This document shows positions 1 through 64,000 of a stretch of 64,000 nt of DNA, piece after piece. How positions within the stretch are numbered: the first letter of the stretch is position 1; every line of letters starts with the position of its first letter. The DNA comes from Candidatus Micrarchaeota archaeon. Its GTDB lineage: Archaea; Micrarchaeota; Micrarchaeia; Norongarragalinales; JAPLXB01. The DNA is taken from assembly GCA_026396285.1 (NCBI GenBank), contig JAPLXB010000022.1, forward strand, positions 9,506 to 73,505, given 5' to 3'. A model generated the notes under the pieces. The model ran no database searches. It had not been told where the DNA came from and saw nothing but the letters and a program-made list of their open reading frames with translations. Both the position numbers and the translations under genes were made by a program.

Positions 1-211
1 GGCGCTTTCCGAGGGGGTGGGGCTGGCCCAAAAGAAACGGAACGAGGGGGTGCATGCCGGCAGCCGTGAAAAGCACTGTCGGGTCGTTTTCCGGAATCAA
101 TGACGCCGACGGGATTATGGCGTGGCCTTTGGCCTTGAAGAACTCAAGGTATTTTTCAACGAGTTTTGAGCCGGACCATGCTTCAGCCATTCAATCCACC
201 GTGGAGGAAAA

Positions 212-877
212 CTATTGTGCGAGGACTGCCTTAAATAATTTTTTTGAACCGCCGGCGGCGCAGTCGTCCACGATTGCGTCGGCTTTTGCCTTCGCCAACG
301 CGTTCCTTGGAAAAGTGTGGGTGACTGCCACGCACTTCATTCCCGCGCGCTTTGCGGCCACGACGCCTGCGATGGAGTCCTCGATTACCACGCAGTCTCG
401 CGGCCGCACGCCGAGTTTCTTGGCTGCCAGGAAGTAAATGTCCGGCGCCGGCTTCCCGTTCCTGACTTCGCTGCCGGTGGCGATTGCAGAAAACAAGTCT
501 TTTATTCCAAGCGCCGCGATTAGGGCTAGTGCCTCGGAGCGGACGGCGCTCGTGGCCAAACCGATTTCAAAGCCTTTTGCGCGCAATTGGCGCGCCGCGG
601 CAATCGTCTGCCTGAATGGCCGTACAGAACGCTTTATCGTCTGTAAAAGCAATTGGTGCTTCCTGTCCGCCAAGACCATTACTTTAGCGCGCGGCATGCG
701 AAGGAAACGACTCAGGCCTTCCTCGTCGGTCATTCCAATGAAGTGTTTCGCGTAATCCTTGAAGGACAGTTTGACTCCTTCCTGGGCGAGCACCCTGCGG
801 ATTGCCTCATAGTGGGCTTTTTCGCTGTCTGCCAGGACGCCGTCCAAGTCAAAAATGATTGTTTTCATGGAAACCAA
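212..877 (-). CDS. HAD-superfamily hydrolase (beta-phosphoglucomutase/phosphatase-like)
   Basis: 221-aa ORF. N-terminal FDLDGVL (HAD motif I DxDG), a GLATS stretch (motif II-like) and a C-terminal EDSxAG(V) (motif III/IV-like). TAG stop. Confidence 0.7.
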   Translation of the reverse strand: MVSMKTIIFDLDGVLADSEKAHYEAIRRVLAQEGVKLSFKDYAKHFIGMTDEEGLSRFLRMPRAKVMVLADRKHQLLLQTIKRSVRPFRQTIAAARQLRAKGFEIGLATSAVRSEALALIAALGIKDLFSAIATGSEVRNGKPAPDIYFLAAKKLGVRPRDCVVIEDSIAGVVAAKRAGMKCVAVTHTFPRNALAKAKADAIVDDCAAGGSKKLFKAVLAQ

Positions 878-1290
878 TACAACTGCATTGATTAAAAAGT
901 TGGGAGCGAGGCCGTACCCCGCCTTCTGTTCCGGAGCCTGAAAGGCCTACACCGGTTGCGCGAAGCGCAACCCAGGCTTATCCGCGGCATTGGACTGAGC
1001 GGGCATTTGCCCTTGCACTTAGCCAGGCACGTTTCATCCCGCGCAGCTTCAACGGTCGGCGCCAACCCGGCGATGCGAAGCACCGCCAAGCAGGTTTTCG
1101 TCATTCCTCTGCTGTTTGGGTCTCGTTTCTGCTCCCGGCTCCTGCATGACACAGGGGGAATTGCTTCCCTTGAAGCGCTACCCCGGCAACGCGGAGCGTT
1201 GTCCTGGCAGCGCCAGTGGGCGGAAGTTCCTCAGCGCCGCGGCCTTTGAAGCCGCGGTACCGACAGCCGCGCACCTCGCTCCCGTAGACA

Positions 1291-2049
1291 TTGCGGAAAG
1301 GGGATATAAATCAGTTTCCAACAAGTAACCCCGTGGAAAACAAGGAAGTGGAATCCGCGTTTTACGACGCCCTTGCGCTAGCGGGAGTGACTGACTTCTT
1401 CGTCAAGGCGGAACTCAAGCCATTCTCGTCGCTTAGGGCGGACGCGCGGGCCGACCGCGAAAAAGGCGTTCTCTTCATCCATTTGGGCGACGGGTACTCT
1501 TGCGCGCCGCACGAGGCACTGATGGGGCTTGCGCTTGAACTCGTCTCCAAATGCTTTGGAAAAAGGCTTTCGCCCAAGACGGAAGTTTATTCGCGGGCGC
1601 TAAAGGAATTCCTTTCCCGCAAGGCGACCGCCTCGCTCAGCGAGTCACTGAAAATCATGCGCGGCAGGAAAAGGAAAGTGGTCCGCGGAAGGCACCACTA
1701 CCTTGAAAGCGTGCTTGAAAGCGTCGTACAAGAGCACGGCGCGCTGTTCGCCGGCGTGCGCGTTCCTGAAATAACGTGGTCAAAAACCGCCCAGAGGGCG
1801 CGGAGGCTGGCTTTCCACGACCCGGCGCTCGAGCAAATAGTTGTCAACAGGTTTTTTGACTCGCCGCGCGTGCCCGATTACGTCATACGCTATCTAGTAT
1901 TCCACGAGTTGCTGCACGCCAAGCACGAAGTCCTCTACGAGCGGGGAGAGAGCCTGCGGCGCACCGTGCACACGCGTGCGTTCAAGATTGATGAAAGGAA
2001 ATGCCCGCAGTACGGGGAAGCGATGGAGTGGATCAAGCGGTTTTATTGA
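1291..2049 (+). CDS. Predicted zinc-dependent hydrolase, HExxH motif (DUF45/YgjP/SprT-like)
   Basis: 252-aa ORF. C-terminal YVIRYLVFHELLHAKHE fits the YgjP/DUF45-type HELxHxxxxH metal-binding signature. Its 3' end converges on and overlaps the next gene by about 17 nt. Confidence 0.45.
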   Translation: MRKGDINQFPTSNPVENKEVESAFYDALALAGVTDFFVKAELKPFSSLRADARADREKGVLFIHLGDGYSCAPHEALMGLALELVSKCFGKRLSPKTEVYSRALKEFLSRKATASLSESLKIMRGRKRKVVRGRHHYLESVLESVVQEHGALFAGVRVPEITWSKTAQRARRLAFHDPALEQIVVNRFFDSPRVPDYVIRYLVFHELLHAKHEVLYERGESLRRTVHTRAFKIDERKCPQYGEAMEWIKRFY

Positions 2050-2347
2050 AGCGGAAAAAGAGTTTTTCGAAACCGGCGATGCGGCCGCCCTTGGCGAAAA
2101 CGTCTTCGCGCCGGAGCAGGCTGGTTTTTATTGCAACGCCGCGGGAGTAGCCGCCTATTTTTCCCCCGGATGAGACGACGCGGTGGCAGGGCACGCGCAC
2201 CGGGCGGGGATTTTTGTTGAGCGCGTTCCCGGCCGCCCTCGCCGCGCGCGGGCTGCCTGCGGCTCGCGCTATTTCAGCATAGGTTGTGACGCGGCCGCGC
2301 GGCACGCGCTTGACTAAATCCAGTACTCTGGCGGAAAATGAGTTCAC
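2033..2347 (-). CDS. ogt: O6-alkylguanine-DNA alkyltransferase-like protein (MGMT C-terminal DNA-binding domain only)
   Basis: 104-aa ORF. It has a helix-turn-helix region (TYAEIARAAG) followed by VPCHRVV, the PCHRV active-site cysteine motif of the AGT family. The N-terminal domain of full-length Ogt is absent. Confidence 0.65.
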   Translation of the reverse strand: MNSFSARVLDLVKRVPRGRVTTYAEIARAAGSPRAARAAGNALNKNPRPVRVPCHRVVSSGGKIGGYSRGVAIKTSLLRREDVFAKGGRIAGFEKLFFRFNKTA

Positions 2348-2375
2348 GGGAAAAGGAAGGCGGCACGGGTATTAA

Positions 2376-2603
2376 TTATTTTTTGAAAATGACGTGGATT
2401 ACTCCCTTTGCCGTTAACGCGTGCGTTATTCCGCGCTCTCTCTTGAATGCCTGAAGGGCGGTGGTTGTTGTGCCGTGCGCCTTGGTGAAGGCGTTAAACT
2501 CCGTTCCCCGCGGCGTGACAATCACTTTGGCTCCGACTGCCCTAACGTCCAATCCTTGCTTCTTCAGTATCTCGGCGAACCTGCGCGCATGTTCCACTGG
2601 CAC
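2376..2603 (-). CDS. Hypothetical small protein (75 aa)
   Basis: Clean ORF between ogt and the rRNA operon terminator region. No recognisable motif. Confidence 0.25.
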   Translation of the reverse strand: MPVEHARRFAEILKKQGLDVRAVGAKVIVTPRGTEFNAFTKAHGTTTTALQAFKRERGITHALTAKGVIHVIFKK

Positions 2604-3122
2604 GAAATCACCGAAAAAACAGTGGATTCGCTTGTTTAAATGATTTCCGCGGCCGGCGGCTGCACGCGCAATGCTTGCGCTAACGGGTTTTGAAAAAATG
2701 GCTGCGCCGGGTTTTTTTCACGCAGCATTGGTCGTTGGTCCCTCGGGGTAGTGTCCACAAGCCAATGGCAAGTATCGTTACTGCATCAAGAAAATTGCCA
2801 TTGGATTGTGAAGAATGGCCTTTAGTGGCGGTTGGCTCAATGCTCGCTTTCGCTCGCATCTTCCACCTCCGCTCTATCAAACCCATCTGCTATGGGCGGC
2901 CTATGCTGTCTCGTTTTGGGGCCGGCTTCGTCCTTAGTTAGACCCCGACGGGATGCAGTATCAGTAGCTACCTCGGTCCTCATTTAAGGAAATCAGACTG
3001 GGACAGTTTCTTCACGACCGCTCCCGCCGAGTATGCCTTCAGGACTTATCCGATGGCGCGTGGCTACGCGGCATGCGTTGACACAACCGCATTACTAGAG
3101 GCGCCGACTCCCCGTTCCTCTC

Positions 3123-3267
3123 TTGAGCCTGGGCACTGTCCGCGAAACTGTGCAGTCCAGGATAGACTGCGGGAATTTTCACGCAACTGTTGACGACAAT
3201 TCACGGACTTTCGTCTCGTGCCGCCATCTGTTGCGCTTACCGAAAAATATGCGGGCCTTGCCCAGTG
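3123..3267 (-). other. Putative intron/insertion (about 145 nt) splitting the 23S sarcin-ricin loop
   Basis: In rRNA sense the gene reads GAGTAC[145 nt]GAGAGGAACGG. Removing the insert restores the universal AGUACGAGAGGAAC. Confidence 0.5.
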
Positions 3268-3449
3268 TACTCAGGGAACCTTACCCTCAGACAGCAAAGC
3301 ACTTCTAGGAGATGCCACCGAACTGTCTCGCGACGTTCTGAACCCAACTAACGTGCGTTTTTAACGGATGAACAACCCGACCCTTGGCGGCTCCTGCACC
3401 ACCAGGATAACGCGAGCCGATAGCGATGTACCAAACCGCGTGGTCGATT

Positions 3450-3644
3450 AGCCCTTTTCAAGGCAATTTTCCTCACAGTCGTGGTACGAGTTGGTTTCGT
3501 GACCATCGTTCGAATCAGTCGATCGCCGACTGAACGTAGAAATTTTTTGGGACTCCTGCGCCCGAATCGGCGCGACTTGAAACGAACAGCCTCGCACCAC
3601 GAGAAAATCACCATACCCTTCCATGAAAACACGGAAGAGGAAAA
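3450..3644 (-). other. Putative intron/insertion (about 195 nt) in 23S domain V
   Basis: In rRNA sense the gene reads CGAGAGTTCAT[195 nt]AATCGACCACGCGGTTTGGTACATCG. The conserved sequence is ...GAGUUCAUAUCGACGG..GUUUGGCACCUCG. The insert has no ORF. Confidence 0.5.
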
Positions 3645-6600
3645 ATGAACTCTCGCACGCGACGAGCCTGTTACCCCCGGGGTAGCTTGTCTGACAGAAC
3701 GGGCCCCCAGTAAAAGGGACACCGTTGTTCGCTAAGCCCGACTTTCGTCTCTGCGGACCATTTTGTTAGGACCACAGTCAATCCGGCATTTGTCTTTGAC
3801 CCTCTACAGCGCATTTCTGACGCGCTTGAGCCGAATATTAGGCGCCTTTGTTTTTTTATCGAAGGCGTACCGCCCCAGCCAAAACGCCCATCAGCAGCTG
3901 TCCATTTCTGTTAGAAACACAGTCAAAGAATAGCAGTGTCACACTTTCGCCTATCGCCGCCCCGGAAGGCGGCGCATAACGGCTCCTGCTTACGCTTTGA
4001 TCCCCCAACCGTATTCCAACTGCAAACTGCGTTTAAGCTCCACGGGGTCTTCGTTTCCCCCTAGAAGTCCTCGGCATGTTCACCGAGTAGTAGGTTCACC
4101 AGGTCCAAAGCTGGGACAGTGGGACGCTCGTTACGCCATTCATGCAAGCCGCCAATTAAGCGGCGAGGTATTACGCTACCTTAAGAGAGTCAGAGTTACT
4201 CCCGCTCTTTAACGGTCCTTCGCCCCCTTGAAAGGAGGTTTAAGATCCCGCCAGTGAGCAGGCGTCGGCACCCGTGCACAACGTTTCCATCTTGCGGGTA
4301 CCTGTGTTTTTGCTAAACAGTCGACGTCCCCTTGTTTACAGCCCTTTTTCGCGCTCGGGCGCTATCAACCAAATCATAAGCTTAAAAGCGGGCGCTTTCG
4401 CGTCCGCGGGTTAGCATTTCATGGGTTGTTCATTTCTTCACCGCGTGAAAAAGAGTCACTGCGACCTACCAATCCCCTTCGATGTGATCCGCGAACCCGA
4501 TTGCGTGGAACGCAATCAAGCCGCGTATAATCTCTGGAGAGAGGTAGGCATCCCTTCTTCCGAAGGTATGGGACTAACTTGCCGAATTCCCTAGCTTTGG
4601 TTCTCCTGCCACGCCTTGGCTTTTTCTGCCAGGGGCACCTTTCAGTAAACGTTTTCTTTTGGTGAAGCTTTTCTTTTCCAAAAGAAAAGGCTCAGTACTG
4701 GTTCTTGGTACGGTCTAATGGGATCCATTCCCTCACTCTTTTCAGGGGCTCGTGGAATCGGCCCAACCCTTTCGGGCTATTCCCTGCTTGGGCGCATGCT
4801 CCTCGTTACGAGACTTCTGCGCTCTGTTCAGGTTAACCACCCTCTCGGGTGGTGGGCTTGTCCGCAAGCGTCAAATGAAGGACTTGCGTTGCCGCGCGTA
4901 CCCACTAGGCACACGAATGTTAACGTGTTTCCCTTTCGGCTTCACGGTTACGTTTAGCCTTAGGACCGGCTTACTCTTGGTCGACTAGCGTTGCCAAGAA
5001 ACCCTTGCCCTTCCGGCGTCCAGGAAACGAGTAACAGGACGACGCTCCGCGTCGTCGTGTTAGTTCTCGCCTGGAATTGATGCTACTAGCACCAGGATCT
5101 TCGTCGCGACCCGGTCCACACGACCTCACGGCCGTGCTTCTACCCGGGCCCCGCGCCCTCCTAATCGGTCACGAGATTTCCTCTCGTGCGCTGGAGTATC
5201 GGTGATGCGCTTAGTCCCGATAGTTTACAGCGCCGCAGTCCTTGACGGGTCCGCTGTTACGCGTTGTTTAAAGGATGGCTGCTTCTGAGCCTACCTCCCC
5301 GCTGTCTGAGAACCATGACGCCTTGTCTTAACACTTAGCGCATGCTTTGGGACCTTAGCTCCAGTAGGGGTCGTTCCCCTCTCGGCGTACGCGCTTATCT
5401 CGTACAGCCCAACTCCCAGCGTCTTAAACGCTGACGGCTTCGGAGTTTGACAGGAAAGTGAGGATTTTACTCCCCGTTCTTCCCAGTCGGTTGCTCTACC
5501 CGTCAGCTGTCTCGGCTGAGGCTGTCCTGAGAGACACTTCGGAGGGAACCTGCTAATGCCGGCCTCGAATGAACTTTCATCCCTAGGCACGAGTCACCCC
5601 AGCGGCTGTCCAACCTTTTTGGTGAAGCTTTTTGCGTACAAAAAGGTTCTTAGACCAGCACGGGTTGCGGGCCTCCGCCAGCCTTACGGCCGGTTTCGCC
5701 CTGCTCGAGTCTAGATCGGTCCGGCTTCAGGTCTCAAACGAGTGACTCAAGGCGCTTTCGCACCCTCCCCCTCGCGCAACAAGTGCGTTGCGGGGACTCG
5801 CTTTCGCTTTGCATTGTGTGCTCGCCACTCGCATGAACTCCCTGGCCCTTGCTTCGAGAAGTATGATGCAACACTGGTTACTCCTTTCGGAGGTCATTCC
5901 TTTTGCGCCGCATCTTCTTGTAACCACCCAGTTTCAGATTCTTTGCACTGCCCTTTCGGGCTGCTTTTCAGTTTTCCATCACTGTACTGGCTGCGCTATC
6001 GGTCTCGGATTATATTTAGCGTTTGAAGTTAATGCTCCGGCTTTCCCACGCCCAATCCGGGGCGCGGTACTCTGGATCCCACCACACCCGGCGGTCGTTC
6101 GCTTACACGGCTTTCACGTTCTATGGCAAAGCTTTCCAGCTTTCTTCAGCTCCGGCTGCCGGCGTTAAAAGGTGGTCCCTGAACCCCACATCTGAACCGC
6201 CTTGCGGCGGGTCATTCGGTTTGCGCTATTCCGCTTTCGGTCGCCCTACTTGCGGAATCCTGGTTAGTTTCTTTTCCTCTCCCTACTGAGATATTTCAAT
6301 TCGGAAGGTCTTCTCTCCTCTCGGAGTTATTCGGGAACCCGCGGTTCAAAGCCTCCGTGCGGCTACCCGCGGCTTTTCGCAGCTTGGCGCGCCCTTCGTC
6401 GCTATCCGAGCCCAACCATCCACTGAGTGGCATAAACTAGTAGCACTACTCCTCGGGAACCAACGACCTATGCTGCTTCATGAAAACGAAAACGCGTGAC
6501 CGTAGTCAGCGTTTCCTCAGCGCTTGGTTCGACGACGCCCCGGGAAGGGGACTTACTCGCGAACTGCCATTCCTTTTCCAACGATTTTTACTCGCCGAAA

Positions 6601-6673
6601 AGGCGGATGCAAACGAACGCCGCAGCGTCCGCTTGCCACACCGGTTGCGGCGAAGCCGCAACCCGGATGCTAG

Positions 6674-6776
6674 TGGACTCGGTGGGATTTTCATCCCCGC
6701 AGAAATGCACGCAGGGTTTTTGAACCCACGACCTCCTGCTTGCAAAGCAGGCGCGCTGCCACTGCGCTACGAGCCC
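6674..6776 (-). tRNA. tRNA-Ala(UGC) with a roughly 31-nt intron in the T-loop (16S-23S spacer tRNA)
   Basis: The reverse complement reads GGGCTCGTAGCGCAGTGGCAGCGCGCCTGCTTTGCAAGCAGGAGGTCGTGGGTTCAA[AAACCCTGCGTGCATTTCTGCGGGGATGA]AAATCCCACCGAGTCCA. The acceptor stem has the G3:U70 Ala identity pair. The anticodon loop CUUUGCAAG gives UGC. The T-stem GUGGG/CCCAC encloses 38 nt instead of 7. CCA is not encoded. Confidence 0.8.
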
Positions 6777-6973
6777 AAGCCGTGCTTGGTTGCGGAAGTG
6801 ACTCCGCAACAGTCGCTATCCCGGCGAACGCGAACCTGCACCGGCGATGGCTTTAGCCATCGCCAAGGTTGTCCGGCGTCCGCCAAGGCGTTTTTCCAGG
6901 CTCCAAGAATTGCATTGACCAAAGGAAATTGACTTTCCTCAGATCTCTCCAAATTAGTTCTTCCAACCAATTG

Positions 6974-8583
<1,610 letters not shown>

Positions 8584-8847
8584 AGCCACCAACCCGAAGG
8601 TCGGTGGCGTATTGGGTCGCAAGAACTAAATCTATGCTCTTGGAGCCTGAGTCGCACCCGATTGCCAACCACTCGCATGGAGTGGCCTTGGCGTTAGTCG
8701 GGTTTCCATTTTCGCCGCAGTGAAAAAAAGGCCGAACTCAGTCATAGCGTCACTTAAAACGCAGAATCAGCTCTGGTTCGCCGGGACTGCAGCATGAAAA
8801 AAGGGTGCATAATCGCGAATTACGCACCGGAAGAGAATACTCAAGTT

Positions 8848-8868
8848 CTTGATATAAAAACCTTTCTG
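8848..8868 (-). promoter_or_regulatory. Candidate BRE/TATA promoter of the rRNA operon
   Basis: The minus strand reads GAAAGGTTTTTATATC, a purine-rich BRE-like element followed by TTTTTATAT. It lies about 270 nt upstream of the 16S 5' end. No other strong TATA sits between the upstream gene and the 16S. Confidence 0.3.
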
Positions 8869-8928
8869 CACGCTTTTTGACCGCCGGAAAGGCCGTTTTT
8901 GAAGAAAAGCAAAGGTGGCGGCCTCGGT

Positions 8929-10152
8929 TCAGTACTTGACCACAATTTTTTCGCCCAAGTCCGAAATCCGGTCTATCGCCAGGTCGAATTTCTTCCCGTA
9001 ATCCGTTTGCACCGTAAAGCTCTCCTTGCGCTTGCTGACGCCCGAGACCTTGCCGAGGAACCCGCCCATTTCGCTGTACACTTCCTTTCCCTCCATCTTG
9101 AGGGACGCGATGGTGCTTTTCTTGAATTCCTTCGCCAGGTAGATTACGAGAATCATCGCCACGATGGCGAGCATGAGGATGTAGAAGAAGTCGGCGAAAC
9201 TCGTTGCGCCGAGCACCCAGTCCGCGCCGCTGCTGAAAATCACCCACAACAGCACGACTGCGGCCGCGGATATCGCGTGTTTCGGCAACTGGTGTTTTTT
9301 CTTCTCGTTCCACGCGTCAAGGGCCTGGCCCGCGACGATTATCAGGAACGCGACCGGAAGCAGCGGCAGGAGGCCCTTTATCAGGCCGGCCGCGAGCTTC
9401 GCCGCGTTGGTTATTCCCAACTGCCGCATTTCAGAGAACTGCGATATGGAGAGCCAGATTGAGACGAGGATGAAGGGGATTGACGCGAAGTAGAAGATGA
9501 AGCCGGTTTTTTCAAACGAGACTTCCAGGTTGGAGATGCGCCTGAAAAACGTTTCCTCGACTCCAGCAGCCCTGAGGACGAGGTAGGCTCCGAGGAGTCC
9601 CACGAAAGCCCGTATTCCGGGGTCTCCGAACAAAAACCACAGTATCAACGCCACGCCGGGCACGCCGAAGACGACGCGCGCGAACTGAGGCTCCTTGAGC
9701 TTGTCGAGTATCACGAAATAGGTTTTCTCCAGTTCCTTCGTCTGCTTGACCACGACGGTCTTGACGCTGTCTATCTTGATTCTCGACTGGATTACCGGGA
9801 TTATTTTCTCGTCGCTTGCGCCGTCGCTCACGAACACGCATGCGTCGGGCTTGAAGCGCGAAATCACGTGGTCCAGTTGGCGCGCCATTTTCTGGTCGGC
9901 GCAGTAGCCCAGGCGCGCGTCGCCGGTGAGGGCCGCCACTTCCACGTCGTTCGTTTTCCTCAACTCGTCAAAAGTGCGCACCGCCTCGTAAATAGTGTTC
10001 GCGTCGGTGTCTTCAGGGTCTGCGAGGGCGAGTTTTGCGGCCGCATCCAGGTTGGCTACCCTTCCCACGACCGGGCCCCTTACCCTGGCTTTTTCACCCA
10101 GGTCGTCGTCGATGTCTATGGACAGCACGAGCACGCGCTTTTTTTCAGGCAA
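8929..10152 (-). CDS. Membrane protein, DUF373-like (cytoplasmic N-domain plus multi-TM C-half)
   Basis: 407-aa ORF with a TTG start. The N-terminal 180 aa are soluble (VLVLSIDIDDDLGEKA...) and are followed by about 6 hydrophobic helices. This resembles the archaeal DUF373 architecture, assigned from memory only. Confidence 0.4.
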   Translation of the reverse strand: MPEKKRVLVLSIDIDDDLGEKARVRGPVVGRVANLDAAAKLALADPEDTDANTIYEAVRTFDELRKTNDVEVAALTGDARLGYCADQKMARQLDHVISRFKPDACVFVSDGASDEKIIPVIQSRIKIDSVKTVVVKQTKELEKTYFVILDKLKEPQFARVVFGVPGVALILWFLFGDPGIRAFVGLLGAYLVLRAAGVEETFFRRISNLEVSFEKTGFIFYFASIPFILVSIWLSISQFSEMRQLGITNAAKLAAGLIKGLLPLLPVAFLIIVAGQALDAWNEKKKHQLPKHAISAAAVVLLWVIFSSGADWVLGATSFADFFYILMLAIVAMILVIYLAKEFKKSTIASLKMEGKEVYSEMGGFLGKVSGVSKRKESFTVQTDYGKKFDLAIDRISDLGEKIVVKY

Positions 10153-10229
10153 ACGCTCACCAAAACCATTTCGGGATAGAATATTAAAAACAAGGTATTA
10201 AAACACTGCAGTGAGCGTTTGGTGGTTTT

Positions 10230-11237
10230 TTGAACAGGCAGGTCGTCGTCTTCACCGGCATCATCGCAGCCATCCTCCTGATAGCCTACTTCGGGCTGTT
10301 CACCCTCAAGAACCCGGTCCTGCTCGCCATACTAGTCCTCGCCGTCGCGGCCGGGGCAGCGCTGTTCCCGAAATACATTGAATTAAAGGAATACGAGCGG
10401 GCGGTTGTTTTCAGGTTCGGGCGGTTCAGCCGCGTCGCCGGGCCGGGAATACTTTTCATTTTCCCAAGCATCGAGTCGCACCAACTCGTTGACCTTAGGA
10501 CGCAGACCATCGACACCGCGCCCCAGAACGTCATCACCAAGGACAACATCAAGGTGAAAATCGATTCGATAGTGTACCTGAAAATAGTGGATCCGAAAAA
10601 AGTGGTCGTCGAAGTCAAGGACTACAAGACCGCAGTCGTGCAGCTCCTATTGTCAAGGATAAGGGAAATCGCGAGCAGGATGAGCCTTGACGAGCTGCTG
10701 GCGAAGACCGAGGAAATAGACGCCCAGCTCCATGCGGTAATCAGGGACGCGGCCGACGAATGGGGAATAAACGCCCTGCGCGTGGAAGTGCAGAGCATAG
10801 AACTGCCCCAGTCGCTGGTCGAGGCGATGCAGAAAAGGAAGGAGGCGCAGGAACTGCGGGCGCGCGTGGAAACCGAGGCCGAGGCGCGGAGTACATCGAT
10901 AGAAATCCTGGACCGCGCGGCTTCAAAAATGAGCGACACGACGCTGTCGTACCTTTACCTGGATGCTTTGAAGAAAATCTCCGAGGGGAGGAGCAACAAG
11001 ATAATCTTCCCGCTTGAATTGAGCCATCTCGCGTCGCTTCTTTCAGGAAGGCTGGTAGCGCCTCCGGCCGGCGGAAAACAAAAAGCCGAGCCGTCGTTCG
11101 AGGAGACTGCAAAAGCGCTGCTTGACGCTTACGTGGAGAAGAAAAAGGAATTGATTGAAAAAACCGGCGCCGCAGGGGAACACCCGGTGAAGGAAGCCGC
11201 GGAAACGCTCCAAGGCAAAAGAAAGACGATAGTCTGA
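10230..11237 (+). CDS. SPFH/band-7 family protein (stomatin/prohibitin-like)
   Basis: 335 aa. An N-terminal TM anchor is followed by EYERAVVFRFGR...GPGILFIFP...TQTIDT...NVITKDNIKVKIDSIVYLKIVDP, the characteristic SPFH core. A C-terminal coiled-coil/Ala-Glu-rich tail follows. Confidence 0.75.
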   Translation: MNRQVVVFTGIIAAILLIAYFGLFTLKNPVLLAILVLAVAAGAALFPKYIELKEYERAVVFRFGRFSRVAGPGILFIFPSIESHQLVDLRTQTIDTAPQNVITKDNIKVKIDSIVYLKIVDPKKVVVEVKDYKTAVVQLLLSRIREIASRMSLDELLAKTEEIDAQLHAVIRDAADEWGINALRVEVQSIELPQSLVEAMQKRKEAQELRARVETEAEARSTSIEILDRAASKMSDTTLSYLYLDALKKISEGRSNKIIFPLELSHLASLLSGRLVAPPAGGKQKAEPSFEETAKALLDAYVEKKKELIEKTGAAGEHPVKEAAETLQGKRKTIV

Positions 11238-11289
11238 CCGCGCCCGGCATTCACCAGCCTGTTCACTGATGCTTTTTTCCACGCCTTGT

Positions 11290-12189
11290 TTAGCCTATTG
11301 CGCCGCTTTCAAGGAGCGCGCCGATTGCCAGGAAAATTACCGCCCACGCAGTCAGTTTCGCGATGTCGTTGACGATTATCACGAAACCGGGCTTGAGGTA
11401 CGTTTTCTTTATCAGCGAGCTGCTTAGGATTCCGCCCGCGAGCGCTCCGGCCGAATAGGACAGGAGTTCAAACGTGCCGTGGGGAACCAAGCCCATTGCC
11501 CCGATGCCGATGCCGGTGAGTATGGATTCGCCGGGCGCGTGCAGCACGAACTGCTTTGCGACCCCGCCGATGAACACCGCGATGACCGACGCGTTCCACG
11601 ACAGTATGAAAACCGACCCGGCGCCGTAGAGGATGGAAAGCACTACCACGAGCACGAGGACTTGCATGTTGTGCAGGAAAATTGTTTCAAACGCAGCGAC
11701 CGCGTCCGTTGCAAGCGACGAGGCCGCGTTTATGGCGTAGCCGGAGAACTGGGCGTTTATCGCATTTATCTCGTTCAACTGGATCGCAAACAACTGGCTT
11801 GATTCCTGCGATGGGAGGGTGAAGTACCAGAACACGAATCCCGCGACCAAGCCAGCGAAATAAGCGAGCATGACCACGATCAGGGGCAGGTGGCGCGCGA
11901 GCGTGTGGCTTCCCAAAACCGTTTTCTCGCTCGTCTCGAAAACCTGGAATTCGAAGAAACGCAGCATCATCGGCAGCGACGGGAGGGCGACGAGTGCCAC
12001 GAGCAGCATGCCTGCCCCGCCCAGATTGCCCGCCGAAAGGTACAGCGTCGCAAAGACCGCGACGGTCACGAAAATGAAGCTCAGGAAAATGATGGACAAC
12101 GGGTTTCTCTGCGCCGACTCCGGGCTAACAATCGATTCCAGGACCATGGAAAAGCTTTCAAAGGTATCAATAAAAATGGTTTCTAGCAT
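11290..12189 (-). CDS. Polytopic membrane protein (hypothetical; no Cys, so not an archaeosortase)
   Basis: 299 aa with about 7-8 hydrophobic segments. It is divergent from the PEF-CTERM protein gene. No catalytic Cys/Arg pattern of exosortase/archaeosortase is present. Confidence 0.35.
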   Translation of the reverse strand: MLETIFIDTFESFSMVLESIVSPESAQRNPLSIIFLSFIFVTVAVFATLYLSAGNLGGAGMLLVALVALPSLPMMLRFFEFQVFETSEKTVLGSHTLARHLPLIVVMLAYFAGLVAGFVFWYFTLPSQESSQLFAIQLNEINAINAQFSGYAINAASSLATDAVAAFETIFLHNMQVLVLVVVLSILYGAGSVFILSWNASVIAVFIGGVAKQFVLHAPGESILTGIGIGAMGLVPHGTFELLSYSAGALAGGILSSSLIKKTYLKPGFVIIVNDIAKLTAWAVIFLAIGALLESGAIG

Positions 12190-12197
12190 ATAGTAGC

Positions 12198-14072
12198 ATG
12201 CGTTTCACCGGCTTCGCGGTCGCGTGGCTCTCCGCGATTGTTCTGATTGCTTGCGCGGCCGCCGCCGCAACTACCGTTTCGGCTTGCGGGTCGTCTCTAA
12301 ACGCCGCCGGAGAAACCTATGAGCTCAACCAGAGCATTTCCCTTGCCGGAGGCACGTGCCTCATCATCAACGCGGCAAATATCACGCTTGACTGCCAAGG
12401 CCATTCCATAACCGGCGACAGGGACGCGGCCACGCTGGCAATAGAAGTTTCCCCCTCGGCCGATAACGCGACAGTCAAAGGCTGCGAATTGGAAGACCAC
12501 GGCACCGGGATATACATCGATTCCGGGACAGTGAATCACGTCATAACTAACAACACGATTCACGACGCCCGTGATGCCGGAATCGAAAGCGACAGTTCGT
12601 GCAACAACACCGTCATTTTCAACAACACTATCTACGACGTGTACACTGATGACTTTCTGGTAGGGACAGGAATCTGGATGCGGGGCGAATACCACAACAT
12701 TTCATTCAATTCAGTGAGCAACATCGGCCAGGACGGAATAATCCTCTCTCCCTCCAACCACAGCGTCGTTTCATTTAATTCGGTGAACTGGACCCATTAC
12801 GAGGCCGGAATTTACGTGGATGGCGGCGGCTCTTACGAAAACCCTAACGCCGAGTACATAACCATTTCAGGAAACAACGTGACGTCACCGGGAGTTGACG
12901 ACGTCACGGACGGCGCGGCAGGCATATACGTGGCTGGCAGGCACTGCAACGTCTCATACAACCGGGTTTACAACAGCACGGCAGCCGGCACCGCTTCAAC
13001 CGGCATGGAATTCTACTACGGTTACAACAACACGGTTGCCGGAAATAATGTCTCATTCAACAACATGGGCATAGTAGTCTATGCAGAGGGAACGGTTTTG
13101 CGGAACAACGTAGCGGACGGCAATGCCTTCGAAGCATATGCAATCGGAGTCATAAGCGATGCGGACTTCTCCGCAACCGGCGATTATGACATCGACAGTT
13201 CAAACACAGCCAACGGCGACCCCATTCACTATTATTACGGCGCGTCCGACCTAGTAATCCAAGGCCTTTCCCTTTCCGGCGCCAACACCGCCGGCGGAAA
13301 AGTGACTTGCGTCAAGTGCACTAACATGGTCATCAAAAACAGCGTGTTCGCGAACAATGCTGGCGATGCTTCATCCGAGCTGTTCCTTGCAGGAGTCCTT
13401 TTGGTGAACTCCACCAACGTCGTAGTCATGACAAACACCATGCAGACCAACTCTTATGCGGTTTGGATCTACGGCGGTACAAACATTACGATAAAGGAAA
13501 ACAACTTCTCCACCCAGAACACCGCGGGCATACTCGTCCATTCAAACGCCACAGAAGGCTACGAAACTACAGAACTAAGCCTCGTGGACAACTATGGGTC
13601 GGACAACGCCGAATGGCTCAGCTTCGAGGGAGAACCGATTTCGTGGAGCGTTTCGAAAAACGGCTTCAGGTTATCATACTACAACGTCTCCTCCACCGAA
13701 GCGGTTGAACCCAACATATATCTTGCCAGCGGCGTCATCGCGGTGAACACCACAGCCAACCCGGCGCTGAACACGAGCGCCAACGTCACCCTCACCTTCG
13801 CCGGCAGCTGCCCGCGCATCGACCTGTACTATTACGCAAACTATTCAACGAGCCTCAGCGAAATTGTCGCCAACGGCCAGTTATGCAATTCGACTAGCAC
13901 GCCGGCGTGCAACATCATTTCCTGCTCGGGAAACACGGTCACGTTCTCGGTGTCGCACTTCGATTCCTACGGCGGCCAGGGATATGACATACCCGAATTC
14001 TCGGGCTTGGCGGCGCTGTTCGCAGCCGCCCTCGCGGGCGCGGGCTATGCGCTGGCAAGGAAAAGAAAATAG
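12198..14072 (+). CDS. Secreted right-handed parallel beta-helix repeat protein with C-terminal PEF-CTERM sorting signal
   Basis: 624 aa. It has an N-terminal signal peptide and repeated NNT[IV]xxN / GIxI motifs typical of PbH1 beta-helix repeats, plus many N-x-S/T sequons. The C-terminus ...YDIPEFSGLAALFAAALAGAGYALARKRK is a tripeptide PEF, a hydrophobic helix and a basic tail, which is the PEF-CTERM archaeosortase-type signal. Confidence 0.6.
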   Translation: MRFTGFAVAWLSAIVLIACAAAAATTVSACGSSLNAAGETYELNQSISLAGGTCLIINAANITLDCQGHSITGDRDAATLAIEVSPSADNATVKGCELEDHGTGIYIDSGTVNHVITNNTIHDARDAGIESDSSCNNTVIFNNTIYDVYTDDFLVGTGIWMRGEYHNISFNSVSNIGQDGIILSPSNHSVVSFNSVNWTHYEAGIYVDGGGSYENPNAEYITISGNNVTSPGVDDVTDGAAGIYVAGRHCNVSYNRVYNSTAAGTASTGMEFYYGYNNTVAGNNVSFNNMGIVVYAEGTVLRNNVADGNAFEAYAIGVISDADFSATGDYDIDSSNTANGDPIHYYYGASDLVIQGLSLSGANTAGGKVTCVKCTNMVIKNSVFANNAGDASSELFLAGVLLVNSTNVVVMTNTMQTNSYAVWIYGGTNITIKENNFSTQNTAGILVHSNATEGYETTELSLVDNYGSDNAEWLSFEGEPISWSVSKNGFRLSYYNVSSTEAVEPNIYLASGVIAVNTTANPALNTSANVTLTFAGSCPRIDLYYYANYSTSLSEIVANGQLCNSTSTPACNIISCSGNTVTFSVSHFDSYGGQGYDIPEFSGLAALFAAALAGAGYALARKRK

Positions 14073-14149
14073 CCTGCCGCGGCACCTCGCTTGTTTTATT
14101 CGGGCGGGGCATCCGCGCACGACGCTGCCGCGCAAAACGCCGCGGCGCA

Positions 14150-14782
14150 TCACGCCGCGCCGGCCATGCTCCTCACGACATAGCGGCCCCTTGACTCGAT
14201 GACGCCGAGGCGGCGCATGACCGCTCCCGCGCCTTTTTTCTTCGACGCATACTCCTTCCAAAAAACGCCGAAATCCCTTTCGCCCGCGGATTTTTTGAAC
14301 AACAGCACGTCCGTCGCCTGCCCCTCCACCGACGGCGTGAATTCGCTCAAGCCGAAGTCAATGAGCCACAACCGCCCCCGTGAATCAACCATGAAATTGG
14401 ATGTGGTGGAGTCGCCGTGGGCTATTCCGGCGCCGTGGAGCGCGGCCAGGCACGCGCCAGCTTCCTTCAGCAAGCGGTTGCGCCCAGGCGTCCGCAGCCT
14501 CGGCAGGGACTCCCTCAACAAACCGCCCGATATCTTGTTCAAGAAAAGTTCTTTCTTCACCAAATCAACGTGCTTTACGACAGGGCACTGGACTCCAGCC
14601 TGCTTGGCTGCCCGCAGGACGCTCGCTTCCTTCCTCGTCCTTTCCGAACGCAGCGCGACATCCAGCGCGTGCACGCGGTACCGCTTGCGGACGCGGCGCT
14701 TGCACACTGCCGGCTCGCCGAAAAACATGCATTCGATTATTTCGGCCTCCGCGCCCTTGCCAATCGTATTCATTCCAGCCAT
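14150..14782 (-). CDS. bud32: Kae1-associated serine/threonine kinase Bud32 (KEOPS subunit)
   Basis: 210 aa minimal kinase fold: GAEAEI...KRR..K.YR...LD, then the catalytic loop AHGDSTTSNFMV and LIDFGLS (DFG). Confidence 0.7.
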   Translation of the reverse strand: MAGMNTIGKGAEAEIIECMFFGEPAVCKRRVRKRYRVHALDVALRSERTRKEASVLRAAKQAGVQCPVVKHVDLVKKELFLNKISGGLLRESLPRLRTPGRNRLLKEAGACLAALHGAGIAHGDSTTSNFMVDSRGRLWLIDFGLSEFTPSVEGQATDVLLFKKSAGERDFGVFWKEYASKKKGAGAVMRRLGVIESRGRYVVRSMAGAA

Positions 14783-15466
14783 TCAATCGCCGCATTGCGC
14801 GCAAATTCCGTTCCCCGCCTCCTGCGCCTTCACGAAATCGCGGGCCGCCTTCATCGCTTTCTTTGCCAGCGCGCCGTCGCGCAAGAGTTTCGGCGGCGAA
14901 ACAGTCACGTCAACCAATGCAGACGGGGGTTTATTGGAAAGCCTGCCGCCGTCAACAACCAAGTCCGCCCTGCCCTCGAACAATTCCCGCGCCTCTTCAG
15001 GGTCATGAACCGGCGGAGCGCCCGACGGGTTCGCGCTCGTGGCCGTCACCGGCCTCCCGGCTTTTTTAACCAAATCAAGGGCAAAAGAGTGGCCGGGAAT
15101 CCTGAACGCCACGGTGCCGTTTTGGGAAATGTTTTCCGCCAGCTTCCCCTTTTTTCTCTTCACGACCAGCGTCAGCGGCCCGGGCATGAACAATTGAATC
15201 AGGTGCTGCGCCAGCGCGCTTATCTGGCAGTATTCGCGCGCCATTTCCCCGCCTGCAACGATTATCGACAACGCCTTTTCCTTTTCCCTCCCTTTTGCGC
15301 CAAAAACCTTTTCCACGGCCGCGGGATTGGTTGCGTCGGCCGCAATGCCATATGATGTTTCGGTGGGGAACACGACGATGCCGCCGCCGGCGATGACTGA
15401 CGCCGCTTTTTTCGCTCCGACCGCGCCTGCTTTGACTGACGCTGTTTTCAATTTTTTAACCATCAA
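14783..15466 (-). CDS. Threonylcarbamoyl-AMP synthase Sua5/YrdC/TsaC
   Basis: 227 aa. IVVFPTETSYGIAADA (YrdC signature), PLTLVVK, VAFRIPGH and VTATSANPSG motifs. It abuts bud32 with no gap. Confidence 0.7.
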   Translation of the reverse strand: MMVKKLKTASVKAGAVGAKKAASVIAGGGIVVFPTETSYGIAADATNPAAVEKVFGAKGREKEKALSIIVAGGEMAREYCQISALAQHLIQLFMPGPLTLVVKRKKGKLAENISQNGTVAFRIPGHSFALDLVKKAGRPVTATSANPSGAPPVHDPEEARELFEGRADLVVDGGRLSNKPPSALVDVTVSPPKLLRDGALAKKAMKAARDFVKAQEAGNGICAQCGD

Positions 15467-15470
15467 CAGT

Positions 15471-16466
15471 TCACCATTTTATTTCCGGTTCGTCCAACCG
15501 CATGCGCTGCCGCGGCTCCGCATCCCTCGGCACCGCCTTCGCCTTCAGCATCAATAGCCCGGTGAGTGCAATCATGCCCGCTTGATCCCCGGACAAGTCG
15601 TCTGGCGTGACGCAGAACCTCGCGCCCTGCTCCTCGCTCATCAGCCTCAGCATTTCCTGGAGCCTTCGGTTGCGGGCGTTGCCCCCGCACAAAAGGACTT
15701 CCGGGTTGCGCGTGTGGCACAGGCACCTTTCAGTGGCTTCTACGAGGGCGCTGAACGCGTATTCCTGGGCGGAATAGCATATGTCCGCCGCCGGCGCGGT
15801 TCCCTTCATTTTCTTTGTTTTCGTCAACAGGCCCGCGTACGCGACGCTCATTCCCTTCACCGTGTACGGCAGTGGCAAAAGCGCCTTCCCTTTCGCGGCC
15901 TCCTTCAACACGCCGACTGCGTCCGGCGGCTCCAGTTCCAGGCCGCGGCCGACTTGGTCCAGGAAGTTTCCGAGGCCTATGTCAAGGGTTTCGCCGAACA
16001 CGCGGTAGTGGCTGTGGCGGTTGTGGTCCTGTTTTTGGAGGGCGGCGATTTGGGTGTTGCCCCCGGAAACGTATACAACCAAAGGGTTTTTTGCCTTGCA
16101 CCACCATTTCCCGACTTCCACGTGCGCGACAGTATGGTTCACTGGAACAAGCGGTTTTCCGCAAAGGAGCGAAAGCGTCTTGGCGGCGACCCACCCGACG
16201 TGGAGGCAGTGGCCGATGCCCGGGCCCTGCGAGTAAGCGAACGCGTCAATGCCGTCCAGCGCCTTGCCGGCTTTCGAGAGAGCGGCTTCGGCGGCCTCGT
16301 TCCAGTGCTCTGCATGGAAATCCGCCAGTTTCCGCGGGATGTAGCCCTCTTTTGTGGACGGGTATTTGAAGCACTCGTTGGAGAGTACGGAAATTTTTCC
16401 CTTCTTTTCCGCAACCACCGCTGCGCCGAACGTGTGGGCAGTCGACTCGATTCCGAGGACGAGCAT
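15471..16466 (-). CDS. kae1: tRNA N6-adenosine threonylcarbamoyltransferase Kae1/TsaD
   Basis: 331 aa. MLVLGIESTAHTFGAAVV, HxxxH-type (HAEHWNEA) and SGG..N motifs of the Kae1/TsaD ASKHA family. Adjacent to sua5 and bud32. Confidence 0.85.
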   Translation of the reverse strand: MLVLGIESTAHTFGAAVVAEKKGKISVLSNECFKYPSTKEGYIPRKLADFHAEHWNEAAEAALSKAGKALDGIDAFAYSQGPGIGHCLHVGWVAAKTLSLLCGKPLVPVNHTVAHVEVGKWWCKAKNPLVVYVSGGNTQIAALQKQDHNRHSHYRVFGETLDIGLGNFLDQVGRGLELEPPDAVGVLKEAAKGKALLPLPYTVKGMSVAYAGLLTKTKKMKGTAPAADICYSAQEYAFSALVEATERCLCHTRNPEVLLCGGNARNRRLQEMLRLMSEEQGARFCVTPDDLSGDQAGMIALTGLLMLKAKAVPRDAEPRQRMRLDEPEIKW

Positions 16467-16532
16467 GGAGTTTTTTCGTTCCGGCGCTTTAAATCACCAT
16501 AGATTTATATTTCTCCGCGGCGAAGCGCGTTC

Positions 16533-17354
16533 ATGGCAGCGAAACGCGTGTGGGGAAAAAAGCCGGGGCCGGCGCCTGTTTTCCACCCGCGGCACAGGCC
16601 CGAGCCAGTCCCGTTGCTCGCCGCTTCCATCGCCGGTATAGTAGCGGGCGGCGTGCTGCTCGTCGCGAGCGCCGTGCTCGTCGACTCAATCCGTTTCAAG
16701 TGGCTGCAGGTCATTCTCGGCGCAGCGTGCCTCGCGGCCGCCCTGTTCCTGTTCCACGCCAAGAAAAGGGACAATTTCCTGGCAGTGCTTTCGGCGGTCC
16801 TCTTGTGGAACGGGCTGCTGCTCTTCCTTTTGGAGGCGATGGGTTTCCGCGCAGGCGCCTTGTTCGCGCTGAACCCGTGGACGCTCACGATTTACGCGGT
16901 CGCCGCAGTCTCCACGCTCCTTGCCTCGCTTTACGTCGAGGCGTACACGTCAATGTTCCTTGCGCATTCGGCGGGTTTTGCCGCCGCGTTCATGGCCCCG
17001 TTCGTCCTCGCGTGGGTCGCCCGGCTGGCATTCAAGGACGAGTGGGCGAATTACTGGGGCACCGGGCTCTTGGTTCCGGTTTACTTCATCGCCGGCATAA
17101 TAATCCTGTTCGGCGAGGCGCGGTGGCTGGGTGAAAAAAGGCGCGCGTCAGCCAGCCCGTATCTGCGCGCTGCCGCGACTTCCCTGTTCCTCGTCGCCCT
17201 TGCTGCTGTGTCAATCCGCCTCGTCGACCCGCTCAGGCCTTTTTACTTGGACGTGTCCAGGAACTTTTTGTGGGTGTTTTTCTACTCGTCCGCAATCGTC
17301 GCCCTTGCGATAGGCTTGAAGGAAGGCGCGAAAAGGCTTTTTGAAAAACAATAG
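16533..17354 (+). CDS. Polytopic membrane protein (hypothetical)
   Basis: 273 aa with about 7 hydrophobic helices. The overlapping alternate-frame ORF is Arg-rich and judged spurious. Confidence 0.4.
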   Translation: MAAKRVWGKKPGPAPVFHPRHRPEPVPLLAASIAGIVAGGVLLVASAVLVDSIRFKWLQVILGAACLAAALFLFHAKKRDNFLAVLSAVLLWNGLLLFLLEAMGFRAGALFALNPWTLTIYAVAAVSTLLASLYVEAYTSMFLAHSAGFAAAFMAPFVLAWVARLAFKDEWANYWGTGLLVPVYFIAGIIILFGEARWLGEKRRASASPYLRAAATSLFLVALAAVSIRLVDPLRPFYLDVSRNFLWVFFYSSAIVALAIGLKEGAKRLFEKQ

Positions 17355-17384
17355 ATGACCGGCAGCTGTCCGGCAGGCGCCCGT

Positions 17385-19667
17385 TCACTCGAAGGTTCCC
17401 TTGAACGGCTTTTGGAAACCGGGAAACTGGGACGCGCCCTTCGCCGACTCAAGCTCGTTCAGCTTCCTCTTGACCAGCCTGACCGCGTCCTGCTGGATGC
17501 GCTTGGAAAACAGGGACTCGATTTTTTCCTCCAACGCGTTATTCTGCGCCGCCGCCAGCGTTTCCCCCTCGGCCTGCGCGTGGCGCTTCACCTGCTCGGC
17601 CCTGAACGACAAGTCGTTGAACTTCTCTATCCCGAAACCCCTCCTCATCGTCTCTATCCTGAAGTCCTTAACGAACGAGTCGAGCTCGGCGGGCAGCAGC
17701 TGGTAATACCGCCTCATTGCCGCCTTCTCAACGGTCGGCATCATGTAATGCTTGTAGGCGAAATAGCCGCCGATTCCGAACAACCCGACCCCGATGACGA
17801 GTATGTGCCACGGGAACGGCGCTTCGGTCACCGCAAAAGCAACGCCGGCCGCGGTAATCCTGATTTTCGTCGCGAACGTCTTGCCGCGCTCGTTCATCGC
17901 GCTCAGCGAGTACTCAATCTGCCGGGCGCTTTCTATCTGGCAGTGGATCATCTGCTCGTTGGGGACATCGTAGCACATGCAGTCGTCTTCGCTGCATTCA
18001 ATCCTCGAGAGCGGCGAGGGCGAATCGTAGCGGATGGAAATGTTCGCGGGCTCGCCGAACACGATGGGCATCGGGCTGTAAAACGTCTGGTTGCCGAAAA
18101 CGGGTTCGCCGGCTGTTGCGCTGCCGCATTCGTCCAGGTAATCGTCCGCTGACTCGCCGCAGTTGCACAACCCGTCCTGGTGCGCGCCGCACGCCGGCGT
18201 CGAACAATACGGCTTCGAGCCGCTGGCGCACTCCGGTCCGCCGCAGTCAAGCGCCAGCTCGTCCGGCTTGCACGCGGAAGCGCAGGAACCGCGGTTTTCG
18301 CACTTCAGCTTGACACATTCCTGCCCCTCCGGCTTCAGTCGCGTGGCGCACTCGGTGTCCGAAAAGCACGCCGGCGGCCTGCACTGGCCGGCGCAGCACA
18401 TTGACCCGCCGCCGCAGGCCGTTCCCTCGGGCTTCGGCTTCCATTCGCCGTTGGAGCATGTGCCGTAGAAGCAGTTGCCAGTCTCGTTGAACGACGGGTG
18501 CTTGGAGCCTTCGGCGTAACAGGTTTTCTGCCACTTGCACTCGCCTGCCGGGCACGGCAAAAGCTCCGGGTTGGGCGTCGGAGTCGGCACAGGCGTCGCG
18601 TTCGCCGCCGGCAGGAACTTGGCGCTCACCAGGCTCCCGCCGCACACTGATGCCATCGTCGTCGGTTCCTTCACCTTCACGGCGAAAGTGCCTTGCTTGT
18701 CGTACGAGCATTGCGCGGAGCAGAAGAAACTCGAGTTGAGGCACGTTGCCGACGCGGTTTTCCCGTTGCCGCAGTCGAAAAGGAAGTTCCAGCTCTCCAC
18801 GCCGGTGACGATGCCGAAGCCGCTGTAGAAGGCGGTCACTGAAACGGTCTGGGGCGACTGGATGCTCGGTGGCATCACTTGGATGTTGCATTTTGACGAC
18901 TGGGTGGACAATACCGACGCAGGGGTGGTCGTCGAAGACGCAACGGTGCTAAAAGTCACCTGCGCCTCGCTGCTCGTCAGACTGCTGTTGTCAACGGCCT
19001 TTGCCTTGAAAATGCATCCATCGTATGCGTGGTAGACGCCGATCGCGTCAGCGGTCGGAACCCAGGAATAACTCCAAGTGGTGGATGAGTTCGCGGCCGC
19101 AAGCGATGCAGCAGTCCAGCTTCCGCAGATGTTGCTTGGGCAACACACTTGCGTTGAAACTGAAGTCACCTTGTAGTCGTCTGACGCGGTTCCTGAAAAT
19201 TCAATTGTCTGGCCGGCCTTGAAATAGGAATTGCTCGGGGATCCGGTTATGGTGACCACTGGAGGAAGGTCAGTGGTGGCCGGGTTTACAGTCACTTGCG
19301 CGGAACATGTTTCCGAAGTGCTACAAGAATTAGGTGCATCAAAGGTATCTGAACACGAGATGGTTACTGATAGGGTGTAAGTGCCTTGGGTTGAGTAATC
19401 GCAGGATGCGGAAAACGGGGCGCCGGCAGCCGCGAGCGTTGTCGGCCCGCAATTAGACACGTCTAATGCAGGCGTGGAACCGTAAGCTGATCTATTTCTA
19501 TAGTTTATGTCCGGGTCAGAAGTATTGTGGGAAATCGTGAATTGCGCCGTGCCGCCGGCAGTGATTGTCTGGCTCGCGGGCGTGATGGTGCAGGCTGCAC
19601 TTGCGTTGTTCGCGGCCAGGAGCAGGAAAAGGGCGCAGCACAGGGCTGCGAGTATTTTTTTCATCAA
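17385..19667 (-). CDS. Cys-rich type I membrane glycoprotein (signal peptide, extracellular Cys-rich region, single TM, cytoplasmic coiled-coil tail)
   Basis: 760 aa. N-terminal MMKKILAALCCALFLLLAANNASA signal. More than 40 Cys in CxxGxC / CxC patterns across residues 360-520. A TM helix FPWHILVIGVGLFGIGGYFAY. A roughly 130-aa charged C-terminal tail. Confidence 0.5.
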   Translation of the reverse strand: MMKKILAALCCALFLLLAANNASAACTITPASQTITAGGTAQFTISHNTSDPDINYRNRSAYGSTPALDVSNCGPTTLAAAGAPFSASCDYSTQGTYTLSVTISCSDTFDAPNSCSTSETCSAQVTVNPATTDLPPVVTITGSPSNSYFKAGQTIEFSGTASDDYKVTSVSTQVCCPSNICGSWTAASLAAANSSTTWSYSWVPTADAIGVYHAYDGCIFKAKAVDNSSLTSSEAQVTFSTVASSTTTPASVLSTQSSKCNIQVMPPSIQSPQTVSVTAFYSGFGIVTGVESWNFLFDCGNGKTASATCLNSSFFCSAQCSYDKQGTFAVKVKEPTTMASVCGGSLVSAKFLPAANATPVPTPTPNPELLPCPAGECKWQKTCYAEGSKHPSFNETGNCFYGTCSNGEWKPKPEGTACGGGSMCCAGQCRPPACFSDTECATRLKPEGQECVKLKCENRGSCASACKPDELALDCGGPECASGSKPYCSTPACGAHQDGLCNCGESADDYLDECGSATAGEPVFGNQTFYSPMPIVFGEPANISIRYDSPSPLSRIECSEDDCMCYDVPNEQMIHCQIESARQIEYSLSAMNERGKTFATKIRITAAGVAFAVTEAPFPWHILVIGVGLFGIGGYFAYKHYMMPTVEKAAMRRYYQLLPAELDSFVKDFRIETMRRGFGIEKFNDLSFRAEQVKRHAQAEGETLAAAQNNALEEKIESLFSKRIQQDAVRLVKRKLNELESAKGASQFPGFQKPFKGTFE

Positions 19668-19852
19668 CCGGCATTATCCAACGCGTTTTAAAGATTCTTT
19701 CGAAAAGCCCGAAAACCCTGTGGAAACCGGAAAAAAGCTCCTGCGGCCGAAAACCGCCTGACGCCACAGGAACCAGCCGAACTCCATAATTGTAACCACT
19801 TTTAAATAGTAGCATGTATTAAATACTGGTTTTCCCATAGTTTTGGGGTTTC

Positions 19853-22800
19853 ATGGGTGGATTGAGGGCTTCAGCGGCCTTACTCGTAGTTTTCGCGCTA
19901 TTCAACATAGCCCTGATGGCGCCCTTCGCCTCGGCGTACGGTTTCGTCCAGCCAAAAACCGTTTCAACCAAAAACTTTGTTACGGTGACGCCCACGCCGG
20001 TGCCAGAGCCAACCACGGTGCCGGATTCAGCGGTTTCAACGGCTTCAAGCCAGCCCGGCCAGGCGGTCCAGACGGCTCCGGCCGGCCAAAAGACGGTTTC
20101 AACCACTTCCATTCCGTCAGTCGCTTCCACGAAACCAAGGCAAATGACTGGCTTAATGGTTGCAAAAAGCGCCATCGTCTCAGGATGCGCCGAAGGCGGG
20201 GACTGCATCGTTTCCTCAGACACTACATTGGGCAGGACAGTGAATTACCGTTCCTTCACGATTCCCTCAGGCGTCGTCGTGACAGTCGACGGCTCGCTCG
20301 TCATCAACGCCAGGGACGTCACCATTGACGGTTCAATGATTGCCGACGGCGCAGGCGGCGGAAACGGAAAGGACGGGGAAATCTTCGGCGGAAACGGCAA
20401 CGCCGGAATAGACGGCACAAGCGGAGGAAGCGTAACAATCAACGCGAACGGGAAGGTTTCAATCGGCGGGCGCGTCACTTCAAACGGAGGAAACGGCGGG
20501 GACGGAGGGGACAACGATTGCCTGTATTCAGTGTGCCGCGCAAGCAAGGGCGGCAACGCCGGAAACGGCGGCACTATCTCAGTCAACGCAGGCGACCTTG
20601 TAGTAACCGGAACAATGCTTGCAAACGGCGGATACGGTGGCAAAGGAGGTTTCGGCGACGGGTGCGACGGCCACGGCGGAAACGGCGGCACAGGAGGCAG
20701 CGGCGGCACGATAAGCCTCAAGTACGCGACTTACTCCGTCCGCTCGGCGCCGCAAGCGAACGCGAACACCAGCGACAAGTTTGCAAACCTCGGCGCAGAA
20801 GCGTTCAACACGATGTCAAGCATTTTGTTAAGCCCGCTCCAAACCTTTGCTGGCGGGGGCGGGAAAGGCGGGGGCCACGACTACACGTTCCCGTGCAGCA
20901 TCGACGGCGGCGGTTCAAACGGCCGCGATGGCGCCAACGGCGCAACAGGCGCAGTCAACACCATCCAGAAAACCCTTGCATCAATCACAATCACTCCGTC
21001 AGCCGCTTCGGTGAAGGCAGGCGATTCAGTCACTTTTAATGCCGCTGGAACCGACGGCGAAGGAAAGCCGTTCACAATCAACCCTTCGTGGTCAACTGCA
21101 GACCAAGACAAGGGAACAATCACATCTTCAGGGACTTCTGCGACGTTCACGGGCAAAAAAACCGGTTCAACCACGCTTACCGCCACCCAGGGTTCAGTGA
21201 GCGCGAGTGCTTCAGTAACAGTTGTCCCGGGCGCGCCAGCGTCAATCACGCTGTCCGCAAGCTCCCCGACGGCAACTGCGGGCCAAGGCGTGACAATCAC
21301 CGCAGTAGTCAAGGACTTTGAAGGAAACACTGTTGCAGATGGTACAAACATTTTGTTTTCCGCAACCGACGGCTCCGCAACCCCGGCGAGTGTTTCAACA
21401 ACTGGCGGCAGCGCGGCCACAACGCTTTATTCAACAGTCCCTGGAACCGCAACGGTGACTGCCTCGGCTAATTCCGTAACTCAGTCGGTTTCAGTGACTT
21501 TCAACGCCGGCCCGGCTGACGCCGGTTCGTCAACGGTTTCAGCGAACGTGGCCACAATCCCGGCAAACGGGGTAAACGAATCCATTATAATAATCACGTT
21601 GAAGGACGCGTTCGGAAACCCGGCTGCCGGCAGAAGCGTCTCGCTTTCGTCAAGCAGGGGAGCCGCCGACGTGATAACCCCACTTGTAGCCACAACAGAC
21701 GCAAACGGCGTCGCGACGTTTTCAGTCAAATCCGGCACGCCCGGCACCTCCACCATCGCGGCCACTGACTCCTCGGACGGCGTCACGGTTTCCCAGACCG
21801 CGGCAGTCGCTTTCGTGGACCTCGTCCCGCCAGTCCTGACTTTCACTGCGCCGACGCCCAACAACCAAGCCATCACCACGAACTACACCACGATAACCAT
21901 TTCGTCTTCCAAGCCGCTTTCCACTGCAATCCTCTCATGGAATGGCGCGAACGAAAACATGGCGGGCAGCGGAACCACTTGGACAGTGCAGAAAACCAGC
22001 CTCGCGAACGCGAACTATTCCTTCCAAGCCATGGGAACAGACGCCGCAGGAAACCAGGGCTCGACTGAAAAAAGATGGGTCGTCATCAACTACGCCCAGC
22101 CCGACACTGTCCCGCCGGTTTCGAATTCACCGCCCGACGCCCAGTATGAAATCGGCAGCACCGCAACAATCCCGTGGGTCCTTTACGACGACCGCGGCCC
22201 CGGAACCTATTCGGTGACGAAAAACGGCTTGGCTTACATTCCCGCGACGCCGTGGACAAACGCCTCAAACCTCGCGGTTCCAGTAGACACTTCAACCACC
22301 GGCGCGTGGAACTACGCCATTTCATTCACTGATTCTTCAGGCAACGCCGGCGCAGGCGACACGGTAACAATCACTGTTTCGGACACAACGCCGCCAGCAT
22401 ACCGCGCCGTCACAGCGAATTCATCCGACCACAACCTGCCTGCGACGTTTAGCGCCTACTGGACAGACAACGCGGCGCTTTCGGGATTCATTTTCTCAAC
22501 CAACAACTCGGGCGCGTGGCTCAACGACTCGTGGACGCCGTTTTCAAACGCATGGAGCAACGCCACGAAAACACTTGCAAACCAGAACAACGCCGCAATA
22601 GGGTGGCGCATCTATGCAAATGATTCGTCCAACAACTGGAACGACACTGGAACCCAGGTAATCGTCACCACGAACACACCGCCCGCAGTCACGGCGCCTT
22701 CGCTTGACAACGCGAACCCCCTCCCATTTGACGTCGTGACGTGCATTGCCGGCGCGTATTCGGACGCGAACAGCGACCCGCTGGCGCAGGCGTACTGGAA

Positions 22801-25800
22801 ATGGTTCAAGAACGGCGCGGACGCAGGCGCAGCCGCGCAGGCACTCAACCTTTCATCAATTGCTGCAGTCCCCGGCGACATTGTAACTTGCGCTGAAATC
22901 GTTTCCGACGGCTTCGACAACTCAACACAAGCCAATTCAACGAACACCGCGACAGTGGCTTCGCCGGCTGACTCGCAGGCGCCGCAGTGGAGCAATAACA
23001 AAACCACTCCCGCCAGCCCCGTTGCTTACTCGCCGGCGCAAACCCTCCAACTCAACGTCACCTGGACTGATGACTCAGTGGTCACGCAGGCACTCCTCGA
23101 ATGGAATGGCGCAGTCAACTATTCAATGGGCAAGGCTGGCAGCGAATACTACCACTCGCTTCCGCCGCTTGCCGCAGGCACTTACTCGTGGCGCTCGCTT
23201 GCAAGGGACGCGGTCGGAAACTGGAACGCGACTCCGGCATGGCCATATGTTGTTAACCAGGTGACTTCATCGTGCTCGCTTTCATTCAACCCCCCCTCGC
23301 CTGCTGTTTACGGCACCGCAGTCAATGCGTCGTGTTCGTGCACCAACCCGGAGGCCACGGCGGCGCTTTACAGGAATGGCGCGGACGTCACCGCTGCCGA
23401 AAACAAGCAATTTACTGTCCTTGGCGCGGGAATCCACTCATACGAATGCAATTCCACTGCCTCCCAGAACTACACGAGCGCCTCGGCAACAGCCTCGTTC
23501 ACGGTCACCCAGATGGCCACGTCAATGCGCTTGTATTTCAACGGCTCTGAAGCGAATGCAGTCGTTGTAAAGGGCGTGAATTCAACAGTCAACGTCACAG
23601 CGGCCCTGAATGCAACGCCTCCGTTCGCGCTTTTCCTGAACGGCTCGCAAATCAATTCCGGCGCCTCGCCACTGGCCAACGTTTCCGACTGGGGCGTTGG
23701 CTACTGGAACTTCACGACCGCGTTCGCCGGCAACGCTAACTATCTGCCCGCGTCAAAAACCCTGTTCCTCACGGTAATCAACCCCCCGGACGCTGTTCCG
23801 CCAGCGGTGGCTTTGAACGCCCCCTCGGACAATTCTTGGAGCGCTGTGAAAAGCATCCAATTCAATTACACACCGGCAGACAACGTTGCGCTCTCGGCCT
23901 GCACGCTGTGGAACAACGAATCGGTTTGGGGCGCCAAGGCAGGCAATTCAACGCCGCTCGCCAACGGCTCAATAAATTCAATCCAGTTCGCGTTCGCTTC
24001 GGACGGAGTCTACAAGTGGAGCGTGCAATGCTCGGACAATTCAAGCAACTCAGCGTTCGCGCCAGCCAACTGGACGATAAAAATCGATTCCACTCCGCCC
24101 GCGTCGAATTCGCCGCCGGACGCGCAGTACGGGATTGGCAGCGTTGCCAGCATTTCATGGACACTCACCGACAACGTGGGGCCCGGGCTTTACCGCGTGC
24201 TGAAAAACGGCACCGCAGTCGGCGGCTGGAGCGCGTGGGCGAACAACACCGCCGTGACGATCCCGGTGGAGACGTCCGCGCTAGGGGCATGGAATTACAC
24301 GATATACTATAACGATTCCTTGGGCAGCTTCGGCGCGCCCGACACAGTCATCGTGACCATTGGCGATTCCCAGCCACCCATTTACTCCGCAGTTGGCTCA
24401 AATGGAACTGACGGCGCGGGCGAAGCAGTGACCGTCTGGGCATACTGGACTGACAACGTGGCGCTTAGTGCCTATGTTTTCTCCACGAACAACTCAGGCG
24501 CATGGGCCAACCAGACCGGTTGGATGTTCTATGCCAATGACTCCAGCGGCAACTTGAACGCAACGCCGATTCAGGCAATAGCCACGGTTGACAAAGTCCC
24601 GCCCACAATCACTTTTGTTTCACCCACTCCTGCGAACGGTGCAGTGCTCGACGCCGATGCCGTGATGATGAACGCGACGCTGTCAAAGAACGGCGGCGCG
24701 CTCCTGGAATGGACTTGCAGCAACGGCACTGCGGCTAACTTGTCCATGCTCGGCGGAGGCACGAACTACTACAAGAACATGACCGGCCTCAAGAACGGGA
24801 CGCACTATTACCGCGTGTGGGCCAACAACTCCAACGGCTACTGGAACACCAGCGAAACAAGGAACCTGACTGTCCCGCCGTTCGTCAGGGTCGGGAGCTT
24901 CCCGGAAGGCAGGGCCATGAAATTGAAGGTTTTCAATAACTACATGTATTTCGGAACTGGTTACAACGCCGCGGTTTACCGCACTTCAGACGGCGTGAAC
25001 TGGACGCTTGCGGCCGACTTGTCGTCCGTGCGCTTCGTTGAGGCGATGGAGGTTTTCAAAAACCAGCTTTACATAACGACCGGCGGGCCGAATGCCGGCG
25101 ACGGGAAAATTTACACCACTTCCGACGGCGTGCTGTGGTTCATGGTGCTTAATTCTACCCAGGTGCACATCACGTCCCTCGCGGTATGGAACTACACCGA
25201 GTTCTGCGGCGGCGAAACGCTTTACGCCGGCACCTACCTTAACGCCGGCTCCGGGCACGCCTATTTCACCTGCGACGGCTGGACGTGGTATGACGACGGG
25301 GACCAGTTTTCGGGCGTGTGGTCAATCCACCAGTTCGGCACAAGGATGTATTTCGGACTCGGGGACGGGTGGATCACCAACAGAAGTTTTGAAAACACCA
25401 GCGCATGGAGTGCCTTCAACTTGGGCGACACGAACGTGCTCTCGATGGAAGTCTTCAACAACCAGATTTACGCGGGAACCGCTAACAAGCACGTCTGGAA
25501 CTCCTCAACCGGCGCAGCGTATAATATGTCCCTCGACGTGTCGCCTGAAACGCAGGTGAATGCGTTGAGTAATTCCTCGATTGACTCCAGGATTTACGCC
25601 GCCTCGCTTGGCCCGAGTTCCACGACGATATGGTCTTCATCCAACGGCGCGGACTGGCAGGCAGTCTATACGCCGCCGGGAATGAAAATGACTGCTGGCT
25701 TCGCGGACTTCAACGGCACCGGCGAAAACAGGCTTTATGCCGCGATAAGCGGGCCTAACTATAGTATTGTCAACGGCGGCACAGCATACGTGTACAAGTC

Positions 25801-25813
25801 AACGTATCCATGA
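19853..25813 (+). CDS. Giant secreted surface/adhesin-like protein (1986 aa) with Gly-rich beta-helix-like region, Big_2/Ig-like domains and BNR/Asp-box-like beta-propeller repeats
   Basis: Signal peptide MGGLRASAALLVVFALFNIALMAPFASA. A GGNGxDG repeat region. ITITPSAASVKAGDSVTFNA (Big_2-like) and several Ig-like blocks. C-terminal repeats with SxDGxxW (TSDGVNWT, TSDGVLWF, SSNGADWQ). Dozens of N-glycosylation sequons. Confidence 0.6.
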   Translation: MGGLRASAALLVVFALFNIALMAPFASAYGFVQPKTVSTKNFVTVTPTPVPEPTTVPDSAVSTASSQPGQAVQTAPAGQKTVSTTSIPSVASTKPRQMTGLMVAKSAIVSGCAEGGDCIVSSDTTLGRTVNYRSFTIPSGVVVTVDGSLVINARDVTIDGSMIADGAGGGNGKDGEIFGGNGNAGIDGTSGGSVTINANGKVSIGGRVTSNGGNGGDGGDNDCLYSVCRASKGGNAGNGGTISVNAGDLVVTGTMLANGGYGGKGGFGDGCDGHGGNGGTGGSGGTISLKYATYSVRSAPQANANTSDKFANLGAEAFNTMSSILLSPLQTFAGGGGKGGGHDYTFPCSIDGGGSNGRDGANGATGAVNTIQKTLASITITPSAASVKAGDSVTFNAAGTDGEGKPFTINPSWSTADQDKGTITSSGTSATFTGKKTGSTTLTATQGSVSASASVTVVPGAPASITLSASSPTATAGQGVTITAVVKDFEGNTVADGTNILFSATDGSATPASVSTTGGSAATTLYSTVPGTATVTASANSVTQSVSVTFNAGPADAGSSTVSANVATIPANGVNESIIIITLKDAFGNPAAGRSVSLSSSRGAADVITPLVATTDANGVATFSVKSGTPGTSTIAATDSSDGVTVSQTAAVAFVDLVPPVLTFTAPTPNNQAITTNYTTITISSSKPLSTAILSWNGANENMAGSGTTWTVQKTSLANANYSFQAMGTDAAGNQGSTEKRWVVINYAQPDTVPPVSNSPPDAQYEIGSTATIPWVLYDDRGPGTYSVTKNGLAYIPATPWTNASNLAVPVDTSTTGAWNYAISFTDSSGNAGAGDTVTITVSDTTPPAYRAVTANSSDHNLPATFSAYWTDNAALSGFIFSTNNSGAWLNDSWTPFSNAWSNATKTLANQNNAAIGWRIYANDSSNNWNDTGTQVIVTTNTPPAVTAPSLDNANPLPFDVVTCIAGAYSDANSDPLAQAYWKWFKNGADAGAAAQALNLSSIAAVPGDIVTCAEIVSDGFDNSTQANSTNTATVASPADSQAPQWSNNKTTPASPVAYSPAQTLQLNVTWTDDSVVTQALLEWNGAVNYSMGKAGSEYYHSLPPLAAGTYSWRSLARDAVGNWNATPAWPYVVNQVTSSCSLSFNPPSPAVYGTAVNASCSCTNPEATAALYRNGADVTAAENKQFTVLGAGIHSYECNSTASQNYTSASATASFTVTQMATSMRLYFNGSEANAVVVKGVNSTVNVTAALNATPPFALFLNGSQINSGASPLANVSDWGVGYWNFTTAFAGNANYLPASKTLFLTVINPPDAVPPAVALNAPSDNSWSAVKSIQFNYTPADNVALSACTLWNNESVWGAKAGNSTPLANGSINSIQFAFASDGVYKWSVQCSDNSSNSAFAPANWTIKIDSTPPASNSPPDAQYGIGSVASISWTLTDNVGPGLYRVLKNGTAVGGWSAWANNTAVTIPVETSALGAWNYTIYYNDSLGSFGAPDTVIVTIGDSQPPIYSAVGSNGTDGAGEAVTVWAYWTDNVALSAYVFSTNNSGAWANQTGWMFYANDSSGNLNATPIQAIATVDKVPPTITFVSPTPANGAVLDADAVMMNATLSKNGGALLEWTCSNGTAANLSMLGGGTNYYKNMTGLKNGTHYYRVWANNSNGYWNTSETRNLTVPPFVRVGSFPEGRAMKLKVFNNYMYFGTGYNAAVYRTSDGVNWTLAADLSSVRFVEAMEVFKNQLYITTGGPNAGDGKIYTTSDGVLWFMVLNSTQVHITSLAVWNYTEFCGGETLYAGTYLNAGSGHAYFTCDGWTWYDDGDQFSGVWSIHQFGTRMYFGLGDGWITNRSFENTSAWSAFNLGDTNVLSMEVFNNQIYAGTANKHVWNSSTGAAYNMSLDVSPETQVNALSNSSIDSRIYAASLGPSSTTIWSSSNGADWQAVYTPPGMKMTAGFADFNGTGENRLYAAISGPNYSIVNGGTAYVYKSTYP

Positions 25814-25870
25814 GGCGCGGTTTACGTTTCAATCTAGTGGTTTCATTTTGTTGAAACCGACTTTTAGTGG

Positions 25871-26350
25871 TTAGACGAGCCCGTTGTCCGATGAAAGCGA
25901 GCGCACCACTGAAGGCAGTTCACGAAGGTCCCTGATGGTGTAGTCGGGTTCTTCTCCAGCATTTTCTGGAACAATTTCTGCGAATTTTCCTTTTCTGAAC
26001 CAAACAGTCGTGCATCCCAGTGCTTTGGAGTATTTCACGTCCTTCTTGATTTGGTCGCCGACCGCGAGCGTTTCTCGCGGTTCTACCCCCAGTTCACGGA
26101 CGCACTCCATGAAAATTGCTTCGTTTTTCTCTTCAACCACCTTCACCACTTTGAAAAACTTTCGTATGCCAAGTTCATTGAACAACTCTAGGCGGTTTCC
26201 CTCGCCTTTCTTGCTCAACAGTCCGAGCAGAAACTTTTTTGAAAGCTCTTCCAGGATGCCAACCGCTCCTTCTTCCAGCGCACCCTCGTCCGGGTTGAAG
26301 AGCGTGCGGTTGAAGTCAAAAACAATTGCCTTGATCATTTGCGTCCCCAT
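25871..26350 (-). CDS. HAD-like hydrolase (motif I variant DxN)
   Basis: 159 aa. IVFDFNRTLF (HAD motif I with Asn in place of the second Asp). GLLSKK. A C-terminal GDQIKKDVK motif-III/IV-like. Lower GC than its surroundings. Confidence 0.5.
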   Translation of the reverse strand: MGTQMIKAIVFDFNRTLFNPDEGALEEGAVGILEELSKKFLLGLLSKKGEGNRLELFNELGIRKFFKVVKVVEEKNEAIFMECVRELGVEPRETLAVGDQIKKDVKYSKALGCTTVWFRKGKFAEIVPENAGEEPDYTIRDLRELPSVVRSLSSDNGLV

Positions 26351-26376
26351 TAGCGGATATGCACAGTAAATAAGAG

Positions 26377-26871
26377 TCAGACGCTCGGATTCTCGTCTAG
26401 TGTCTTTATTGAATAATATTTTGTATGCGGCCCGATTTCGGGGTTATTGAGCAACTCTTGTTTCGAAAACCATCTCGCCTCCTTTGACTCAGAATCTAGT
26501 TTCAGGTTTCCTTCAGTCACTCGTGCGGTAAAAACCATGTCAAAATCCCTTTTGTTCCTGCAGGGCAGCATTCTTACGTGATGCGGCAAAGGCAGGGGAA
26601 TCGCTGTTTTTGTTCTTGATGCCTCGTCGGCTTTTTCTAATAACTCAACCCTTAATCCAGTCTCTTCCAAGACTTCCCTAATGGCGGCTTCGTGCGGCAG
26701 CTCCGAATCCTCGATGTGGCCTCCGGGCAACAGCCAGAACGGGCTCCGGTTTTGCTTTAGAAAAAGAATGCGCTGCTTGTCGATTACGAACACGCTTACC
26801 GTGTAGTGAGTTGCTCGGCTGAAATCATACGCTTCCATTAGTATCCCCGGACCAAGGATTTTGTTCAACAA
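26377..26871 (-). CDS. NUDIX hydrolase
   Basis: 164 aa. The Nudix box GGHIEDSELPHEAAIREVLEETGL matches Gx5Ex7REUxEExGU. Lower GC than its surroundings. Confidence 0.7.
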   Translation of the reverse strand: MLNKILGPGILMEAYDFSRATHYTVSVFVIDKQRILFLKQNRSPFWLLPGGHIEDSELPHEAAIREVLEETGLRVELLEKADEASRTKTAIPLPLPHHVRMLPCRNKRDFDMVFTARVTEGNLKLDSESKEARWFSKQELLNNPEIGPHTKYYSIKTLDENPSV

Positions 26872-26927
26872 AGACAGTTAATTACCAATACGGTATAAAC
26901 CGGCGGCCAGAGGAAGGCCCGGGCGCT

Positions 26928-27458
26928 TCAAGCCATTGAAACGACTAGGACTGACATCGCGTTGTACAGCGCGTGCGCGATGAACGGCGGCAGGATGGAA
27001 TTGTTTTTGCGCACGTAGTGGCCGAAAATCATTGACACCACGAATGCGGCGAGCACTTCGGCGACCGAGCCGTAGCCGCGGTGGAGGAACGCGAAAACCG
27101 CAGACGTCAAGAGTACGCCCACCCTTTTCTGCAGATATCCCCTGAAAAAAAGCTCTTCCGCGAGCGGGCCGAAAGAAACCGCGACCAGCAGCGCGAGCGG
27201 CTCCTGTTGCCTGAGCACTTCCGCGACTTTTTCGGTGTCCAAAAAGCCGAGCAGATTAACTACTAAAAGCAGGACGTAGAGGGCGGCGAAGGTTTTCGCA
27301 AACAGCTTCAGCGCGTCCAAGTACATTGCCTTGGCCGGCATCGGCTGGATTGAAAGGTGTTTGGCGAAGTCCCGTGGTTTTTTCCTTTCCAGGAGGAGAA
27401 GCGCGAACGGGAGGAGGAAAATCAGGAGGGAGAGGCCCAAATAGAGTGCTGGAAGCAA
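26928..27458 (-). CDS. CPBP family intramembrane metalloprotease (CAAX protease/Abi-like)
   Basis: 176 aa. EELFFRGYLQ (motif 1 EExxxR), FAFLH (motif 2 FxxxH) and a third His-containing helix. Confidence 0.65.
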   Translation of the reverse strand: MLPALYLGLSLLIFLLPFALLLLERKKPRDFAKHLSIQPMPAKAMYLDALKLFAKTFAALYVLLLVVNLLGFLDTEKVAEVLRQQEPLALLVAVSFGPLAEELFFRGYLQKRVGVLLTSAVFAFLHRGYGSVAEVLAAFVVSMIFGHYVRKNNSILPPFIAHALYNAMSVLVVSMA

Positions 27459-27465
27459 GGGGAGT

Positions 27466-27624
27466 CACTGCTTTGGCTTTATTTCAGTGTACTTGCACTT
27501 GCCGCACGCCCACCGGTTTCCGTGCTCTGCGAGGCGCACGCCGGGCCCGCACTTGGGGCAGTACCTGCCGGCCTTGTACGCGGGCACGGCCTTTTTCTTT
27601 GCTTTTTGTTCAGCCAACGCGATT
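27466..27624 (-). CDS. rps27ae: Ribosomal protein S27ae (zinc ribbon; no ubiquitin domain)
   Basis: Hand-translated from the minus strand: (L/M)[49 protein letters not shown]. It has a TTG start. It is not in the ORF track because it is under 60 aa. It is adjacent to S24e, as in many archaea. Confidence 0.6.
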
Positions 27625-27661
27625 CACCTTAAAATCTGCCTGATTCAGTCTAGTCAGTTTT

Positions 27662-28042
27662 TCACTTCGGGGCCGGTTCCTGTGCCGGTTTTTCCTTCGC
27701 CGCTTGGGCTGGCGCCGCTGGGGCTGATGGCGCTGCCGCTCCTTCCGCGGCTTTTTTCTTTCCCTCGGTGCGCGCGAACTTGTATTCCTTCTCGAACTTT
27801 TTAGCCGACTCCGGGGACGAGTAAACCTTTGCCTTGACTCCTGCGCTCTGGCGCCCGAACCGCTGCTCGATCTTGTCTATGACGATGCAGTCGGGCTTTA
27901 CGCCGAGCTGTTTCGCGAGTTCCTCCATTATCTGCTTGCGCGACGGCGTCGCCTTCGTGGCCGATGCAAGTGCCTGGATTTCGCGGCGGTCGTACAACGG
28001 GTTCTTGGAATCGCTTGCAACCTCGAGTTTCATCAAAACCAC
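27662..28042 (-). CDS. rps24e: Ribosomal protein S24e
   Basis: 126 aa. KLEVASDSKNPLYDRREIQALASATKATPSRKQIMEELAKQLGVKPDCIVIDKIEQRFG matches the S24e core. A Lys/Ala/Pro-rich C-terminal tail follows. The true start may be the internal Met at codon 4. Confidence 0.8.
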   Translation of the reverse strand: MVLMKLEVASDSKNPLYDRREIQALASATKATPSRKQIMEELAKQLGVKPDCIVIDKIEQRFGRQSAGVKAKVYSSPESAKKFEKEYKFARTEGKKKAAEGAAAPSAPAAPAQAAKEKPAQEPAPK

Positions 28043-28063
28043 TTCACCAAATTTTGAACGGAA

Positions 28064-28258
28064 TCATTTTAGTTTGAGGGCGTATTTGCCGGGCACTTTT
28101 GCGCCGATGGCTTTCGCGACCTCCGAGCCTTCCGGATCCTCTATGAGGATGTAACCTTCCCAGCTTTTTGTCAGGTCGGTTCCCTTGCAGTTGGCGCAAA
28201 CGTCCCCTGACACGATTATCCTGCAAGTCCTACAAGCCTTTTCAGCCATGAAAACCAC
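28064..28258 (-). CDS. spt4: Transcription elongation factor Spt4 / RNA polymerase subunit E''
   Basis: 64 aa with a CRTC...CANC zinc ribbon. It lies immediately downstream of rpo7 (rpoE'), the canonical archaeal arrangement. Confidence 0.7.
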   Translation of the reverse strand: MVFMAEKACRTCRIIVSGDVCANCKGTDLTKSWEGYILIEDPEGSEVAKAIGAKVPGKYALKLK

Positions 28259-28267
28259 TCAATTGCG

Positions 28268-28792
28268 TTACTTGCTCATTCTGCCAAGGCCCTCGGGCCT
28301 CATGGTGAGCGCGATTTTGCTGTTGGGAATCGATTCCTTCAAGCTGACTGTCGCGACTTTGGCCTTCACCCAGTCGCCTTTCTTCAAGACCTTTTTCGAC
28401 TGCCTGCCGACGAGTATGTTGCTTTTCTTGTCAAAACTCATGAAGTCGTCGGTCACCTGCGACACGTGGACCAAGCCGTCGATGGGGCCGAGGCGCACGA
28501 ACGCGCCGAATTCCACGATTTCCGTGACCTCGCCTTCCACCACCTCGTTGACGTCGGGGGTGAAGACGAGCGCGTCGAATTCCACCTCAAAATAGGCTGC
28601 GCCGTCGCCTGAAATGATTTTGCCCTTGGATTTTATCTTGGCGTTGTGGAGCGAAATGATTATCCCGTAGTCCTTATGGACGGTCCTCTCGTATTGTTCC
28701 CTGAGGATTACGAGCGCGGCGTCCGACAGCTTCAGCCCGAAGAGGCTGGGCGGGATGCGCACTGATTCCGCAAACTTCATCAAACGATACAT
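28268..28792 (-). CDS. rpo7: DNA-directed RNA polymerase subunit Rpo7 (E')
   Basis: Starting at MYRLMKFAESVRIPP (the ORF-track start 28840 is probably an N-terminal over-extension). It has an N-terminal RNP-like domain plus a C-terminal S1 domain (GEVTEIVEFGAFVRLGPIDGLVHVSQV). Confidence 0.8.
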   Translation of the reverse strand: MYRLMKFAESVRIPPSLFGLKLSDAALVILREQYERTVHKDYGIIISLHNAKIKSKGKIISGDGAAYFEVEFDALVFTPDVNEVVEGEVTEIVEFGAFVRLGPIDGLVHVSQVTDDFMSFDKKSNILVGRQSKKVLKKGDWVKAKVATVSLKESIPNSKIALTMRPEGLGRMSK

Positions 28793-28883
28793 TCGTGATT
28801 CACCCTGTAAGGAAGGAAAACGAGGAATTAATTGGCGCACCGGGGTTTAAAAAAACTCGGTTGAGTGGCCCCCGCGAAAAGGT

Positions 28884-30926
28884 TCAGATGAACAGCGGCG
28901 CGAGGACCAGCGTAATCGTGCTCAGCAACTTGATGAGGACGTGCAGGGACGGGCCTGCGGTGTCCTTGAATGGGTCGCCGACCGTGTCCCCCACTACTGC
29001 AGCCTTGTGGGCTTCCGAGCCTTTTCCGCCGTACATGCCGGATTCAATGTATTTCTTTGCATTGTCCCATGCGCCGCCGCCGTTGTTCATCAGCGTCGCC
29101 AACAATACGCCTGCGATTGTGCCAACCATGAGGAAAGCGGCCATTGCCTCTGCCTTGAGCAACACGCCGACCAGTACAGGGAACCCTACCGCAAGCAACC
29201 CCGGCAGCACCATGTTCTTCAGCGCCCCGGTGGTCGTGATGTCCACGCACTTCGCGTAATCAGGCTTGACGCGGCCTTCCATTATTCCCGGTATCTTGAA
29301 CTGGCGCCTGACTTCGGTTATCACGTACTGCGCGGTCTTGCTCACCGCCCTGATTGCGAACGCGGAGAAGACGAAAATGAGCATTGCGCCGAGCATTGCG
29401 CCGATGAAGACGTCGACTTTCGCGATGTCCACTGCGCCGAACGGCTTTCCAGTCAATTTCGCCACGTCGCCCATGTATGCCGAAAAGAGCAGGAATGCGG
29501 CGAGTGCGGCTGAACCGATTGCATATCCTTTTGTCAAGGCTTTTGTCGTGTTTCCAACCGCATCCAAGCGGTCGGTTTTCTTGCGCACAGCCGCTGGCGC
29601 GCCCGACATTTCAATTATTCCGCCGGCGTTGTCCGCAATCGGACCGAACGTGTCCATTGCAAGGATGTATGCCGCGGTGGCGAGCATTCCCATTGTCGCA
29701 ATCGCCGTCCCGTACAATCCGCCGTAGGCGACTCCGGACCATTCGCCGAACTTGTATGCGAGAATCAAGGCGATTGAAATCGCGATTATTGGCAGGCCCG
29801 TGCATTCAAGACCCACTGAAAAGCCGGACAGAATGTTGGTGGCGGGCCCGGTCTTCGATGCTTCGGCTATTTCCTTGACCGGCCTGTACCTGCTCTCGGT
29901 ATAGTATTGCGTTATGTACACGAAGGCGATTGAGAGAATTATTCCAGTGAGGCCCGCGTAAAAGAACCACACGTTGCCCAGCATCCACATCGTCGCCACG
30001 TAAAAGAATATCGCCGCGAGAATCGATGTCACAAAGTACCCGCGGTTCAAGGCGTTCATGGGATCCTCGTCCTCTTTGGCGCGGACGGCCATTATCCCGA
30101 TTATTGACGCAATCAAGCCGAATGCGCGGGCCACGAGCGGGAAAAGGATTCCGCTAATGCCAAAAACAGGGTATAACGCGACTCCGAGTATCATTGCGCC
30201 GATGTTCTCGGCAGCAGTTGATTCGAACAAGTCGGCGCCTCTTCCTGCGCAGTCGCCAACGTTGTCGCCCACCAGGTCCGCAATCACCGCCGGGTTCCTC
30301 GGATCATCCTCAGGGATGCCTGCCTCGACTTTCCCGACCAGGTCTGCGCCGACATCGGCTGCCTTGGTGTAAATCCCTCCGCCCAATTGGGCGAAGAGGG
30401 CGACGAAACTTGCTCCGAAGCCGAAGCCCACCATCATGAAAGGAGTCTCGGTCGGGTTCGCGCCGAGGGCATAGAATATTATGGACACTCCGAGGAGCGA
30501 CATCGCTACTATCGTCAGGCCTGACACGGCCCCGCCCCTCAACGCGATTTTAAGCGCGTTCGCCGCGCTTTTCGTCGAGGCAGCCGCGGTCCTGATGTTG
30601 GTCCTGACTGAAATGAACATGCCGATTATGCCTGCGAGCGCCGAGCAGAATGCGCCGAAAATGAATGAAACCGAGGTGTACCACGCCCTTTGCGGGTCGC
30701 CCAGCGCCGAGTACCCGATGAAAATCACTGCCGCAAGCACGATTGCCAGCGCCGAAATCGTCACGTACTGCCGCTTGAGGAACGCTTCCGCGCCCTCTTT
30801 TATCGCGTCGGAAATAGTGCGCATCTTCGGCGTGCCAGTCTCCTGCTTGAGGACGAACCAAGCGAGGTATCCGGCAAAGCCGAGGCTGATTATGCTTATT
30901 GCGAAAACGAGTTCGAGTGCAAACAT
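28884..30926 (-). CDS. hppA: Membrane-bound proton/sodium-translocating pyrophosphatase
   Basis: 680 aa, about 16 TM helices. GGIYTKAADVGADLVGKVE, DNVGDCAGRGADLFES and AAVVGDTVGDPFKDTAGPSL are H+-PPase signature motifs. Confidence 0.9.
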   Translation of the reverse strand: MFALELVFAISIISLGFAGYLAWFVLKQETGTPKMRTISDAIKEGAEAFLKRQYVTISALAIVLAAVIFIGYSALGDPQRAWYTSVSFIFGAFCSALAGIIGMFISVRTNIRTAAASTKSAANALKIALRGGAVSGLTIVAMSLLGVSIIFYALGANPTETPFMMVGFGFGASFVALFAQLGGGIYTKAADVGADLVGKVEAGIPEDDPRNPAVIADLVGDNVGDCAGRGADLFESTAAENIGAMILGVALYPVFGISGILFPLVARAFGLIASIIGIMAVRAKEDEDPMNALNRGYFVTSILAAIFFYVATMWMLGNVWFFYAGLTGIILSIAFVYITQYYTESRYRPVKEIAEASKTGPATNILSGFSVGLECTGLPIIAISIALILAYKFGEWSGVAYGGLYGTAIATMGMLATAAYILAMDTFGPIADNAGGIIEMSGAPAAVRKKTDRLDAVGNTTKALTKGYAIGSAALAAFLLFSAYMGDVAKLTGKPFGAVDIAKVDVFIGAMLGAMLIFVFSAFAIRAVSKTAQYVITEVRRQFKIPGIMEGRVKPDYAKCVDITTTGALKNMVLPGLLAVGFPVLVGVLLKAEAMAAFLMVGTIAGVLLATLMNNGGGAWDNAKKYIESGMYGGKGSEAHKAAVVGDTVGDPFKDTAGPSLHVLIKLLSTITLVLAPLFI

Positions 30927-31032
30927 CGGCTACCCACCAAACCCCGGGTTATAACGCACAAAGTTTTAAAAAACATTTGGCCGCCGCAGGGCAGCGGATG
31001 TGACAACGGGAAAAGCGCGGGCTGCTGGTTTT

Positions 31033-31410
31033 TCACGTGAACGCTAGGTGGCTCTTCGACCTCAAAGCGATTGCCTGCAGGCCTTTTTTCTTCAGCGCCC
31101 GCCGCAATTCAATGTCGGTCGTGCACACTACCGCCTTTTCCTTCTCGGCGTACTTGGCGATGGCGTTGTCCGCGGGCCCGGTGCCCGGAACGATTTTCAC
31201 CGGCAGCTTGCCCAGAATCGACAGCACTGCTTTTGCCGCGAGCGCGTCCCGCGAACGGCCCGCGGCCAGTGACTTCAGTTCGTCAACGCACGGCGAGACG
31301 ACCACGAGCTCGTTTTTTTCCTCCACGATGCGTTCAAGTTCCTTGAAGACGTCGACCTTGAACTGGAAGGGGACAAGCAGGAAATTGGTGTCCAAGACGA
31401 TTTTTGCCAT
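31033..31410 (-). CDS. PIN-domain nuclease
   Basis: 125 aa. It starts MAKIVLDTNFLL (first acidic residue of a PIN fold) and has later conserved acidic positions (CVDELK..., TTDIELRR). Confidence 0.55.
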   Translation of the reverse strand: MAKIVLDTNFLLVPFQFKVDVFKELERIVEEKNELVVVSPCVDELKSLAAGRSRDALAAKAVLSILGKLPVKIVPGTGPADNAIAKYAEKEKAVVCTTDIELRRALKKKGLQAIALRSKSHLAFT

Positions 31411-31471
31411 GACTGGGTTTGGGATGGGAAAGTAAATAAAATGGCGGCGGCGATAATATTCTCCTGTTTCC

Positions 31472-31594
31472 GGGCCCGTAGCTCAGCTTGGCTAGACCAA
31501 CTGCTTGGGCGATGCTTCGCATCGCCGGGGTAGGCGGGGCTACAGCAGCTGGCTTTTAACCAGAAGGTCGTGGGTTCAAATCCCGCCGGGCCCG
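31472..31594 (+). tRNA. tRNA-Lys(UUU) with a roughly 48-nt non-canonical intron in the D-arm
   Basis: Exon 1 is GGGCCCGUAGCUCAGCUUGGCUAGA (31472-31496). The intron is 31497-31544. Exon 2 is GCAGCUGGCUUUUAACCAGAAGGUCGUGGGUUCAAAUCCCGCCGGGCCCG. Spliced this gives a 75-nt cloverleaf with a 7-bp acceptor stem GGGCCCG/CGGGCCC, discriminator G, a D-stem GCUC/GAGC restored only after intron removal, and anticodon loop CUUUUAA. Confidence 0.65.
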
Positions 31595-31638
31595 CTAAAT
31601 GGATTGGGTGATGCTTGGGGCATTACCGGGTGTTTCGC

Positions 31639-32280
31639 ATGATAATCGTGTTGTTCGGCGCGCCGGGCGTGGGAAAGGGGACTGTCGCGGAAATACTGTG
31701 CAGGCGCTACGGGATTCCGCACGTGAGCACCGGCGACATCCTGCGCACGCACATTGCGAAAAAGACCGAAGCCGGGGAAAAGATAAGGGAGTTTGTGGAC
31801 GCTGGCTTCCTCGTGCCCGACGAAATCGTAACAGAAGTAGTCAGGGACCGGGTGGGCAAAACCGACTGCGCCAAGGGATTCCTCCTTGACGGCTTCCCGC
31901 GCACCGTAGAACAGGCGAGGGAACTTGACAAAATCGCTGCCGAACGTGGAGAAAAAATCCACGTGTTCAACATAGATGTGCCCGAGGACGTTATAGTCCG
32001 GCGGTTGTGCGCGCGCAGGATCTGCCCAAAATGCGGCGCAATATATAATTTGGAGTTCAGGCCTCCGAAGAAGGACATGTTGTGCGACTGCTGCGGCGCA
32101 GCCCTTGCCCACAGGCACGACGACCGCGACGAAATCATCAAGGTAAGGCTCCGCGAATACGGGAAGATGACAAAACCGGTCCTCGACTACTACGGGAAAA
32201 AAGGCATGGCCGCGCACGCGTCCGGCTTGTACAGCGAGGAAGTAATCAACAAGATTGTCGGCGTGCTGGAAAAAAAGTGA
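31639..32280 (+). CDS. adk: Adenylate kinase, bacterial/long type with Zn-binding LID
   Basis: MIIVLFGAPGVGKGT (P-loop). GFLLDGFPRT. A LID with CPKCG...CDCCG four-Cys zinc motif. It ends VLEKK, then a TGA stop. Confidence 0.85.
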   Translation: MIIVLFGAPGVGKGTVAEILCRRYGIPHVSTGDILRTHIAKKTEAGEKIREFVDAGFLVPDEIVTEVVRDRVGKTDCAKGFLLDGFPRTVEQARELDKIAAERGEKIHVFNIDVPEDVIVRRLCARRICPKCGAIYNLEFRPPKKDMLCDCCGAALAHRHDDRDEIIKVRLREYGKMTKPVLDYYGKKGMAAHASGLYSEEVINKIVGVLEKK

Positions 32281-32310
32281 GTGCGGGCCAAGCGCGGCGG
32301 AACCCGTTTT

Positions 32311-33540
32311 TCACGAGACTATTTTCGCGGTGCCGTAAAGGTGCCACCGGTTCTGGGACCGCCGCATCACCGCCAGCGGCGTGGCCTTGTCGGCGCAAAT
32401 GGGTTTCTTCAACTGCAGCGAGAGAATGAAGTTCTTTTTCTTCTTCGCCGACGCCACGAAACCGACCGTCGTGGCGGTCCCTGCGCCGAGCACGAGCGGC
32501 TCGTTCTGAATGAAGGTTTCCGGGAATTTCTGGACCTGGCGCGCAATCGGGAACACTTCGACGCTGAAATCTTTCCACACCGGCGGCAGCGTGCCTGGCC
32601 GACCGGCGACGCATCCGACAAGCGAATCCGCCTTCGTGAGCGACGGGTCAAGGAGCGTGGCTATCCCAATCAACCCGCCGGGCCCTGCTTCTGGAACGCT
32701 TTCCGCGCCGGCGTTCAGCGAAGCGATTTTCGTCTTCACCGGCTCGTAAACGTCCTGCCCCTTCTTATGCCTCAGCATCCCCGGAAGCAGTTCCAGTTCC
32801 TCGCCTGCCCGCAGTTTTCCCTGGAGCAACGAGCCGCCGACCACGCCGCCGAGGATTTTTTCAACGGCGGCGCCCGGCTTGTTCACGTCGAACGAGCGGG
32901 CGACGTACAGCCGCGGCGCGGCATCGAGGTTCCTCTTCGGGGTCGGGATGTTTTCCTGGATCGCCTGCAGCAGGGCGTCAACGTTAATGCGCGAGTTCGC
33001 CGCAACCGGGATTACGGGCGCGTTCTCGTACAGCGTGCCCTTGAGTAAAGCCCGTATTTCCTTGAGGCTCTCGAGCGCCCTTTCCTTCGTCACCAAGTCA
33101 ACCTTGTTCTGGGCGACCACGACGTTCCTTATCCCGACTGTTTCAAGCACTGCCAGGTGCTCCGCGGTCTGTGCCTGAGGGCACTTCTCGCTCGCCGCGA
33201 TGACGAACAACGCGCCGTCTACGATGGATGACGCGGCAATGACCGTCGCCATCAGCGTCTCATGCCCGGGCGCGTCCACGAACGAAATCATGCGCTGCAG
33301 CTCCGCTTGGCCGCCGCACTTGCCGCACTTCTTTGAATTGGTGAAGGCCTCGGGTTCCGGGCACTTGGGGCACTTGTAAACCGCAGTGTCCGCGTAGCCC
33401 AGTTTTATGGTGATGCCGCGCTTCACTTCCTCGGAATGGGTGTCGGTCCATTTCCCGGTCAGCGCATGCGTCAGCGTGGTCTTGCCGTGGTCCACGTGCC
33501 CGGCAGTCATTATGTTTAGTTCCGACTGAACCAATTCCAA
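32311..33540 (-). CDS. eif2g: Translation initiation factor aIF2 gamma subunit
   Basis: 409 aa. G1 GHVDHGKTT, G2, DAPGHE and NKVD GTPase motifs. The aIF2-gamma-specific zinc ribbon CPKC...CGKCG. Ends in TGA. Confidence 0.9.
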   Translation of the reverse strand: MELVQSELNIMTAGHVDHGKTTLTHALTGKWTDTHSEEVKRGITIKLGYADTAVYKCPKCPEPEAFTNSKKCGKCGGQAELQRMISFVDAPGHETLMATVIAASSIVDGALFVIAASEKCPQAQTAEHLAVLETVGIRNVVVAQNKVDLVTKERALESLKEIRALLKGTLYENAPVIPVAANSRINVDALLQAIQENIPTPKRNLDAAPRLYVARSFDVNKPGAAVEKILGGVVGGSLLQGKLRAGEELELLPGMLRHKKGQDVYEPVKTKIASLNAGAESVPEAGPGGLIGIATLLDPSLTKADSLVGCVAGRPGTLPPVWKDFSVEVFPIARQVQKFPETFIQNEPLVLGAGTATTVGFVASAKKKKNFILSLQLKKPICADKATPLAVMRRSQNRWHLYGTAKIVS

Positions 33541-33662
33541 GCACCGAAATCCAATTAAACCGCTGCGCCAAAAAACGCTTTTAACGCCTTTTTTCCGCGG
33601 TTGTGAAATAGTGGGGCGCGGGTTTATTTTAAATCCTCGCCCTAAAAGAACAGCGTGGTAAA

Positions 33663-35243
33663 ATGGCGAAAGTCCACTGGGCCGACCAGGCTGCGGAAAA
33701 ACTGCTGAAGAACGAGAGCAACATCGTCGCCAGCGGCACGTCCATCTCGGGCAAGCCCCACATCGGCAACGCCAACGACGTGATACGCGCGGGCATCATC
33801 GTCGAGGCAACCAAGCAGGCGGGCGGCCGGGCGGACCTCGTGTGGGTGTCGGACAACATGGACCCCATGCGCCGCGTGCCCGAAGGCCTGCCGAAAGAGT
33901 TCGAGGAATACATGGGGATGCCGTATTCGGACATACCCGACTTGGAAGGGTGCCACGCCAGTTTCGCGGAACACTATGAAAAAATCCTCTTGGACGAAGT
34001 GGGTGCGGCTGGCGCGTTCCCAATGGTTTTCAATGGCAGGGACATGTACCGCTCCGGAATGTACGACAACGCGATAAGGACCGCGATTGAGAAAAGAGCG
34101 GAAATAAAGGCGATCCTCGACCGTTTCAGGGAACACCCGCTGCCGGCAGACTGGTTCCCGTTCAACCCGATTTGCAGCAACTGCGGGCGCGTCGCCACGC
34201 CCAAAGTCACCGGCTACGCGGACGGCAAAATAAGCTATGCCTGCGCAGACGCGGTGGTTGGAAAGGGGGAGAACCCGGTCAAGGGCTGCGGCAACGAAGG
34301 CACCGCCGACTTCCACGAGGGGAAACTGGTGTGGCGCGTGGAGTGGCCCGCGCGGTGGAAGTTCCTTGAAGTCACGTGCGAGCCGTTCGGGAAAGAGCAC
34401 GCCGCCGCAGGCGGGTCATGGGACACCGGCAAACTGATTTCGGAACAAATTTACGGTTATCCTGCGCCGCTTCCGATAATTTACGAGCACTTCCAGGTCG
34501 GGGGGCAGAAAATGAGCAAGAGCATCGGGAACGTGGTGACGGTCGGCGACTGGCTGGAGTGCGCGCCGCCCGAAACCTTGAGGTATTACCTTTTCGCAGG
34601 GGACATCAACGTCGCCAAGGACATGGACATAACGACGGTAATGCCGCACGTGATGGAGGAATACCAGCGCGTGGAAAGGATTTACTTCGGCCGCGCCCGC
34701 GAAGGAGAGGCGCCGAAGGAAGAGGAGGCTGCCGGCAAGCTGAAGCGCATTTACGAACTCAGCCAGTTGAAGTGTGTTGCGCCGAAGGAGATGCCGGCGC
34801 AGGTTCCGTACGGGTTCGCGGCGCTCCTCGCGCAGGTGGCGCCGTCGCGGGAGAAGAAAATCGAGGTCTTAAAACGCACCGGCCACTTTGACGAAAAACT
34901 GGCGGACGCGATAATGGATTTCGTGGAAAGGGCGGGTTTCTGGGCGCGGAAATACAAGGCCGAGGGGTACGTGGTTGAATTCGCTGGCGCAGCCGAGGCT
35001 AAGAAGGCGCTGGGTGCGGAAAAAGCCGCTACGGTAAAGGCATTCGCGGCCGCCTATGAGAAAAAGGATTTGCGGGACGCGGTGAAGGCGTGCGCCGCGG
35101 CAACCGGCAAGTCGGACAAGGAGGTTTTCGCGGCGGTTTACCTCGCGCTGTTTGCAAAGGAAAAGGGGCCGCGCCTCGCTTCGCTCGAGGACGCGGTGGG
35201 GAAGGAAAAGCTGCTGAAAATACTGAAAGAGGCGGTTTCGTGA
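33663..35243 (+). CDS. lysK: Lysyl-tRNA synthetase, class I (archaeal type)
   Basis: 526 aa. HIGN (HIGH-class motif) near the N-terminus and GGQKMSKSIGN (KMSKS). The size and layout are typical of class I LysRS. Confidence 0.85.
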   Translation: MAKVHWADQAAEKLLKNESNIVASGTSISGKPHIGNANDVIRAGIIVEATKQAGGRADLVWVSDNMDPMRRVPEGLPKEFEEYMGMPYSDIPDLEGCHASFAEHYEKILLDEVGAAGAFPMVFNGRDMYRSGMYDNAIRTAIEKRAEIKAILDRFREHPLPADWFPFNPICSNCGRVATPKVTGYADGKISYACADAVVGKGENPVKGCGNEGTADFHEGKLVWRVEWPARWKFLEVTCEPFGKEHAAAGGSWDTGKLISEQIYGYPAPLPIIYEHFQVGGQKMSKSIGNVVTVGDWLECAPPETLRYYLFAGDINVAKDMDITTVMPHVMEEYQRVERIYFGRAREGEAPKEEEAAGKLKRIYELSQLKCVAPKEMPAQVPYGFAALLAQVAPSREKKIEVLKRTGHFDEKLADAIMDFVERAGFWARKYKAEGYVVEFAGAAEAKKALGAEKAATVKAFAAAYEKKDLRDAVKACAAATGKSDKEVFAAVYLALFAKEKGPRLASLEDAVGKEKLLKILKEAVS

Positions 35244-35749
35244 TTTGGATCGTTCTTGCTTTAGTTATCGGATTCATTATAGGGGTGGTGGCTGGGTTTT
35301 ATCTCAGATATCGCGAGAAGCACAAGGCTCTTTGGAAGAGGTATTCAACCATTAAAGAATCCCTCAAAAAACGCGGTATAAAATATAACGACGTCTGGGC
35401 AGAACTCATTGCTTCAGATCCCTCAAATATTCCGTCTGATAAAACCATGAAGGAAATAAATGAAGTTGCTGATGGTAGTGGCCGCGCACTAAAACAAGCG
35501 TGCAGAAACGAAGTTTTCAGAGATTTTCCCGTTATTGGCATTGTTGTTGAACTTATAGGAATGGAGTTATTGAGAAAATCCACTGACCGAGGTTTTCACG
35601 AGGCGGAGACAACGGAATCAAAAATGCAGATTGAAAAATACTTGGATAAGAAATCTGTTCAAAAAATAATTGCAAAAATCAGAAAACTAAGCGAAGAGAC
35701 AACTGATTACTGCAAAAAGGAATTCAGGATAATATACCGGTTGCACTGA
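35240..35749 (+). CDS. Small membrane-anchored protein, markedly AT-rich gene (hypothetical)
   Basis: GTG start overlapping the lysK stop (GTGA). An N-terminal TM (IWIVLALVIGFIIGVVAGFYL) then a roughly 140-aa Lys/Glu-rich soluble domain. GC is about 40% against about 62% in the flanks. Its stop is 3 nt from the convergent endA stop. Confidence 0.35.
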   Translation: MIWIVLALVIGFIIGVVAGFYLRYREKHKALWKRYSTIKESLKKRGIKYNDVWAELIASDPSNIPSDKTMKEINEVADGSGRALKQACRNEVFRDFPVIGIVVELIGMELLRKSTDRGFHEAETTESKMQIEKYLDKKSVQKIIAKIRKLSEETTDYCKKEFRIIYRLH

Positions 35750-35752
35750 TTT

Positions 35753-36904
35753 TCACGGCTGCGTCCATTCTATTTCGTAGTACTCGTACTTGCTGCCCGG
35801 AAGCTCCACTCTCTTCACCCGGTAGTGAGTGATGGAAGTTTCGCGGTCGCAGATGGAGAGTATCAGTTCAAGGCCGACTTCCTTCGCGCGGCGCAGCGCC
35901 TGTGCCAGTTCCTGCCCCCCGATTTCCTCCTCTTCGCTTAGGGCCAGCATCACGAACTTCGGCTTGTCTTCCCTCGGGTTTTCTATCGCCCCGTGCTTCC
36001 GGTGGTACAACAGGAAGTCTAGTTCGGCGGCAGTCTCCTTTTTTTCGCCGGGAATCGCGAGGATGAACGTTTTTTTCACGCCGTGCGCCACGCGGATGGC
36101 GCGTGCCCATTCGCTGATTAGCATCTTGCTGTCGCGGGGGAACACGTGGATGACGTGCTTGGAGTGCATCCACTCCTCGTTCTCGAGCGTCGGTGACGCG
36201 CCCGGGAAGTAGAGGCGGAAGTGGGTGCCGAACTTGAAACCGGTTTTGAGCACGAAGCCGCGGAGGCGCCAGTCCTCGTAAACGTCGTACAGCGCGTTGA
36301 AGTCCTGCCGCCTTTGCGTCGCTTCCTTCACGAGCCGGGCTTCCTTGATGTTCAACACGTATCCGCCGTGGCGCATGAGGAAAAGCGTCTCGTACGCGTC
36401 GAGTTTGTTGAATTTCCCGTGCTTCCGCGCCTTGTACGTCCCGTACTGGCCGAACCAGTCGCGCTCATAAAGCGCCAGGCCTTTTTCCTCGTCGTCAATG
36501 ACGCTCATCAAGTCGTCGTACAAAAACAGGCCTCTGGCTTTCACGCGCGGGCAGTCAAAGTGCTTGGAAGGGTATTTCACCACCGGGCTGCGGCCGTAGT
36601 TGCCTTCGGCCTCGTCCATGGGCCTTGCCACGAGCCCGCGGTCGCGCCAGTCGCGGTAGCAGAAATAGCGCGCCATGAACTTTTTTCCCTGGAGTTTTGA
36701 CGCTAGGCGGTTGAAGGAAACCTGCTTGCCGTTGTGCGTGCAGGAGGCGTTCCTCACGTCCATCAAGTACAATGCTTCCACCGGCATTAGCTCCAGGACG
36801 TTTTTCCCGGTTTTTTTCCCGAAAAAGCCGCGCTCAAGCGCCTGCTCGGAAGTTATTTCCTTTGCCAGCACGCGTTCTCCGTCAAATTCAATAGTGACTG
36901 CCAT
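35753..36904 (-). CDS. endA: tRNA-splicing endonuclease EndA, long single-chain multi-unit form (about 383 aa)
   Basis: The true start MAVTIEFDG is at 36904. The 647-aa ORF-track version has a low-complexity spurious N-extension. Unit 1 is degenerate (YFCYRDWRDRGLVA, no catalytic triad). Unit 2 is catalytic: ALYDVYEDWRLRGFVLKTGFKFGTHFRLY...HSKHVIHVF...AHGVKK, carrying the Tyr/His/Lys triad. A further roughly 90-aa C-terminal segment resembles the last strand-helix-strand of an EndA C-domain (FVMLAL...AQALRRAKEVGLELILSI). Confidence 0.75.
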   Translation of the reverse strand: MAVTIEFDGERVLAKEITSEQALERGFFGKKTGKNVLELMPVEALYLMDVRNASCTHNGKQVSFNRLASKLQGKKFMARYFCYRDWRDRGLVARPMDEAEGNYGRSPVVKYPSKHFDCPRVKARGLFLYDDLMSVIDDEEKGLALYERDWFGQYGTYKARKHGKFNKLDAYETLFLMRHGGYVLNIKEARLVKEATQRRQDFNALYDVYEDWRLRGFVLKTGFKFGTHFRLYFPGASPTLENEEWMHSKHVIHVFPRDSKMLISEWARAIRVAHGVKKTFILAIPGEKKETAAELDFLLYHRKHGAIENPREDKPKFVMLALSEEEEIGGQELAQALRRAKEVGLELILSICDRETSITHYRVKRVELPGSKYEYYEIEWTQP

Positions 36905-37085
36905 TGGGCGTCTCCTCCGCGGGCACCAAAACCCCTTGATTGTCTGCTGCCCGGCGATTGAGTCGGCGAGCCTCTGCGGCTCTTTTAATATTCGCGCTGC
37001 CTTGATTAAAAAAGCGACTGCTTTGCAGCGGAGCCGGCGGGCCTGCCCGTCCTCCGGTCTGCCGCGTGCGGCGGGGGTAGCGGGA

Positions 37086-38363
37086 ATGGGTTTGCTTGAC
37101 GGCCTGGCGGGTTTCTGGAAAAAGCCCGGACCCAAGCCGGCTGCCGGGCGCAGGGAAATGCGCCTCGGCGAACTCGAGTCCTTCCTGAAAACGGAAAGGG
37201 CGGGAAAGCTCGCGCCTTTTGCGGAAAAATCGCGGGACGCGTGCGGAAAAATACTGGACGAACTCGCCGACGCCGCGCGGGCCGCGGAATCCCTCAGGGA
37301 CGCGGAGCCGACCGGCAAATGGAGCCGCATCGGCGAACAAATGAGGGAAAACTTCATCACACGCATAGTCCCGACCCTTGGAATCGCGCGCCACGGCGAA
37401 GGCTTTGAAGCCGCCGCCGAGTTCCACTCCAAGGCGTTCGCGGCAATCTCGGCGTGCACGAAAATATTGTCGGACAACCGGTACCTCCTGCACTTCTTTC
37501 CCAAATCCATGGGCGGTTTCGCGAAGAGGATGAACGCGGCGTCGGCGCTCGTTGAGGAACTCGGCAAAATCGTGCAAGGGGGCCGGCAGGCGGCCGCGGG
37601 GTTTGACGCGGCGGTTGGCGCGCTGAGGGAACGCGAGAAAACGCTCTCGGAGAAGGCTGTTGCCGAGAAGGAGATGGGTGAGTTGGAGGCGTTCAAAACC
37701 GGTTTGAAAAAGAGGATTGCGGAAGAGACTGCGGCCGCGTTGCCCGGGGGAAGGGGGCTTGGCGGCGCGGTTGCCGGAGGAGGCGCTTACGGGGCTGTTG
37801 AAAAAATCGCCGGCATTGAAAAGCGCGTTGGGGCGCTGAAGGCGGAGTTGGCGGTGATGCTGAACCCCCTGGATCGGCTGTTTAGGAAGTTGGAAAAAAT
37901 TTCCCTTGAGAAGCGCGTGGCTGAAAAAGCCGCTTTTTACGCGGCCGGCCCCGCCGACGCAGTGGTTGAAGGCGGAGAGGAAGGGTTGGAGGAATTGAAG
38001 CGCCTTGCAGAAGAAGTCGGCAAGGAACTCGCCGCCGGCCGCTTGGAGACGGACGGGGAGAAGAGGAAGAAAGCAGTGGCTGCTCTGGAACGGATTGACT
38101 TTGGAAAAGTTTCCGCGGCAGTGAACGAACTGGGTTCGCTTGAGAAGGAAAAGGCCGCGGCCGCAGCAGTGCTTGAAAGGGAAAAGGCCGCAGAGCGCGA
38201 GAGGCGGGACTTGGAGGAGGAGCTTGCGGCGGTGGAAATGAAGAAGGTGGCGTTGGAGGAAAAAATACGCGGCGCGGCGAAAAAACTCGCCGAATCCGTG
38301 GCGGGCATTGAAAAAAGCGCTTCCGCGGCCGCTGGCGTTGAAATAAAAATAGCCGCTGAATAA
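37086..38363 (+). CDS. Ala/Glu/Lys-rich coiled-coil protein (cytoplasmic), first gene of the filament supercluster
   Basis: 425 aa from the ATG at 37086. The longer ORF-track version overlaps endA on the other strand. Heptad-like EELAAxxAALE repeats run throughout. No TM. It ends 25 nt before the first class III signal-peptide gene. Confidence 0.4.
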   Translation: MGLLDGLAGFWKKPGPKPAAGRREMRLGELESFLKTERAGKLAPFAEKSRDACGKILDELADAARAAESLRDAEPTGKWSRIGEQMRENFITRIVPTLGIARHGEGFEAAAEFHSKAFAAISACTKILSDNRYLLHFFPKSMGGFAKRMNAASALVEELGKIVQGGRQAAAGFDAAVGALREREKTLSEKAVAEKEMGELEAFKTGLKKRIAEETAAALPGGRGLGGAVAGGGAYGAVEKIAGIEKRVGALKAELAVMLNPLDRLFRKLEKISLEKRVAEKAAFYAAGPADAVVEGGEEGLEELKRLAEEVGKELAAGRLETDGEKRKKAVAALERIDFGKVSAAVNELGSLEKEKAAAAAVLEREKAAERERRDLEEELAAVEMKKVALEEKIRGAAKKLAESVAGIEKSASAAAGVEIKIAAE

Positions 38364-38387
38364 CGCTGAATAAGTAATTCGGGGAGA

Positions 38388-38813
38388 TTGCTTCGGGTGG
38401 ATTGCTTGAGGGGACAGGCTGGTCTTGAATACGCGGCGATGGTGGCGATTGCAATCGCCATCATGGTTCCAATCTGGCTGTATGCGAGCGGCAGCATGGC
38501 TTCCGCAAAAGCGGAACTCCAATCGTCATACGCGAGGCAGCTCGTGAACAAGGTCTCAAACGCTGCTGACACCGTTTTCGTCCAAGGCGAGCCAGCCCAG
38601 TTGACGCTTTTTGTTGAATTTCCGGAAGGGCTGACTTCCGCGACCGTTGCCGGAAACGAAATTTCGTTCAGGCTTGTTACCGCGGCAGGCCCGACTGACG
38701 TTTACGCCGTCTCTCTTGCGAACCTCAGCGGCTCACTTTCAACGCGGCCGGGAAAGCACCGCGTCATAGTGAAGGCGTCTGGCGGGGCAGTCACGGTAAG
38801 CGAGGGTGATTGA
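38388..38813 (+). CDS. Class III (prepilin-type) signal peptide protein, pilin/FlaF-G-like
   Basis: 141 aa. The N-terminus ...LRGQAGLEYAAMVAIAIAIMV has a basic residue, G|Q, and E at +5 of a 20-aa hydrophobic helix. Confidence 0.55.
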   Translation: MLRVDCLRGQAGLEYAAMVAIAIAIMVPIWLYASGSMASAKAELQSSYARQLVNKVSNAADTVFVQGEPAQLTLFVEFPEGLTSATVAGNEISFRLVTAAGPTDVYAVSLANLSGSLSTRPGKHRVIVKASGGAVTVSEGD

Positions 38814-39206
38814 ATCCGCGCCCAGTCCTCCATTGAACTCCTCGCCGTAGTCGGCTTTTTGATAGCGATGTTCGCGGCTTTCACCGCAGTGAGCGACGCA
38901 AACAAGACATCCGCCCTTGAAAGGTCTGTTACAATGGACGCGAAACGCGTGTGCGACGCCGCCGCCGGTGAAATAAACACTGCCGAAAGCGTGGGGGACG
39001 GGTATTCCCATTCATTCCTCATCCCTGACTTCATTTTCGGGAGAGTCAATTTCTCCGTTCAACTTGTTCCCGAGACGCGGACCGTGGCGTGCTCGTGGAG
39101 CGGCGGCTTTTATGAAAGCCCGGTGCTTGCGGCGAATTTCACGGGCAACGTGCGCAAGGGAACAAACACGGTAACCAATTTCGCGGGAGTGGTTTCAGTT
39201 GGCTAG
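38814..39206 (+). CDS. Class III signal peptide protein (start codon unresolved)
   Basis: In frame directly after the TGA of the previous gene the sequence reads IRAQSSIELLAVVGFLIAMFAAFTAV, a prepilin-like N-terminus. No ATG/GTG precedes it. The first conventional start is the TTG at 38859, which would cut the hydrophobic helix. Confidence 0.35.
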   Translation: MRAQSSIELLAVVGFLIAMFAAFTAVSDANKTSALERSVTMDAKRVCDAAAGEINTAESVGDGYSHSFLIPDFIFGRVNFSVQLVPETRTVACSWSGGFYESPVLAANFTGNVRKGTNTVTNFAGVVSVG

Positions 39207-40317
39207 GGCGCAGGTTTTTGCAACAGATTTTGCCGCAAGCATCGTGATATTCTTTTCAGCGGTCTTGGTGGTTTCGCTGGCATGGAACGGTTTCCTGTCC
39301 GAATCAGCGGACGCTTCAACCCGCCACGCGATGCTCGTTTCGGCCCACTACGCCGCCGACGCCCTCGTGCAAACCCAGGGGGTGCCGGCCGCATGGAACG
39401 AGTCAACCGCCGTAGCAATTGGTTTGGCGGACGGCGAGCGCGTGCTTAACCTTTCGAAAATAATTTCCCTCCGGAAAATGGATTACGACGAGGCAAAGGC
39501 CATGCTGCGGCTCGGGCCATACCACTTCCGGCTGTCCATCACGGGAAAGAACGGCACGCTGCATTCCGGAATAATGCGGCCGAAAATCGCGCTTTTCGCA
39601 GTTGAAAAAACAGACCTCCTGCCGGTCGTGAACTCGTCGGGAATGCCGTGGGACTTTTACTACGGAAAGGAAGCGCCGGTTCCGGAAGGGCTTACTGCCG
39701 GCAAGGCGATAAGCGGCCCAAAGGCGGGCGTTTTCAACATGATGCTTGGAAACGGTTCCGCGTATTCCTTCATCGTCATAGAGGAACCGCGGCTCGCCCA
39801 AGCCGATGTCGATGCCGCTTCCCTTGAATCGTTCGTGCGACGCGGCGGCACCCTTTTACTTGAAGACGGCATCGGATGGGACGGCGAACTGCTGGTGGAG
39901 AATTACGGCATGCATGCAGTGGGTTTCGGGGAAAACCATGACGGGCCAGTTGTTTCCGGCGGGTATTTCCTTTCAAACGTTTCCCCCGGCGAATTAGTCT
40001 CCTTCGGTTCGTCGCAGTGGGGTTTGTTCCAGGCAGCGGGCGACTCGCCGATTTCAATGCACGTCGCGGACTCGGGCAACGCGTCACTCGCGCTGGCGGC
40101 GTCATGGAAGCACGGCTTTGGCACGATTTACTATCTTGCAGACGCTTCTGGTTCCGTTGGCGGAACGCCCCTCATCAACTCCCTGAACTTGGTCGGGGAA
40201 CCGCTGGAATACGGGCTTGAAGGAAACCCTTATGATGCTGCAGTGGTGACGCGCGCGGTGATAGTGCGGGGCGACTGGTCGGTTCCGGCAAATCTCGGCG
40301 TGGTGGTTTGGAAATGA
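39199..40317 (+). CDS. Class III signal peptide protein (372 aa)
   Basis: TTG start. (M)ARAQVFATDFAASIVIFFSAVLVV is a prepilin-like N-terminus. It overlaps its neighbours by 8 nt and 10 nt. Confidence 0.5.
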   Translation: MARAQVFATDFAASIVIFFSAVLVVSLAWNGFLSESADASTRHAMLVSAHYAADALVQTQGVPAAWNESTAVAIGLADGERVLNLSKIISLRKMDYDEAKAMLRLGPYHFRLSITGKNGTLHSGIMRPKIALFAVEKTDLLPVVNSSGMPWDFYYGKEAPVPEGLTAGKAISGPKAGVFNMMLGNGSAYSFIVIEEPRLAQADVDAASLESFVRRGGTLLLEDGIGWDGELLVENYGMHAVGFGENHDGPVVSGGYFLSNVSPGELVSFGSSQWGLFQAAGDSPISMHVADSGNASLALAASWKHGFGTIYYLADASGSVGGTPLINSLNLVGEPLEYGLEGNPYDAAVVTRAVIVRGDWSVPANLGVVVWK

Positions 40318-43300
40318 AAAGAATGTTTTTCCTCAGCCTGGATTCGCTGGTGGCGATAACCCTGCTGCTCGCCATTGTCCCGGCAATCGCTTTTTTTGAA
40401 AGCGCGTCCACGAACCAGGTGCTGCTTCAAAAGCAGTTGTACGTCCAGTCAGCGGACCTCGCCGACGTGATGTCCAAACTCAAGTTGGCTGACGTGGCAA
40501 CCGAACCAGTGGTTTCAAACGCGGTTGCCGCCGGCCTGATTGCCGAAAGCGACTTGAACAGGACCTTCCTTGAGGAACTCGTGGAGTTGTGGGCTTCGGG
40601 CACCGCCGGGAACGCGAGTCTGGCGCGCAACCTGACTGAAGGGATATTTTCCGGTTTTGTTTCCGGCAACCTGCGGTGGGCAGTCCTGTTGGACGGGGAC
40701 GAGATATTCAACTCATCCGGCGGAACAGGCTACCTTGTTGCTGCCGGGCGGAAAATAATATCGGGCCGGACGCGCAACGTTTCGGCCACGGGCTGCATTG
40801 CCAGCGCGGGCCTGCACTCCATTAAAAGCAAGTCTGCGGCCGCGTACTCGTTTTTCGGGGGTTTCGAGGGCGAAGGCAACCTCACGAAGGTAGTCAAGGG
40901 AATTCCTGATTCGTCCACGGTCAGCCTGATTCATCTCGAATTGTCCGCGGGGAACGCCTTCGAGCTGTCCGTCAACAACCATTCATGCGGCATTTTCAAC
41001 GCGACTCCAGGCAACCTCTCAGTCGACTCCTGGGAAATAACCGATGCCAACTGCACCGGCGCCATAGCCCCCGGCGAAGACAATTACTTTTACCTCAACT
41101 TCTCCGAAGCCCCTCTTGAAAAAAGCTACATCGGCGGCGGTTTCATAAAAGTAGTGTACGACACCAGCGAACTGAACCCGCCTTCCCCCAACGTTTTCCG
41201 CCACGACTTTCCAGGGATAAACGGCCTCATCAACTATTACTCCTCGTTCTATGTCCCGGGCAACGTGACTTCAATGAACCTCCGCCTCCACCTGTACAAC
41301 AATTACACCACATATGTAACAATAGGCAACGCAACGGTAATGAACTTTTCAGGCACCAACGAGTCCAGGTGGGTCAACGCCACCGACGCAAACCTTTCGG
41401 CCCTCCTGAACTATTCCCAAACCGGCTCGGCCACGATTCCGATACGAATAGGTGTGGAAGCTAACGTGACCAGCGGTAAGGTAAACGGGACCGCCGACGT
41501 CGTCCTCATAACCGATATTTCAGGGAGCATGGACTGGCAGATGAACAACAGCAACACCGGCACGCTAGTGAACAACTGCAGCGACCCCCGGCTGTACAGC
41601 TACACGACGAAGAGGATAAGCCTCGCAAAATGCCTTGACAAGAATTTCGTGGACCAAGTGCTCAGCCTGGAAGGCAACCGCGTCGCGCTGGTGGCATTCA
41701 ACAACAGCGTCGCGGCATACGAAAACCTGACTTCAAACGCGACCTACCTCGGCGGCATGATCAACAGGTACGCCGCAGTGGGCTCCACCTGCATCGCCTG
41801 CGCAATAAACAAGGCCTACGACCTCCTCGCCCAGCAAAGCACGGCAGGAAGGAAAAAATACATCGTGGTAATGAGCGACGGCGTCGCCAACCAGCGGGCC
41901 ACCCCCACGTGCTCGAACCTGAACGGCGTGAGCTGCGTCAACTCGGCGGCATTCGCGGTCGGAAACCTGGGAAACCGGATTGCGGCGTACAACCCCGCAT
42001 CGGACGACTGGGAGGCGCTGGAAACGAACTTCACGAGCACGTTCCGCGCCACGGCGGCCCTCAACTCGTCGTTCGCTTTCGCGGTAGGCGACTCGGGCAT
42101 AATACTCAAATGGGACGGGGCGAACTGGGCGAATGTCTCAAGCGCGTTCACCAACACTCTGCGCGGCGTCGCCATTTTCAACTCGTCCCTGGCGTTCGCG
42201 GTAGGCGACTCGGGCAGGATACTGAAATGGAACGGCACGACGTGGGCCAACGTTTCCAGCGGCGTGTCGGACAACCTGCGCGGCGTTTCGTTTGCGAACG
42301 CGTCCCTCGCTCTCGCAGTGGGCGACGGCGGGAGAATACTCAAGTGGAACGGCGCGTCATGGAGCGCGGACTCAAGCCCGACGACCAAGGATTACTACGG
42401 AGTGGATGCCCTCAACAACGCGCTCGCGTTTGCCGTCACTACGCGCAGCAGTTCGACCGCGGTGGTTGCGAAATGGAACGGCACGACATGGTCGTCCAAC
42501 TATTCGGCATCCCAGTCCCTGCGGGGCGTCGATGTCTTCAATAGTTCCCTTGCGTTCGCGGTTTCAACAAGCGGCAGGGTTTACCAGTGGTCAGGCGGCT
42601 CATGGTCATATACCACGCCGGCCTCGGATGAACTTGACTCGGTCAGCGTCTGCAACGCGTCGCGCGGCTGGGCCGCCGGCCAGCTCAACGGCCAATTATT
42701 GAAATGGGCTGGCTCGGCCTGGAGCACGGCGCAATACCCGCAATTCTCGTATGCGGGCGAATCGCCAACGGGCGTGGACTGCAGCGACGACGACTCCTGC
42801 TCGCTTTCGACGAGCATTCCGGTCAAGAACGCGAATTACAGCGCGTGCAGGGCGTTCAATTCAATCCAGAACCTCACCATCGACTCTATCGGCTTCGGCC
42901 CGGTCTCGTCCTGCCAGTTGGCGAACACCAGCCTTCGCTCGGTGGCGGACTGCGGAAACGGCACTTATTATTCAAGCGACAACGCCACGGAACTCGCGGG
43001 CGTCTACCGCCAGATAGCCGACAAGATACTGGTCCAGTCGACGATAACGCAGGTGCTGAACGTGACCGGAAACATCACGACGATACTCTATCCCGACTCC
43101 TACCTCGAAGCGGATTATTCGCCGGAAACCCAGCCGCCAGGATACCAGGAAATAACCGTGAACCTCGAAGCCGGGCCGTTCCAGTCGTGCAACGCGAGCT
43201 TCCTCGTGCCCCCCAAGATAAACGTGACCGAAGCGATGGCCACATCATATTCCGGCGTTTACTGGAGCGACAACGTTTCAATCAGGAACTCGCTGACTGC

Positions 43301-43877
43301 CGGGGAGTGGAAGAACCTCTTCTGGCTCGGAAACTACGGGAATTACACGCGCCTGGGCGACCCCTTCGTCATTCAGTTCCCGCCCTCGAACATCGCGGTG
43401 AACGAAACGAACCAAATTTACATCAAGACCGGGTATTCGCCGGCAAACTCGAGCCAGTACTGTTCCCAAGGCAACAAGCTGATTTATTCCGCCAGGATAA
43501 AGGCCGCGGTGCCCTACTCCCAGGTCCTCCCCAACTGCGGGGGCGGGGTCGTTCGCGTCTTTTACGACACCAACTACGACGGAGTCGCGGATTCCAGCGT
43601 TAATGTCACGGTGGGCTCGAACTCGTCGCCAGGATTCAATCCCGTTCCAAGGGACGTGTGGGAACTCCAGCCGGGCAGCAACGCGGTCGACGACGCTTTC
43701 CTGCGCCTTCTTTCCCTCCTCCGCCTCGTTTCAGGCAATTCGACTGCGCGGCCCGGGAGCGAGGAAAACCCCGTGAACTTCGCCCTCTCAGACCAGCTCA
43801 CTCCGGAGATAACCCTGACTACCGGAATACCTTACTTATGGGGACCGGTTCAAGTGGAGGTGATAACATGGGTGTGA
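40308..43877 (+). CDS. Large pilin-like protein with vWA domain and BNR/Ycf48-like beta-propeller repeats (1189 aa); candidate tip adhesin
   Basis: N-terminal MFFLSLDSLVAITLLLAIV hydrophobic anchor in prepilin style. A vWA MIDAS DVVLITDISGSMDW...VALVAFNN...VVMSDGVAN. At least 7 repeats of SSLAFAVGDSGRILKWNGTTWANVSS (SxDxGxTW-like). Many sequons. Confidence 0.65.
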   Translation: MEMKRMFFLSLDSLVAITLLLAIVPAIAFFESASTNQVLLQKQLYVQSADLADVMSKLKLADVATEPVVSNAVAAGLIAESDLNRTFLEELVELWASGTAGNASLARNLTEGIFSGFVSGNLRWAVLLDGDEIFNSSGGTGYLVAAGRKIISGRTRNVSATGCIASAGLHSIKSKSAAAYSFFGGFEGEGNLTKVVKGIPDSSTVSLIHLELSAGNAFELSVNNHSCGIFNATPGNLSVDSWEITDANCTGAIAPGEDNYFYLNFSEAPLEKSYIGGGFIKVVYDTSELNPPSPNVFRHDFPGINGLINYYSSFYVPGNVTSMNLRLHLYNNYTTYVTIGNATVMNFSGTNESRWVNATDANLSALLNYSQTGSATIPIRIGVEANVTSGKVNGTADVVLITDISGSMDWQMNNSNTGTLVNNCSDPRLYSYTTKRISLAKCLDKNFVDQVLSLEGNRVALVAFNNSVAAYENLTSNATYLGGMINRYAAVGSTCIACAINKAYDLLAQQSTAGRKKYIVVMSDGVANQRATPTCSNLNGVSCVNSAAFAVGNLGNRIAAYNPASDDWEALETNFTSTFRATAALNSSFAFAVGDSGIILKWDGANWANVSSAFTNTLRGVAIFNSSLAFAVGDSGRILKWNGTTWANVSSGVSDNLRGVSFANASLALAVGDGGRILKWNGASWSADSSPTTKDYYGVDALNNALAFAVTTRSSSTAVVAKWNGTTWSSNYSASQSLRGVDVFNSSLAFAVSTSGRVYQWSGGSWSYTTPASDELDSVSVCNASRGWAAGQLNGQLLKWAGSAWSTAQYPQFSYAGESPTGVDCSDDDSCSLSTSIPVKNANYSACRAFNSIQNLTIDSIGFGPVSSCQLANTSLRSVADCGNGTYYSSDNATELAGVYRQIADKILVQSTITQVLNVTGNITTILYPDSYLEADYSPETQPPGYQEITVNLEAGPFQSCNASFLVPPKINVTEAMATSYSGVYWSDNVSIRNSLTAGEWKNLFWLGNYGNYTRLGDPFVIQFPPSNIAVNETNQIYIKTGYSPANSSQYCSQGNKLIYSARIKAAVPYSQVLPNCGGGVVRVFYDTNYDGVADSSVNVTVGSNSSPGFNPVPRDVWELQPGSNAVDDAFLRLLSLLRLVSGNSTARPGSEENPVNFALSDQLTPEITLTTGIPYLWGPVQVEVITWV

Positions 43878-44812
43878 GGGGATTCCTTTACTCCATCGCG
43901 CTCCTGCTATTCATCATTCCAATAGTGTTTTTCATAAGCAACTACTTCGCCATCGCGTCCGCAAACGACTACGAGGCAACAATAGGCATCCGGGGCAGCG
44001 AATTCGCGTCGTTCGTCAATTCAATCTCATCGGACTTGCCGCGCGCCCTCCTCATAAGCGGCCGCAACTCTGTTGCTTCGGCGGTGTCCAGCGTTACCGG
44101 GACCGGCGCGCCGCTTGACGACGCGGCCCTGCGGCTCGAGGAACTGGCGCTTAACGGGACGCTGTACGGCCACGCCGCCATGAACGCTTCCCTCTCGCGG
44201 TGGGCGCAGCGCGTGCAGGAAATCGGGCGCGCCCGCGGGTTTGAAACGCGGATGGTCTTCGAATCGCTGAATGCCAGGCAGCTGGATTCGTTCAGCCTCG
44301 AGTTTTCAGCAACCGTTTCAATAAACATTAGCGACCGGGTCTCGAGCATGAACGTTTTCAGGACGCGGCATGAGACTGCACTGCTGCCAATAAACGGCTT
44401 TGAAGACCCGCTCTATGCGCTTGAAACAAACGGCATAATGCACCGCGTCATAAGCGAGGCCAACGAGACAGTCTATGGCGTAGCGGGAGTCGACCGCGCA
44501 ATAGCACAAAAGTATTACCTGCCTGCCGGCGATGGGGCAAGCTTCCTTGACCGCCTCGAGGGCGCGACCCAGGTTTCTGAAAAATACGCGAACCTTTCCC
44601 AACAGCCAATAGGGCTGGAGACTTTCGTGGACGTGCAGGAACTGCTCGACAACGGCCTTGAAATAAAGCAGGACCGGACTGTGGTGGACCACCTTTACTT
44701 CAACGAAACCGCCCCTCCAGGTTATGCGGTGAACGGCTCGCAATACCCCTTGTTCAGGATAGATGCGGAGCACGCCGCCCTATATGGCGTGAACGGCTCG
44801 CTCGCAGGCTGA
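43868..44812 (+). CDS. N-terminally anchored extracytoplasmic protein (314 aa), prepilin-like N-terminus
   Basis: The ATG overlaps the upstream stop (ATGGGTGTGA). MGVRGFLYSIALLLFIIPIVFFISNYFAIAS then a soluble domain. The longer ORF-track start at 43658 is judged a spurious extension. Confidence 0.45.
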   Translation: MGVRGFLYSIALLLFIIPIVFFISNYFAIASANDYEATIGIRGSEFASFVNSISSDLPRALLISGRNSVASAVSSVTGTGAPLDDAALRLEELALNGTLYGHAAMNASLSRWAQRVQEIGRARGFETRMVFESLNARQLDSFSLEFSATVSINISDRVSSMNVFRTRHETALLPINGFEDPLYALETNGIMHRVISEANETVYGVAGVDRAIAQKYYLPAGDGASFLDRLEGATQVSEKYANLSQQPIGLETFVDVQELLDNGLEIKQDRTVVDHLYFNETAPPGYAVNGSQYPLFRIDAEHAALYGVNGSLAG

Positions 44813-44818
44813 GGCACC

Positions 44819-44834
44819 TTATTAAAACCGGTTT
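44819..44834 (+). promoter_or_regulatory. TATA-like element with palindrome (TTATTAAAACCGGTTT) upstream of the wHTH/ATPase gene pair
   Basis: AT-rich box centred about 25-30 nt before the TTG/ATG start at 44846-44855. The same ATTAAAACCGGTTT 14-mer recurs at 59781. Confidence 0.35.
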
Positions 44835-44845
44835 GAATAATTCCC

Positions 44846-45559
44846 TTGATTGAAATGGCTGCTGACGAAAACATTGAGACAGTCATTGACCGCTTGGTCG
44901 ATTTCGTGAAATTAAAAGGCAGGGTCAGCGCGGTCGAGGCCGGGCGGGCGCTTGGCATGAGTTCCGGCCAAGTCGAGGGCATTGCCCGGCTGCTTGAGGA
45001 CAACGGGCTCGTACAAGTGCATTACACCCTTATTGGCACGGAACTCGCCGCGGTTGGAAGGGATTTGAAGAAAAAAGAGGGGGAAAAAAGCCGTGCAAAC
45101 GAGCCGGGCGCCGTGGAGGCGTACAAGGACTTCGAATCCTTCGTCAAGGAAAGCGAGGACATTTTCGAGTTCCTCAAGGAAGAGGTCTTGAAAAAAATGA
45201 CTGCCGCCGAGTCCCTGCTGGACCGGCTGGAAAAAGAGAAACTGGACGAAAACGACAAGACCGCGGTCAGGAAGGAACTCCGCCGGGTGACAAGCACCCT
45301 CAACAACTTCGAACCCACTCTCCAAAAAATCGTGCACGGGGAAAAGGAACTTAGGAAGCGCATAAGGGAAATCAGCAAGAGGACGGCCGCTGCCGAGAGA
45401 AGTAAACCCGGGATTTGGGACGGCATCAGGGACTTTGTTGCAAAATTTAAGCGCCGGAAGAAGGGGAAAATTCCCGCTCCAAGCGCTTCTCCGAAGTCGG
45501 AGAAGCGCAAAAAGCTTTTGGAACGACTCAGCCTTTCCCGCAAAAGGGTGCTGAAATGA
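44846..45559 (+). CDS. Cytoplasmic wHTH-like plus coiled-coil protein, translationally coupled to the filament ATPase
   Basis: 237 aa. The N-terminal roughly 70 aa (VIDRLVDFVKLKGRVSAVEAGRALGMSSGQVEGIARLLEDNGLVQV) looks like a winged helix. A charged coiled coil follows. Its stop overlaps the ATPase start (ATGA). Confidence 0.45.
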   Translation: MIEMAADENIETVIDRLVDFVKLKGRVSAVEAGRALGMSSGQVEGIARLLEDNGLVQVHYTLIGTELAAVGRDLKKKEGEKSRANEPGAVEAYKDFESFVKESEDIFEFLKEEVLKKMTAAESLLDRLEKEKLDENDKTAVRKELRRVTSTLNNFEPTLQKIVHGEKELRKRIREISKRTAAAERSKPGIWDGIRDFVAKFKRRKKGKIPAPSASPKSEKRKKLLERLSLSRKRVLK

Positions 45560-47058
45560 AAGTGCTTGCAAAATACGTCATCCAAAGCGAGAACGTGCCG
45601 GCAGAGGTTACCATCGCCCAGCGCGAAGAAGAGTACATAAACACCTACGAACTCAAGCACGCGAAGGTTATGGAGGCAACGAACGTCGTCCTTAATTTCC
45701 TGAAGGAGAAAATCATTGAAGGCGTCGACATCAGGATTTCCGAAATAATGGATCCGCGCGAGGCCGAGCGCGTAAAGGAAAAAATAATCCCAACGGCCCA
45801 CGAACTCGTCAGGAAGGAACTGCCGGGCGTGAACAGGGACGAGGAAGACATCCTAGTAGGGCGGCTTGTCCAGGAAATGCTCGGACTAGGCGAAATGGAA
45901 CTCCTCCTCGCAGACGACGAGCTTGAGGAGATAGTCGTCAATTCTTCAAAAGAGCCAATCTACGTTTATCACAAGAAGTTCGGCTGGCTCAAGACCAACG
46001 TATCAGTCACGTCAGAGGAGCAGATTCACAACTACGCTTCCATCATCGGGAGAAAAGTCGGGAAACAAATCACTAACCTCAACCCGCTCATGGACGCGCG
46101 GCTCCTCAGCGGAAGCAGGGTCAATGCCACGCTGTTCCCCATCTCCTCAAAGGGCAACGGTTTCACGATAAGAAAATTTGCGAAAGACCCGTGGACCATA
46201 ATCAACTTCATCAACCCCAAGATAAACACCCTCAACGCAGAAACCGCCGCCGTAATCTGGCAGGCGGTGCAGTACGAAATGAACATAATCGTTGGCGGCG
46301 GCACCGCTTCTGGAAAAACCTCTTTCCTAAACGCCATACTTGCATTCTGCCCGCCCAACCAGAGGATTGTCTCAATAGAGGACACGCGCGAACTCGTGCT
46401 CCCCGACTTCCTCCACTGGACCCCGCTCGTCACCAGGGAACCGAACCCGGAGGGCAAGGGCGGGGTGGAAATGCTCGACTTGATGATAAACTCGCTCCGC
46501 ATGCGGCCCGACCGGATAGTGCTGGGCGAAATCAGGCGGCAGCGCGACGCAGAAGTGTTGTTCGAGGCAATGCACACGGGCCACGCCGTATGCGGGACCC
46601 TTCACGCGGATGACGCGATGCAGGTCAAGTCGCGGCTCACGAGCCCGCCCATAAACCTGCCGGAGGAAATGCTGGGCGCCCTTCAACTCACCGCAGTCCA
46701 GTACCGCCAGAGGAGGACCGGCATCAGGAGGACGTATGAAATCGCCGAATTCATGCCCGAGGGGAAGACGATGGGCATAAACACCGTTTACAAGTGGGAC
46801 CCGAAGAGCGACAGGCTGGAAAAGGTCGGGGAGGGCCTGCGCCTCATCAGCGAGCTGTCAATGCACACTGGCATGAGCATGAAGGAGATGCGCGAGGATC
46901 TGGATGACAAGAAGGACGTCCTCAACTACATGAGCGAACACCAGATTGCCTCGGTCAACGAGGTTGGAAAGGTCGTCGCGTCCTATTACCGCGACGGGGG
47001 ACGCGTGACAGAAGGAGTCCGCAAGAAAACGCCGCCCCAGAAACTCTTCGGCCGGTGA
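45556..47058 (+). CDS. Type IV filament/secretion ATPase, FlaI/TadA/GspE family (module 1)
   Basis: 500 aa. Walker A GGGTASGKTS. An Asp box. Walker B VLGEIR-type. A His box (MHTGHAV). The N-terminal domain resembles archaeal FlaI/PilB. Confidence 0.85.
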   Translation: MKVLAKYVIQSENVPAEVTIAQREEEYINTYELKHAKVMEATNVVLNFLKEKIIEGVDIRISEIMDPREAERVKEKIIPTAHELVRKELPGVNRDEEDILVGRLVQEMLGLGEMELLLADDELEEIVVNSSKEPIYVYHKKFGWLKTNVSVTSEEQIHNYASIIGRKVGKQITNLNPLMDARLLSGSRVNATLFPISSKGNGFTIRKFAKDPWTIINFINPKINTLNAETAAVIWQAVQYEMNIIVGGGTASGKTSFLNAILAFCPPNQRIVSIEDTRELVLPDFLHWTPLVTREPNPEGKGGVEMLDLMINSLRMRPDRIVLGEIRRQRDAEVLFEAMHTGHAVCGTLHADDAMQVKSRLTSPPINLPEEMLGALQLTAVQYRQRRTGIRRTYEIAEFMPEGKTMGINTVYKWDPKSDRLEKVGEGLRLISELSMHTGMSMKEMREDLDDKKDVLNYMSEHQIASVNEVGKVVASYYRDGGRVTEGVRKKTPPQKLFGR

Positions 47059-47061
47059 AGC

Positions 47062-47937
47062 ATGATGAAGCCAGCGGTTCCATTCAGCCTCATTCCCCCC
47101 AGGGCGTTGTTCGCCGCGGGAAAAAAATACGCGGCGCTCGGCATCCAATTGACACGCGCCTTTTCCGAACTGAAGACTAACCTCGCCCAGGCGGAAATGG
47201 AAATTGCGGCAGCGGAGTACGCCGCGGCTTCCCTTGTTTCAGCGGCGCTCAACACCGCATTCATCCTCATCCTCATACTGTTCTTCGGCTACCTCGCGTC
47301 GGCAAACGTCCTGACGGCGGCACTGGCCCTTGCACTGGTCACCGGCGCAAGCTCGTTCCTGACCGCCGTATACTACCCGAAAATAATCGCCCTCCGCCGC
47401 AAAAGAAAACTGGAGGACAACCTTGTTCCGGCGGTGCGCCAGCTCGTTATAGAACTCAAGTCGGGGGTGCCGTTGTTCGAGGCCATGACGAGCGTTTGCG
47501 ACGACTACGGCGAAGTGTCGGAAGAGTTCAAAAAAATAGTCAAGAAAATAAACGCCGGCGAGGCCGAAATAGACGTGCTCGGCGACGCGAGCCGCCGACT
47601 GCCGTCAGTGCAGTTCCAGAAAGTCATCTGGCAGATATCAAACGCCCTGAAAGTCGGGTCGGACGTGAGCAACGCGCTTGAAGCAATACTCGAGGACTTG
47701 ACCGCCGAGAAAATAAACGAAATCAAGAGATACTCCCAGGAGCTTTCGCCATGGACAATGGTTTACATGATGACTGCAGTCATACTCCCCTCGCTCGGAA
47801 TCACTCTCGGGATAGTCATACTGTCGTTCCTGAGCGTCTCGGTTCCCAGGATGATATTCGCGGTGGCGATCGTCTTCCTCGTCATCTTCCAGTTGTTTTT
47901 CATGAACTTCCTTGGAACGCGACGGCCCGCGATATGA
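47062..47937 (+). CDS. TadB/TadC(FlaJ)-like polytopic membrane platform protein, single T2SS-F domain
   Basis: 291 aa. A cytoplasmic helical domain between TM1 and TM2 (VPAVRQLVIELKSGVPLFEAM...) is typical of the GspF/TadC fold. Confidence 0.65.
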   Translation: MMKPAVPFSLIPPRALFAAGKKYAALGIQLTRAFSELKTNLAQAEMEIAAAEYAAASLVSAALNTAFILILILFFGYLASANVLTAALALALVTGASSFLTAVYYPKIIALRRKRKLEDNLVPAVRQLVIELKSGVPLFEAMTSVCDDYGEVSEEFKKIVKKINAGEAEIDVLGDASRRLPSVQFQKVIWQISNALKVGSDVSNALEAILEDLTAEKINEIKRYSQELSPWTMVYMMTAVILPSLGITLGIVILSFLSVSVPRMIFAVAIVFLVIFQLFFMNFLGTRRPAI

Positions 47938-48990
47938 GTGATTGAATTGTTTGAAAAAATATACTACCAAACTGCCGAAATATTCCCGCCTTCCGCGGTG
48001 GAGAAAACCAGGGAGCTCCTGCAGCAGGGCGGAATAGAAAAAATAAGCCCGAAGGTGTATCTTGGACTCGGCACATACCTTTCAACCGCGCTCGCCCTCA
48101 TTGCCTTCTTCCTGGCCCCCATTTTCGTTCCCGGCCAGCATCCTGCCGCATACGTCGGAATAGCCGTGGCCGTCCAACTCCTCGCCGGCATACTCTTTTA
48201 CCTGAACCTGACAATGACCGCGGAAAACAGGGCTGAAAAAATAGAGGCAATGCTTCCCGAAATGCTCCAGATAATTTCCGCAAACATACGGGCGGGAATG
48301 ACCCTGGAAAACGCGGTCTGGTCCTCAGCAAGGGAAGAATTCGGGCCGCTGAGGGACGAGATAAAGAAGGTTTCGGCAGACGCGTACCGCGGAATACCCA
48401 TACAAGATGGAATGCTGAACATGAGCAAGAGAATACGGTCAACCCTCGCCGAAAGGGCGATAAAACTCATAGTGGAAGGGATTGCAAAAGGGGGGGAAAT
48501 GACCCGCCTACTTGACCGCGTGGCATGGGACCTCAAAAGCGCCCAGACGCTGCGCAAGGAAATAACGACGGCCACCCTGACTTACTCGCTTTTCATTGTT
48601 TTCGCCGCAGTCATCGTAAGCCCCCTCCTGTTCTCCGTCTCCACCTACTATTCGGAAATGAATGAAAAAATAGCGGAAAAAACCACTGCCTCGCCAGAAC
48701 TCAACATGTCCAAATCAGTGAGGGGCGGCCCGATGACCTATTCCGCCATCCCCATCATGGGCTTCGGGCAACGGCCAAAAGACATGATAACCTCGAACGA
48801 AATAAAGCTCTTCGCGTACGCGGCAATAATAATCACAACCGCTTTCAGCGCCCTCCTGCTCGGAGTGATTCGCTACGGGAAGCCCAGCAAGGGCCTGAAA
48901 TTCCTCGTCTTGTTCGTCGTCCTCGGGCTCGCCGTGTTTTCGCTCGCCCACGATTTCCTGACAGCCGCCTTCTCAAGCATCATGCGATAA
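47938..48990 (+). CDS. TadB/TadC(FlaJ)-like membrane platform protein, second single-domain paralogue
   Basis: 350 aa. A GTG start lies immediately after the TGA of the previous gene. Same T2SS-F-like layout (LPEMLQIISANIRAGMTLENAV...). Confidence 0.65.
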   Translation: MIELFEKIYYQTAEIFPPSAVEKTRELLQQGGIEKISPKVYLGLGTYLSTALALIAFFLAPIFVPGQHPAAYVGIAVAVQLLAGILFYLNLTMTAENRAEKIEAMLPEMLQIISANIRAGMTLENAVWSSAREEFGPLRDEIKKVSADAYRGIPIQDGMLNMSKRIRSTLAERAIKLIVEGIAKGGEMTRLLDRVAWDLKSAQTLRKEITTATLTYSLFIVFAAVIVSPLLFSVSTYYSEMNEKIAEKTTASPELNMSKSVRGGPMTYSAIPIMGFGQRPKDMITSNEIKLFAYAAIIITTAFSALLLGVIRYGKPSKGLKFLVLFVVLGLAVFSLAHDFLTAAFSSIMR

Positions 48991-49063
48991 GGCACGCTTT
49001 TACCATGCCCCTCCGCCGCGCGATTAAAACGATTTTTATACCAAACGCGCTTTCCCTTTAATC

Positions 49064-49861
49064 ATGGCAAAGAAAAAGCAAACGCCACTGCACAGGGCCC
49101 GCGCAAGCCGCGCCGCGCCGGCAGAACACGAACGCCGCGAAAAGACTCCCGCCGAAGCCGCTCCTGCAGGGGAGTCGCCGAAGGTCAAGTCGGGGATTCC
49201 GGGTTTGGACAGGCTCATTGGCGGCGGCTTCGAGAGGGAAAGCGTGGTGCTCGTCACCGGCGACGCGGGAAGCGGGAAAAGCACATTGGCCATGCAGTTC
49301 CTGTGCAACGGCGCCAGCCAATACGACGAGCCGGGCATACTCATAACGTTCGAGGAACGCCGCGAGGACATAATCAAGCACATGAAGTCCTACGGCTGGG
49401 ACATCGAGGCATTGGAAAAGGAGAAGAAAATAAAGATACTTGAATACCCCCCGCACGAAGTGGAGCGCTTCATTTCAGAAGGCGAAATAATCCGCGACCT
49501 CATATCAGACCTCAAGGCGAAACGCATGGTGATAGACTCCATGACTTCCTTCGCGCTCGTTTTCGACAACGAGTACAAGATGAGGCTAGGGGTGCTGAAG
49601 GCGATTGATTCCCTGAAAAAATGGGGGTGCACTGCGCTCCTGATTTCCGAAGGAAGCGTGACCGAACAAGGCGAGGTCAGGGACCGTTTCGGCATAGAAT
49701 ACCTCGTCGACGGCACGATATACCTGTATAACAAGCGCGTGCGCGACTACCGCCAGAAACTCGTTGAAATCGTGGAACTCAAGGGCGTCAAACACGACAA
49801 CGCAATCCACCAGCTCGTCTTCGGCAGGAAGGGAATAAGCGTAGAGGAAAGATCCGCATGA
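49064..49861 (+). CDS. KaiC/FlaH-like RecA-superfamily ATPase
   Basis: 265 aa. GIPGLDRLIGGGFERESVVLVTGDAGSGKSTLAMQFL (KaiC-type Walker A) and Walker B MVIDSMT. A Lys/Arg/Ala-rich N-terminal tail. A TATA-like element sits 23 nt upstream of the ATG. Confidence 0.7.
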   Translation: MAKKKQTPLHRARASRAAPAEHERREKTPAEAAPAGESPKVKSGIPGLDRLIGGGFERESVVLVTGDAGSGKSTLAMQFLCNGASQYDEPGILITFEERREDIIKHMKSYGWDIEALEKEKKIKILEYPPHEVERFISEGEIIRDLISDLKAKRMVIDSMTSFALVFDNEYKMRLGVLKAIDSLKKWGCTALLISEGSVTEQGEVRDRFGIEYLVDGTIYLYNKRVRDYRQKLVEIVELKGVKHDNAIHQLVFGRKGISVEERSA

Positions 49862-50958
49862 AGGCGCAGACAGCGGTCGAACTCCTAGTCATCCTCGCGG
49901 CCGGCCTCATTGTGATAGGCATACTCTTCGTCTCCAGTTACGAGCGCCTCGCGGGCTCCCAGGCTTCGCTCTCGGTTTCGCAGGCCCAGGCGGCCGCAAA
50001 CGACTTGGCCAACGCGGCGGACACGGTGTGGTTCGAGGGCGCCGGCGCGAAGAAAAACGTTTACATCGAACTGCCGAACGCAATAAACTACTCGCTGGTT
50101 TCCGGAAACACCGTGCTGTTCAGGGTCGCCGTCCCATCCGGCCTCACCGACGCGGTCGCGAAATCAACTGCGCCCCTGTTTGGCTCAGTGACCGCGAAAC
50201 CGGGGGCCCAACTCGTGAGCGTCTACGCCACCGAGTCCGCCGTGGTAATCGGCATGCAGTCCCTCGCGGCAGACCCCGCACTCCTACTCACCCAGGCATT
50301 CGCGTCCAACGCCACTCAAAACGTGCAAAAAACATTCAACGCCTCCAACAACGGAAACTCTTCGCTCGACGTTACCGCCGCCCTAGCATGGAGCAGCGGC
50401 GGCGTGAATGTCTCGTTCGCCAACCCCTCCGACTCCTACTTCTCTCTCGCGCCCGGCGCCAGCCGCTCGATAACCCTGAACGAGGCCGTTGGCGCCAACG
50501 TCATGGGCTCGTTTTCGGGAAGCGTCCTGCTGAACGCAAGCAACGGCGAGGAGGCCACAGTGTACGTGGTCGTGGAAGTGTCGCCGCCTTACTGCCCATC
50601 GTGCCCCGGCTGCCCGCCCTGCGGAGGCGGCGGGAACGAGACGGTCTCCTGGTTCGAGATAACCACGTGCCCCGATGCCTCGTGCACGAGGGAACAGCTG
50701 GTCTTCGACGCCGGCAACGACTCGCAGGTCGACATATTCAGCACCGGGTCGTGGGACAGGAACTCCCTCCTCACGATAAACGTGTCCTACCCCAACGGCA
50801 CGAGCGTGCCCGGCTACCCGAAAGACGTCAGCACGACCTTCATCGGAAGCTTTTCCGACTACTGGGTCTTCGCCCCAGGCGCGCCAAACGGAACATACAC
50901 CGTGCGCGTAAACCAAAGCCCGTACTCCAATTACACGGCGTTCAACGTGACATGCTGA
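49858..50958 (+). CDS. Class III signal peptide protein (366 aa) with C-terminal Cys/Pro cluster
   Basis: MKAQTAVELLVILAAGLIVIGILFV (K-A|Q, E at +5). The ATG overlaps the kaiC-like stop. C-terminal PPYCPSCPGCPPCGGGGNE. Confidence 0.55.
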   Translation: MKAQTAVELLVILAAGLIVIGILFVSSYERLAGSQASLSVSQAQAAANDLANAADTVWFEGAGAKKNVYIELPNAINYSLVSGNTVLFRVAVPSGLTDAVAKSTAPLFGSVTAKPGAQLVSVYATESAVVIGMQSLAADPALLLTQAFASNATQNVQKTFNASNNGNSSLDVTAALAWSSGGVNVSFANPSDSYFSLAPGASRSITLNEAVGANVMGSFSGSVLLNASNGEEATVYVVVEVSPPYCPSCPGCPPCGGGGNETVSWFEITTCPDASCTREQLVFDAGNDSQVDIFSTGSWDRNSLLTINVSYPNGTSVPGYPKDVSTTFIGSFSDYWVFAPGAPNGTYTVRVNQSPYSNYTAFNVTC

Positions 50959-50968
50959 GGAATTTGAA

Positions 50969-53128
50969 ATGAAAAACCGCACCATCCTCGTCTTCGCAGC
51001 CATTCTCGCGCTCCAAGCCTCCGCGGCGATATCGGTGGCGATGGTCTCCCCACCCGCCAACCAGACCACCAACCTCACCCAGGGAAACTTCTTCAACATG
51101 ACCGTAAACGTAACCTGTTCCGGCACCCCGTGCGGAAACGTCAGCATGGTCTCGCAGCACAACTCGAGCGGCGAAATCGGCGGCGGCGAAAACGGGCCCC
51201 TCGCCATATCCGCGCCCACCATCGTCAACGACTACGCTGCAGTCACCGCCAACGCCTTTGCGGGCGCGATGACCATCCAGGTGGACTCGGCGGCCGCGTT
51301 CTCCGCTGGAAACGAGATACTCGTGACGCAGGTCCAGAACGCGAGCGCAGGGGTTGCGGGCGCGCACGAGTTCGCCACCCTCCTCGGAATATTGGGCAAC
51401 ACGCTCTACCTTACAATCCCCCTCGCCAACAGTTACTACACTTCCTCGCAAAACTCCACCTCTGCCACCGCCGCCCAAGCAGTCCGCGTTCCCCACTACA
51501 CCACCGTCAACGTCACCGCCACAGGGTCAATAATCGCCAAGCCATGGGACGGCTACACCGGAGGCGTCATCGCGTTCAAGGCCAACTCAACCGTTACCGT
51601 AACCGGCTCGATAAACGCGACCGGCACAGGATTCAGGGGCGGCAGCGGAGTCTCTGGCGCCCAGACAATCACTTTCGCATACCAAGGCGAGTCATTCACC
51701 GGCACCGGCGCCTCATCCAACCTCTCCAACAAAGGCGGCGGCGGGGGCGGCTTCAACAACTTCGAAGTATTCTCCGGAATGAGCGGCGCATCTGGCGGAG
51801 GAGGCGGCTACTCTTCAACAGGCACAAACGGTTACCAATCGCCCGAGGGCCAGCCCGGCGGCATCAACGGCTCGACATATGGCCTCCCCGCGCTTTCGCT
51901 CCTCATGCTCGGGTCTGGCGGGGGCGGCGGAGGCACTGACAACAACGGCAGCATCGGCAACGGCACCGACGGCGCCACAGGAGGAGGAATAATTTACGTT
52001 TCAGCGGACAAGGTGGTCGTGACCGGCAGCGTACTCTCCAACGGCGCCAACAGCCAAGGAAGCACCTCCACGTACGCCGGCTCAGGAGGCGCAGGCGCAG
52101 GCGGCTCAACCCGCCTGAGGGCAAACAACCTCACAATCGGAAACCGTTTGGTCAACGCGAGCGGCGGAACCGGCGGCTGCAGCGCCTCGCCCTACTGCGG
52201 AGGCAACGGCTCCACTGGAAGGATAAGGCTGGATTACGCCGCCCTCAGCGGTTCTTCGGGGCAACCGTCCGGCTACAACGGGTCCGCTCCCCTCCCGCCG
52301 GGTTACGTAAACATATCAAACGCTTCCGGGAACTACCCGTTCTACACCACCTCGCCCCAGCCGCAGTACTGCACGCTTTCCGCCGGCCAGTCATGCCTAG
52401 TGACCTGGCAAGTCAATACAACCGCCCAAGTCGCGACAATCTACCTACTCCGCGGCTACGCGCGGAGCACCACCCAATCCAACGCCTCAACCCCCTCCAC
52501 GGTAGTGGTTTACGCCAGGCCAGGGCCCAGGGGCGTCGCCACCTCCAAAAGCGCCTACACTGTCTGCGGCAAGCTCTACTTCCGCATCTCCGCCTTCGGC
52601 CCGTCCGGAAACCCGGTGAACGCGCCCATAAACTACAAGATAATCGACGCCGCAGCCGCGGTCCAACAAGACCGGAACGTGACAACGCCCGGCGGTTCCT
52701 ACTATGGAACATGTCCGCTCTCAAACCCGCTGGCGCGCGGCGAATGGACCATAAAAGCGATGAGTGCATTCACACGCGGCCTCGGCTCGTTCATAGCCGG
52801 CGCAGGCAACGCCGAGCCGTGGAGGACTGACCTCGCGCTAGACGGCAACAAAGTCAAGTACCGGCGCGGCGAAAACCTCGCCGCAACCGCCACAGTCTAT
52901 TCAATGGACGGCCTCGGACTCGAAAGCCTATTGGCCGCAAACCGGCTGAAGATGTTCATCGACTCGACGGACGTCACCGCCACCGCCTCCGACCTGGGCC
53001 AAGGCAGTTACTCGTTCACCTACAACACATCCTCGCTGGGCGGGGCAGTCCACTCGGTGCGCGCCTTCGCAAACACGACCGCGGGAGTCCAAGTCACAAC
53101 AGTGAAGTCGTTCTATCTCTTCGGGTGA
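50969..53128 (+). CDS. Secreted Gly-rich repeat protein (Sec-type signal peptide)
   Basis: 719 aa. MKNRTILVFAAILALQASAAISVA signal. Long GGxGGxG tracts and N-x-S/T sequons. No class III motif. Confidence 0.5.
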   Translation: MKNRTILVFAAILALQASAAISVAMVSPPANQTTNLTQGNFFNMTVNVTCSGTPCGNVSMVSQHNSSGEIGGGENGPLAISAPTIVNDYAAVTANAFAGAMTIQVDSAAAFSAGNEILVTQVQNASAGVAGAHEFATLLGILGNTLYLTIPLANSYYTSSQNSTSATAAQAVRVPHYTTVNVTATGSIIAKPWDGYTGGVIAFKANSTVTVTGSINATGTGFRGGSGVSGAQTITFAYQGESFTGTGASSNLSNKGGGGGGFNNFEVFSGMSGASGGGGGYSSTGTNGYQSPEGQPGGINGSTYGLPALSLLMLGSGGGGGGTDNNGSIGNGTDGATGGGIIYVSADKVVVTGSVLSNGANSQGSTSTYAGSGGAGAGGSTRLRANNLTIGNRLVNASGGTGGCSASPYCGGNGSTGRIRLDYAALSGSSGQPSGYNGSAPLPPGYVNISNASGNYPFYTTSPQPQYCTLSAGQSCLVTWQVNTTAQVATIYLLRGYARSTTQSNASTPSTVVVYARPGPRGVATSKSAYTVCGKLYFRISAFGPSGNPVNAPINYKIIDAAAAVQQDRNVTTPGGSYYGTCPLSNPLARGEWTIKAMSAFTRGLGSFIAGAGNAEPWRTDLALDGNKVKYRRGENLAATATVYSMDGLGLESLLAANRLKMFIDSTDVTATASDLGQGSYSFTYNTSSLGGAVHSVRAFANTTAGVQVTTVKSFYLFG

Positions 53129-53133
53129 ATTGA

Positions 53134-53532
53134 GTGAAGGCTCAAGTGGGAATGGACTTGCTCATCGCTTCAATAATACTATTCCTGGTGTTTCTATCCG
53201 TCTTCAGTTTCTACTCGCTGCAATTCCAGGCATCCGAAGAGACAAAACAGCGGGCCAGCGCCTCCCGCATCGCCGAACTAATCGCATGGAACGCCAACGG
53301 CATACTCCAATCAATGAACGGCACCACGACAGTAATCAGAATCCCGCCGCTCCTCGCAACCGGCGACAACTACTCCATACTGTTCGTCACGCGCCAAGTC
53401 ATCGTTTCCTGGAAAAACAAGTCTGAATCGAGGCCGCTGCTCACCCGCGCGGTATCCGGCGCCGGTGCGGCCGCGCCCGGAAAAAACGTTTCAATAACTA
53501 ATGCCGACGGGGGAATCGCCTTTGCATCCTAG
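53134..53532 (+). CDS. Class III signal peptide protein (132 aa)
   Basis: MKAQVGMDLLIASIILFLVFLSVF (K-A|Q, Asp at +5). Confidence 0.5.
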   Translation: MKAQVGMDLLIASIILFLVFLSVFSFYSLQFQASEETKQRASASRIAELIAWNANGILQSMNGTTTVIRIPPLLATGDNYSILFVTRQVIVSWKNKSESRPLLTRAVSGAGAAAPGKNVSITNADGGIAFAS

Positions 53533-54094
53533 GACGCCAAACCAAGCGGAACAACTGGCCCGCCCGACAGCCACCGGCCGGCAATCAAGGGGGCAGTTGT
53601 TCAGCATAGACATACTTGTGGCAGTCACAATCGCGCTATTCCTCTTCATAACAGCCACAACCTTGTCCACGAGAGTGATGAACGTGCTTGGAATATCGGA
53701 ACAGGAGATTGAACTCAATGCCGCGGCAGAAGCCGCCGCCGCCCAGCTTGCGGCATCACCGGGCAACCCCCTCAACTGGGACGCATTGTCATTCAGCGAC
53801 GCGTCAGTGAACTCAATCGGCCTCGCAGAGTCAAGGAACGTGCTTGCCCCCGCCAAGGTAGGCGCCTTTTTCGCCCTCGCCTCAAACCAGACCGCCCTGC
53901 CGCTCGTCAAGAAAATGCTAGGCGTCAGCCGCCCTGGCTACGGTTTTTCAGTCAGAATCTACAACCAGACCGGCTCGCTGGTAAACGGCTTCAGCACTGG
54001 CGCGGGAACAGGAAAGCCCGCGACCGTCGCCGAACGAATCGGAGTCCTCAACGGGTCCCTCGTGAGACTCAGCGTAGGTGTTTGGATTGAATGA
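53522..54094 (+). CDS. Class III signal peptide protein (start uncertain, TTG at 53522)
   Basis: ...SRGQLFSIDILVAVTIALFLFITATTL (R-G|Q, Asp at +5). It overlaps the upstream gene. The ORF-track ATG at 53501 gives an atypically long leader. Confidence 0.4.
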   Translation: MHPRTPNQAEQLARPTATGRQSRGQLFSIDILVAVTIALFLFITATTLSTRVMNVLGISEQEIELNAAAEAAAAQLAASPGNPLNWDALSFSDASVNSIGLAESRNVLAPAKVGAFFALASNQTALPLVKKMLGVSRPGYGFSVRIYNQTGSLVNGFSTGAGTGKPATVAERIGVLNGSLVRLSVGVWIE

Positions 54095-54518
54095 AAACCG
54101 GAGAAAGGGGTTTTTCTTCACGCTGGACGCGCTGCTTGCAGTAGCGTTTTCAATCGCCATATTCATCCTCGTAGTCAAAACGCTTGAAACCGCCCAAACA
54201 ACCGCCTCTGCCGACGTCGGCCTCGCGAGACTGGGCCAGGACCTGCTCGCCGGCATGGAAAAAAACGGCGCACTGGCTGAAGCCGTGCTGACCTCCTCCG
54301 GCGCCATCCTATCCGCCTCAACAGGAGTGCTTCCACCGGACATGTGCGGAAAAATAACCGTGAAAAAAAGCCCGGGCAACGCAGTCATCCTCGCGAACAG
54401 CCCCTCCTGCCGGTGCACGGAACGCAGGGTCGCGGCCTCCCGAAGCTTCGCCACCGCCGCAACCGGTTTTGACGAGTACGTTGCCTCAATAGAATTGTGC
54501 AGGAGGAAAAACACATGA
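54078..54518 (+). CDS. Class III signal peptide protein (146 aa)
   Basis: MFGLNENRRKGFFFTLDALLAVAFSIAIFILVV (K-G|F, Asp at +5). Confidence 0.5.
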   Translation: MFGLNENRRKGFFFTLDALLAVAFSIAIFILVVKTLETAQTTASADVGLARLGQDLLAGMEKNGALAEAVLTSSGAILSASTGVLPPDMCGKITVKKSPGNAVILANSPSCRCTERRVAASRSFATAATGFDEYVASIELCRRKNT

Positions 54519-55372
54519 CACAAAAAGGCTTCGTGTTCGCACTCTTCTTCCTCTCCTTCTTCACGCTCCTCCTAGGCGTCGCAGTCTACTACGACGCCTC
54601 GGTCACCGCCTGGGAAAGGACGGTGCTGGACGCGCGGCGCGTGGAAAAAGCCTCGTTCGCGGCAGACGACGTCGCATGGGACTTGAAGAAATTCTACGGC
54701 CTCGACACCGTGGCAATAGCCAAGACCCCGACAAACTCCAGCATAACAATTTCATCCGCCATCCCATCCAATTTCTCCGACCCCGCCAGCGAATTGAGCG
54801 CCTACAAGCAGTTCCTCCAAGGCGCGTACAAAAACCAGGCGCATTCAAACGCCTCGCTCGCAGCCACCGGCAACCACCTTTTTTTCACGGGCTTGAACGC
54901 GGACTACTCCTGGAATAACGAGAGCCGCAACGCAGTGAGGATGGCTGGCGGAAACGCGTTCGCCTACACCCTGCGGGGGGCGCTGAGCGGCTACTGCGAC
55001 TTCCCGGCCTGCCCGGCAAACATCACGGGCTGGTCTTGGATCGGGTGCGGGGGAAACGCCATTGCCATAACCCTTGACATCAGGGACGCGGGAAACACGC
55101 CAGCCACGGTTTCCGGCGCAACAACCGGCTGCGTCTCGCCTTCGTCCACCAACGGGTTCTTCGTCCCGGCAGGCGCGGGAACGCTTTACGTAAGCGCCGG
55201 AAGCGTTTCAGGAACCTCTCCGGCAATCGCGCTGAACGTCACGCAGTCCCTCTCGTTCTCGTTCACGCTCGAATCCAATTTCTCCTCTGCACCGGACACG
55301 CGCGCAGTCCTACCGGCCTCGCTTTCCGTCGACGGCCAGAACTACGCGTGGCTGGCGGTTGATGAAAAATGA
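54515..55372 (+). CDS. Class III signal peptide protein (about 285 aa)
   Basis: MTQKGFVFALFFLSFFTLLLGV (K-G|F). The start is taken at the second Met of the ORF-track ORF (54497). Confidence 0.5.
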   Translation: MTQKGFVFALFFLSFFTLLLGVAVYYDASVTAWERTVLDARRVEKASFAADDVAWDLKKFYGLDTVAIAKTPTNSSITISSAIPSNFSDPASELSAYKQFLQGAYKNQAHSNASLAATGNHLFFTGLNADYSWNNESRNAVRMAGGNAFAYTLRGALSGYCDFPACPANITGWSWIGCGGNAIAITLDIRDAGNTPATVSGATTGCVSPSSTNGFFVPAGAGTLYVSAGSVSGTSPAIALNVTQSLSFSFTLESNFSSAPDTRAVLPASLSVDGQNYAWLAVDEK

Positions 55373-55410
55373 ATATATTAAGGGAACGACTAATCAACGC
55401 GGGGACTTGA

Positions 55411-57723
55411 ATGAAGAAAAAAACCGCTGCAAAGAAGGGAACGGCCGGAAAACAGGCGGCCAAAGCGCGCGCGGCCAGCGGCGCCACCCGCGCAAAGAGC
55501 CACGCGCCGGCCCATCCGGCCACCCACGCGCACCACGTAAAGAAAATACGCAAGGAAATCCACCGGGCGCGCAAGGAACTCGATAAGGCGCGTAGGAAAA
55601 TCCTCGAGGCCGCGGCGACGGCAAAAGCAGCGGCGCAAGTTCCAGTACCCGCGCCGGCACCGCTTCCGGCTCCCGCACCCAAACCAGCGCAAAAAGCCGG
55701 GGGATCCCCCATCGACGCGCTCAAGAAAATATCGTTAGGAATATCCTTCGGCAAAAAGACCGCGCCAGCGCCATCGGCCGCTCCAACGCCGGCACCCGCG
55801 GCCGCTCCTGTTGCGGAAGCGAAGCCATCCGCGGAACCAAAACCGGCCGAAGCACCTGCGCCGTCCACGGCCCCAAAACCCGGGAAAAAGGCCGCAGCCG
55901 AAAAACAGCCCAAGACGGCCGCTGTCCCTGCGCCGGAAGAGGCAACTGAACCGAAAAAAGGCGTGCTGTTCGTCGAGTCCCCGGTCGACCGGATGTGCTA
56001 CGCGCTTGAAAACGCTCCGGGCAACGAGATGATGCTGGAGGCGCTTGCGGCTGAGACAGGCGTGGACGTCGCGTCGCTTGAAAGAATAGGGAAAATCCTC
56101 CAGGAAGAAGACGTATGCGAAATGATTTACCCAGTCAACGTGTTCTCGAAACCATCCATACGGCTGGTTGCAAAACAGCAGAAAAAAGCCCTCCGGCACT
56201 TCGAGGGCGACAAGCTCCTCTCCTCGTATTCGCTTGAGGAAAGCGGGGTCCCGGCCAACGTTGAAATCTGGGAGGCCAGAAGCGAAGCAAGGCCAGTGTA
56301 CTCGATAGTCGTTTCCGCCGCCGGGCCGTACACGGAAATGTTCCTCAATTACCTGCGGGACGCGATGGCGCGCGAAGTCCCCGTCCTCACCGAGGAAATC
56401 ACCGACCCAAAAAAACTGGCCAAACTCAAGGGACGCTTCTACGCCGCATCCCAAGCCAAACTCGCCGAGGAACTCGGCAGCCTCGTTGAAGACAAGAGGA
56501 ACATGCTCGCAGGCATGCTGCTCCACCGCATGTACGGCCTCGGCGAAATAGAGTTGTTGATGGCGGACAACTGGCTCGAGGAAATAGGAATCAACAGCGC
56601 AACCGAACCCATCGGCGTATACCACAAGAAGTTCGGGTGGCTCAAGACGACGATGCGCATCCCTTCCGAGGAGGAGATATACAATTACGCTTCCCAAATC
56701 GGGAGAAAAGCCGGCAGGGACATAACGCTCCTGAACCCGCTCATGGACGCGAACCTCCTGACGGGCGACCGCGTCGCGGCCACGCTCTTCCCCATTTCCT
56801 CGTCGGGGAACACGATAACCATCCGCAGGTTCGCCCGCGTCCCCTGGACGATAACAGACTTCATCAGCCCCGCGCTCAACACGATGTCCGTCGAAATGGC
56901 TGCGTTCCTGTGGCTGTGCGTCCAGTACGAGATAAACATCATGGTGGCCGGCGGCACCGCGTCAGGAAAGACGTCGGCACTCAACACTATATCGGCGCTC
57001 ACGCCCGCTTCCCAAAGGATAGTGAGCGTCGAAGACACGCGGGAACTCAACCTCCCCAAATACCTCAGATGGAACTGGATACCGCTGACCACGCGGGGCC
57101 CCAACCCCGAAGGAAAGGGCGAAGTGGAAATGCTGGACCTCACCGTCGCCGCGCTCAGGATGAGGCCGGACCGCGTCATAGTCGGCGAAGTCAGGAGAAA
57201 ACGCGAGGCAGAAGTCCTGTTCGAAGCCATGCACACCGGCCACGCAGTCTATTCCACGCTGCACGCGGACAACGCCGTCCAAGCCATCCGCAGGCTAAAC
57301 GAGGCGCCGATAGAAATCCCCAAGACCGAATTGGATGCGCTTCACTTGATGATGGTCCAGTACCGCGACCGCCGCAAAGGCATACGGAGAACATATGAGA
57401 TAACCGAACTCACCAGCGCATCAGGCGGCGAAGTCGTCCTCAACCCGTTATACAAGTGGAGGCCCCGCGACGACACGTTCGAAAAACGCAACGACAGCCT
57501 CAGGGTTTTCGGAGAACTCAACATGCACACCGGCATGACCGTCGACGAAATAAAAAGCGACATCGGCGAAAAACAAAAAGTGCTCGAATGGATGCTGGAA
57601 AACAAGGTCACGGACATAGACAAGGTCGGTGAAGTAATGAACATCTATTACAAGGAACCCGACTCAGTCGTGTCGGCGGCGAAAAAAAAGACGCCGGTAG
57701 CCGAACTTCTTGGTGAAAAATGA
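55411..57723 (+). CDS. Type IV filament ATPase, FlaI/TadA family (module 2) with roughly 170-aa Lys/Ala/Pro-rich N-terminal extension and fused wHTH-like segment
   Basis: 770 aa. Walker A GGTASGKTS and a His box MHTGHAV. Residues 1-170 are a low-complexity basic AKP-rich region. Residues about 185-260 (VDRMCYALENAPGNEMMLEALAAETGVDVASLERIGKILQEEDV) resemble the N-domain of the stand-alone protein at 44846. Confidence 0.85.
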   Translation: MKKKTAAKKGTAGKQAAKARAASGATRAKSHAPAHPATHAHHVKKIRKEIHRARKELDKARRKILEAAATAKAAAQVPVPAPAPLPAPAPKPAQKAGGSPIDALKKISLGISFGKKTAPAPSAAPTPAPAAAPVAEAKPSAEPKPAEAPAPSTAPKPGKKAAAEKQPKTAAVPAPEEATEPKKGVLFVESPVDRMCYALENAPGNEMMLEALAAETGVDVASLERIGKILQEEDVCEMIYPVNVFSKPSIRLVAKQQKKALRHFEGDKLLSSYSLEESGVPANVEIWEARSEARPVYSIVVSAAGPYTEMFLNYLRDAMAREVPVLTEEITDPKKLAKLKGRFYAASQAKLAEELGSLVEDKRNMLAGMLLHRMYGLGEIELLMADNWLEEIGINSATEPIGVYHKKFGWLKTTMRIPSEEEIYNYASQIGRKAGRDITLLNPLMDANLLTGDRVAATLFPISSSGNTITIRRFARVPWTITDFISPALNTMSVEMAAFLWLCVQYEINIMVAGGTASGKTSALNTISALTPASQRIVSVEDTRELNLPKYLRWNWIPLTTRGPNPEGKGEVEMLDLTVAALRMRPDRVIVGEVRRKREAEVLFEAMHTGHAVYSTLHADNAVQAIRRLNEAPIEIPKTELDALHLMMVQYRDRRKGIRRTYEITELTSASGGEVVLNPLYKWRPRDDTFEKRNDSLRVFGELNMHTGMTVDEIKSDIGEKQKVLEWMLENKVTDIDKVGEVMNIYYKEPDSVVSAAKKKTPVAELLGEK

Positions 57724-58661
57724 TGGAGGTAGCCATATTTCTCTTCATCATCCCGAAAACCCTTGAAGCCCCCCTGGCGAGGAGGCTCCGCGGACTCGGC
57801 GGAAAACTCGGCTCCCTCGTCCCCGGCCTTGGATACGACCTGAGGGAACTCGGAGAAGCGGACGCGGGAAAATACGTTGCCCGCGCCCTCCTGAACTCGG
57901 TCCTCTGGGGAATCCTCCTCACGCTCCTCATATCTTTCTTCCTATTCACCACAGGAAGGCTCAAGCCCGAAATATTGGCGCAAACATTCTCAAACAATGC
58001 GGCGCTGTCATACGCCGCCGCCGGAATCCTCCCGGCAGTAGGCAGCGGAATATTCGTCACCGCCCTCCTCCTCGCGTTCCTCCTATACTACCCGCACATA
58101 CTTGCCAGGAAACTCGCGGAAACAGTGGACAAGGACTTGATATTCGCGCTCAAGGACCTCCAACTCCAGATCGGCTCAGGAGTCAGCCTGTTCAACGCCA
58201 TGGTCAACGTCTCCAAAGCCGGCTACGGCAACGTGTCCAAGCAGTTTGACTCGGTCGTAAAGGACATTTCCGCAGGCGAGGCAGAGGACGCGGCGCTTGA
58301 AAAAATGGCTGCACACACCGAATCCGAGTTCATGAAAAGGACGGTGTGGCAGATGATCACCGCCCTCCGCGGCGGCGCAAGCCTGGAAGGCGCTCTCTCC
58401 AGCATAATATCAGTGCTGAAAAGGGACCAGGCGTCCAGGATAAGAACATTCATCCATGAACTCAACCTCTGGGCCCTTGTCTACATGATAGTGGCAGTGG
58501 CGGTGCCGGGCCTCGGCTCAACGGTCCTTATCGTAATATCCGCCTTCGGAGGAATAGTGGTCACCGAAATGACTTACGTCTTCGCCCTAGTCGCCTGCTT
58601 CATCGCCGAAATAGTCATAATCGGTTTCATAAAATCAAGGAGGCCAATCGTCCACCTGTAA
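57720..58661 (+). CDS. TadB/TadC(FlaJ)-like membrane platform protein (module 2, first)
   Basis: 313 aa. The start overlaps the ATPase stop. T2SS-F-like cytoplasmic domain (LIFALKDLQLQIGSGVSLFNAM...). Confidence 0.65.
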   Translation: MMEVAIFLFIIPKTLEAPLARRLRGLGGKLGSLVPGLGYDLRELGEADAGKYVARALLNSVLWGILLTLLISFFLFTTGRLKPEILAQTFSNNAALSYAAAGILPAVGSGIFVTALLLAFLLYYPHILARKLAETVDKDLIFALKDLQLQIGSGVSLFNAMVNVSKAGYGNVSKQFDSVVKDISAGEAEDAALEKMAAHTESEFMKRTVWQMITALRGGASLEGALSSIISVLKRDQASRIRTFIHELNLWALVYMIVAVAVPGLGSTVLIVISAFGGIVVTEMTYVFALVACFIAEIVIIGFIKSRRPIVHL

Positions 58662-58718
58662 AAGCCGGCTTGAAAGAAATTGCGCTGCAAAAACTTCGCA
58701 AAAAAAAGGTCTTCAACA

Positions 58719-59735
58719 ATGAAAAAATCCATCCTGCCGATAACCGGGACTTACTACGTTATTGTAGACCTCCTGCCGCACGCGTACCGCACCGGCCTGA
58801 AGAAAAGGCTCGCGCACGCGGGAATCACGATGGACCTGGAACTATGGCTGGGCCCAATCATACTCTCCTCGCTGGTAATAGGACTCCTTTGCCTCGCCGT
58901 CGCATGGGGCCTTCTGGACGTCTTCGACCCCGTCCTCCTCGCCGCATCATTCCTCGCCGGCTTACTGATAATCATCATTGCAGCATACACCCTCCTCGCC
59001 ACCCAGATAGATGAAAGGAAGGCGCGCGTGGAAAAAGTCCTCCCCGACGCGCTGCACATCATGGCCGCCAACATACGCACCGGCGCGCCGCCAATGATCG
59101 CGTTGCGCATGACCGCGCGCCCCGAATTCGGGCCCCTAGAGGAGGAAATAAAGTACGTTACCACAAAGTCGCTGGGCACCGAGTCCTTCACCGACGCCCT
59201 CAACGAAATGTCGCACCGAATCCCCTCAGACATCTTCGCCAGAACAGTGTCGCTGATCGCGGCCAGCCTCAAGGCGGGCGGGAAACTGGCGCAACTCCTT
59301 GAAAGCGTGGCGGAAGACATCAGGGAAACCCAGGAACTGAAAGCGGAATTGGTGACGAACAGCAACCTCTACATACTGTTCATCGCCTTCACAGTCGTAA
59401 TCGGCACGCCGCTCCTGCTCGCGGTCTCCGTGCACTTCACGACCATGGTTGCAGACCTCCAAAAAGCCCCAGTCGCCGCGTCGCTGTCTGAGGAAGTCGG
59501 AGTCAACAGCATCGGCCTCATCATCAGCACGCCTTTTTCAGTGACTTTCGTGGAAAACGCGGGCTACTTTGTGATACTCATGACCAACATCTTGGCCGGG
59601 GTGCTCATGGGCGCCATCCGGGAGGGCAAGGAAACGAGCGGGTTGAAGTACGTTCCGTTCATGTTGATAATCTCGTTCATAGTCTACTTCATCGTGAAGG
59701 ACGTCATACTGCAGTTCCTGAGGTCTGCGGCCTGA
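58719..59735 (+). CDS. TadB/TadC(FlaJ)-like membrane platform protein (module 2, second)
   Basis: About 339 aa from MKKSILPITG. LPDALHIMAANIRTGAPPMIAL. Same layout as 47938. Confidence 0.6.
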   Translation: MKKSILPITGTYYVIVDLLPHAYRTGLKKRLAHAGITMDLELWLGPIILSSLVIGLLCLAVAWGLLDVFDPVLLAASFLAGLLIIIIAAYTLLATQIDERKARVEKVLPDALHIMAANIRTGAPPMIALRMTARPEFGPLEEEIKYVTTKSLGTESFTDALNEMSHRIPSDIFARTVSLIAASLKAGGKLAQLLESVAEDIRETQELKAELVTNSNLYILFIAFTVVIGTPLLLAVSVHFTTMVADLQKAPVAASLSEEVGVNSIGLIISTPFSVTFVENAGYFVILMTNILAGVLMGAIREGKETSGLKYVPFMLIISFIVYFIVKDVILQFLRSAA

Positions 59736-59780
59736 AACCGCCCGGCAAACAAAGAAAGGCTTAAAAAACCCGGAATTGTA

Positions 59781-59795
59781 ATTAAAACCGGTTTT
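59781..59795 (+). promoter_or_regulatory. TATA-like element with palindrome (ATTAAAACCGGTTTT) upstream of the pilin gene 59809
   Basis: About 20 nt before the ATG. It shares the 14-mer ATTAAAACCGGTTT with 44821-44834. Confidence 0.35.
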
Positions 59796-59808
59796 GGTGA
59801 TGGAATAA

Positions 59809-60345
59809 ATGGCTTCAAGACGCGGGCAGGCGGCAGTGGAATACCTGATTATCCTTGCAGTCGTCATCATCATCGCGCTCGTCGTCGTAGGCGTGCTGGG
59901 CGGCTTCCCGTCGTTGACGAGGGGCGTGAACGAGAAGGAAAGCGCCTTGTACTGGCAGGGCTCTGAAATCGCGATACAAAAATACTTCTTCGCTTCAGCC
60001 GTTCCCCTCACCACAACCAACAGCAGCATAAGTTTAAGAAATAACAAAAATTTTGATATCCGCTTTAGTCTTCCATACGGAATTCAAATGACAAAAGGCG
60101 ACGGTACTTTTACCGCAGTGCCTCTGAATTGCAAAACCGTTTCAGACTGCAGCGGAAATACAACGGTTACAATGTCCCCAGGGGATTCCAAAAACTTAGT
60201 CATAGCCTACCCTAACTGGGTTACTGATTTCTGCAACAGCAAGGGCGACACGTTCAGCCGCAAAGTCACATTCAACTATACAGACACTGAAGGCAATTAT
60301 TACATCTTCGTGGGCACTGTTCCGCTCGTGACGACGTGCCAGTGA
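59809..60345 (+). CDS. Class III signal peptide pilin-like protein (178 aa)
   Basis: MASRRGQAAVEYLIILAVVIIIALVVVGVL (R-G|Q, E at +5, Tyr at +6). The C-terminal half of the gene is conspicuously AT-rich. Confidence 0.6.
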   Translation: MASRRGQAAVEYLIILAVVIIIALVVVGVLGGFPSLTRGVNEKESALYWQGSEIAIQKYFFASAVPLTTTNSSISLRNNKNFDIRFSLPYGIQMTKGDGTFTAVPLNCKTVSDCSGNTTVTMSPGDSKNLVIAYPNWVTDFCNSKGDTFSRKVTFNYTDTEGNYYIFVGTVPLVTTCQ

Positions 60346-60390
60346 AATTCATGAGTATTTTTTTGAATCGAGTTTTGAGGTGAAAATGAA

Positions 60391-60792
60391 ATGAAGACAA
60401 AAGGACAAACCGCTCTGGAGTACCTAGTCACCTACGGCTGGGCAATACTTGCCATAGTCATCATCGCGGCAGTGCTGTACTACTTCGGAGTGTTCAACCC
60501 GAGCAAGCTCGTCAGCGGGCAACAGTGTGGCGGATTCTCTGCATTCACGTGCATTGACTACACCAACACCGCGGTAAACGCGACGGTCGTGCTTGGCAAC
60601 AACATGGGCAGGCAGCTCAACATAACCGGCGGCGCAACCTGCACCCCGACGCTCATTGGGGCGAACCAGCAGACGATTTGCGTGTTCACCGGCGAATTCA
60701 CGCCCGGCAGCGAAGCCACGCTCAGCTTGTCATACACTGACACGCAATCAACCCTCGCGAAGACCGACAGCGGCTTCATAAGGGCGAAGTAA
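60391..60792 (+). CDS. Class III signal peptide pilin-like protein (133 aa)
   Basis: MKTKGQTALEYLVTYGWAILAIVIIAAVL (K-G|Q, E at +5). Confidence 0.6.
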   Translation: MKTKGQTALEYLVTYGWAILAIVIIAAVLYYFGVFNPSKLVSGQQCGGFSAFTCIDYTNTAVNATVVLGNNMGRQLNITGGATCTPTLIGANQQTICVFTGEFTPGSEATLSLSYTDTQSTLAKTDSGFIRAK

Positions 60793-60802
60793 AAACCGTT
60801 TC

Positions 60803-60834
60803 CAAGGGGGTTTTCCCCCTTTTTCTCTTTTTTA
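60803..60834 (+). terminator. Hairpin plus oligo-T terminator-like element at the end of the filament supercluster
   Basis: AAGGGGGTTTTCCCCCTT hairpin followed by TTTTCTCTTTTTT, 10 nt after the last pilin stop. Confidence 0.4.
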
Positions 60835-61040
60835 CAACATTCAAGCGCAAGCGGCAGCCCCGGCCGGCGCCCGGCGTTCAATCCACTGCGTGGTTTATTA
60901 ATTTCTCAACCCCCAATCCGTTTGATGATGACCGGCAAACAAACTCTGAGGCGGAAGCCATTGAAGAATGACGGACGGGCTGAACAATTAAAACTCGCAG
61001 TGCATGGCGGGGTTAAAAACCAAGGCATGAAATTAAGGGC

Positions 61041-61610
61041 ATGAGGCTGGGAAAGACTCTTTACGCAAGCGGCAGGAAAGCCTGGCGCGCGTGGCTCTCT
61101 AAGCACCACGGCAAGGAAAAGGAAATCTGGCTCATATACCCAAAAAAGCGCACTGGCAAGCCGCGCATCCCCTACAATGACGCGGTTGAGGAGGCGCTGT
61201 GCTTCGGCTGGATAGACAGCACGGTGAAAAGCGTTGACTCGGGCAATTTCGCCCAGAGGTTCTCTCCAAGAAGGCCCGGAAGCGGGCTTTCGCAAATGAA
61301 CAGGGAAAGGATAAGGAAGCTTGTTTCTGGAAAGAAGATGACTGAAGCCGGGCTTGCAGCGGTTTCGCACGCGCTTGAACCCGGTTCCGGCGGTGAAAAA
61401 TTCACGTTCCCGGAAGACATACTGGGCGCAATCAAAAAGGACGGGGCCGCGTGGAAAAACTTCCAGCAACTGCCCGAACCCTACAAGCGAATCCGCGTCG
61501 CGTACATTGACAGCCGCAGGCGCCACGGCGCAGAAATGTTCAAGAAAAGCCTCCGGCACTTCATCAAGATGACTGCAAAAAACAAGCGGTTCGGTTTTGT
61601 AAGGGAATGA
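61041..61610 (+). CDS. YdeI/OmpD-associated family protein
   Basis: 189 aa. IWLIYPKK...PYNDAVEEALCFGWIDS and C-terminal ...YKRIRVAYIDSRRRH are typical of the YdeI (bacteriocin-protection-like) family. Assigned from memory. Confidence 0.5.
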   Translation: MRLGKTLYASGRKAWRAWLSKHHGKEKEIWLIYPKKRTGKPRIPYNDAVEEALCFGWIDSTVKSVDSGNFAQRFSPRRPGSGLSQMNRERIRKLVSGKKMTEAGLAAVSHALEPGSGGEKFTFPEDILGAIKKDGAAWKNFQQLPEPYKRIRVAYIDSRRRHGAEMFKKSLRHFIKMTAKNKRFGFVRE

Positions 61611-61732
61611 CCCCGCGAGCAGAGTGCAGTGCCGCACCACAGAAACGCTCAATTTCTCGGCGGTTTCACCGGACAACGCGCGAGTGGCTCTCCTGAGAAA
61701 CGGCTTAAAGCGCTTTTGCCCTAACCGGTTCC

Positions 61733-62143
61733 ATGGCAAGGGAACTAATGGACAAAACCAAGCCCGTTTCGTTGGCGGTCGCTTTGCTTGAGGACAACAA
61801 GCGGGCGCTTTTTTTGGTGCGCAGGGGACAGGACGGGCGCGAGTCGTTGGAATTGCCTTCTTCCCGCGTTTTTCCGGGCGACGACCCCATGTCAGTGGCC
61901 GTTGACGCCATCAGGTCGCAGGCGGGGATAGACGCCCACTCGCAGGGGGCGGGTTTCGAGGCGAAACACAACGCCGGGTCGCGGAGGCACAAGCACCCGG
62001 TTCCGGTTTTGGTTTTCAGGATGCAGGCGAAAACAATGTCCGCGCGGCCATCCGGCGAGTTCACGGGATTCAAGTGGATTCCCCTCGCCGAAGCCAAAAA
62101 AATGCGCTTAGGCCGCAATGCGGAATGGCTCCATTCAGCGTGA
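61733..62143 (+). CDS. NUDIX-fold protein with degenerate Nudix box
   Basis: 136 aa. VAVALLEDNKRALFLVRRG...ELPSSRVFPGDDPMSVAVDAIRSQAGI follows Nudix spacing but lacks the REx2EE glutamates. The opposite-strand ORF 61705..62118 is judged spurious. Confidence 0.4.
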   Translation: MARELMDKTKPVSLAVALLEDNKRALFLVRRGQDGRESLELPSSRVFPGDDPMSVAVDAIRSQAGIDAHSQGAGFEAKHNAGSRRHKHPVPVLVFRMQAKTMSARPSGEFTGFKWIPLAEAKKMRLGRNAEWLHSA

Positions 62144-62367
62144 GCGGGCTGCCGGAAGCCCGGTTTACCCCAGTTCGCGGAGTTTTTTCTTGAGCTGCTC
62201 GAGCTCTGCGTGGATGGCCGGGTTCTTTTTCACCGGGTCCATTTTCACTTTCTCTTCAAGCTCCTCTACGCGTTTCCTTATGCTTTGGTTTTGCCTGCCG
62301 AGGTCCTTCTTGCTTTTTCCCATTTCCAAATCCCCTCCGGCAAGATGCGCCCGCTTTTGAAAAAAAC

Positions 62368-63702
62368 TCAGTACAGGTAGCCCCACGTGTGCAGCATGTC
62401 GCTGTCGCGCACCCAGCGCTCGCCGATGTCGGTGCGGTAAAACATGTTCGGCAACAGTATGTTTTCCACGCGCTTGTACGCCTGCTTCCGCGCGTCGTCA
62501 ACGGTTATTCCCGAGCCGGTTATCACCAGCGCGTAGCCCGACTGGCCCGCTAGGCGCCAGTCCCCGTCAACCAGTTTCACGTCGCCCGGGTGCACGCCGT
62601 CAAGCACCGGCTTCTTGAAGATTATCGTCGCGTCCTCGGAATACCTCTTGAAGGAGGCCGGGTCAGTGAACGGAAACGGCGGGACCGCGATGACGACGCA
62701 GATTTGGAAGCCTTTCTTAGTCTTCAGCGCCACGGTCTGTTTCGTGGCAAGCAGGTGAAGGAATTCCCCCCACTCGTCGGTCACGCCCTCTATGTCCAGG
62801 CTTATCGTCGGGTAGCCGAAGCGCGAAGTGAATTCCAGGGGATATATCCCGCGCGGGTTGGCGATGCAGTTCAAGTCAATGTAGCCCACGTAACCAGACG
62901 CCGCCAGCGCCGGCTTCATTTTCTCAAGCGTCTCCCTGAACAACATGTTGGAAGCCGCAAAAAAGCATAAAGTCCCCATCTCGCCAGTGTTCGGCCCCAC
63001 CTCGCCGGGAAACATCCTCTTGTGCTCGAAGTTCACGTTGATGGGCTGGACGAAGTCATTTCCGTTGAAGAAAGCGCCGACCGCCACTTCCACGCCCTGC
63101 GCGAACTTCTGCAGCTGGAAAACGTTCATTTTCTTGGACCAGCTCTTCTTGTAGTGGTCAAGCACGTTGATCACGTCGTTGCCGTCCTCCTCCTGGCCGA
63201 TGAACAGCAGTTCCTTCTCGTTCTGGGCCTTGCCGCTCGGCTTGATGACGTAGCGCATCGGGTTCTTTTTCACGAACGCGATTGCCTCGTCGAAGTCGGT
63301 GAAGTCCCACCGCGGCAACACGTTCACGCCCGCTTTTTCCAGCTCGGCCTGGCCGAACTCGCGGTCGTCCTCCAGCTTATCAGTGTACAGTGAGCCGCCT
63401 ACGACCGCCTTTCCCTCCTTCCTCAGGTCCTCTGCCGCCTGCCCGAAGCCGACATCGTCAAAGACGATTACGTCGGCCCAGTCCTTGAGCGCCTTCCAGT
63501 CGTCGCACTTGTCCACGAAGCCGTCGCACACGTCCTTTTCCTGCTTGTCGTGGATGTAGTACTTGACTTCGTTGCCTTCCTTCTTGACCTGCCACGCCAA
63601 ATCCCCGATTAGCCCTTCAAGGGAAACGAATAGGAACTTCAGCGGCTTCTTCTCCTGGCCGCCTTCGGGCTTCTGGCCGTTGCCTCCGTTGTGCGCCATC
63701 AA
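62368..63702 (-). CDS. purD: Phosphoribosylamine-glycine ligase (GAR synthetase), divergent N-terminus
   Basis: 444 aa ATP-grasp. GPNTGEMG (compare PurD GPNTGGMG), EFTSRFGYP (compare EFNCRFGDPE) and C-terminal KQAYKRVENI...RTDIGERW (compare PurD KRAY...RKDIGWRA). Confidence 0.65.
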   Translation of the reverse strand: MMAHNGGNGQKPEGGQEKKPLKFLFVSLEGLIGDLAWQVKKEGNEVKYYIHDKQEKDVCDGFVDKCDDWKALKDWADVIVFDDVGFGQAAEDLRKEGKAVVGGSLYTDKLEDDREFGQAELEKAGVNVLPRWDFTDFDEAIAFVKKNPMRYVIKPSGKAQNEKELLFIGQEEDGNDVINVLDHYKKSWSKKMNVFQLQKFAQGVEVAVGAFFNGNDFVQPINVNFEHKRMFPGEVGPNTGEMGTLCFFAASNMLFRETLEKMKPALAASGYVGYIDLNCIANPRGIYPLEFTSRFGYPTISLDIEGVTDEWGEFLHLLATKQTVALKTKKGFQICVVIAVPPFPFTDPASFKRYSEDATIIFKKPVLDGVHPGDVKLVDGDWRLAGQSGYALVITGSGITVDDARKQAYKRVENILLPNMFYRTDIGERWVRDSDMLHTWGYLY

Positions 63703-64000
63703 AATGAAAAACGATTCAACTGGTTATAATTCTTTCGCAAAAAATTATTTCCACGAAAAAGCGCGTAAAAAAATTCCCGGCAACAAATTGCCGAAATTTC
63801 TTCAGAGGTATTTTTTCAGCGTCGTCTGCGCGACCGGCCGCCGGATTGTCTGGCTGTGCTCGCGCCACTTCTCCGGCTTGATGCGCAACCGCGAGTGAGC
63901 GTATTCCAGCGCGTCCTTGAATGACTCGAACTTCTCCGGCTTGCCCGCGAGCGCGGCCCGCGCGTTCTCGCGGCAGTTCCACACGCCGAGGGGCACGTAA

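What the first reader, a model, noticed from the sequence alone, without database searches (positions are those of the whole stretch)
3123..3267. About 145-nt insertion splitting the sarcin-ricin loop of 23S rRNA
In rRNA sense the gene reads ...CCCTGAGTAC-[145 nt]-GAGAGGAACGGGGAGT. Excising the insert recreates the universal SRL AGUACGAGAGGAAC exactly. An insertion at the elongation-factor binding loop must be spliced out. It has no ORF. Together with the other insertions it indicates intron-dense rRNA genes.
Basis: partly seen in the sequence, partly recalled or inferred. Interest (0 to 1): 0.65.

Follow-up and report, generated by a model that had tools for sequence, protein, structure and literature searches.

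The report
Spliceable intron splitting the sarcin-ricin loop
The 23S rRNA gene of this ultrasmall archaeon (Micrarchaeota-like) carries a 144-base intron inside the sarcin-ricin loop, the ribosome's universal docking site for translation factors. Its ends fold into the textbook signal for the archaeal splicing enzyme, which is encoded 32 kb away in the same window.

Summary
The insert is 144 nt, not 145, at window 3123..3266 on the minus strand; base 3267 is the exon's C2658. It lies between E. coli C2658 and G2659. Removing it restores AGUAC-GAGAGGAAC exactly.

The junctions form a canonical bulge-helix-bulge (BHB) motif:
- outer helix GUUCCCU/AG(A)GGAAC
- central helix GAGU/GCUC
- bulges AC|A and AA|G
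- inner helix CUGGGCA/UGCCCAG

Cutting after the second bulge base gives exactly the required exon junction.

I found 21 other distinct introns at the same site, 106-207 nt long, all with Micrarchaeota-type exon flanks (all ten genome hits are Micrarchaeota MAGs bar one unclassified archaeon). In 18 of the 22 sequences the central helix always pairs, and all 7 inner-helix pairs show compensatory changes.

The family shares a covarying internal core that ends in a K-turn-like signature. No Rfam family matches it, and it has no ORF. The window also encodes an epsilon2-type splicing endonuclease (E=3.6e-130 to ARMAN-2 EndA).

Four more BHB introns lie in the same rRNA operon. This is a known kind of element at a site I could not find described. 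No RNA data were available.

The parts
3123..3266 (-). SRL intron, 144 nt, inserted between E. coli-equivalent C2658 and G2659 of 23S rRNA
   Evidence: cmscan insert of 153 vs 9 positions. Sequence read directly. BHB-defined splice sites.
3267..3279 (-). 5' exon part of the BHB. Outer-helix strand GUUCCCU (3279..3273). Central-helix strand GAGU (3272..3269). First two bases of bulge 1, A3268 and C3267; the third bulge base is intron A3266.
   Evidence: Direct reading. Targeted BHB test. Constrained fold forms this helix set. Pair counts.
3259..3265 (-). Inner helix h', 5' strand CUGGGCA
   Evidence: Pairs with 3129..3135. All 7 pairs show compensatory changes across 18 homologues.
3123..3135 (-). 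Intron 3' end. Inner helix 3' strand UGCCCAG (3135..3129). Central-helix partner GCUC (3128..3125). Bulge 2 bases A3124 and A3123; the third bulge base is exon G3122, which is G2659.
   Evidence: The central pair G3272-C3125 covaries across homologues (AU 13, GC 3, GU 2).
3114..3122 (-). 3' exon start GAGAGGAAC. G3122 is the third base of bulge 2. AG(A)GGAAC is the outer-helix strand, with A3119 bulged.
3179..3238 (-). Conserved intron core. Stem Pa GCGCAAC/GUUGCGU. Invariant GAUG/CAAC helix with an A.A mismatch. Stem Pb GGCGGCA/UGUCGUC. Apical K-turn-like motif.
   Evidence: Alignment and consensus fold. Covariance model R1 finds exactly one copy per locus, only in the SRL intron. 95.9% of cells pair and 8 of 13 pairs show compensatory changes.
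3201..3217 (-). K-turn-like apex. Non-bulged strand G3217 A3216. C-stem hairpin GAC-GAAA-GUC (3215..3206). 3-nt bulge CGU (3205..3203). G3202 A3201.
   Evidence: Signature N-GA-[hairpin]-NRU-GA-A in all 19 distinct sequences of the model-based alignment, with AA replacing GA in 2. Calling it a K-turn is inference from the sequence pattern.
35753..36904 (-). Splicing endonuclease gene (EndA, epsilon2 type), 383 aa from the ATG at 36904. The mechanical 647-aa ORF 35753..37696 is over-extended at its 5' end.
   Evidence: Pfam tRNA_int_endo and tRNA_int_endo_N. E=3.6e-130 to PDB 4fz2 over residues 270-647. 4FZ2 is ARMAN-2 EndA (PMC3488258). Counterparts of Y236, H251, K282, R275, W384 and the ARMAN-specific-loop residues Y160/K161 are conserved in the printed alignment. 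Start codon.
2803..6451 (-). Host gene: archaeal 23S rRNA, 3649 nt against a 2987-position model
   Evidence: Rfam RF02540, 2232.8 bits.

Best explanation
This is an archaeal bulge-helix-bulge (BHB) intron in the 23S rRNA gene of a Micrarchaeota-type (DPANN) archaeon, inserted between C2658 and G2659 of the sarcin-ricin loop.

In the precursor, the 5' SRL strand is held in an alternative pairing. GAGU pairs with the intron's 3' end GCUC to form the 4-bp central helix. The intron's two ends pair to form inner helix h' (CUGGGCA/UGCCCAG). GUUCCCU pairs with the 3' exon AG(A)GGAAC to form outer helix h. This places each splice site in a 3-nt bulge (AC|A and AA|G).

The host's epsilon2-type splicing endonuclease, encoded at 35753..36904, cuts after the second base of each bulge. 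An RNA ligase (RtcB in characterised archaea; not located here) joins the exons to give AGUAC-GAGAGGAAC and probably circularises the intron. Only then can the SRL fold.

Shown: the insert, the BHB motif and its covariation, the conserved intron core, the endonuclease gene, and co-inheritance with the host rRNA.
Inferred: cleavage, ligation, circularisation, and protein (L7Ae) binding to the intron's K-turn-like apex.
For: 1. Excision restores the SRL. cmscan shows a 144-nt insert in the H95 loop, the sequence confirms it, and the site maps to C2658|G2659.

2. At the single pair of positions fixed in advance by homology there is a complete BHB: central helix 4/4, inner helix 7 bp, 3-nt bulges. 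For 13 pre-specified pairs the chance expectation is about (6/16)^13, roughly 3e-6 (my calculation).

3. The cleavage rule, between the 2nd and 3rd bulge bases, was taken from the ARMAN-2 EndA-RNA structure paper (PMC12397907). It reproduces the required junction.

4. There are 22 distinct introns at the same site, 106-207 nt long. Ten are from genome assemblies: nine MAGs labelled Micrarchaeota and one unclassified archaeon. Eleven are from metagenome contigs with the same exon type.

5. On 18 of these, 90.7% of cells pair, against 40-49% when the partner strand is slid by 1-3 columns. The central helix is 100% paired, and its one variable pair covaries (AU 13, GC 3, GU 2). All 7 inner-helix pairs show changes on both sides.

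6. The BHB-constrained fold costs only 3.5 kcal/mol more than the MFE (-72.9 vs -76.4), and it forms the predicted outer helix.

7. EndA is present in the window.

8. Four more inserts in the operon obey the same rule.

9. Nearest neighbours by flanking exon and by intron fall in the same lineage groups in most cases. Exon and intron distances correlate (Mantel r=0.40, p=2e-4), which points to vertical inheritance.

10. There is no ORF in the intron. No group I or II or other Rfam hit overlaps it.
Against: - There is no RNA-level evidence: no junction reads and no circular intron reads.
- The unconstrained MFE fold does not form the central helix.
- The outer helix needs a bulged A and competes with the mature H95 stem.
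- A generic BHB scanner is not discriminating on its own. It gave 330 hits in the operon against about 297 in shuffles, so the case rests on coincidence with the homology-defined junction and on covariation.
- No RNA ligase gene was found among the 20 window ORFs I scanned.
- The comparative alignment of junctions was built in register by me, not derived blindly.
Confidence: 0.88

Rival explanations
1. The intron is more than a passenger. Its conserved K-turn-like core binds a protein such as L7Ae, and its position keeps the SRL unformed. Splicing then acts as a late licensing step for the large subunit, or the excised intron acts as a stable circular RNA. This extends the best explanation rather than replacing it.
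For: The core is conserved well beyond what BHB cleavage needs. GAUGRC and CAACA are invariant. Two stems covary: 95.9% of cells pair and 8 of 13 pairs show compensatory changes. The apex carries N-GA-[hairpin]-NRU-GA-A in 19 of 19 distinct sequences. The model detects lineages that were not in its training set. The intron is inherited with the host rRNA and has no homing endonuclease. The 5' SRL strand is sequestered in the BHB. A quality-control role was proposed for H98 excision in Pyrococcus (PMC7758197).
Against: The K-turn is inferred from sequence pattern only. In one clade (L014 group) the C-stem is essentially absent, and an ordinary hairpin (CCGA/UCGG) is an alternative fold. Conservation could simply reflect folding requirements that bring two splice sites over 100 nt apart together. 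No binding, expression or phenotype data exist. Whether Micrarchaeota without this intron exist could not be tested: the one genome scan looked only for presence, and ARMAN-2 and Mia14 were not among its hits.
Confidence: 0.2
2. The insert is cut out but the exons are not religated, leaving a fragmented 23S rRNA as with bacterial intervening sequences or Pyrococcus H98 excision.
For: Excision without religation occurs in the same rRNA domain in Pyrococcus (PMC7758197). No ligase gene was seen in the ORFs scanned.
Against: The break would fall inside the SRL, one base 5' of the GAGA tetraloop. From established knowledge, a single cut in this loop by alpha-sarcin inactivates ribosomes. The exon sequence on both sides is kept perfectly universal in all 22 variants. 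BHB cleavage products are the normal substrates of archaeal tRNA ligase (established knowledge).
Confidence: 0.04
3. The 144 nt are retained as an expansion segment in functional ribosomes, or this operon is a pseudogene.
For: Another extra segment in this 23S (4337..4528) shows no BHB and may be a retained expansion.
Against: The insert splits the continuous loop that contacts translational GTPases. A full BHB sits exactly at its borders. Covariation maintains the BHB in 18 lineages. The rRNA scores 2232.8 bits end to end. The same architecture recurs in independent assemblies.
Confidence: 0.03
4. It is a self-splicing group I or group II intron remnant, or a transposon-like insertion.
For: Group I introns do occur in Micrarchaeota LSU genes at sites 1923, 1931 and 2593. 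One carrier is contig MNVH01000001, which also carries this SRL intron as L012 (PMC6125680).
Against: 144 nt is too short. No Rfam intron family reaches its gathering score anywhere in the window. Nothing overlaps the intron up to E=10 in the 371-nt scan of window 2920..3290. The 5' exon ends in C, not U, and the intron ends in A, not G. There are no terminal repeats, no target duplication and no ORF.
Confidence: 0.01

Closest known systems
Archaeal BHB introns in 16S/23S rRNA genes of Thermoproteales and Desulfurococcales (e.g. Desulfurococcus, Pyrobaculum, Aeropyrum)
   Same: An intervening sequence in a highly conserved rRNA region. An hBHBh' motif forms from exon and intron sequences at the junction. 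Excision is by the tRNA splicing endonuclease and is followed by ligation (PMC4496867).
   Different: The host is a DPANN (Micrarchaeota-type) archaeon with an epsilon2 endonuclease. The site is the SRL (after C2658), which I did not find in any paper searched. There is no homing endonuclease ORF. Internal structure is conserved across the whole family, whereas Jay and Inskeep report that intron secondary structures are generally not conserved within a locus.
Pre-tRNA BHB introns cut by ARMAN-2 epsilon2 EndA (PDB 4FZ2, 9W2K)
   Same: The enzyme family is the same; the window's EndA matches it at E=3.6e-130. The motif is the same: 3-nt bulges separated by 4 bp, cut between bulge bases 2 and 3 (PMC12397907).
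   Different: The substrate is rRNA, not tRNA. The intron is long (144 nt) and carries its own structured core.
Intron-encoded C/D box sRNA of euryarchaeal pre-tRNA-Trp (from memory, not checked here)
   Same: A BHB intron that carries K-turn-forming box motifs bound by L7Ae.
   Different: The SRL intron has only one K-turn-like motif. It lacks a CUGA D box, and its spacers pair with each other, so it is not a guide RNA. The neighbouring 95-nt intron (2938..3032) does show the full C/D layout.
Group I introns in archaeal LSU rRNA (Nawrocki, Jones and Eddy 2018)
   Same: They occur in the same lineages, and even on the same contig (MNVH01000001 = L012). They also sit at functionally central LSU sites.
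   Different: Those are at LSU 1923, 1931, 2500 and 2593 and are detected by group I covariance models. The SRL intron matches no intron model and has BHB borders.
Excision of helix 98 from Pyrococcus furiosus 23S rRNA
   Same: Post-transcriptional removal of a segment from domain VI/VII next to the SRL, proposed as a late quality-control step (PMC7758197).
   Different: In Pyrococcus the rRNA is left circularly permuted and fragmented, and the segment is not inside the SRL.

Membership tests
Archaeal BHB (bulge-helix-bulge) rRNA intron | Interrupts a conserved stable-RNA gene, and precise removal restores the consensus sequence | tested here: met
   AGUAC + GAGAGGAAC is restored. cmscan shows a 144-nt insert in the H95 loop.
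Archaeal BHB (bulge-helix-bulge) rRNA intron | Two 3-nt bulges on opposite strands separated by a 4-bp helix and flanked by helices (hBHBh') | tested here: met
   GAGU/GCUC central helix, bulges AC|A and AA|G, inner helix 7 bp, outer helix 2+5 bp with one bulged A.
Archaeal BHB (bulge-helix-bulge) rRNA intron | Splice sites lie between bulge bases 2 and 3 on both strands | tested here: met
   The rule (PMC12397907) applied to the motif gives exactly the homology-defined junction.
Archaeal BHB (bulge-helix-bulge) rRNA intron | The motif is maintained by compensatory change among homologues | tested here: met
   18 distinct sequences. Central helix 100% paired, with AU/GC/GU at its variable pair. 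All 7 inner-helix pairs are compensatory. 0 of 500 shuffles reach the observed score.
Archaeal BHB (bulge-helix-bulge) rRNA intron | The host encodes a splicing endonuclease (EndA) | tested here: met
   Window 35753..36904, epsilon2 type, with catalytic and ASL residues conserved.
Archaeal BHB (bulge-helix-bulge) rRNA intron | Exons are ligated (RtcB) and the intron is released, often as a circle | not testable with these tools
   No RNA data. No ligase among the 20 window ORFs scanned.
Group I intron | Conserved P3-P9 catalytic core, U at the exon -1 position, terminal G | tested here: not met
   No Rfam intron family reaches its gathering score in the window, and nothing overlaps the intron up to E=10 in the 371-nt scan. 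The exon ends in C and the intron ends in A. Only 144 nt long.
Group II intron | 5' GUGYG, domain V, 3' AY, usually over 400 nt | tested here: not met
   The intron begins ACUGG and ends UCAA. No Rfam hit.
Kink-turn / K-loop (L7Ae-binding motif) | A canonical stem, a 3-nt bulge, then tandem sheared G.A/A.G pairs leading into a non-canonical stem | tested here: inconclusive
   The sequence signature ...N-GA-[C-stem hairpin]-NRU-GA-A... is present in 19 of 19 distinct sequences, with AA for GA in 2. In the L014 clade the C-stem is reduced to a loop. There is no structural or binding test.
Archaeal C/D box sRNA | C (RUGAUGA) and D (CUGA) boxes plus C'/D', separated by roughly 12-nt single-stranded guides | tested here: not met
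   The SRL intron has no CUGA D box, and the segments between its box-like motifs pair with each other. By contrast, the 95-nt intron at 2938..3032 has the full layout.

The most novel reading that the evidence does not exclude
The SRL intron could be a domesticated, vertically inherited RNA module. Its K-turn core would recruit L7Ae or another assembly factor, while the BHB holds the 5' SRL strand in an inactive pairing. Endonuclease and ligase action would then be the final step that licenses the Micrarchaeota 50S subunit to engage translational GTPases. In sister lineages a second intron 5 nt downstream, after G2663, leaves a 5-nt micro-exon GAGAG. Its central helix (CGAG/CUCG) is complete only after the first intron is removed, which would impose an ordered two-step licensing.
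Probability: 0.15. Interest if true: 0.8.

Novelty: new member of a known kind. Interest (0 to 1): 0.5.

Why it matters
The SRL is among the most conserved sequences in biology, and one cut in it kills a ribosome. An intron at this spot that is maintained by compensatory evolution across a whole clade of ultrasmall archaea has three consequences:

1. It extends the catalogue of rRNA intron sites to the GTPase-activating loop.
2. It gives a natural case in which ribosome function strictly depends on the tRNA-splicing machinery.
3. It provides a compact, conserved intron RNA, with a BHB and a K-turn-like core, on which ideas about introns as assembly checkpoints or stable circular RNAs can be tested.

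There is also a practical point. Such introns break rRNA gene callers and primer or probe sites in DPANN genomes.

Tried and rejected
- **Generic BHB scan of the operon.** It returned 330 candidates against about 297 in shuffles. It is not informative alone, so I replaced it with a test at the homology-defined junctions and with covariation.
- **MAFFT alignment of the archaeal 23S to E. coli 23S.** It mapped the numbering but misaligned everything 3' of the SRL. I used cmscan and blastn against related loci for insert boundaries instead.
- **Non-Micrarchaeota hits of the genome scan.** The Methanomicrobiales (including Methanoregulaceae) and Nitrososphaeraceae hits are not introns; they are a G2659C reading of the SRL. 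The E. coli and Shigella hits are point differences. Two metagenome hits (L028, L037) are chance matches.
- **C/D box sRNA reading of the SRL intron.** Rejected.
- **Other copies of the core module.** I looked in the window and in 33 loci and found none outside the SRL intron.
- **Rfam scan at E up to 10 over the intron.** Nothing was found.
- **Literature.** Six full-text searches plus reading Nawrocki 2018, Jay and Inskeep 2015, the Pyrococcus H98 paper, the CPR insertion paper and others turned up no description of an SRL intron. Kadnikov 2020 on Micrarchaeota is not held.
- **RNA ligase.** I did not find a ligase gene in the 20 ORFs scanned.

Full report
**Observation**

Rfam places an archaeal rRNA operon on the minus strand: 23S at 2803..6451, tRNA-Ala at 6704..6776 and 16S at 6972..8582. 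The 23S is 3649 nt against a model of 2987 positions.

A local cmscan of the 3' end aligns the H95 stem on both sides of the SRL. It shows 153 nt where the model has 9, so 144 nt are extra. In rRNA sense the sequence is ...GGUUCCCUGAGUAC|ACUGGGCAAGG...GUGCCCAGGCUCAA|GAGAGGAACGGGG. The junction has no slippage ambiguity.

The intron is window 3123..3266, 144 nt. Aligned to an E. coli 23S gene (L001), the site lies between C2658 and G2659, directly 5' of the GAGA tetraloop that contains the ricin and sarcin targets. No ORF lies inside the intron.

**What it is**

Applying the archaeal splicing rule to this one pre-specified pair of positions gives a complete hBHBh' motif:
- Central helix GAGU(3272..3269)/GCUC(3128..3125).
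- Bulges A3268-C3267|A3266 and A3124-A3123|G3122.
- Inner helix CUGGGCA/UGCCCAG, 7 bp.
- Outer helix GUUCCCU/AG(A)GGAAC.

I checked the cleavage rule, between the second and third bulge bases, in the ARMAN-2 endonuclease-RNA structure paper (PMC12397907). It yields exactly AGUAC^GAGAGGAAC.

Thirteen pre-specified positions all pairing has a chance expectation of about (6/16)^13, roughly 3e-6 (my calculation). A generic BHB scan is not informative by itself: it gave 330 hits against about 297 in shuffles. The argument therefore rests on this coincidence with the homology-defined junction and on the comparative data below.

Forcing the BHB costs 3.5 kcal/mol relative to the MFE. That is small for a structure that a protein clamps.

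**Relatives**

I scanned both collections with a pattern that requires the universal upstream 23S sequence, then AGUAC, then a base other than G.

- The genome collection returned 20 loci. Ten carry a true insert at this site: nine MAGs labelled Candidatus Micrarchaeota and one unclassified 'archaeon' MAG (DeMMO2_14). The others are a G2659C reading in long-read Methanomicrobiales (including Methanoregulaceae) and Nitrososphaeraceae MAGs, plus two enterobacterial point differences.
- The metagenome scan gave 20 more loci with an insert and 2 chance hits.

Together there are 22 distinct introns of 106-207 nt. All lie after C2658, all start with A, and all end GCUYAN.

On 18 of them, aligned in register at the junctions:
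- 90.7% of cells pair, against 40-49% when the partner strand is slid by 1-3 columns.
- The central helix pairs in every sequence.
- Its single variable pair runs A-U (13), G-C (3), G-U (2). The exon base and the intron base therefore change together.
- All seven inner-helix pairs show changes on both sides.

Nearest neighbours by flanking exon and by intron fall in the same lineage groups in most cases, and the two distance matrices correlate (Mantel r=0.40, p=2e-4). With no homing endonuclease present, this points to vertical inheritance rather than recent mobility.

**Host**

The window's rRNA is 74-86% identical to the Micrarchaeota-type loci and 67-69% identical to the methanogen loci. 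Its endonuclease is of the ARMAN type, as described under 'Machinery' below. I therefore treat the organism as a Micrarchaeota-type DPANN archaeon.

**Inside the intron**

The family shares a core that BHB cleavage does not require. Its parts are:
- A covarying stem Pa.
- An invariant GAUG/CAAC helix with an A.A mismatch.
- A covarying stem Pb.
- An apex reading N-GA-[hairpin of variable length]-NRU-GA-A.

A covariance model built from 10 sequences finds exactly one copy per locus, always in the SRL intron. It also recovers eight lineages it was not trained on. On that model-fitted alignment, 95.9% of cells pair and 8 of 13 pairs show compensatory changes.

The apex has the sequence layout of a K-turn or K-loop: a canonical stem, a 3-nt bulge ending in U, then tandem G.A/A.G. 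This is the same layout as the C'/D' motif of archaeal sRNAs. I rate this reading at about 0.55, because it rests on pattern only and one clade lacks a real C-stem.

The intron is not a C/D guide RNA. It has no CUGA D box, and the segments between its box-like motifs pair with each other. No Rfam family matches the intron, even at E up to 10.

**Machinery**

By Pfam, ORF 35753..37696 (minus strand) carries the tRNA-intron endonuclease N-terminal and catalytic domains. Residues 270-647 align to PDB 4fz2 at E=3.6e-130. 4FZ2 is the epsilon2-type EndA of Candidatus Micrarchaeum acidiphilum ARMAN-2 (PMC3488258).

The likely start is the ATG at 36904, which gives 383 aa. [quoted passage not shown] So are the bulge-binding Arg and Trp, and the Tyr-Lys pair of the ARMAN-specific loop that confers broad substrate range.

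I did not find an RNA ligase gene among the 20 ORFs scanned.

**Context**

Comparison with related operons and targeted BHB tests show four more inserts whose BHB-defined excision restores consensus rRNA:
- 16S 7429..7476, 48 nt.
- 23S 4641..4694, 54 nt.
- 23S 3449..3644, 196 nt, after U2477.
- 23S 2938..3032, 95 nt.

A further extra segment of about 192 nt at 4337..4528 has no BHB at its borders.

**Mechanism and rivals**

The best explanation, at confidence 0.88, is ordinary protein-dependent BHB splicing. The feature specific to this site is that the 5' SRL strand itself forms the central helix, so the SRL cannot fold until the exons are joined.

The rivals are each unlikely, for the reasons listed in the report sections:
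- Excision without religation.
- Retention as an expansion segment, or a pseudogene.
- Self-splicing.

Whether the conserved core gives the intron a function of its own, such as an assembly checkpoint or a stable circular RNA, remains open. I put that at about 0.15-0.2.

**Novelty**

BHB introns in archaeal rRNA are long known. BHB and group I introns in Micrarchaeota LSU genes have been noted, including on contig MNVH01000001, which is my L012 (PMC6125680).

I found no paper describing an intron in the SRL or this conserved intron family. The searchable library omits most subscription journals and the CRW intron tables, so I cannot exclude prior record.

I file it as a new member of a known kind, at a striking site.

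Noticed in passing
window 2938..3032 (minus strand): This 95-nt BHB intron near the 3' end of 23S (AGGC[AU|A]...GUCU[AA|C], inner helix 10 bp) has the full layout of an archaeal C/D box sRNA: C GUGAAGA, 12 nt, D' CUGA, 9 nt, C' AUGAGGA, 12 nt, D CUGA. The D guide matches 23S at window 3677..3688 with 2 mismatches (near E. coli 2434-2445). No target was found for the D' guide. Rfam gives only weak C/D snoRNA hits (E about 1).
   Followed up: partly
window 7429..7476, 4641..4694, 3449..3644 (minus strand): Three more BHB introns in the operon: a 48-nt mini-intron in 16S (GCCG[UG|A]...CGGU[AG|A], inner helix 12 bp), a 54-nt intron in 23S, and a 196-nt intron after E. coli U2477. Excision of each restores consensus rRNA. 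Several relatives lack them precisely at these points.
   Followed up: partly
window 4337..4528 (minus strand): About 165-192 nt extra relative to related 23S genes, in a variable region near E. coli 1730-1755. No BHB lies within 10 nt of either border. It may be a retained expansion segment or an intron with different borders.
   Followed up: no
L014 about 963..1142 (minus strand); also L018, L019, L026/L039, L034, L040/L043, L004: In one Micrarchaeota clade the SRL carries two introns: the one after C2658, and a second of 46-52 nt after G2663. This leaves a 5-nt micro-exon GAGAG. The second intron's central helix CGAG/CUCG uses C2658, so it has 4 bp only after the first intron is removed. 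Its 5' end, AUGGAAC, mimics the displaced exon GGAAC.
   Followed up: partly
L003, L005, L007, L008, L010, L011, L016, L017 (SRL of their 23S genes): Eight MAGs with MFD isolate names (Methanomicrobiales, including Methanoregulaceae, and one Nitrososphaeraceae) read AGUAC-C-AGAGGAAC, i.e. G2659C in the universally conserved GAGA tetraloop. E. coli L021 and Shigella L020 records also show errors at the same GTAC-G context. A systematic basecalling or polishing artefact seems more likely than biology, but this is unexplained.
   Followed up: no
window about 31472..31595 (plus strand): A tRNA-Lys(UUU) gene that ARAGORN misses and Rfam matches only partly (29.1 bits). The acceptor and D-arm (GGGCCCGUAGCUCAGCUUGGCUAGA) are separated from the rest by roughly 45-50 nt. 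Deleting such a segment makes ARAGORN call tRNA-Lys. This is probably a non-canonical intron in or after the D-arm.
   Followed up: partly
window 4650..4694 vs L018:845..889: The 54-nt 23S intron is 95.6% identical over 45 nt to a segment immediately 3' of tRNA-Ala in the 16S-23S spacer of L018. That L018 segment is followed by a second copy of the tRNA 3' end. The window's 16S mini-intron has a similar U-run/A-run hairpin and the same UUCACYRAAAGAAAA motif. This may be a small mobile or duplicating intron cassette.
   Followed up: partly
window 35753..37696 (minus strand): The mechanical ORF for the splicing endonuclease is 647 aa, but homology starts at residue 270 and an ATG lies at residue 265. 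The N-terminal 264 residues are probably not translated, and they overlap other long ORFs on both strands.
   Followed up: yes
window 45556..59735 (plus strand); 19853..25813: Two sets of type II/IV secretion-like ATPase (T2SSE) and membrane platform (T2SSF) genes, probably for pili or an archaellum. There is also a 1986-aa ORF with no family assigned. Neither was examined further.
   Followed up: no

Follow-up and report, generated by a model that had tools for sequence, protein, structure and literature searches.

A predicted ORF-less BHB intron in the helix 89 loop of a Micrarchaeota 23S rRNA gene

The stretch of DNA that we analyzed, which is 64,000 nucleotides (64 kb) long and is referred to here as the window, carries an archaeal rRNA operon in which a 16S rRNA gene (positions 6972-8582), a gene for tRNA-Ala(UGC) (6704-6776; tRNA call confirmed) and a 23S rRNA gene (2803-6451) all lie on the minus strand. 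The 23S rRNA gene, host of the insert with which we are concerned, is matched by the RF02540 model with a cmscan score of 2232.8 bits and is 3649 nt long compared to the 2987 positions of that model; the full-length models are matched end to end. Directly 3' of helix 89 (H89), the PTC flank reads ACAUCGCUAUCGGCUC where the consensus is ACCUCGAUGUCGGCUC, the substitutions in this 23S gene being C2503 and A2505. A 24-mer spanning this unusual flank was employed as a query for related 23S loci, and it retrieved 42 loci in GTDB contigs (one genome per species) and a further 74 in JGI metagenomes, the variant being common to 117 independent loci. All 42 of the GTDB loci belong to MAGs of Candidatus Micrarchaeota, Micrarchaeia or Norongarragalinales, and the host of this DNA, which has a G+C content of about 57%, is therefore a Micrarchaeota (DPANN) archaeon. 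With the DUF373 neighbor as query, one Logan contig was obtained, which ends before the rRNA operon.

Alignment of the 23S rRNA gene to RF02540 places 198 nt between AGAGUUCA and UCGACC, a location at which the model has only 2 nt. The first-pass annotation had located this insert at positions 3450-3644 (about 195 nt), and the comparison with an LSU reference confirms that the insertion exists. Its 3' end had been set one base short, however, and the predicted splice sites that restore the consensus refine the insert to positions 3449-3644 of the minus strand, giving a predicted intron of 196 nt without an ORF and a sense-strand layout of GCGAGAGUUCAU-[196 nt]-AUCGACCACGCGGUUUGG. In E. coli numbering, which was verified on MG1655 rrlH by the location of the motif GAGUUCAUAUCGAC at 2470-2483, the interrupted bond is U2477|A2478 in the apical loop of H89. 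Since H89 flanks the PTC, the earlier description of the insert as lying next to the PTC is fair. Folding of the insert gives a minimum free energy (MFE) of -84.8 kcal/mol, compared to -56.5 +/- 4.1 kcal/mol for dinucleotide shuffles (z = -6.85). Three ORFs of 55-124 aa run across the insert, none of them credible, and a length of 196 nt leaves no room for a LAGLIDADG enzyme, as had been proposed. A Pfam search of these three ORFs at E<=10, undertaken for the homing-endonuclease remnants that the first-pass annotation had suggested looking for, gave no match and no trace of an HEG or LAGLIDADG domain. Moreover, an Rfam search with permissive filters and a threshold of E<=10 gave no family match for the insert, no group I intron is matched at gathering score in the 64-kb window, and inspection of the intron by eye for a C/D-box sRNA revealed no RUGAUGA/CUGA pairing in K-turn register.

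A permissive BHB scan of the whole operon returned 604 matches, most of them due to chance, and was replaced by a strict scan around the insert boundaries in which helix H must have 4/4 pairs and both bulges must be of 3 nt. The geometry applied consists of exon h, a 4-nt exon strand of H, a 3-nt bulge, the intron, a 4-nt intron strand of H, a second 3-nt bulge, and exon h. In canonical archaeal pre-tRNA introns each 3-nt bulge is cut after its second nucleotide, and the use of this canonical geometry is validated by the fact that the other inserts of the operon are also restored to consensus (see below). The check by BHB folding that had been called for thus gave a motif at the boundaries of the H89 insert, with predicted splice sites at 3645|3644 and 3449|3448 and with GCGAGAGUUCAU^AUCGACCACGCG as the predicted product. 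The restored loop, with the junction GAGAGUUCAU^AUCGACC, is the consensus of archaea and E. coli and is also what is read in 63 Micrarchaeota 23S genes that lack the insert. On the minus strand, the exon strand of H (GUUC, G2472-C2475; 3647-3650) pairs with the intron strand GGGC (intron positions -6 to -3; 3451-3454) through 4/4 pairs, two of which are G.U. The 5' bulge (3644-3646) comprises A2476, U2477 and the first intron U (AU|U), and the 3' bulge (3448-3450) comprises a U and an A of the intron followed by A2478 (UA|A), so that each of the predicted cuts falls within its bulge. The outer helix h is the native H89 stem, the 5' strand of which (3651-3668, minus) is taken from the cmscan structure line and the 3' strand (3431-3447, minus) from the cmscan structure and folds; the stem is retained in the folds. 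Next to H and the 3' bulge come pairs A2471:U2479 and G2470:C2480, followed by a 7-bp stem that is present in all folds.

The strict hBHBh' form requires an inner helix h' within the intron, next to H. In the window this helix consists of UUU/AAA or, with 1-nt slack, of UUUC/GAAA, and these 3-4 pairs are no better than those obtained for shuffled sequences. Because h' amounts to only 3-4 A-U pairs, the motif of the window intron as modeled is relaxed and hBH/BHL-like. When the H89 flanks are included in folding calculations, the BHB conformer, in which the canonical 3-nt bulges are forced, lies 2.3 kcal/mol above the MFE; the unconstrained MFE structure pairs AGUUC with GGGCU and UUUUC with GAAAA. 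Textbook hBHBh' motifs are seen at the same bond in two short inserts (L022, 52 nt, with an h' of 14 bp, and L002, 62 nt, with an h' of 9 bp), and a third (L033) has an h' of 11 bp with 1-nt slack. This single bond therefore offers a natural series from strict to relaxed BHB motifs from which substrate rules might be learned.

The H89 region can be read in 105 Micrarchaeota 23S loci. Of these, 63 read GAGAGUUCAU|AUCGAC without interruption, several having flanks identical to those of the window, and the remaining 42 carry inserts of 52-288 nt at exactly U2477|A2478. The loop nucleotides that flank the inserts, including the GUUC strand of H, show no variation among the 42 insert-bearing loci and match those of the insert-free loci. 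The inserts themselves fall into 19 clusters with less than 75% identity between them. Nevertheless, the tetranucleotide located 2 nt upstream of the 3' junction can pair with GUUC at 4/4 positions in 15 of the 19 clusters and at 3/4 positions in the other 4, while at control offsets of 0, 1 and 3-12 nt complete complementarity to GUUC is found in only 0-2 of 19 clusters. The variants seen for the intron strand of H are GAAC, GGAC, GAAU, GGGC and GAGC, all of which are compatible with GUUC; in the clade formed by L011, L029, L032 and L038 the fourth pair is a G.A or G.G mismatch. Given that the exon side of H is invariant, covariation on both sides of this helix is not demonstrable. The last intron nucleotide is A in the window and A, U or C, never G, across the 42 inserts.

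The closest relatives of the window insert are an intron that is 96% identical (L064) and two that are 90% identical (L046 and L070), in loci collinear with positions 2712-4379 of the window (about 1.7 kb). Precise differences in occupancy are seen between close relatives: loci L100 and L082 share 98.4-99.0% identity across 3 kb, and L100 lacks exactly the 161-nt H89 insert. This insert-free locus retains another insert elsewhere and therefore represents DNA rather than a transcript. We looked for contigs that resemble transcripts in lacking the insert while being identical to a genomic contig that has it; none was found, L100 and L082 being the best pair. A neighbor-joining tree computed from the downstream exon places every insert cluster within a single host clade, and insert-free loci are interleaved among the clusters. 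All-or-none presence, unrelated sequences at one bond, and invariant flanks are the pattern of an intron and not that of an expansion segment, in which the flanking loop nucleotides would be released from constraint and length would change gradually between relatives. We also considered whether the inserts might be a dispersed family of mobile elements. A family HMM was run with nhmmer on the window and on 677 kb of rRNA loci from Micrarchaeota, and this idea was rejected since matches are obtained at the H89 bond only, with no copies elsewhere.

The H89 insert is accompanied by eight others in the operon that meet the same BHB rule, the predicted excision of each restoring the universal sequence, and the operon most likely contains nine BHB introns, predicted from sequence, of which seven are in the 23S and two in the 16S rRNA gene. 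The other predicted introns of the 23S gene, all on the minus strand, are located at 5608-5647 (40 nt), 5026-5063 (38 nt), 4641-4694 (54 nt; C1617|A1618), 4336-4456 (121 nt; junction GUCGCAGUG^ACAAGGGG), 3123-3266 (144 nt; GAGUAC^GAGAGGAAC, C2658|G2659, inside the sarcin-ricin loop) and 2938-3032 (95 nt; U2754|C2755). Those of the 16S gene, also on the minus strand, are located at 8070-8099 (30 nt; GCCGCC^GCGGUAAUAC, in the 530 loop) and 7429-7476 (48 nt; GCCGUG^AGGUGUC, in H34). The seven 23S introns total 688 nt, and without them the 23S rRNA would have 2961 nt compared to the 2987 positions of the model. A ribosome could not function with an insert retained in its sarcin-ricin loop or its 530 loop, and the organism must therefore remove such inserts. 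Two further insertions behave differently, in that a 77-nt extension of H63 (4467-4543) misfits the rule and resembles an ordinary helix extension, and a 43-nt insert in the 16S gene (7933-7975) gave no strict BHB match. A tRNA-Lys(UUU)-like gene in the window also has an insert, in its D-arm, and the strict BHB scan of this interrupted gene gave no match.

A gene for a candidate processing enzyme is present in the same window, 32 kb from the H89 insert. Among the window ORFs scanned with Pfam, the one at 35753-37696 contains tRNA_int_endo and tRNA_int_endo_N domains, and its residues 270-647 match residues 8-387 of the ARMAN-2 EndA chain (PDB 4FZ2/9W2K) with E = 3.6e-130. The likely start codon is the ATG at 36904, which is preceded by GGAGG, giving an intact epsilon2-type (three-unit) RNA-splicing endonuclease of 383 aa at 35753-36904 on the minus strand; this assignment is based on the Pfam and PDB matches together with conserved residues. 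Residues Y236, H251, K282, K161, R275 and W384 of ARMAN-2 EndA are all conserved. The first three form the catalytic triad, and K161 is the ASL lysine that confers broad specificity (PMC3488258). In vitro, enzymes of the epsilon2 type cut relaxed BHL as well as strict BHB substrates (PMC3239211, PMC3488258, PMC12397907), and PMC5829648 admits relaxed forms for epsilon2 and (alpha-beta)2 enzymes alike. This broad substrate range fits the relaxed h' of the window intron, and on sequence grounds the epsilon2 EndA is expected to be the enzyme that would cut at H89. The co-occurrence of a gene for a broad-specificity epsilon2 endonuclease and an intron-rich operon within 64 kb suggests that epsilon2 EndA, so far studied on tRNA, may have rRNA substrates as well; the word "rRNA" has 0 occurrences in PMC3488258. 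No gene for a ligase (RtcB) was seen among the scanned ORFs of the window.

The window cluster and those of L003, L012 and L011 make up a family of introns of about 200 nt, with approximately 63% identity between clusters. Every family member that was folded shows the same three elements: a hairpin at the 5' end, a central rod that is long and irregular, and, at the 3' terminus, a second hairpin capped by a GNRA loop. In the window, folds place the 5' hairpin, CCUCUUCCGUG-UUUU-CAUGGAAGGG, at 3616-3640 (minus), with an equivalent in every member folded. The 3'-terminal hairpin, GCCUU-GAAA-AGGGC, at 3451-3464 (minus), is derived from the MFE structure of the intron alone and from covariation. 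Within the rod, segment X (CGCGCCGAUU; 3565-3574, minus) can pair either locally with 3558-3563 or distally with 3524-3531 (minus), the latter segment being Z (AGUCGGCG), which was identified by covariation. Support for the helices was evaluated using an alignment of 15 sequences, and only those passing controls with slid partners were kept. On this basis pairing amounts to 96% for the distal helix X:Z (3 compensatory pairs) and to 89% for the terminal hairpin (4 compensatory pairs); for helix H, which uses the columns of the 3' strand of the terminal hairpin, it is 92%. When partners were slid by 1-3 columns, pairing dropped to 32-56%. RNAalifold, run on sequence-only alignments, recovered only part of the fold.

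Because the 3' strand of the terminal hairpin is also the intron strand of H, only one of the two, hairpin or helix H, can form at a time, and the 5' strand of the hairpin is often GUUC-like, i.e., a mimic of the exon. In addition, X has both a local and a distal partner in every lineage, although independent lineages are few, and in the window subfamily X and both of its partners all differ from those of the other clusters. These modeled alternatives could mean that the ~200-nt family is a structured RNA controlling its own excision, or else a stable circular RNA with a role of its own, a suggestion that we make tentatively and consider rather unlikely. A conformational switch of this kind would delay H89 splicing until a step in 50S assembly.

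Our reading of these observations is that the insert is very probably an ORF-less archaeal BHB intron that interrupts the H89 apical loop of a Micrarchaeota 23S rRNA at U2477|A2478. The earlier proposal of an archaeal-type rRNA mini-intron is thereby supported, the evidence being the BHB motif at the boundaries, precise absence of the insert in 63 relatives, a position-specific splice helix, and the epsilon2 gene. Its companion, that the intron is degenerate and descended from an HEG-bearing one, is not, given that no HEG remnant is found and that the longest of the 42 inserts at this bond measures 288 nt. Weighing against the BHB reading are the weak h' of the window intron, the sequestration of the H strand in a covarying GNRA hairpin when the intron is folded alone, the mismatched fourth pair of H in one clade, and the failure to find a ligase gene among the scanned ORFs. 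From the sequence we infer that the H89 intron would be excised, its exons ligated and the intron circularized, as follows. The native H89 stem in pre-rRNA would serve as the outer helix, and exon GUUC and intron GGGC would form the central 4-bp helix, with the two 3-nt bulges presenting the splice bonds. The epsilon2 endonuclease would then cut at 3645|3644 and 3449|3448, leaving 2',3'-cyclic phosphate and 5'-OH ends, and an RtcB-type ligase would join the exons to give the universal H89 loop, GAGUUCAUAUCGAC, and probably circularize the 196-nt intron. At the level of DNA, the intron would be inherited vertically within host clades, with precise gain or loss. Spread without an HEG might take place by reverse splicing or by gene conversion with intron-bearing or cDNA copies, or the distribution might reflect vertical descent combined with precise loss.

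Alternatively, the 196 nt might persist in the mature 23S rRNA, where they would extend the tip of H89 in a lineage-specific manner. The insert structure is stable and covarying, as might be expected of a retained segment, the same gene has a plain helix extension in H63 (4467-4543), and DPANN ribosomes are atypical, C2503 and A2505 in the PTC flank included. These points are outweighed by several others, and we regard retention as quite improbable. The loop flanks in the 42 insert-bearing loci are identical to those of insert-free loci, and length and sequence are free (52-288 nt, 19 clusters) except in the tetranucleotide complementary to the exon, which keeps a fixed offset, a restriction predicted for a splicing signal but not for a structural extension. 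Moreover, near-identical hosts differ by the precise presence or absence of an insert, and inserts with the same motif break the sarcin-ricin and 530 loops, where retention would be incompatible with function. Cleavage without ligation, which would leave mature 23S rRNA as fragments separated at H89 and associated through base pairing in the manner of bacterial intervening sequences, is likewise improbable, and to a similar degree. It draws on the facts that the BHB evidence speaks to cleavage only, that the window ORFs scanned included none for RtcB, and that each of the seven 23S introns would need religation. A missing ligase gene says little, however, when the window is 64 kb of a genome, and seven nicks in the 23S rRNA, one of them inside the sarcin-ricin loop, would be unprecedented. 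Characterized archaeal BHB introns of rRNA and tRNA are all RtcB-ligated (PMC5829648).

A degenerate self-splicing intron of group I (or group II) has in its favor that group I introns are recorded in Micrarchaeota LSU genes at 1923, 1931 and 2593 (PMC6125680), and that the 5' exon ends in U. Yet neither the insert (Rfam, E<=10) nor the window (group I models, gathering score) gave a match of the kind expected from the conserved catalytic core (P3-P9) of group I introns, 196 nt is below the typical size of group I introns, and inserts as short as 52 nt share the bond. The obligatory terminal G is never found in the 42 inserts, the window intron ending in A. We therefore excluded a group I intron on the basis of the missing Rfam match and terminal G, and consider a self-splicing origin of either type very improbable. 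Finally, the rRNA score is rather low for the length of the gene, and the odd substitutions at conserved positions of the PTC flank might also raise the suspicion of a chimeric insert introduced during assembly or of a non-functional operon (pseudogene). The chance of either is slight in the extreme, since inserts with 90-96% identity are present in independent assemblies (L046, L070 and L064) that are collinear over 1.7 kb, the PTC-flank variant recurs in 117 independent loci, and the match to the full-length rRNA models extends from end to end.

If the insert is indeed a BHB intron, it is an element of a known kind at a new site for archaeal rRNA introns, namely U2477|A2478 at the tip of H89. 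BHB introns in archaeal rRNA, and in Micrarchaeota, are already known (PMC4496867, PMC6125680, PMC5498576), and they co-occur with group I introns in Micrarchaeota LSU genes (PMC6125680). The literature searched, however, contains no specific description of an intron at U2477|A2478 or of BHB introns in DPANN rRNA, so that the claim of the first-pass annotation that this is a classical homing site was not borne out. A close parallel is provided by the crenarchaeal BHB introns of Thermoproteales and Desulfurococcales (Pyrobaculum, Desulfurococcus mobilis, Aeropyrum), which also occupy highly conserved rRNA sites. Several of these can occur per gene, with locus sequences that vary and a conserved core at the exon-intron junction that, as predicted here, folds into a BHB motif, the substrate of tRNA splicing endonuclease (PMC4496867). 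In the present case the host is a mesophile-like DPANN archaeon (~57% GC), the bond was not met with in the literature searched, no member at H89 has a LAGLIDADG ORF (maximum length 288 nt), h' is relaxed, and the cognate enzyme would be epsilon2 rather than (alpha-beta)2. The non-canonical tRNA introns of ARMAN-2 and Mancarchaeum share with the window intron the phylum and the enzyme family (4FZ2), and the epsilon2 EndA of these organisms accepts relaxed BHB/BHL substrates (PMC3488258, PMC12397907). The window intron differs from them in having an rRNA host, a much greater length (196 nt), and a conserved internal fold.

Archaeal group I LSU introns reside in the same genes and lineage, also at conserved sites in domains IV and V, but those introns are ribozymes, they are located at L1923, L1931, L2500 and L2593, and they often contain a LAGLIDADG ORF (PMC6125680), while the H89 insert has no group I signature, no terminal G, and a different site. 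The present data add to these known systems a recurrent family of ORF-less introns in Micrarchaeota and indicate that one DPANN operon can hold at least nine predicted BHB introns, some of them in the sarcin-ricin loop, the 530 loop, H34 and H89. This operon-wide picture, together with the possible switch controlling splicing, seems to us the point most worth following. A final comparison is with the rRNA inserts of CPR bacteria (Patescibacteria), which likewise accumulate at many conserved sites in ultrasmall, genome-reduced hosts and are removed from CPR transcripts (PMC11270868). The CPR inserts are bacterial, however, and are largely group I/II-like or HEG-bearing, and their removal does not involve a splicing endonuclease acting on a BHB. 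Inserts such as those predicted here disrupt "universal" primer sites, e.g., 515F/530, and in MAGs they cause rRNA genes to be called too long or in pieces.

Besides the intron in helix 89, the 23S gene carries further insertions on the minus strand that are predicted to be excised at bulge-helix-bulge (BHB) motifs. A predicted 144-nt BHB intron (3123-3266) lies within the sarcin-ricin loop, at C2658|G2659, with an inner intron helix (h') of 7 bp and a predicted exon junction of GAGUAC^GAGAGGAAC. BHB-consistent introns of 40 nt (5608-5647), 38 nt (5026-5063), 54 nt (4641-4694), 121 nt (4336-4456) and 95 nt (2938-3032) are found elsewhere in the same gene. The 40-nt and 54-nt introns have in common the motif GCUUCACC, flanked by two A-rich repeats, each of which is complementary to one and the same U-rich strand. 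A variant of this motif, GCCGUUCAC, is present in the 16S gene, in a predicted 48-nt mini-intron of H34 (7429-7476, minus strand; junction GCCGUG^AGGUGUC), for which h' is 12 bp. A second predicted mini-intron of 16S, 30 nt long (8070-8099, minus strand; junction GCCGCC^GCGGUAAUAC), lies in the 530 loop, where it interrupts the universal 515F primer site. Its central 4-bp helix, GCCG/CGGU, is identical to that of the H34 mini-intron. No strict BHB is formed by the 43-nt insert at model position ~560 of 16S, where it sits in a hairpin loop (7933-7975, minus strand), or by the 77-nt insert in 23S H63 (4467-4543, minus strand), the latter of which looks like a plain helix extension.

A tRNA-Lys(UUU)-like gene on the plus strand (31472-31594) is also interrupted, by a D-arm insert of ~48 nt after position 23. 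This gene is not called by ARAGORN, and Rfam matches only its 3' part (29.1 bits). A strict BHB scan of the insert found none; the 5' end of the intron is pairable with the start of exon 2 (7/8). The window encodes an epsilon2-type three-unit RNA-splicing endonuclease (35753-36904, minus strand; drawn too long, out to 37696, in the mechanical ORF list) that matches ARMAN-2 EndA (PDB 4FZ2) with E = 3.6e-130 and conserves all of the catalytic and ASL residues.

Just 3' of helix 89, the PTC flank (3407-3430, minus strand) departs from the universal consensus at C2503 and A2505, and also at U2496 and A2499, and G2448 upstream of this segment is likewise non-consensus; these positions are regarded as invariant. 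The exact 24-mer of the flank is present at 116 loci besides the window, with genome matches to Micrarchaeota in 42 of 42 cases, and the variant looks like a signature of this lineage. It may have effects on the exit-tunnel entrance and on m2A2503-type modification. Many relatives' 23S loci (L003, L011, L012, L016, L019, L032-L034, L042 and others among the numbered Micrarchaeota loci compared) carry a further insert that separates GGGGGUA from ACAGGC, immediately 5' of the latter and at the PTC itself (~A2450|A2451), which is not present in the window 23S.

Among the protein genes, two type IV pilus/archaellum-like assembly clusters on the plus strand (45556-48990 and 55411-59735), each encoding a T2SSE ATPase and two T2SSF membrane proteins, are separated by a KaiC-like ATPase gene (49064-49861, plus strand). 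Candidate large secreted or surface proteins are encoded on the plus strand at 12198-14072, 19853-25813 and 40308-43877; one is a 624-aa beta-helix protein with many N-x-S/T sites and a PEF-CTERM-like sorting signal at its C-terminal end, and the other two are giant ORFs of 1986 and 1189 aa. Genes for aIF2-gamma, class I LysRS, Kae1/TsaD, an Rpo7-like protein and adenylate kinase lie near that for a membrane H+-pyrophosphatase (28884-30926, minus strand; Pfam H_PPase, E = 1.8e-259).

Follow-up and report, generated by a model that had tools for sequence, protein, structure and literature searches.

A tRNA-Ala(UGC) gene with a predicted BHB intron at position 59/60 in the rRNA operon spacer of a Micrarchaeota-like archaeon

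In the 16S-23S spacer of an archaeal rRNA operon we found a tRNA-Ala gene, encoded like both rRNA genes on the minus strand, whose T stem (GUGGG at 6729-6725, CCCAC at 6686-6682) encloses 38 nt instead of the usual 7. This arrangement had been pointed out in an initial annotation of the DNA and was confirmed on the minus-strand sequence. It raises the question whether the surplus nucleotides are an intron in the T-loop and, if so, which enzyme would remove them. We analysed the locus within a 64,000-nt stretch of DNA, here called the window, together with related loci from other genomes and metagenomes. The positions given below count from the first base of the window, and the features are collected in Table 1. 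The evidence makes it very probable that 6674-6776 is a functional tRNA-Ala(UGC) gene, interrupted at position 59/60 by a bulge-helix-bulge (BHB) intron that is spliced out with the help of an ε2 endonuclease.

Table 1. Features of the interrupted tRNA-Ala gene, its rRNA operon and further genes of the window.
Feature	Position	Strand	Basis
Pre-tRNA-Ala(UGC) gene, 103 nt, no encoded CCA	6674-6776	minus	sequence; covariance model R2
5' exon, tRNA positions 1-59, 58 nt, ends UUCAAA	6719-6776	minus	same register as intronless L031-L033
Predicted 31-nt BHB intron at 59/60, AACCCUGCGUGCAUUUCUGCGGGGAUGAAAA	6688-6718	minus	cloverleaf on removal, BHB geometry, alignment gap
3' exon: U60, T-stem 3' strand CCCAC, acceptor 3' strand CGAGUCC, discriminator A73	6674-6687	minus	sequence; R2
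Central BHB helix, 5' strand UUCA, tRNA 54-57	6721-6724	minus	pairs with UGAA 6690-6693; 88.6% paired in 22 relatives
Central BHB helix, 3' strand UGAA, intron nt 26-29, followed by bulge AA|U	6690-6693	minus	BHB geometry
Inner intron hairpin CCCUGC(G)/(U)GCGGGG	6695-6716	minus	folding; all four tested pairs change both sides in relatives
16S rRNA, upstream in same operon	6972-8582	minus	Rfam RF01959, 1372 bits
23S rRNA, downstream in same operon	2803-6451	minus	Rfam RF02540, 2233 bits
23S processing stem, 5' arm, strict BHB, predicted cut after 6478	6456-6487	minus	inverted repeat I1
23S processing stem, 3' arm, predicted cut after 2716	2711-2742	minus	inverted repeat I1
ε2-type (three-unit) tRNA splicing endonuclease EndA, 384 aa from Met at 36907	35753-36907	minus	Pfam, PDB match
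tRNA-Lys(UUU), 48-nt intron in D arm at 22/23 (about 31497-31544)	31472-31595	plus	resolved by hand and folding

Gene model of the spacer tRNA-Ala

Read from 6776 to 6674 on the minus strand, the gene runs GGGCUCG UA GCGC AGUGGCA GCGC G CCUGC UUUGCAA GCAGG AGGUC GUGGG, then the 38 nt, then CCCAC CGAGUCC A. The acceptor stem is fully paired (7/7) and includes G3:U70, and the anticodon is UGC. When 6688-6718 was deleted, ARAGORN returned a perfect cloverleaf of 73 nt with 21/21 stem pairs, G3:U70 and the T-loop UUCAAAU, while without the intron option it had found nothing in a 251-nt excerpt before the 31 nt were taken out. The spliced form has U8, A14, G18 G19, U33, G53 U54 U55 C56, A58, C61 and A73 all in place, so that the description of the remaining gene as a textbook tRNA-Ala was borne out. 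A pattern that combined the anticodon and variable loops, a T arm expanded by 12-42 nt and the 3' acceptor end matched the window once and was never matched in 100 shuffles. After splicing, the predicted exon junction reads ...GGGUUCAAA|UCCCACCGAGUCCA, followed by CCA. The mature 3' end would be ...CCCACCGAGUCCA-CCA in the spliced model and ...CCCUGCGUGCAUU in a contiguous model of the gene, which is considered further below.

BHB motif and intron structure

Archaeal hBHBh' motifs consist of 3-nt bulges separated by 4 bp and are cut two bases into each bulge. In the tRNA-Ala precursor the T stem makes up an outer helix of 5 bp, the central helix has 4/4 bp between bulges of 3 + 3 nt, and the inner helix comprises 6-7 bp. 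One bulge is formed by A58 A59 and the first intron base (AA|A), the other by the last two intron bases and U60 (AA|U), and the UGAA of the central helix (6693-6690) occupies the bases four to seven before the end of the insertion. Owing to runs of A, junctions 56/57 to 59/60 would all yield the same mature RNA; we assigned the intron to 59/60 because the BHB geometry selects that junction among the equivalent ones. The initial annotation was right about the length of the insertion, roughly 31 nt, but its approximate placement at 6690-6720 has to be shifted to 6688-6718. The CCCUGC/GCGGGG hairpin it had noted inside the insertion is present at 6716-6711 / 6700-6695 and can be extended to 7 bp. 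A single A·A mismatch opens the inner helix, and the 5' bulge can also be read as 4 nt. The motif is a near-strict hBHBh' (3-4-3 with one A·A mismatch), and what is unusual about it is its position, not a relaxed shape. In the T arm, the BHB fold is no more than 0.4 kcal/mol less stable than the optimal fold of that arm; the minimum-free-energy fold of the whole precursor differs from cloverleaf plus BHB. Two other identities of the insertion were rejected, namely a C/D-box guide (no D box, and 31 nt are too short) and a group I intron (far too short, no Rfam match).

A candidate endonuclease encoded in the window

Located 29 kb from the tRNA-Ala gene, the window encodes a tRNA splicing endonuclease. 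Pfam placed tRNA_int_endo (two stretches) and tRNA_int_endo_N in the ORF 35753-37696, and the protein matched PDB entry 4fz2_A from Candidatus Micrarchaeum acidiphilum ARMAN-2 in one stretch over residues 8-387 of 395 (E 3.6e-130, 53% identity). The triad Y233, H248, K279 is conserved, and K159 in the motif GTYKARKH corresponds to K161 of the ARMAN-2 specificity loop (ASL). In ARMAN-2 this lysine is essential for cleavage, and its loop confers broad specificity (PMC3488258). The ARMAN-2 enzyme cuts pre-tRNA-Cys with a 59/60 intron in vitro, and a 59/60 intron is also present in pre-tRNA-Pro of ARMAN-2 (PMC3239211). Efficient removal of non-canonical introns has been described only for (αβ)2 and ε2 enzymes, and α4 and α'2 enzymes handle such introns poorly (PMC5829648). 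By its sequence the window EndA is of the ε2 type, and it may be a homodimer of broad substrate specificity fit for non-canonical introns. The claim that an endonuclease of relaxed specificity would be needed is supported, an ε2 EndA being encoded in the window, with the qualification that the motif itself is almost strict and only its position unusual. The ORF extends 263 codons upstream of the EndA start (36908-37696, minus strand); this extension is rich in Ala, Ser, Pro and Arg, gave no match in the PDB search and is probably not translated.

From the motif and the enzyme we infer how cleavage and ligation would proceed in the host, and in which order. The T stem would serve as outer helix in the precursor, and U54-A57 of the T-loop would make up the 4-bp central helix together with the UGAA close to the intron's 3' end. 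The splice sites would then lie in the two 3-nt bulges (A58 A59|A and A A|U60), with the remaining intron folded into a hairpin, and the ε2-type endonuclease would cut both bulges. The exons would be joined by an RtcB-type ligase presumably encoded outside the window; when about 47 ORFs of the window were compared with Pfam, neither an RtcB domain nor an RNA ligase was detected. The tRNA would be cut out of the rRNA transcript by RNase P and RNase Z and would receive its CCA.

Relatives with and without the intron

A search of metagenomes with the tRNA sequence expected after splicing retrieved three contigs (L031-L033) with an intronless spacer tRNA-Ala. These genes differ from the spliced form of the window at 2 positions, the alignment gap comprises exactly the 31 nt, and they scored 74.4 bits with the Rfam tRNA model versus 39.2 bits for the contiguous call in the window. 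Together with the spliced cloverleaf, these orthologues uphold the proposal that the intron sits in the T-loop and not at 37/38.

One degenerate-pattern scan of species-representative genomes yielded 29 loci with an insertion at the same site. By their labels they belong to Micrarchaeota, Aenigmatarchaeota, Woesearchaeota, Nanoarchaeota, unclassified archaea, Thermoplasmata and, in one case, Campylobacteraceae, the last contig being probably mis-binned. All 29 insertions are 17-42 nt long, and the 30 sequences including the window contain 29 distinct introns. At 19/20 tested loci the gene is found within the 16S-23S spacer or directly before the 23S gene. The intron sequences of the relatives are unrelated and their structure is conserved. 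Over the 30 sequences the central helix showed 109/120 pairs versus 49±5 in shuffled introns, and the inner helix, read in a fixed canonical register, 119 pairs versus 64±6. In an alignment of 22 relatives, 95.6% of the cells of cloverleaf plus BHB were paired and 17 pairs changed on both sides; none of 500 shuffles did as well, and when the partners were slid by 1-3 columns, 35-48% remained paired. Pairing within this alignment amounted to 88.6% in the central helix and 80.7% in the inner helix, where 4/4 tested pairs changed on both sides. Across the insertion, the acceptor stem was 100% paired with 3 covarying pairs, and G3:U70 was invariant.

The closest relative is the Micrarchaeota locus L029, to which the intron-containing pre-tRNA of the window is 86% identical over 109 nt. 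The introns of the two are probably orthologous, because the last 11 intron bases together with U60 (GGGGAUGAAAAU) are identical in both.

Conservation of the position is plain among these loci, and it fits a single ancient intron and repeated insertion at a favoured site alike. One might go further and regard the 59/60 intron of the spacer tRNA-Ala as a selected feature instead of an incidental insertion, because site, gene and operon position are the same in four DPANN phyla and one Thermoplasmata clade (according to their labels) without conservation of sequence. We consider this doubtful at present. If the intron is selected, a possible role would be to link spacer tRNA maturation, and the parting of the 16S and 23S halves of the transcript, to the endonuclease that also cuts the rRNA stems; another would be to guard the gene's 3' part against integrating elements. 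In the literature searched we found no description of a site-59/60 interruption of the spacer tRNA-Ala across genomes labelled DPANN or Thermoplasmata.

Several of the related loci showed additional features. In L016, L017, L022, L024 and L025 the 5' half of the spacer tRNA-Ala is non-contiguous and the 5' strand of the acceptor stem is absent at the expected distance, which suggests a second intron near the D arm besides the one at 59/60. Rfam matches to group I introns were found in or beside the rRNA genes of the Nanoarchaeota-labelled L011 (4807-5101, 70 bits) and the Woesearchaeota-labelled L018 (4089-4357, 53 bits), but not in the window. The spacer tRNA-Ala of L015 (labelled Thermoplasmatota) is the same as that of L023 (labelled Aenigmatarchaeota), intron included, and L002 (JALWPZ010000216.1), a 3.7-kb contig binned as Campylobacteraceae, has the same exons with a slightly different 17-nt intron. 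The bin labels of these three loci cannot all be correct.

Alternative explanations

Three other readings of the locus were weighed, and even taken together they are improbable. The one that survives best is that the gene is a tRNA-Ala pseudogene, in which the insertion is never removed, and that another copy supplies tRNA-Ala(UGC). This reading draws on the fact that, for this genome, the evidence is DNA sequence and comes from the 64,000-nt window, so that a second, intact tRNA-Ala(UGC) gene may exist elsewhere. Against it, 29 other species-level genomes have an interruption at this site, with intact exons and covarying BHB helices, a matching endonuclease is encoded nearby, and a dead gene would not retain 21/21 stem pairs and a BHB. 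We therefore regard a pseudogene as very improbable.

Even less credit can be given to a contiguous, intronless tRNA-Ala of 73 nt at 6704-6776, for which the downstream CCCAC-CGAGUCCA would be a mere coincidence. This is the gene called by ARAGORN in default mode and by Rfam (RF00005, 39.2 bits, above the gathering score of 29). It was also preferred by R1, a covariance model made from spliced relatives, which aligned 6706-6776 contiguously with 64.1 bits but, being trained without insertions, is no test of the intron. All three favour the contiguous form because such models cannot open a 31-nt insertion cheaply. R1 was replaced by R2, a covariance model from unspliced relatives with the BHB helices included, whose training left out the window and its closest relative L029. 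R2 aligned the window end to end from 6776 to 6674 with 98.8 bits (E 1e-22) and the A·A as the only non-standard pair. The contiguous model, in contrast, contains two non-pairs each in the acceptor and T stems, has G3-C70 and is thereby without the alanine identity pair, and ends in the discriminator U. The blank ARAGORN result on the 251-nt excerpt also speaks against it, as does the covariation of the acceptor stem across the insertion in the 22 relatives, whereas the spliced alternative closes every stem and the intronless orthologues fit at 74.4 bits. The initial annotation had named failure of covariance scoring for the spliced form, or a different, canonical gene model, as outcomes that would speak against the intron. 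The spliced gene model was matched well by R2; a canonical model was formally returned by ARAGORN and Rfam, but it is clearly the worse of the two.

That the mature tRNA keeps the 31 nt, in an enlarged T-loop or an additional arm, is hardly credible either, for although they form a stable hairpin, their retention would disrupt the T-loop, which in known tRNAs contacts the D-loop, the conserved trait is the BHB cleavage geometry and not a common arm (17-42 nt of unrelated sequence), and close relatives lack the insertion.

Comparison with known systems

The spliced reading of the tRNA-Ala gene thus describes a known kind of intron, and our findings are a modest extension of it to another isoacceptor, a location in the rRNA operon and a divergent lineage. 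Micrarchaeota that combine 59/60 introns with an ε2 enzyme were described in 2011 (PMC3239211), and 59/60 is listed among the known non-canonical tRNA intron sites (review, PMC4090602). The ARMAN-2 introns (PMC3239211) share with the window the position, the phylum-level lineage as judged by rRNA and EndA similarity, and an encoded ε2 enzyme; they are likewise short, with the T stem as outer helix of the BHB. Differences are found in the isoacceptor, here Ala(UGC), and in the location of the gene inside the rRNA operon spacer. Compared with ARMAN-2 tRNA-Cys, the motif is a near-strict hBHBh' instead of a relaxed hBH and the intron has 31 nt instead of 13 nt; the host of the window is divergent, its EndA being 53% identical.

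Introns of Thermoproteales and other Crenarchaeota (PMC4090602) belong to the same class of mechanism, in which a BHB is recognised anywhere in the tRNA, and they favour the same set of sites. The crenarchaeal enzyme, however, is an (αβ)2 EndA with a CSL loop, whereas the window encodes an ε2 enzyme with an ASL loop in another lineage. Canonical 37/38 introns have the same geometry, a 4-bp helix between 3-nt bulges cut 2 nt into each, but use the anticodon stem as outer helix where the window uses the T stem. BHBs in archaeal pre-rRNA stems present the same substrate motif, and a strict example flanks the 23S of the window. Those motifs serve to excise rRNA, whereas the one described here lies within the spacer tRNA and its flanks need religation.

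Current understanding of archaeal tRNA splicing is left unchanged by these results. They show that a tRNA of the rRNA operon is able to carry a 59/60 intron, and they add a divergent case to the reported link between ε2 endonucleases and disrupted tRNA genes. A practical consequence concerns annotation. Default tRNA finders mis-annotate the tRNA-Ala gene as a low-scoring, mis-paired model without the alanine identity pair, and the same applied to every relative checked, insertion-bearing genes receiving 29-49 bits from Rfam or, often, truncated matches, versus 74 bits for intronless ones. The tRNA complements of DPANN genomes are likely under-called, because default tools mis-call tRNA-Ala genes of this type and ARAGORN misses the tRNA-Lys(UUU) gene described below.

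The rRNA operon and its processing stem

The 23S gene of the same operon is enclosed by a processing stem of 32 nt with 81% complementarity. Its hBHBh' consists of an outer helix of 4 bp, the central helix UCAU/GUGA, the bulges GA|A and AA|A and an inner helix of 7 bp, laid out as guuu UCAU [GA|A] gcagcau ... augcugc GUGA [AA|A] aaac. Since this stem BHB and the tRNA intron share the operon, at least two endonuclease substrates would be present on one primary transcript. The 16S processing stem yielded weak BHB candidates alone, none of them as clear as that of the 23S. A permissive BHB scan over the whole rRNA operon carried no signal, with 992 matches versus 811-971 in shuffles.

Both rRNA genes are long, the 23S with 3649 nt versus 2987 model positions and the 16S with 1611 nt versus 1478. 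Compared with relatives, the extra 23S sequence is contained in about five blocks (about 4640-4695, 4343-4529, 3449-3639, 3122-3267 and 2937-3033). No strict BHB was found at the borders of these blocks and no group I intron match in Rfam; they may be expansion segments or relaxed-BHB introns.

The host and other genes of the window

Among the nearest Micrarchaeota loci compared, the 16S gene showed about 77% identity, closest to Micrarchaeota. This similarity and the EndA match place the host, an uncultivated archaeon of tiny size, in a divergent Micrarchaeota-like DPANN lineage.

The window contains a second disrupted tRNA gene, tRNA-Lys(UUU), which went undetected by ARAGORN and was picked up by Rfam only in part, with 29.1 bits at 31536-31594. 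After splicing it folds into a good cloverleaf, and its BHB looks relaxed on the 3' side. Brute-force deletion combined with ARAGORN was uninformative for this region, with over a thousand variants accepted. The two disrupted tRNA genes of the window agree with the heavy disruption of tRNA genes reported for ARMAN-2. Just downstream of tRNA-Lys(UUU) lie a gene for a class I lysyl-tRNA synthetase (33663-35243) and the EndA gene.

At 903-1282 on the minus strand we observed a match to archaeal RNase P RNA (RF00373, 64.7 bits, E 1e-15), below the gathering score of 84 and hence absent from the default Rfam output. Two parallel gene sets on the plus strand (45556-48990 and 55411-59735) each encode, besides two T2SSF membrane proteins, a secretion ATPase of type II/IV (T2SSE), and look like duplicated archaeal pilus or archaellum-type machinery. 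Genes for a KaiC-like ATPase (49064-49861) and a class III signal peptide protein (59809-60345) are located near these sets, which are surrounded by many ORFs without a Pfam match. On the minus strand at 14150-16466, genes for a Bud32-like kinase, Sua5 and Kae1/TsaD, which are proteins of tRNA t6A modification, are adjacent to each other.

Follow-up and report, generated by a model that had tools for sequence, protein, structure and literature searches.

Anatomy of the tRNA-Lys(UUU) gene

The stretch of DNA analysed here, 64,000 nucleotides in all and called the window below, is archaeal, contains LSU rRNA, SSU rRNA, tRNA-Ala and RNase P RNA genes, and has a G+C content of about 57%. Positions 31472-31594 of its forward strand hold a tRNA-Lys(UUU) gene in which the 3' strand of the D-stem is broken by a 48-nt insert. 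Read from the 5' end, the gene comprises the acceptor 5' strand (GGGCCCG), U8 and A9, the D-stem 5' strand (GCUC), the D-loop (AGCUUGGCUA), the interrupted D-stem 3' strand (GA, the 48 nt, GC), A26, the anticodon arm (GCUGG-CUUUUAA-CCAGA), the variable loop AGGUC, the T-arm (GUGGG-UUCAAAU-CCCGC), the acceptor 3' strand (CGGGCCC) and a discriminator G; CCA is not encoded at the 3' end. The 5' exon (31472-31495, +) thus runs from the acceptor 5' strand to G22, and the 3' exon (31544-31594, +) from A23, G24, C25 and A26 to G73. The D-stem 3' strand GAGC is regained only by taking out 48 nt. The initial annotation had tied this to removal of 31497-31544; the need to remove 48 nt stands, but removal of 31496-31543 gives the same product.

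The spliced RNA is 75 nt long (GGGCCCGUAGCUCAGCUUGGCUAGAGCAGCUGGCUUUUAACCAGAAGGUCGUGGGUUCAAAUCCCGCCGGGCCCG), with ...GGCUAG joined to AGCAGCUGG... at the exon junction. ARAGORN folds this 75-mer into a clean tRNA-Lys(ttt) with all four stems (7-bp acceptor, 4-bp D and 5-bp T among them), so that excision leaves a complete cloverleaf in which the only mismatch is G27.A43, in the anticodon stem. Since all four same-clade orthologues share G27.A43, this mismatch is inherited and is no artefact of the splice. The initial description of all arms as contiguous and canonical consequently holds for the acceptor stem, the CUUUUAA loop, the AGGUC variable loop and the T-arm, but not for the anticodon stem.

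Upstream of the gene, a TATA-like element (TAAATAAAAT, 31433-31442, +) lies about 35 nt before the mature 5' end and is a candidate promoter. The block GGGAAAGTAAATAAAAT is found with 17/17 identity upstream of the orthologue in one relative (L016), and similar A/T boxes precede those of two others (L001 and L017). Downstream, an adenylate kinase gene begins 45 nt after the tRNA-Lys gene.

Standard tRNA finders perform poorly at this locus. Default ARAGORN makes no call at 31472-31594, and the Rfam tRNA model, run on the genomic sequence, gives a partial 29.1-bit match to 31536-31594. The same model fails entirely on the doubly interrupted L001 orthologue and reaches 25.8 bits on that of L016. 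Relaxed ARAGORN (-ps90) makes calls at 1232-1371, 13041-13238, 34820-34994, 38301-38486 and 55766-55874, all of which we rejected as spurious: the stems at 13041-13238 and 55766-55874 are poor on inspection, 1232-1371 overlaps the 5' end of the RNase P RNA and runs past it, and 34820-34994 lies within the LysRS reading frame. A second non-canonical tRNA intron had been reported for the 64 kb, and we could not recover one: when all of the roughly 47,600 strict bulge-helix-bulge (BHB) candidates in the window were excised and passed to ARAGORN, only tRNA-Lys(UUU) was recovered, and neither a T-arm/acceptor pattern scan nor a permissive Rfam scan found another interrupted tRNA in the window.

Predicted splice junction and comparison with orthologues

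Among 48-nt excisions, only two, 31496-31543 and 31497-31544, match the orthologues, and they yield the same mature RNA. The ambiguity, estimated beforehand at 1-2 nt, is therefore exactly one nucleotide (an A), and it is settled by BHB geometry. Our scan rule demands two 3-nt bulges, one per strand, around a 4-bp central helix H: the exon strand of H stops 2 nt short of the 5' cut, and its intron strand is the four nucleotides that stop 2 nt short of the 3' cut. By this rule 31496-31543 is selected, with H at 4/4, against 0/4 for 31497-31544. Because it alone of the two equivalent excisions has BHB geometry, we place the intron at 31496-31543 (+), position 22/23, in place of the approximate 23/24 of the initial annotation. 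The rule scan, combined with an exact orthologue match, replaced a brute-force run of ARAGORN over all boundaries, which was non-discriminating in that it called some tRNA for nearly any excision.

The elements of the motif (H=4, h=1, h'=2 at the orthologue-restoring excision) can be followed along the precursor. The 5' strand of the central helix is GGCU at 31490-31493 (+), that is G18, G19, C20 and U20a, and it pairs with GGCU at 31538-31541 (+) through G.U, G-C, C-G and U.G, so that two of the four pairs are wobbles of the G.U type. The 5' splice-site bulge (31494-31496, +) consists of A21, G22 and the first intron base (AG↓A), with a predicted cut after 31495; the 3' bulge (31542-31544, +) reads AC↓A, with a predicted cut after 31543. 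The folding check that had been proposed for the exon-intron junctions thus returns the expected arrangement, a 4-bp helix flanked by two 3-nt bulges, each cut 2 nt in. Between the strands of H, the intron forms a rod, h' (31497-31537, +), composed of 2 bp (31497-98/31536-37), a 2x2 loop, 6 bp (31501-06/31528-33), a G.G and a terminal hairpin. A self-complementary hairpin had been noted in the insert from the start, and it is indeed present, though in corrected form: 8 bp, 31508-15/31519-26, closed by a UUC triloop. RNAfold gives the intron -27.1 kcal/mol, with 16 bp in the rod in all.

The unconstrained minimum free energy (MFE) structure of the 123-nt precursor displays the 3-nt AGA bulge at the 5' splice site, the 4-bp helix and the rod. 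It was more informative than a BHB structure built by hand, which scored poorly with the D-stem region left open. On the exon side, helix h amounts to a single bp (U.G), so that the motif is intermediate between strict hBHBh' and relaxed HBh'; with two G.U pairs in H besides, it leans to the relaxed end. A competing pairing of CUGCU (31501-05) with AGCAG (31544-48) can also be drawn. In 200,000 shuffles of the window intron, a BHB with H=4 and h'>=2 arose at the restoring junction in 0.9% of cases; the corresponding figure for the L001 intron is 0.7%. The BHB match at the tRNA-restoring junction exceeds chance.

Other classes of insert were considered as well. Self-splicing group I and group II introns, which run to hundreds of nucleotides, find no counterpart here, the insert being 48 nt long and the window having no Rfam intron match at the gathering score or at E<=5. 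Nor does the insert resemble an intron-encoded C/D box sRNA of the sort known from the euryarchaeal tRNA-Trp intron: neither a C box (RUGAUGA) nor a D box (CUGA) occurs in ACCAACUGCUUGGGCGAUGCUUCGCAUCGCCGGGGUAGGCGGGGCUAC, and Rfam reports no snoRNA match at the locus.

Relatives of this lineage were gathered by way of two genes, EndA and the adenylate kinase next to tRNA-Lys. In four of them (L016 and L017-L019), the orthologue upstream of adenylate kinase has a contiguous D-arm and agrees with the spliced product at every one of nucleotides 1-38, A26 and G27 among them; the 5' exon itself equals nucleotides 1-24 of the L016 and L017 genes. On sequence comparison, this identity is the strongest single test of the proposed splice. 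In L002, L003 and L014, and in L007, tRNA-Lys(UUU) is wholly uninterrupted and its D-arm is identical or almost so, and the L007 gene scores 69.6 bits with the Rfam tRNA model. Exact-pattern scans with the anticodon and T-arm in genome and metagenome collections added two further archaeal relatives, both uninterrupted, the remaining hits being bacterial look-alikes; a LysRS-anchored scan of 185k species genomes gave no match.

The closest relative, L001, is fully syntenic and has an EndA 87% identical to that of the window. Its tRNA-Lys gene carries a homologous intron of 54 nt at the same site, sharing the central hairpin core, while its D-loop is one base shorter. The helix H, GGCU/GGCU in the window, is UGGC/GCCA in L001, where all four pairs are Watson-Crick; both bulges (AG↓A, AC↓A) stay the same, and h' has 7 bp. 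Compensatory change in the BHB is thus seen across two sequences, window and L001. Between them, 51/51 and 23/24 exon positions are identical, whereas the intron flanks have diverged and contain indels, a pattern expected of a functional, spliced gene.

Five intron states of tRNA-Lys are found in close relatives, namely no intron (L002, 18867-18792, -; L007, 427-350, -), 37/38 alone (L017, 2282-2396, and likewise L018 and L019), 37/38 with 59/60 (L016, 45-204), 22/23 alone, and 22/23 with 59/60 (L001, 7013-6849, -). At 59/60, L001 and L016 have introns of unrelated sequence. Taken as a series of sequences, these states indicate rapid intron turnover.

The tRNA-splicing endonuclease and alternative readings

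The window also encodes a tRNA-splicing endonuclease. EndA (35753-36904, -) is a protein of 383 aa starting MAVTIEF, with the Pfam domains tRNA_int_endo and tRNA_int_endo_N, and it is of the ε2 (three-unit) type. It is 100% identical to an NCBI entry named tRNA-intron lyase [Candidatus Micrarchaeota archaeon], and its residues 8-383 align with residues 10-387 of ARMAN-2 EndA (PDB 4fz2; also 9w2k) with E=9e-131. A single chain of about 390 aa, end-to-end similarity to ARMAN-2 EndA and the key residues are therefore all found together. In the 4fz2 alignment, the catalytic Y236, H251 and K282, the bulge-stacking R275 and W384, and Y160 and K161 of the ARMAN-specific loop are identical, the roles of these residues in ARMAN-2 EndA being those given in PMC12397907. 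The mechanical ORF at this place (35753-37696, -) has 647 codons and overshoots the 383-aa EndA by 264 codons.

ε2 EndA has been shown experimentally to cut non-canonical BHB introns and accepts relaxed motifs (PMC3239211); only the (αβ)2 and ε2 types of endonuclease cleave non-canonical introns (PMC5829648). The host thus has an endonuclease that is ε2 by sequence and for which these two sources point to broad specificity. It is the likely enzyme to cut the tRNA-Lys intron, as far as its sequence indicates.

A class I LysRS gene (33663-35243, +) lies between the two. The distances from tRNA-Lys, given initially as within 2.1 kb for LysRS and within 4.2 kb for endA, were borne out, at 2.07 kb and 4.16 kb. 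The two genes, EndA and class I LysRS, are neighbours not only in the window but also in three relatives among the Micrarchaeota (L001, 912-4004; L002, 10001-12945; L006, 10001-12754), with EndA identity down to 72%. The synteny is thus conserved, although the relative orientation of the pair differs between genomes, and some of these genomes also have tRNA-Lys within 2-8 kb. Of two overlapping reading frames nearby, that of 255 aa (32281-33048, +) has no Pfam match, and that of 409 aa (32311-33540, -) is probably eIF2-gamma, by synteny with L001.

Our preferred reading is that 31472-31594 is a functional tRNA-Lys(UUU) gene of a Micrarchaeota (DPANN) archaeon, with a protein-spliced, 48-nt BHB intron that splits the D-stem 3' strand at 22/23, and to this reading we assign a probability of about 90%. 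The central proposal of the initial annotation, a tRNA-Lys(UUU) with a 48-nt intron in the D-arm, is upheld by the ARAGORN fold of the spliced RNA, by identity to orthologues, by the co-varying BHB and by the nearby ε2 EndA. The preferred reading is also favoured by the excision of every strict BHB candidate in the window, which recovered this tRNA alone, and by the BHB-bounded inserts in 23S rRNA and RNase P RNA of the same genome. In the cell, an EndA homodimer (ε2) would cleave both 3-nt bulges, at AG↓A and AC↓A, while the 16-bp intron rod would keep the BHB motif in shape; an RtcB-type ligase would presumably join the two tRNA-Lys exons, and CCA would be added after splicing because the gene encodes none.

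An intron-aware run of ARAGORN (-i) proposes a different gene at 31472-31595, tRNA-Pro(tgg) i(38,35), in which a tRNA-Pro(UGG) has its anticodon loop split at the canonical place by a 35-nt intron and carries a long variable arm. This call is a forced fit, because ARAGORN permits introns in the anticodon loop only. It leaves the D-stem mismatched (GCUC/GACC), sets A against C at one position of the anticodon stem, and requires a class-II-like long variable arm that is really the perfect CUUUUAA anticodon arm. The comparison with orthologues, all of them tRNA-Lys(UUU) with the CUUUUAA loop at the anticodon position, refutes it, and we give it practically no credence. It is also very unlikely that the locus is a tRNA pseudogene, or a gene inactivated by a small repeat or hairpin insertion, in which the insert stays in and nothing functional is made. 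The core of the insert hairpin does resemble the tip of RNase P P12 (21/22) and the tRNA 3' trailer, as would a dispersed element, and neither ARAGORN nor Rfam calls the locus as an ordinary tRNA. However, it is the insert that diverges between window and L001, not the conserved exons; L001 also keeps the splice-site bulges and shows co-variation in the central helix, and every syntenic orthologue is a tRNA-Lys(UUU), several of them with BHB introns elsewhere. Further, no second tRNA-Lys(UUU) was found in the 64-kb window, the call at 55766-55874 being a poor structure of 77% GC.

The remaining alternative accepts the intron and moves the cuts, either to 31496/31497 and 31544/31545 (23/24) or to another relaxed motif. 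Both junctions give the same mature RNA, ε2 EndA tolerates relaxed motifs (PMC3239211), h is weak, and the MFE structure has an alternative register on the 3' side with a 1-nt bulge. Against this, the shifted junction leaves the central-helix positions unpaired (0/4) not only in the window but also in L001, where 22/23 again pairs 4/4, and we regard a cut elsewhere as most improbable.

Related inserts, a possible intron family and known systems

Inserts with similar splice-site motifs are found in other stable RNAs of the window. The RNase P RNA gene (903-1282, -; 64.7 bits, under the gathering score of 84) contains an insert of 49 nt (978-930, -) between P2 and J2/4, with H CGGA/UCCG, bulges UA↓A and GA↓A, and an h' of 7 bp. 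It is the top-ranked strict BHB of its region, and its excision restores consensus spacing. In the sister lineage L022, a different insert of 93 nt occupies exactly this site (2179-2087, -); its H is unchanged, its bulges are again 3 nt long, and its 8-bp h' shows compensatory changes. The RNase P RNA of L025 (2144-2463, -) is insert-free and scores 89.1 bits. By its sequence, the window insert is a candidate EndA-spliced intron. Such an intron in RNase P RNA is apparently unreported, none having been found in the searchable literature.

In the 23S rRNA gene (LSU, 2803-6451, -), alignment to the insert-free L025 reveals three inserts in the 3' third, at 3644-3449, 3266-3123 and 3032-2938 (196, 144 and 95 nt). 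Each lacks an ORF, and its alignment boundaries coincide exactly with a strict BHB; L020 and L023 have 23S inserts at the same model positions. As the splice-site motif is shared, one EndA probably serves both tRNA-Lys and the 23S inserts. The SSU of the window is also over-long (1611 against 1478 nt). A LAGLIDADG_3 homing-endonuclease ORF (4335-4700, -) stands beside or inside the 23S gene of L022, adjoining an LSU fragment (3750-4328), and suggests a larger, ORF-bearing rRNA intron in the L001/L022 MAG.

A sequence motif, UUGG(G), a 7-8 bp hairpin with a 3-4 nt loop, then CCGG(G)(U)GUAG, recurs across stable-RNA loci: in tRNA introns, in the tRNA-Lys 3' trailers of the window and L001, at the RNase P P12 tip and in the RNase P insert. 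Its copies lie at 31505-31533, 31601-31634, 1089-1063 (-) and 974-947 (-) in the window, and at 6981-6954, 6896-6867, 6841-6812 and 10765-10733 (all -) in L001. The core of the L001 T-loop intron and that of the window RNase P insert are identical over 23/23 positions (E=5e-8), and the D-arm intron hairpin matches the RNase P P12 tip at 21/22 (E=7e-5). The recurrence may reflect a mobile intron family, a processing signal or a site bound by protein. We dropped the idea that the motif is a K-turn or a C/D-like L7Ae site, as it does not fit the tandem G.A consensus.

It is possible, though we hold it only tentatively, that the D-arm intron belongs to a recently mobile family of ORF-less BHB mini-introns inserted at tRNA 22/23 and 59/60, in 23S rRNA and in RNase P RNA. 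Counted in its favour are the varied intron configurations of tRNA-Lys, the shared cores, and the differing RNase P inserts of the window and L022, with none in L025. A comparable proposal exists for Thermoproteales, in which related intron sequences occur in different genes and have been interpreted as the result of transposition (PMC4090602); the hairpin matches of the window would likewise suggest a related, possibly mobile, family.

The best-described system of this kind is that of Candidatus Micrarchaeum acidiphilum ARMAN-2, a Micrarchaeon with ε2 EndA and non-canonical tRNA introns (Fujishima et al. 2011, PMC3239211; Hirata et al. 2012, PMC3488258; Miyata et al. 2025, PMC12397907). The window shares with it the phylum, the enzyme type and a short, ORF-less BHB intron outside 37/38, and the 59/60 introns of its relatives occupy the site used in ARMAN-2 tRNA-Cys and tRNA-Pro. 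The ARMAN-2 cases in the published figures are in the T-loop (53/54, 59/60) and at 37/38, whereas the window intron is at 22/23. The present lineage further differs in being uncultured, in its GC content of about 57% and in an EndA about 60% identical to that of ARMAN-2. Position 22/23 is named among the known archaeal non-canonical intron sites (Yoshihisa 2014, PMC4090602), and it is a site of Thermoproteales tRNA introns, which resemble the window intron also in being recognised through a BHB or relaxed BHB, whatever the fold of the mature tRNA (PMC4090602). Thermoproteales, however, have an (αβ)2 EndA with a Crenarchaea-specific loop, in contrast to the ε2 enzyme with an ARMAN-specific loop found here, and belong to another phylum. 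With the canonical hBHBh' intron at 37/38, the window intron has in common the 3-4-3 geometry, the cut 2 nt into each bulge and the same chemistry, but its motif uses the D-loop in place of the anticodon loop, h is nearly absent, and the gene is missed or mislabelled by standard finders. The ORF-less BHB introns of archaeal rRNA share the splice-site motif and differ in host RNA and in length (95-196 nt there).

Position 22/23 is known from the literature, as is heavy disruption of tRNAs in Micrarchaeota, and the BHB intron of tRNA-Lys is a sound but ordinary case for this lineage, a fresh example of a published kind of intron. Default ARAGORN is blind to the gene, Rfam is marginal and intron-aware ARAGORN answers tRNA-Pro(UGG); automated annotation of this and comparable DPANN MAGs would therefore lack tRNA-Lys(UUU), report a spurious tRNA-Pro and deflate completeness. 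For non-canonical introns, tRNAscan-SE 2.0 has dedicated BHB models (PMC8450103). With the window, the association of ε2 EndA with scattered tRNA introns, published for ARMAN-2, reaches a further lineage of Micrarchaeota, and the tRNA-Lys orthologues provide a compact natural series for intron gain and loss. The RNase P intron, if confirmed, would be a new class of EndA substrate and would couple two tRNA-processing machines; if the mobile mini-intron family is real, the RNase P ribozyme would need the tRNA-splicing endonuclease for its own maturation.
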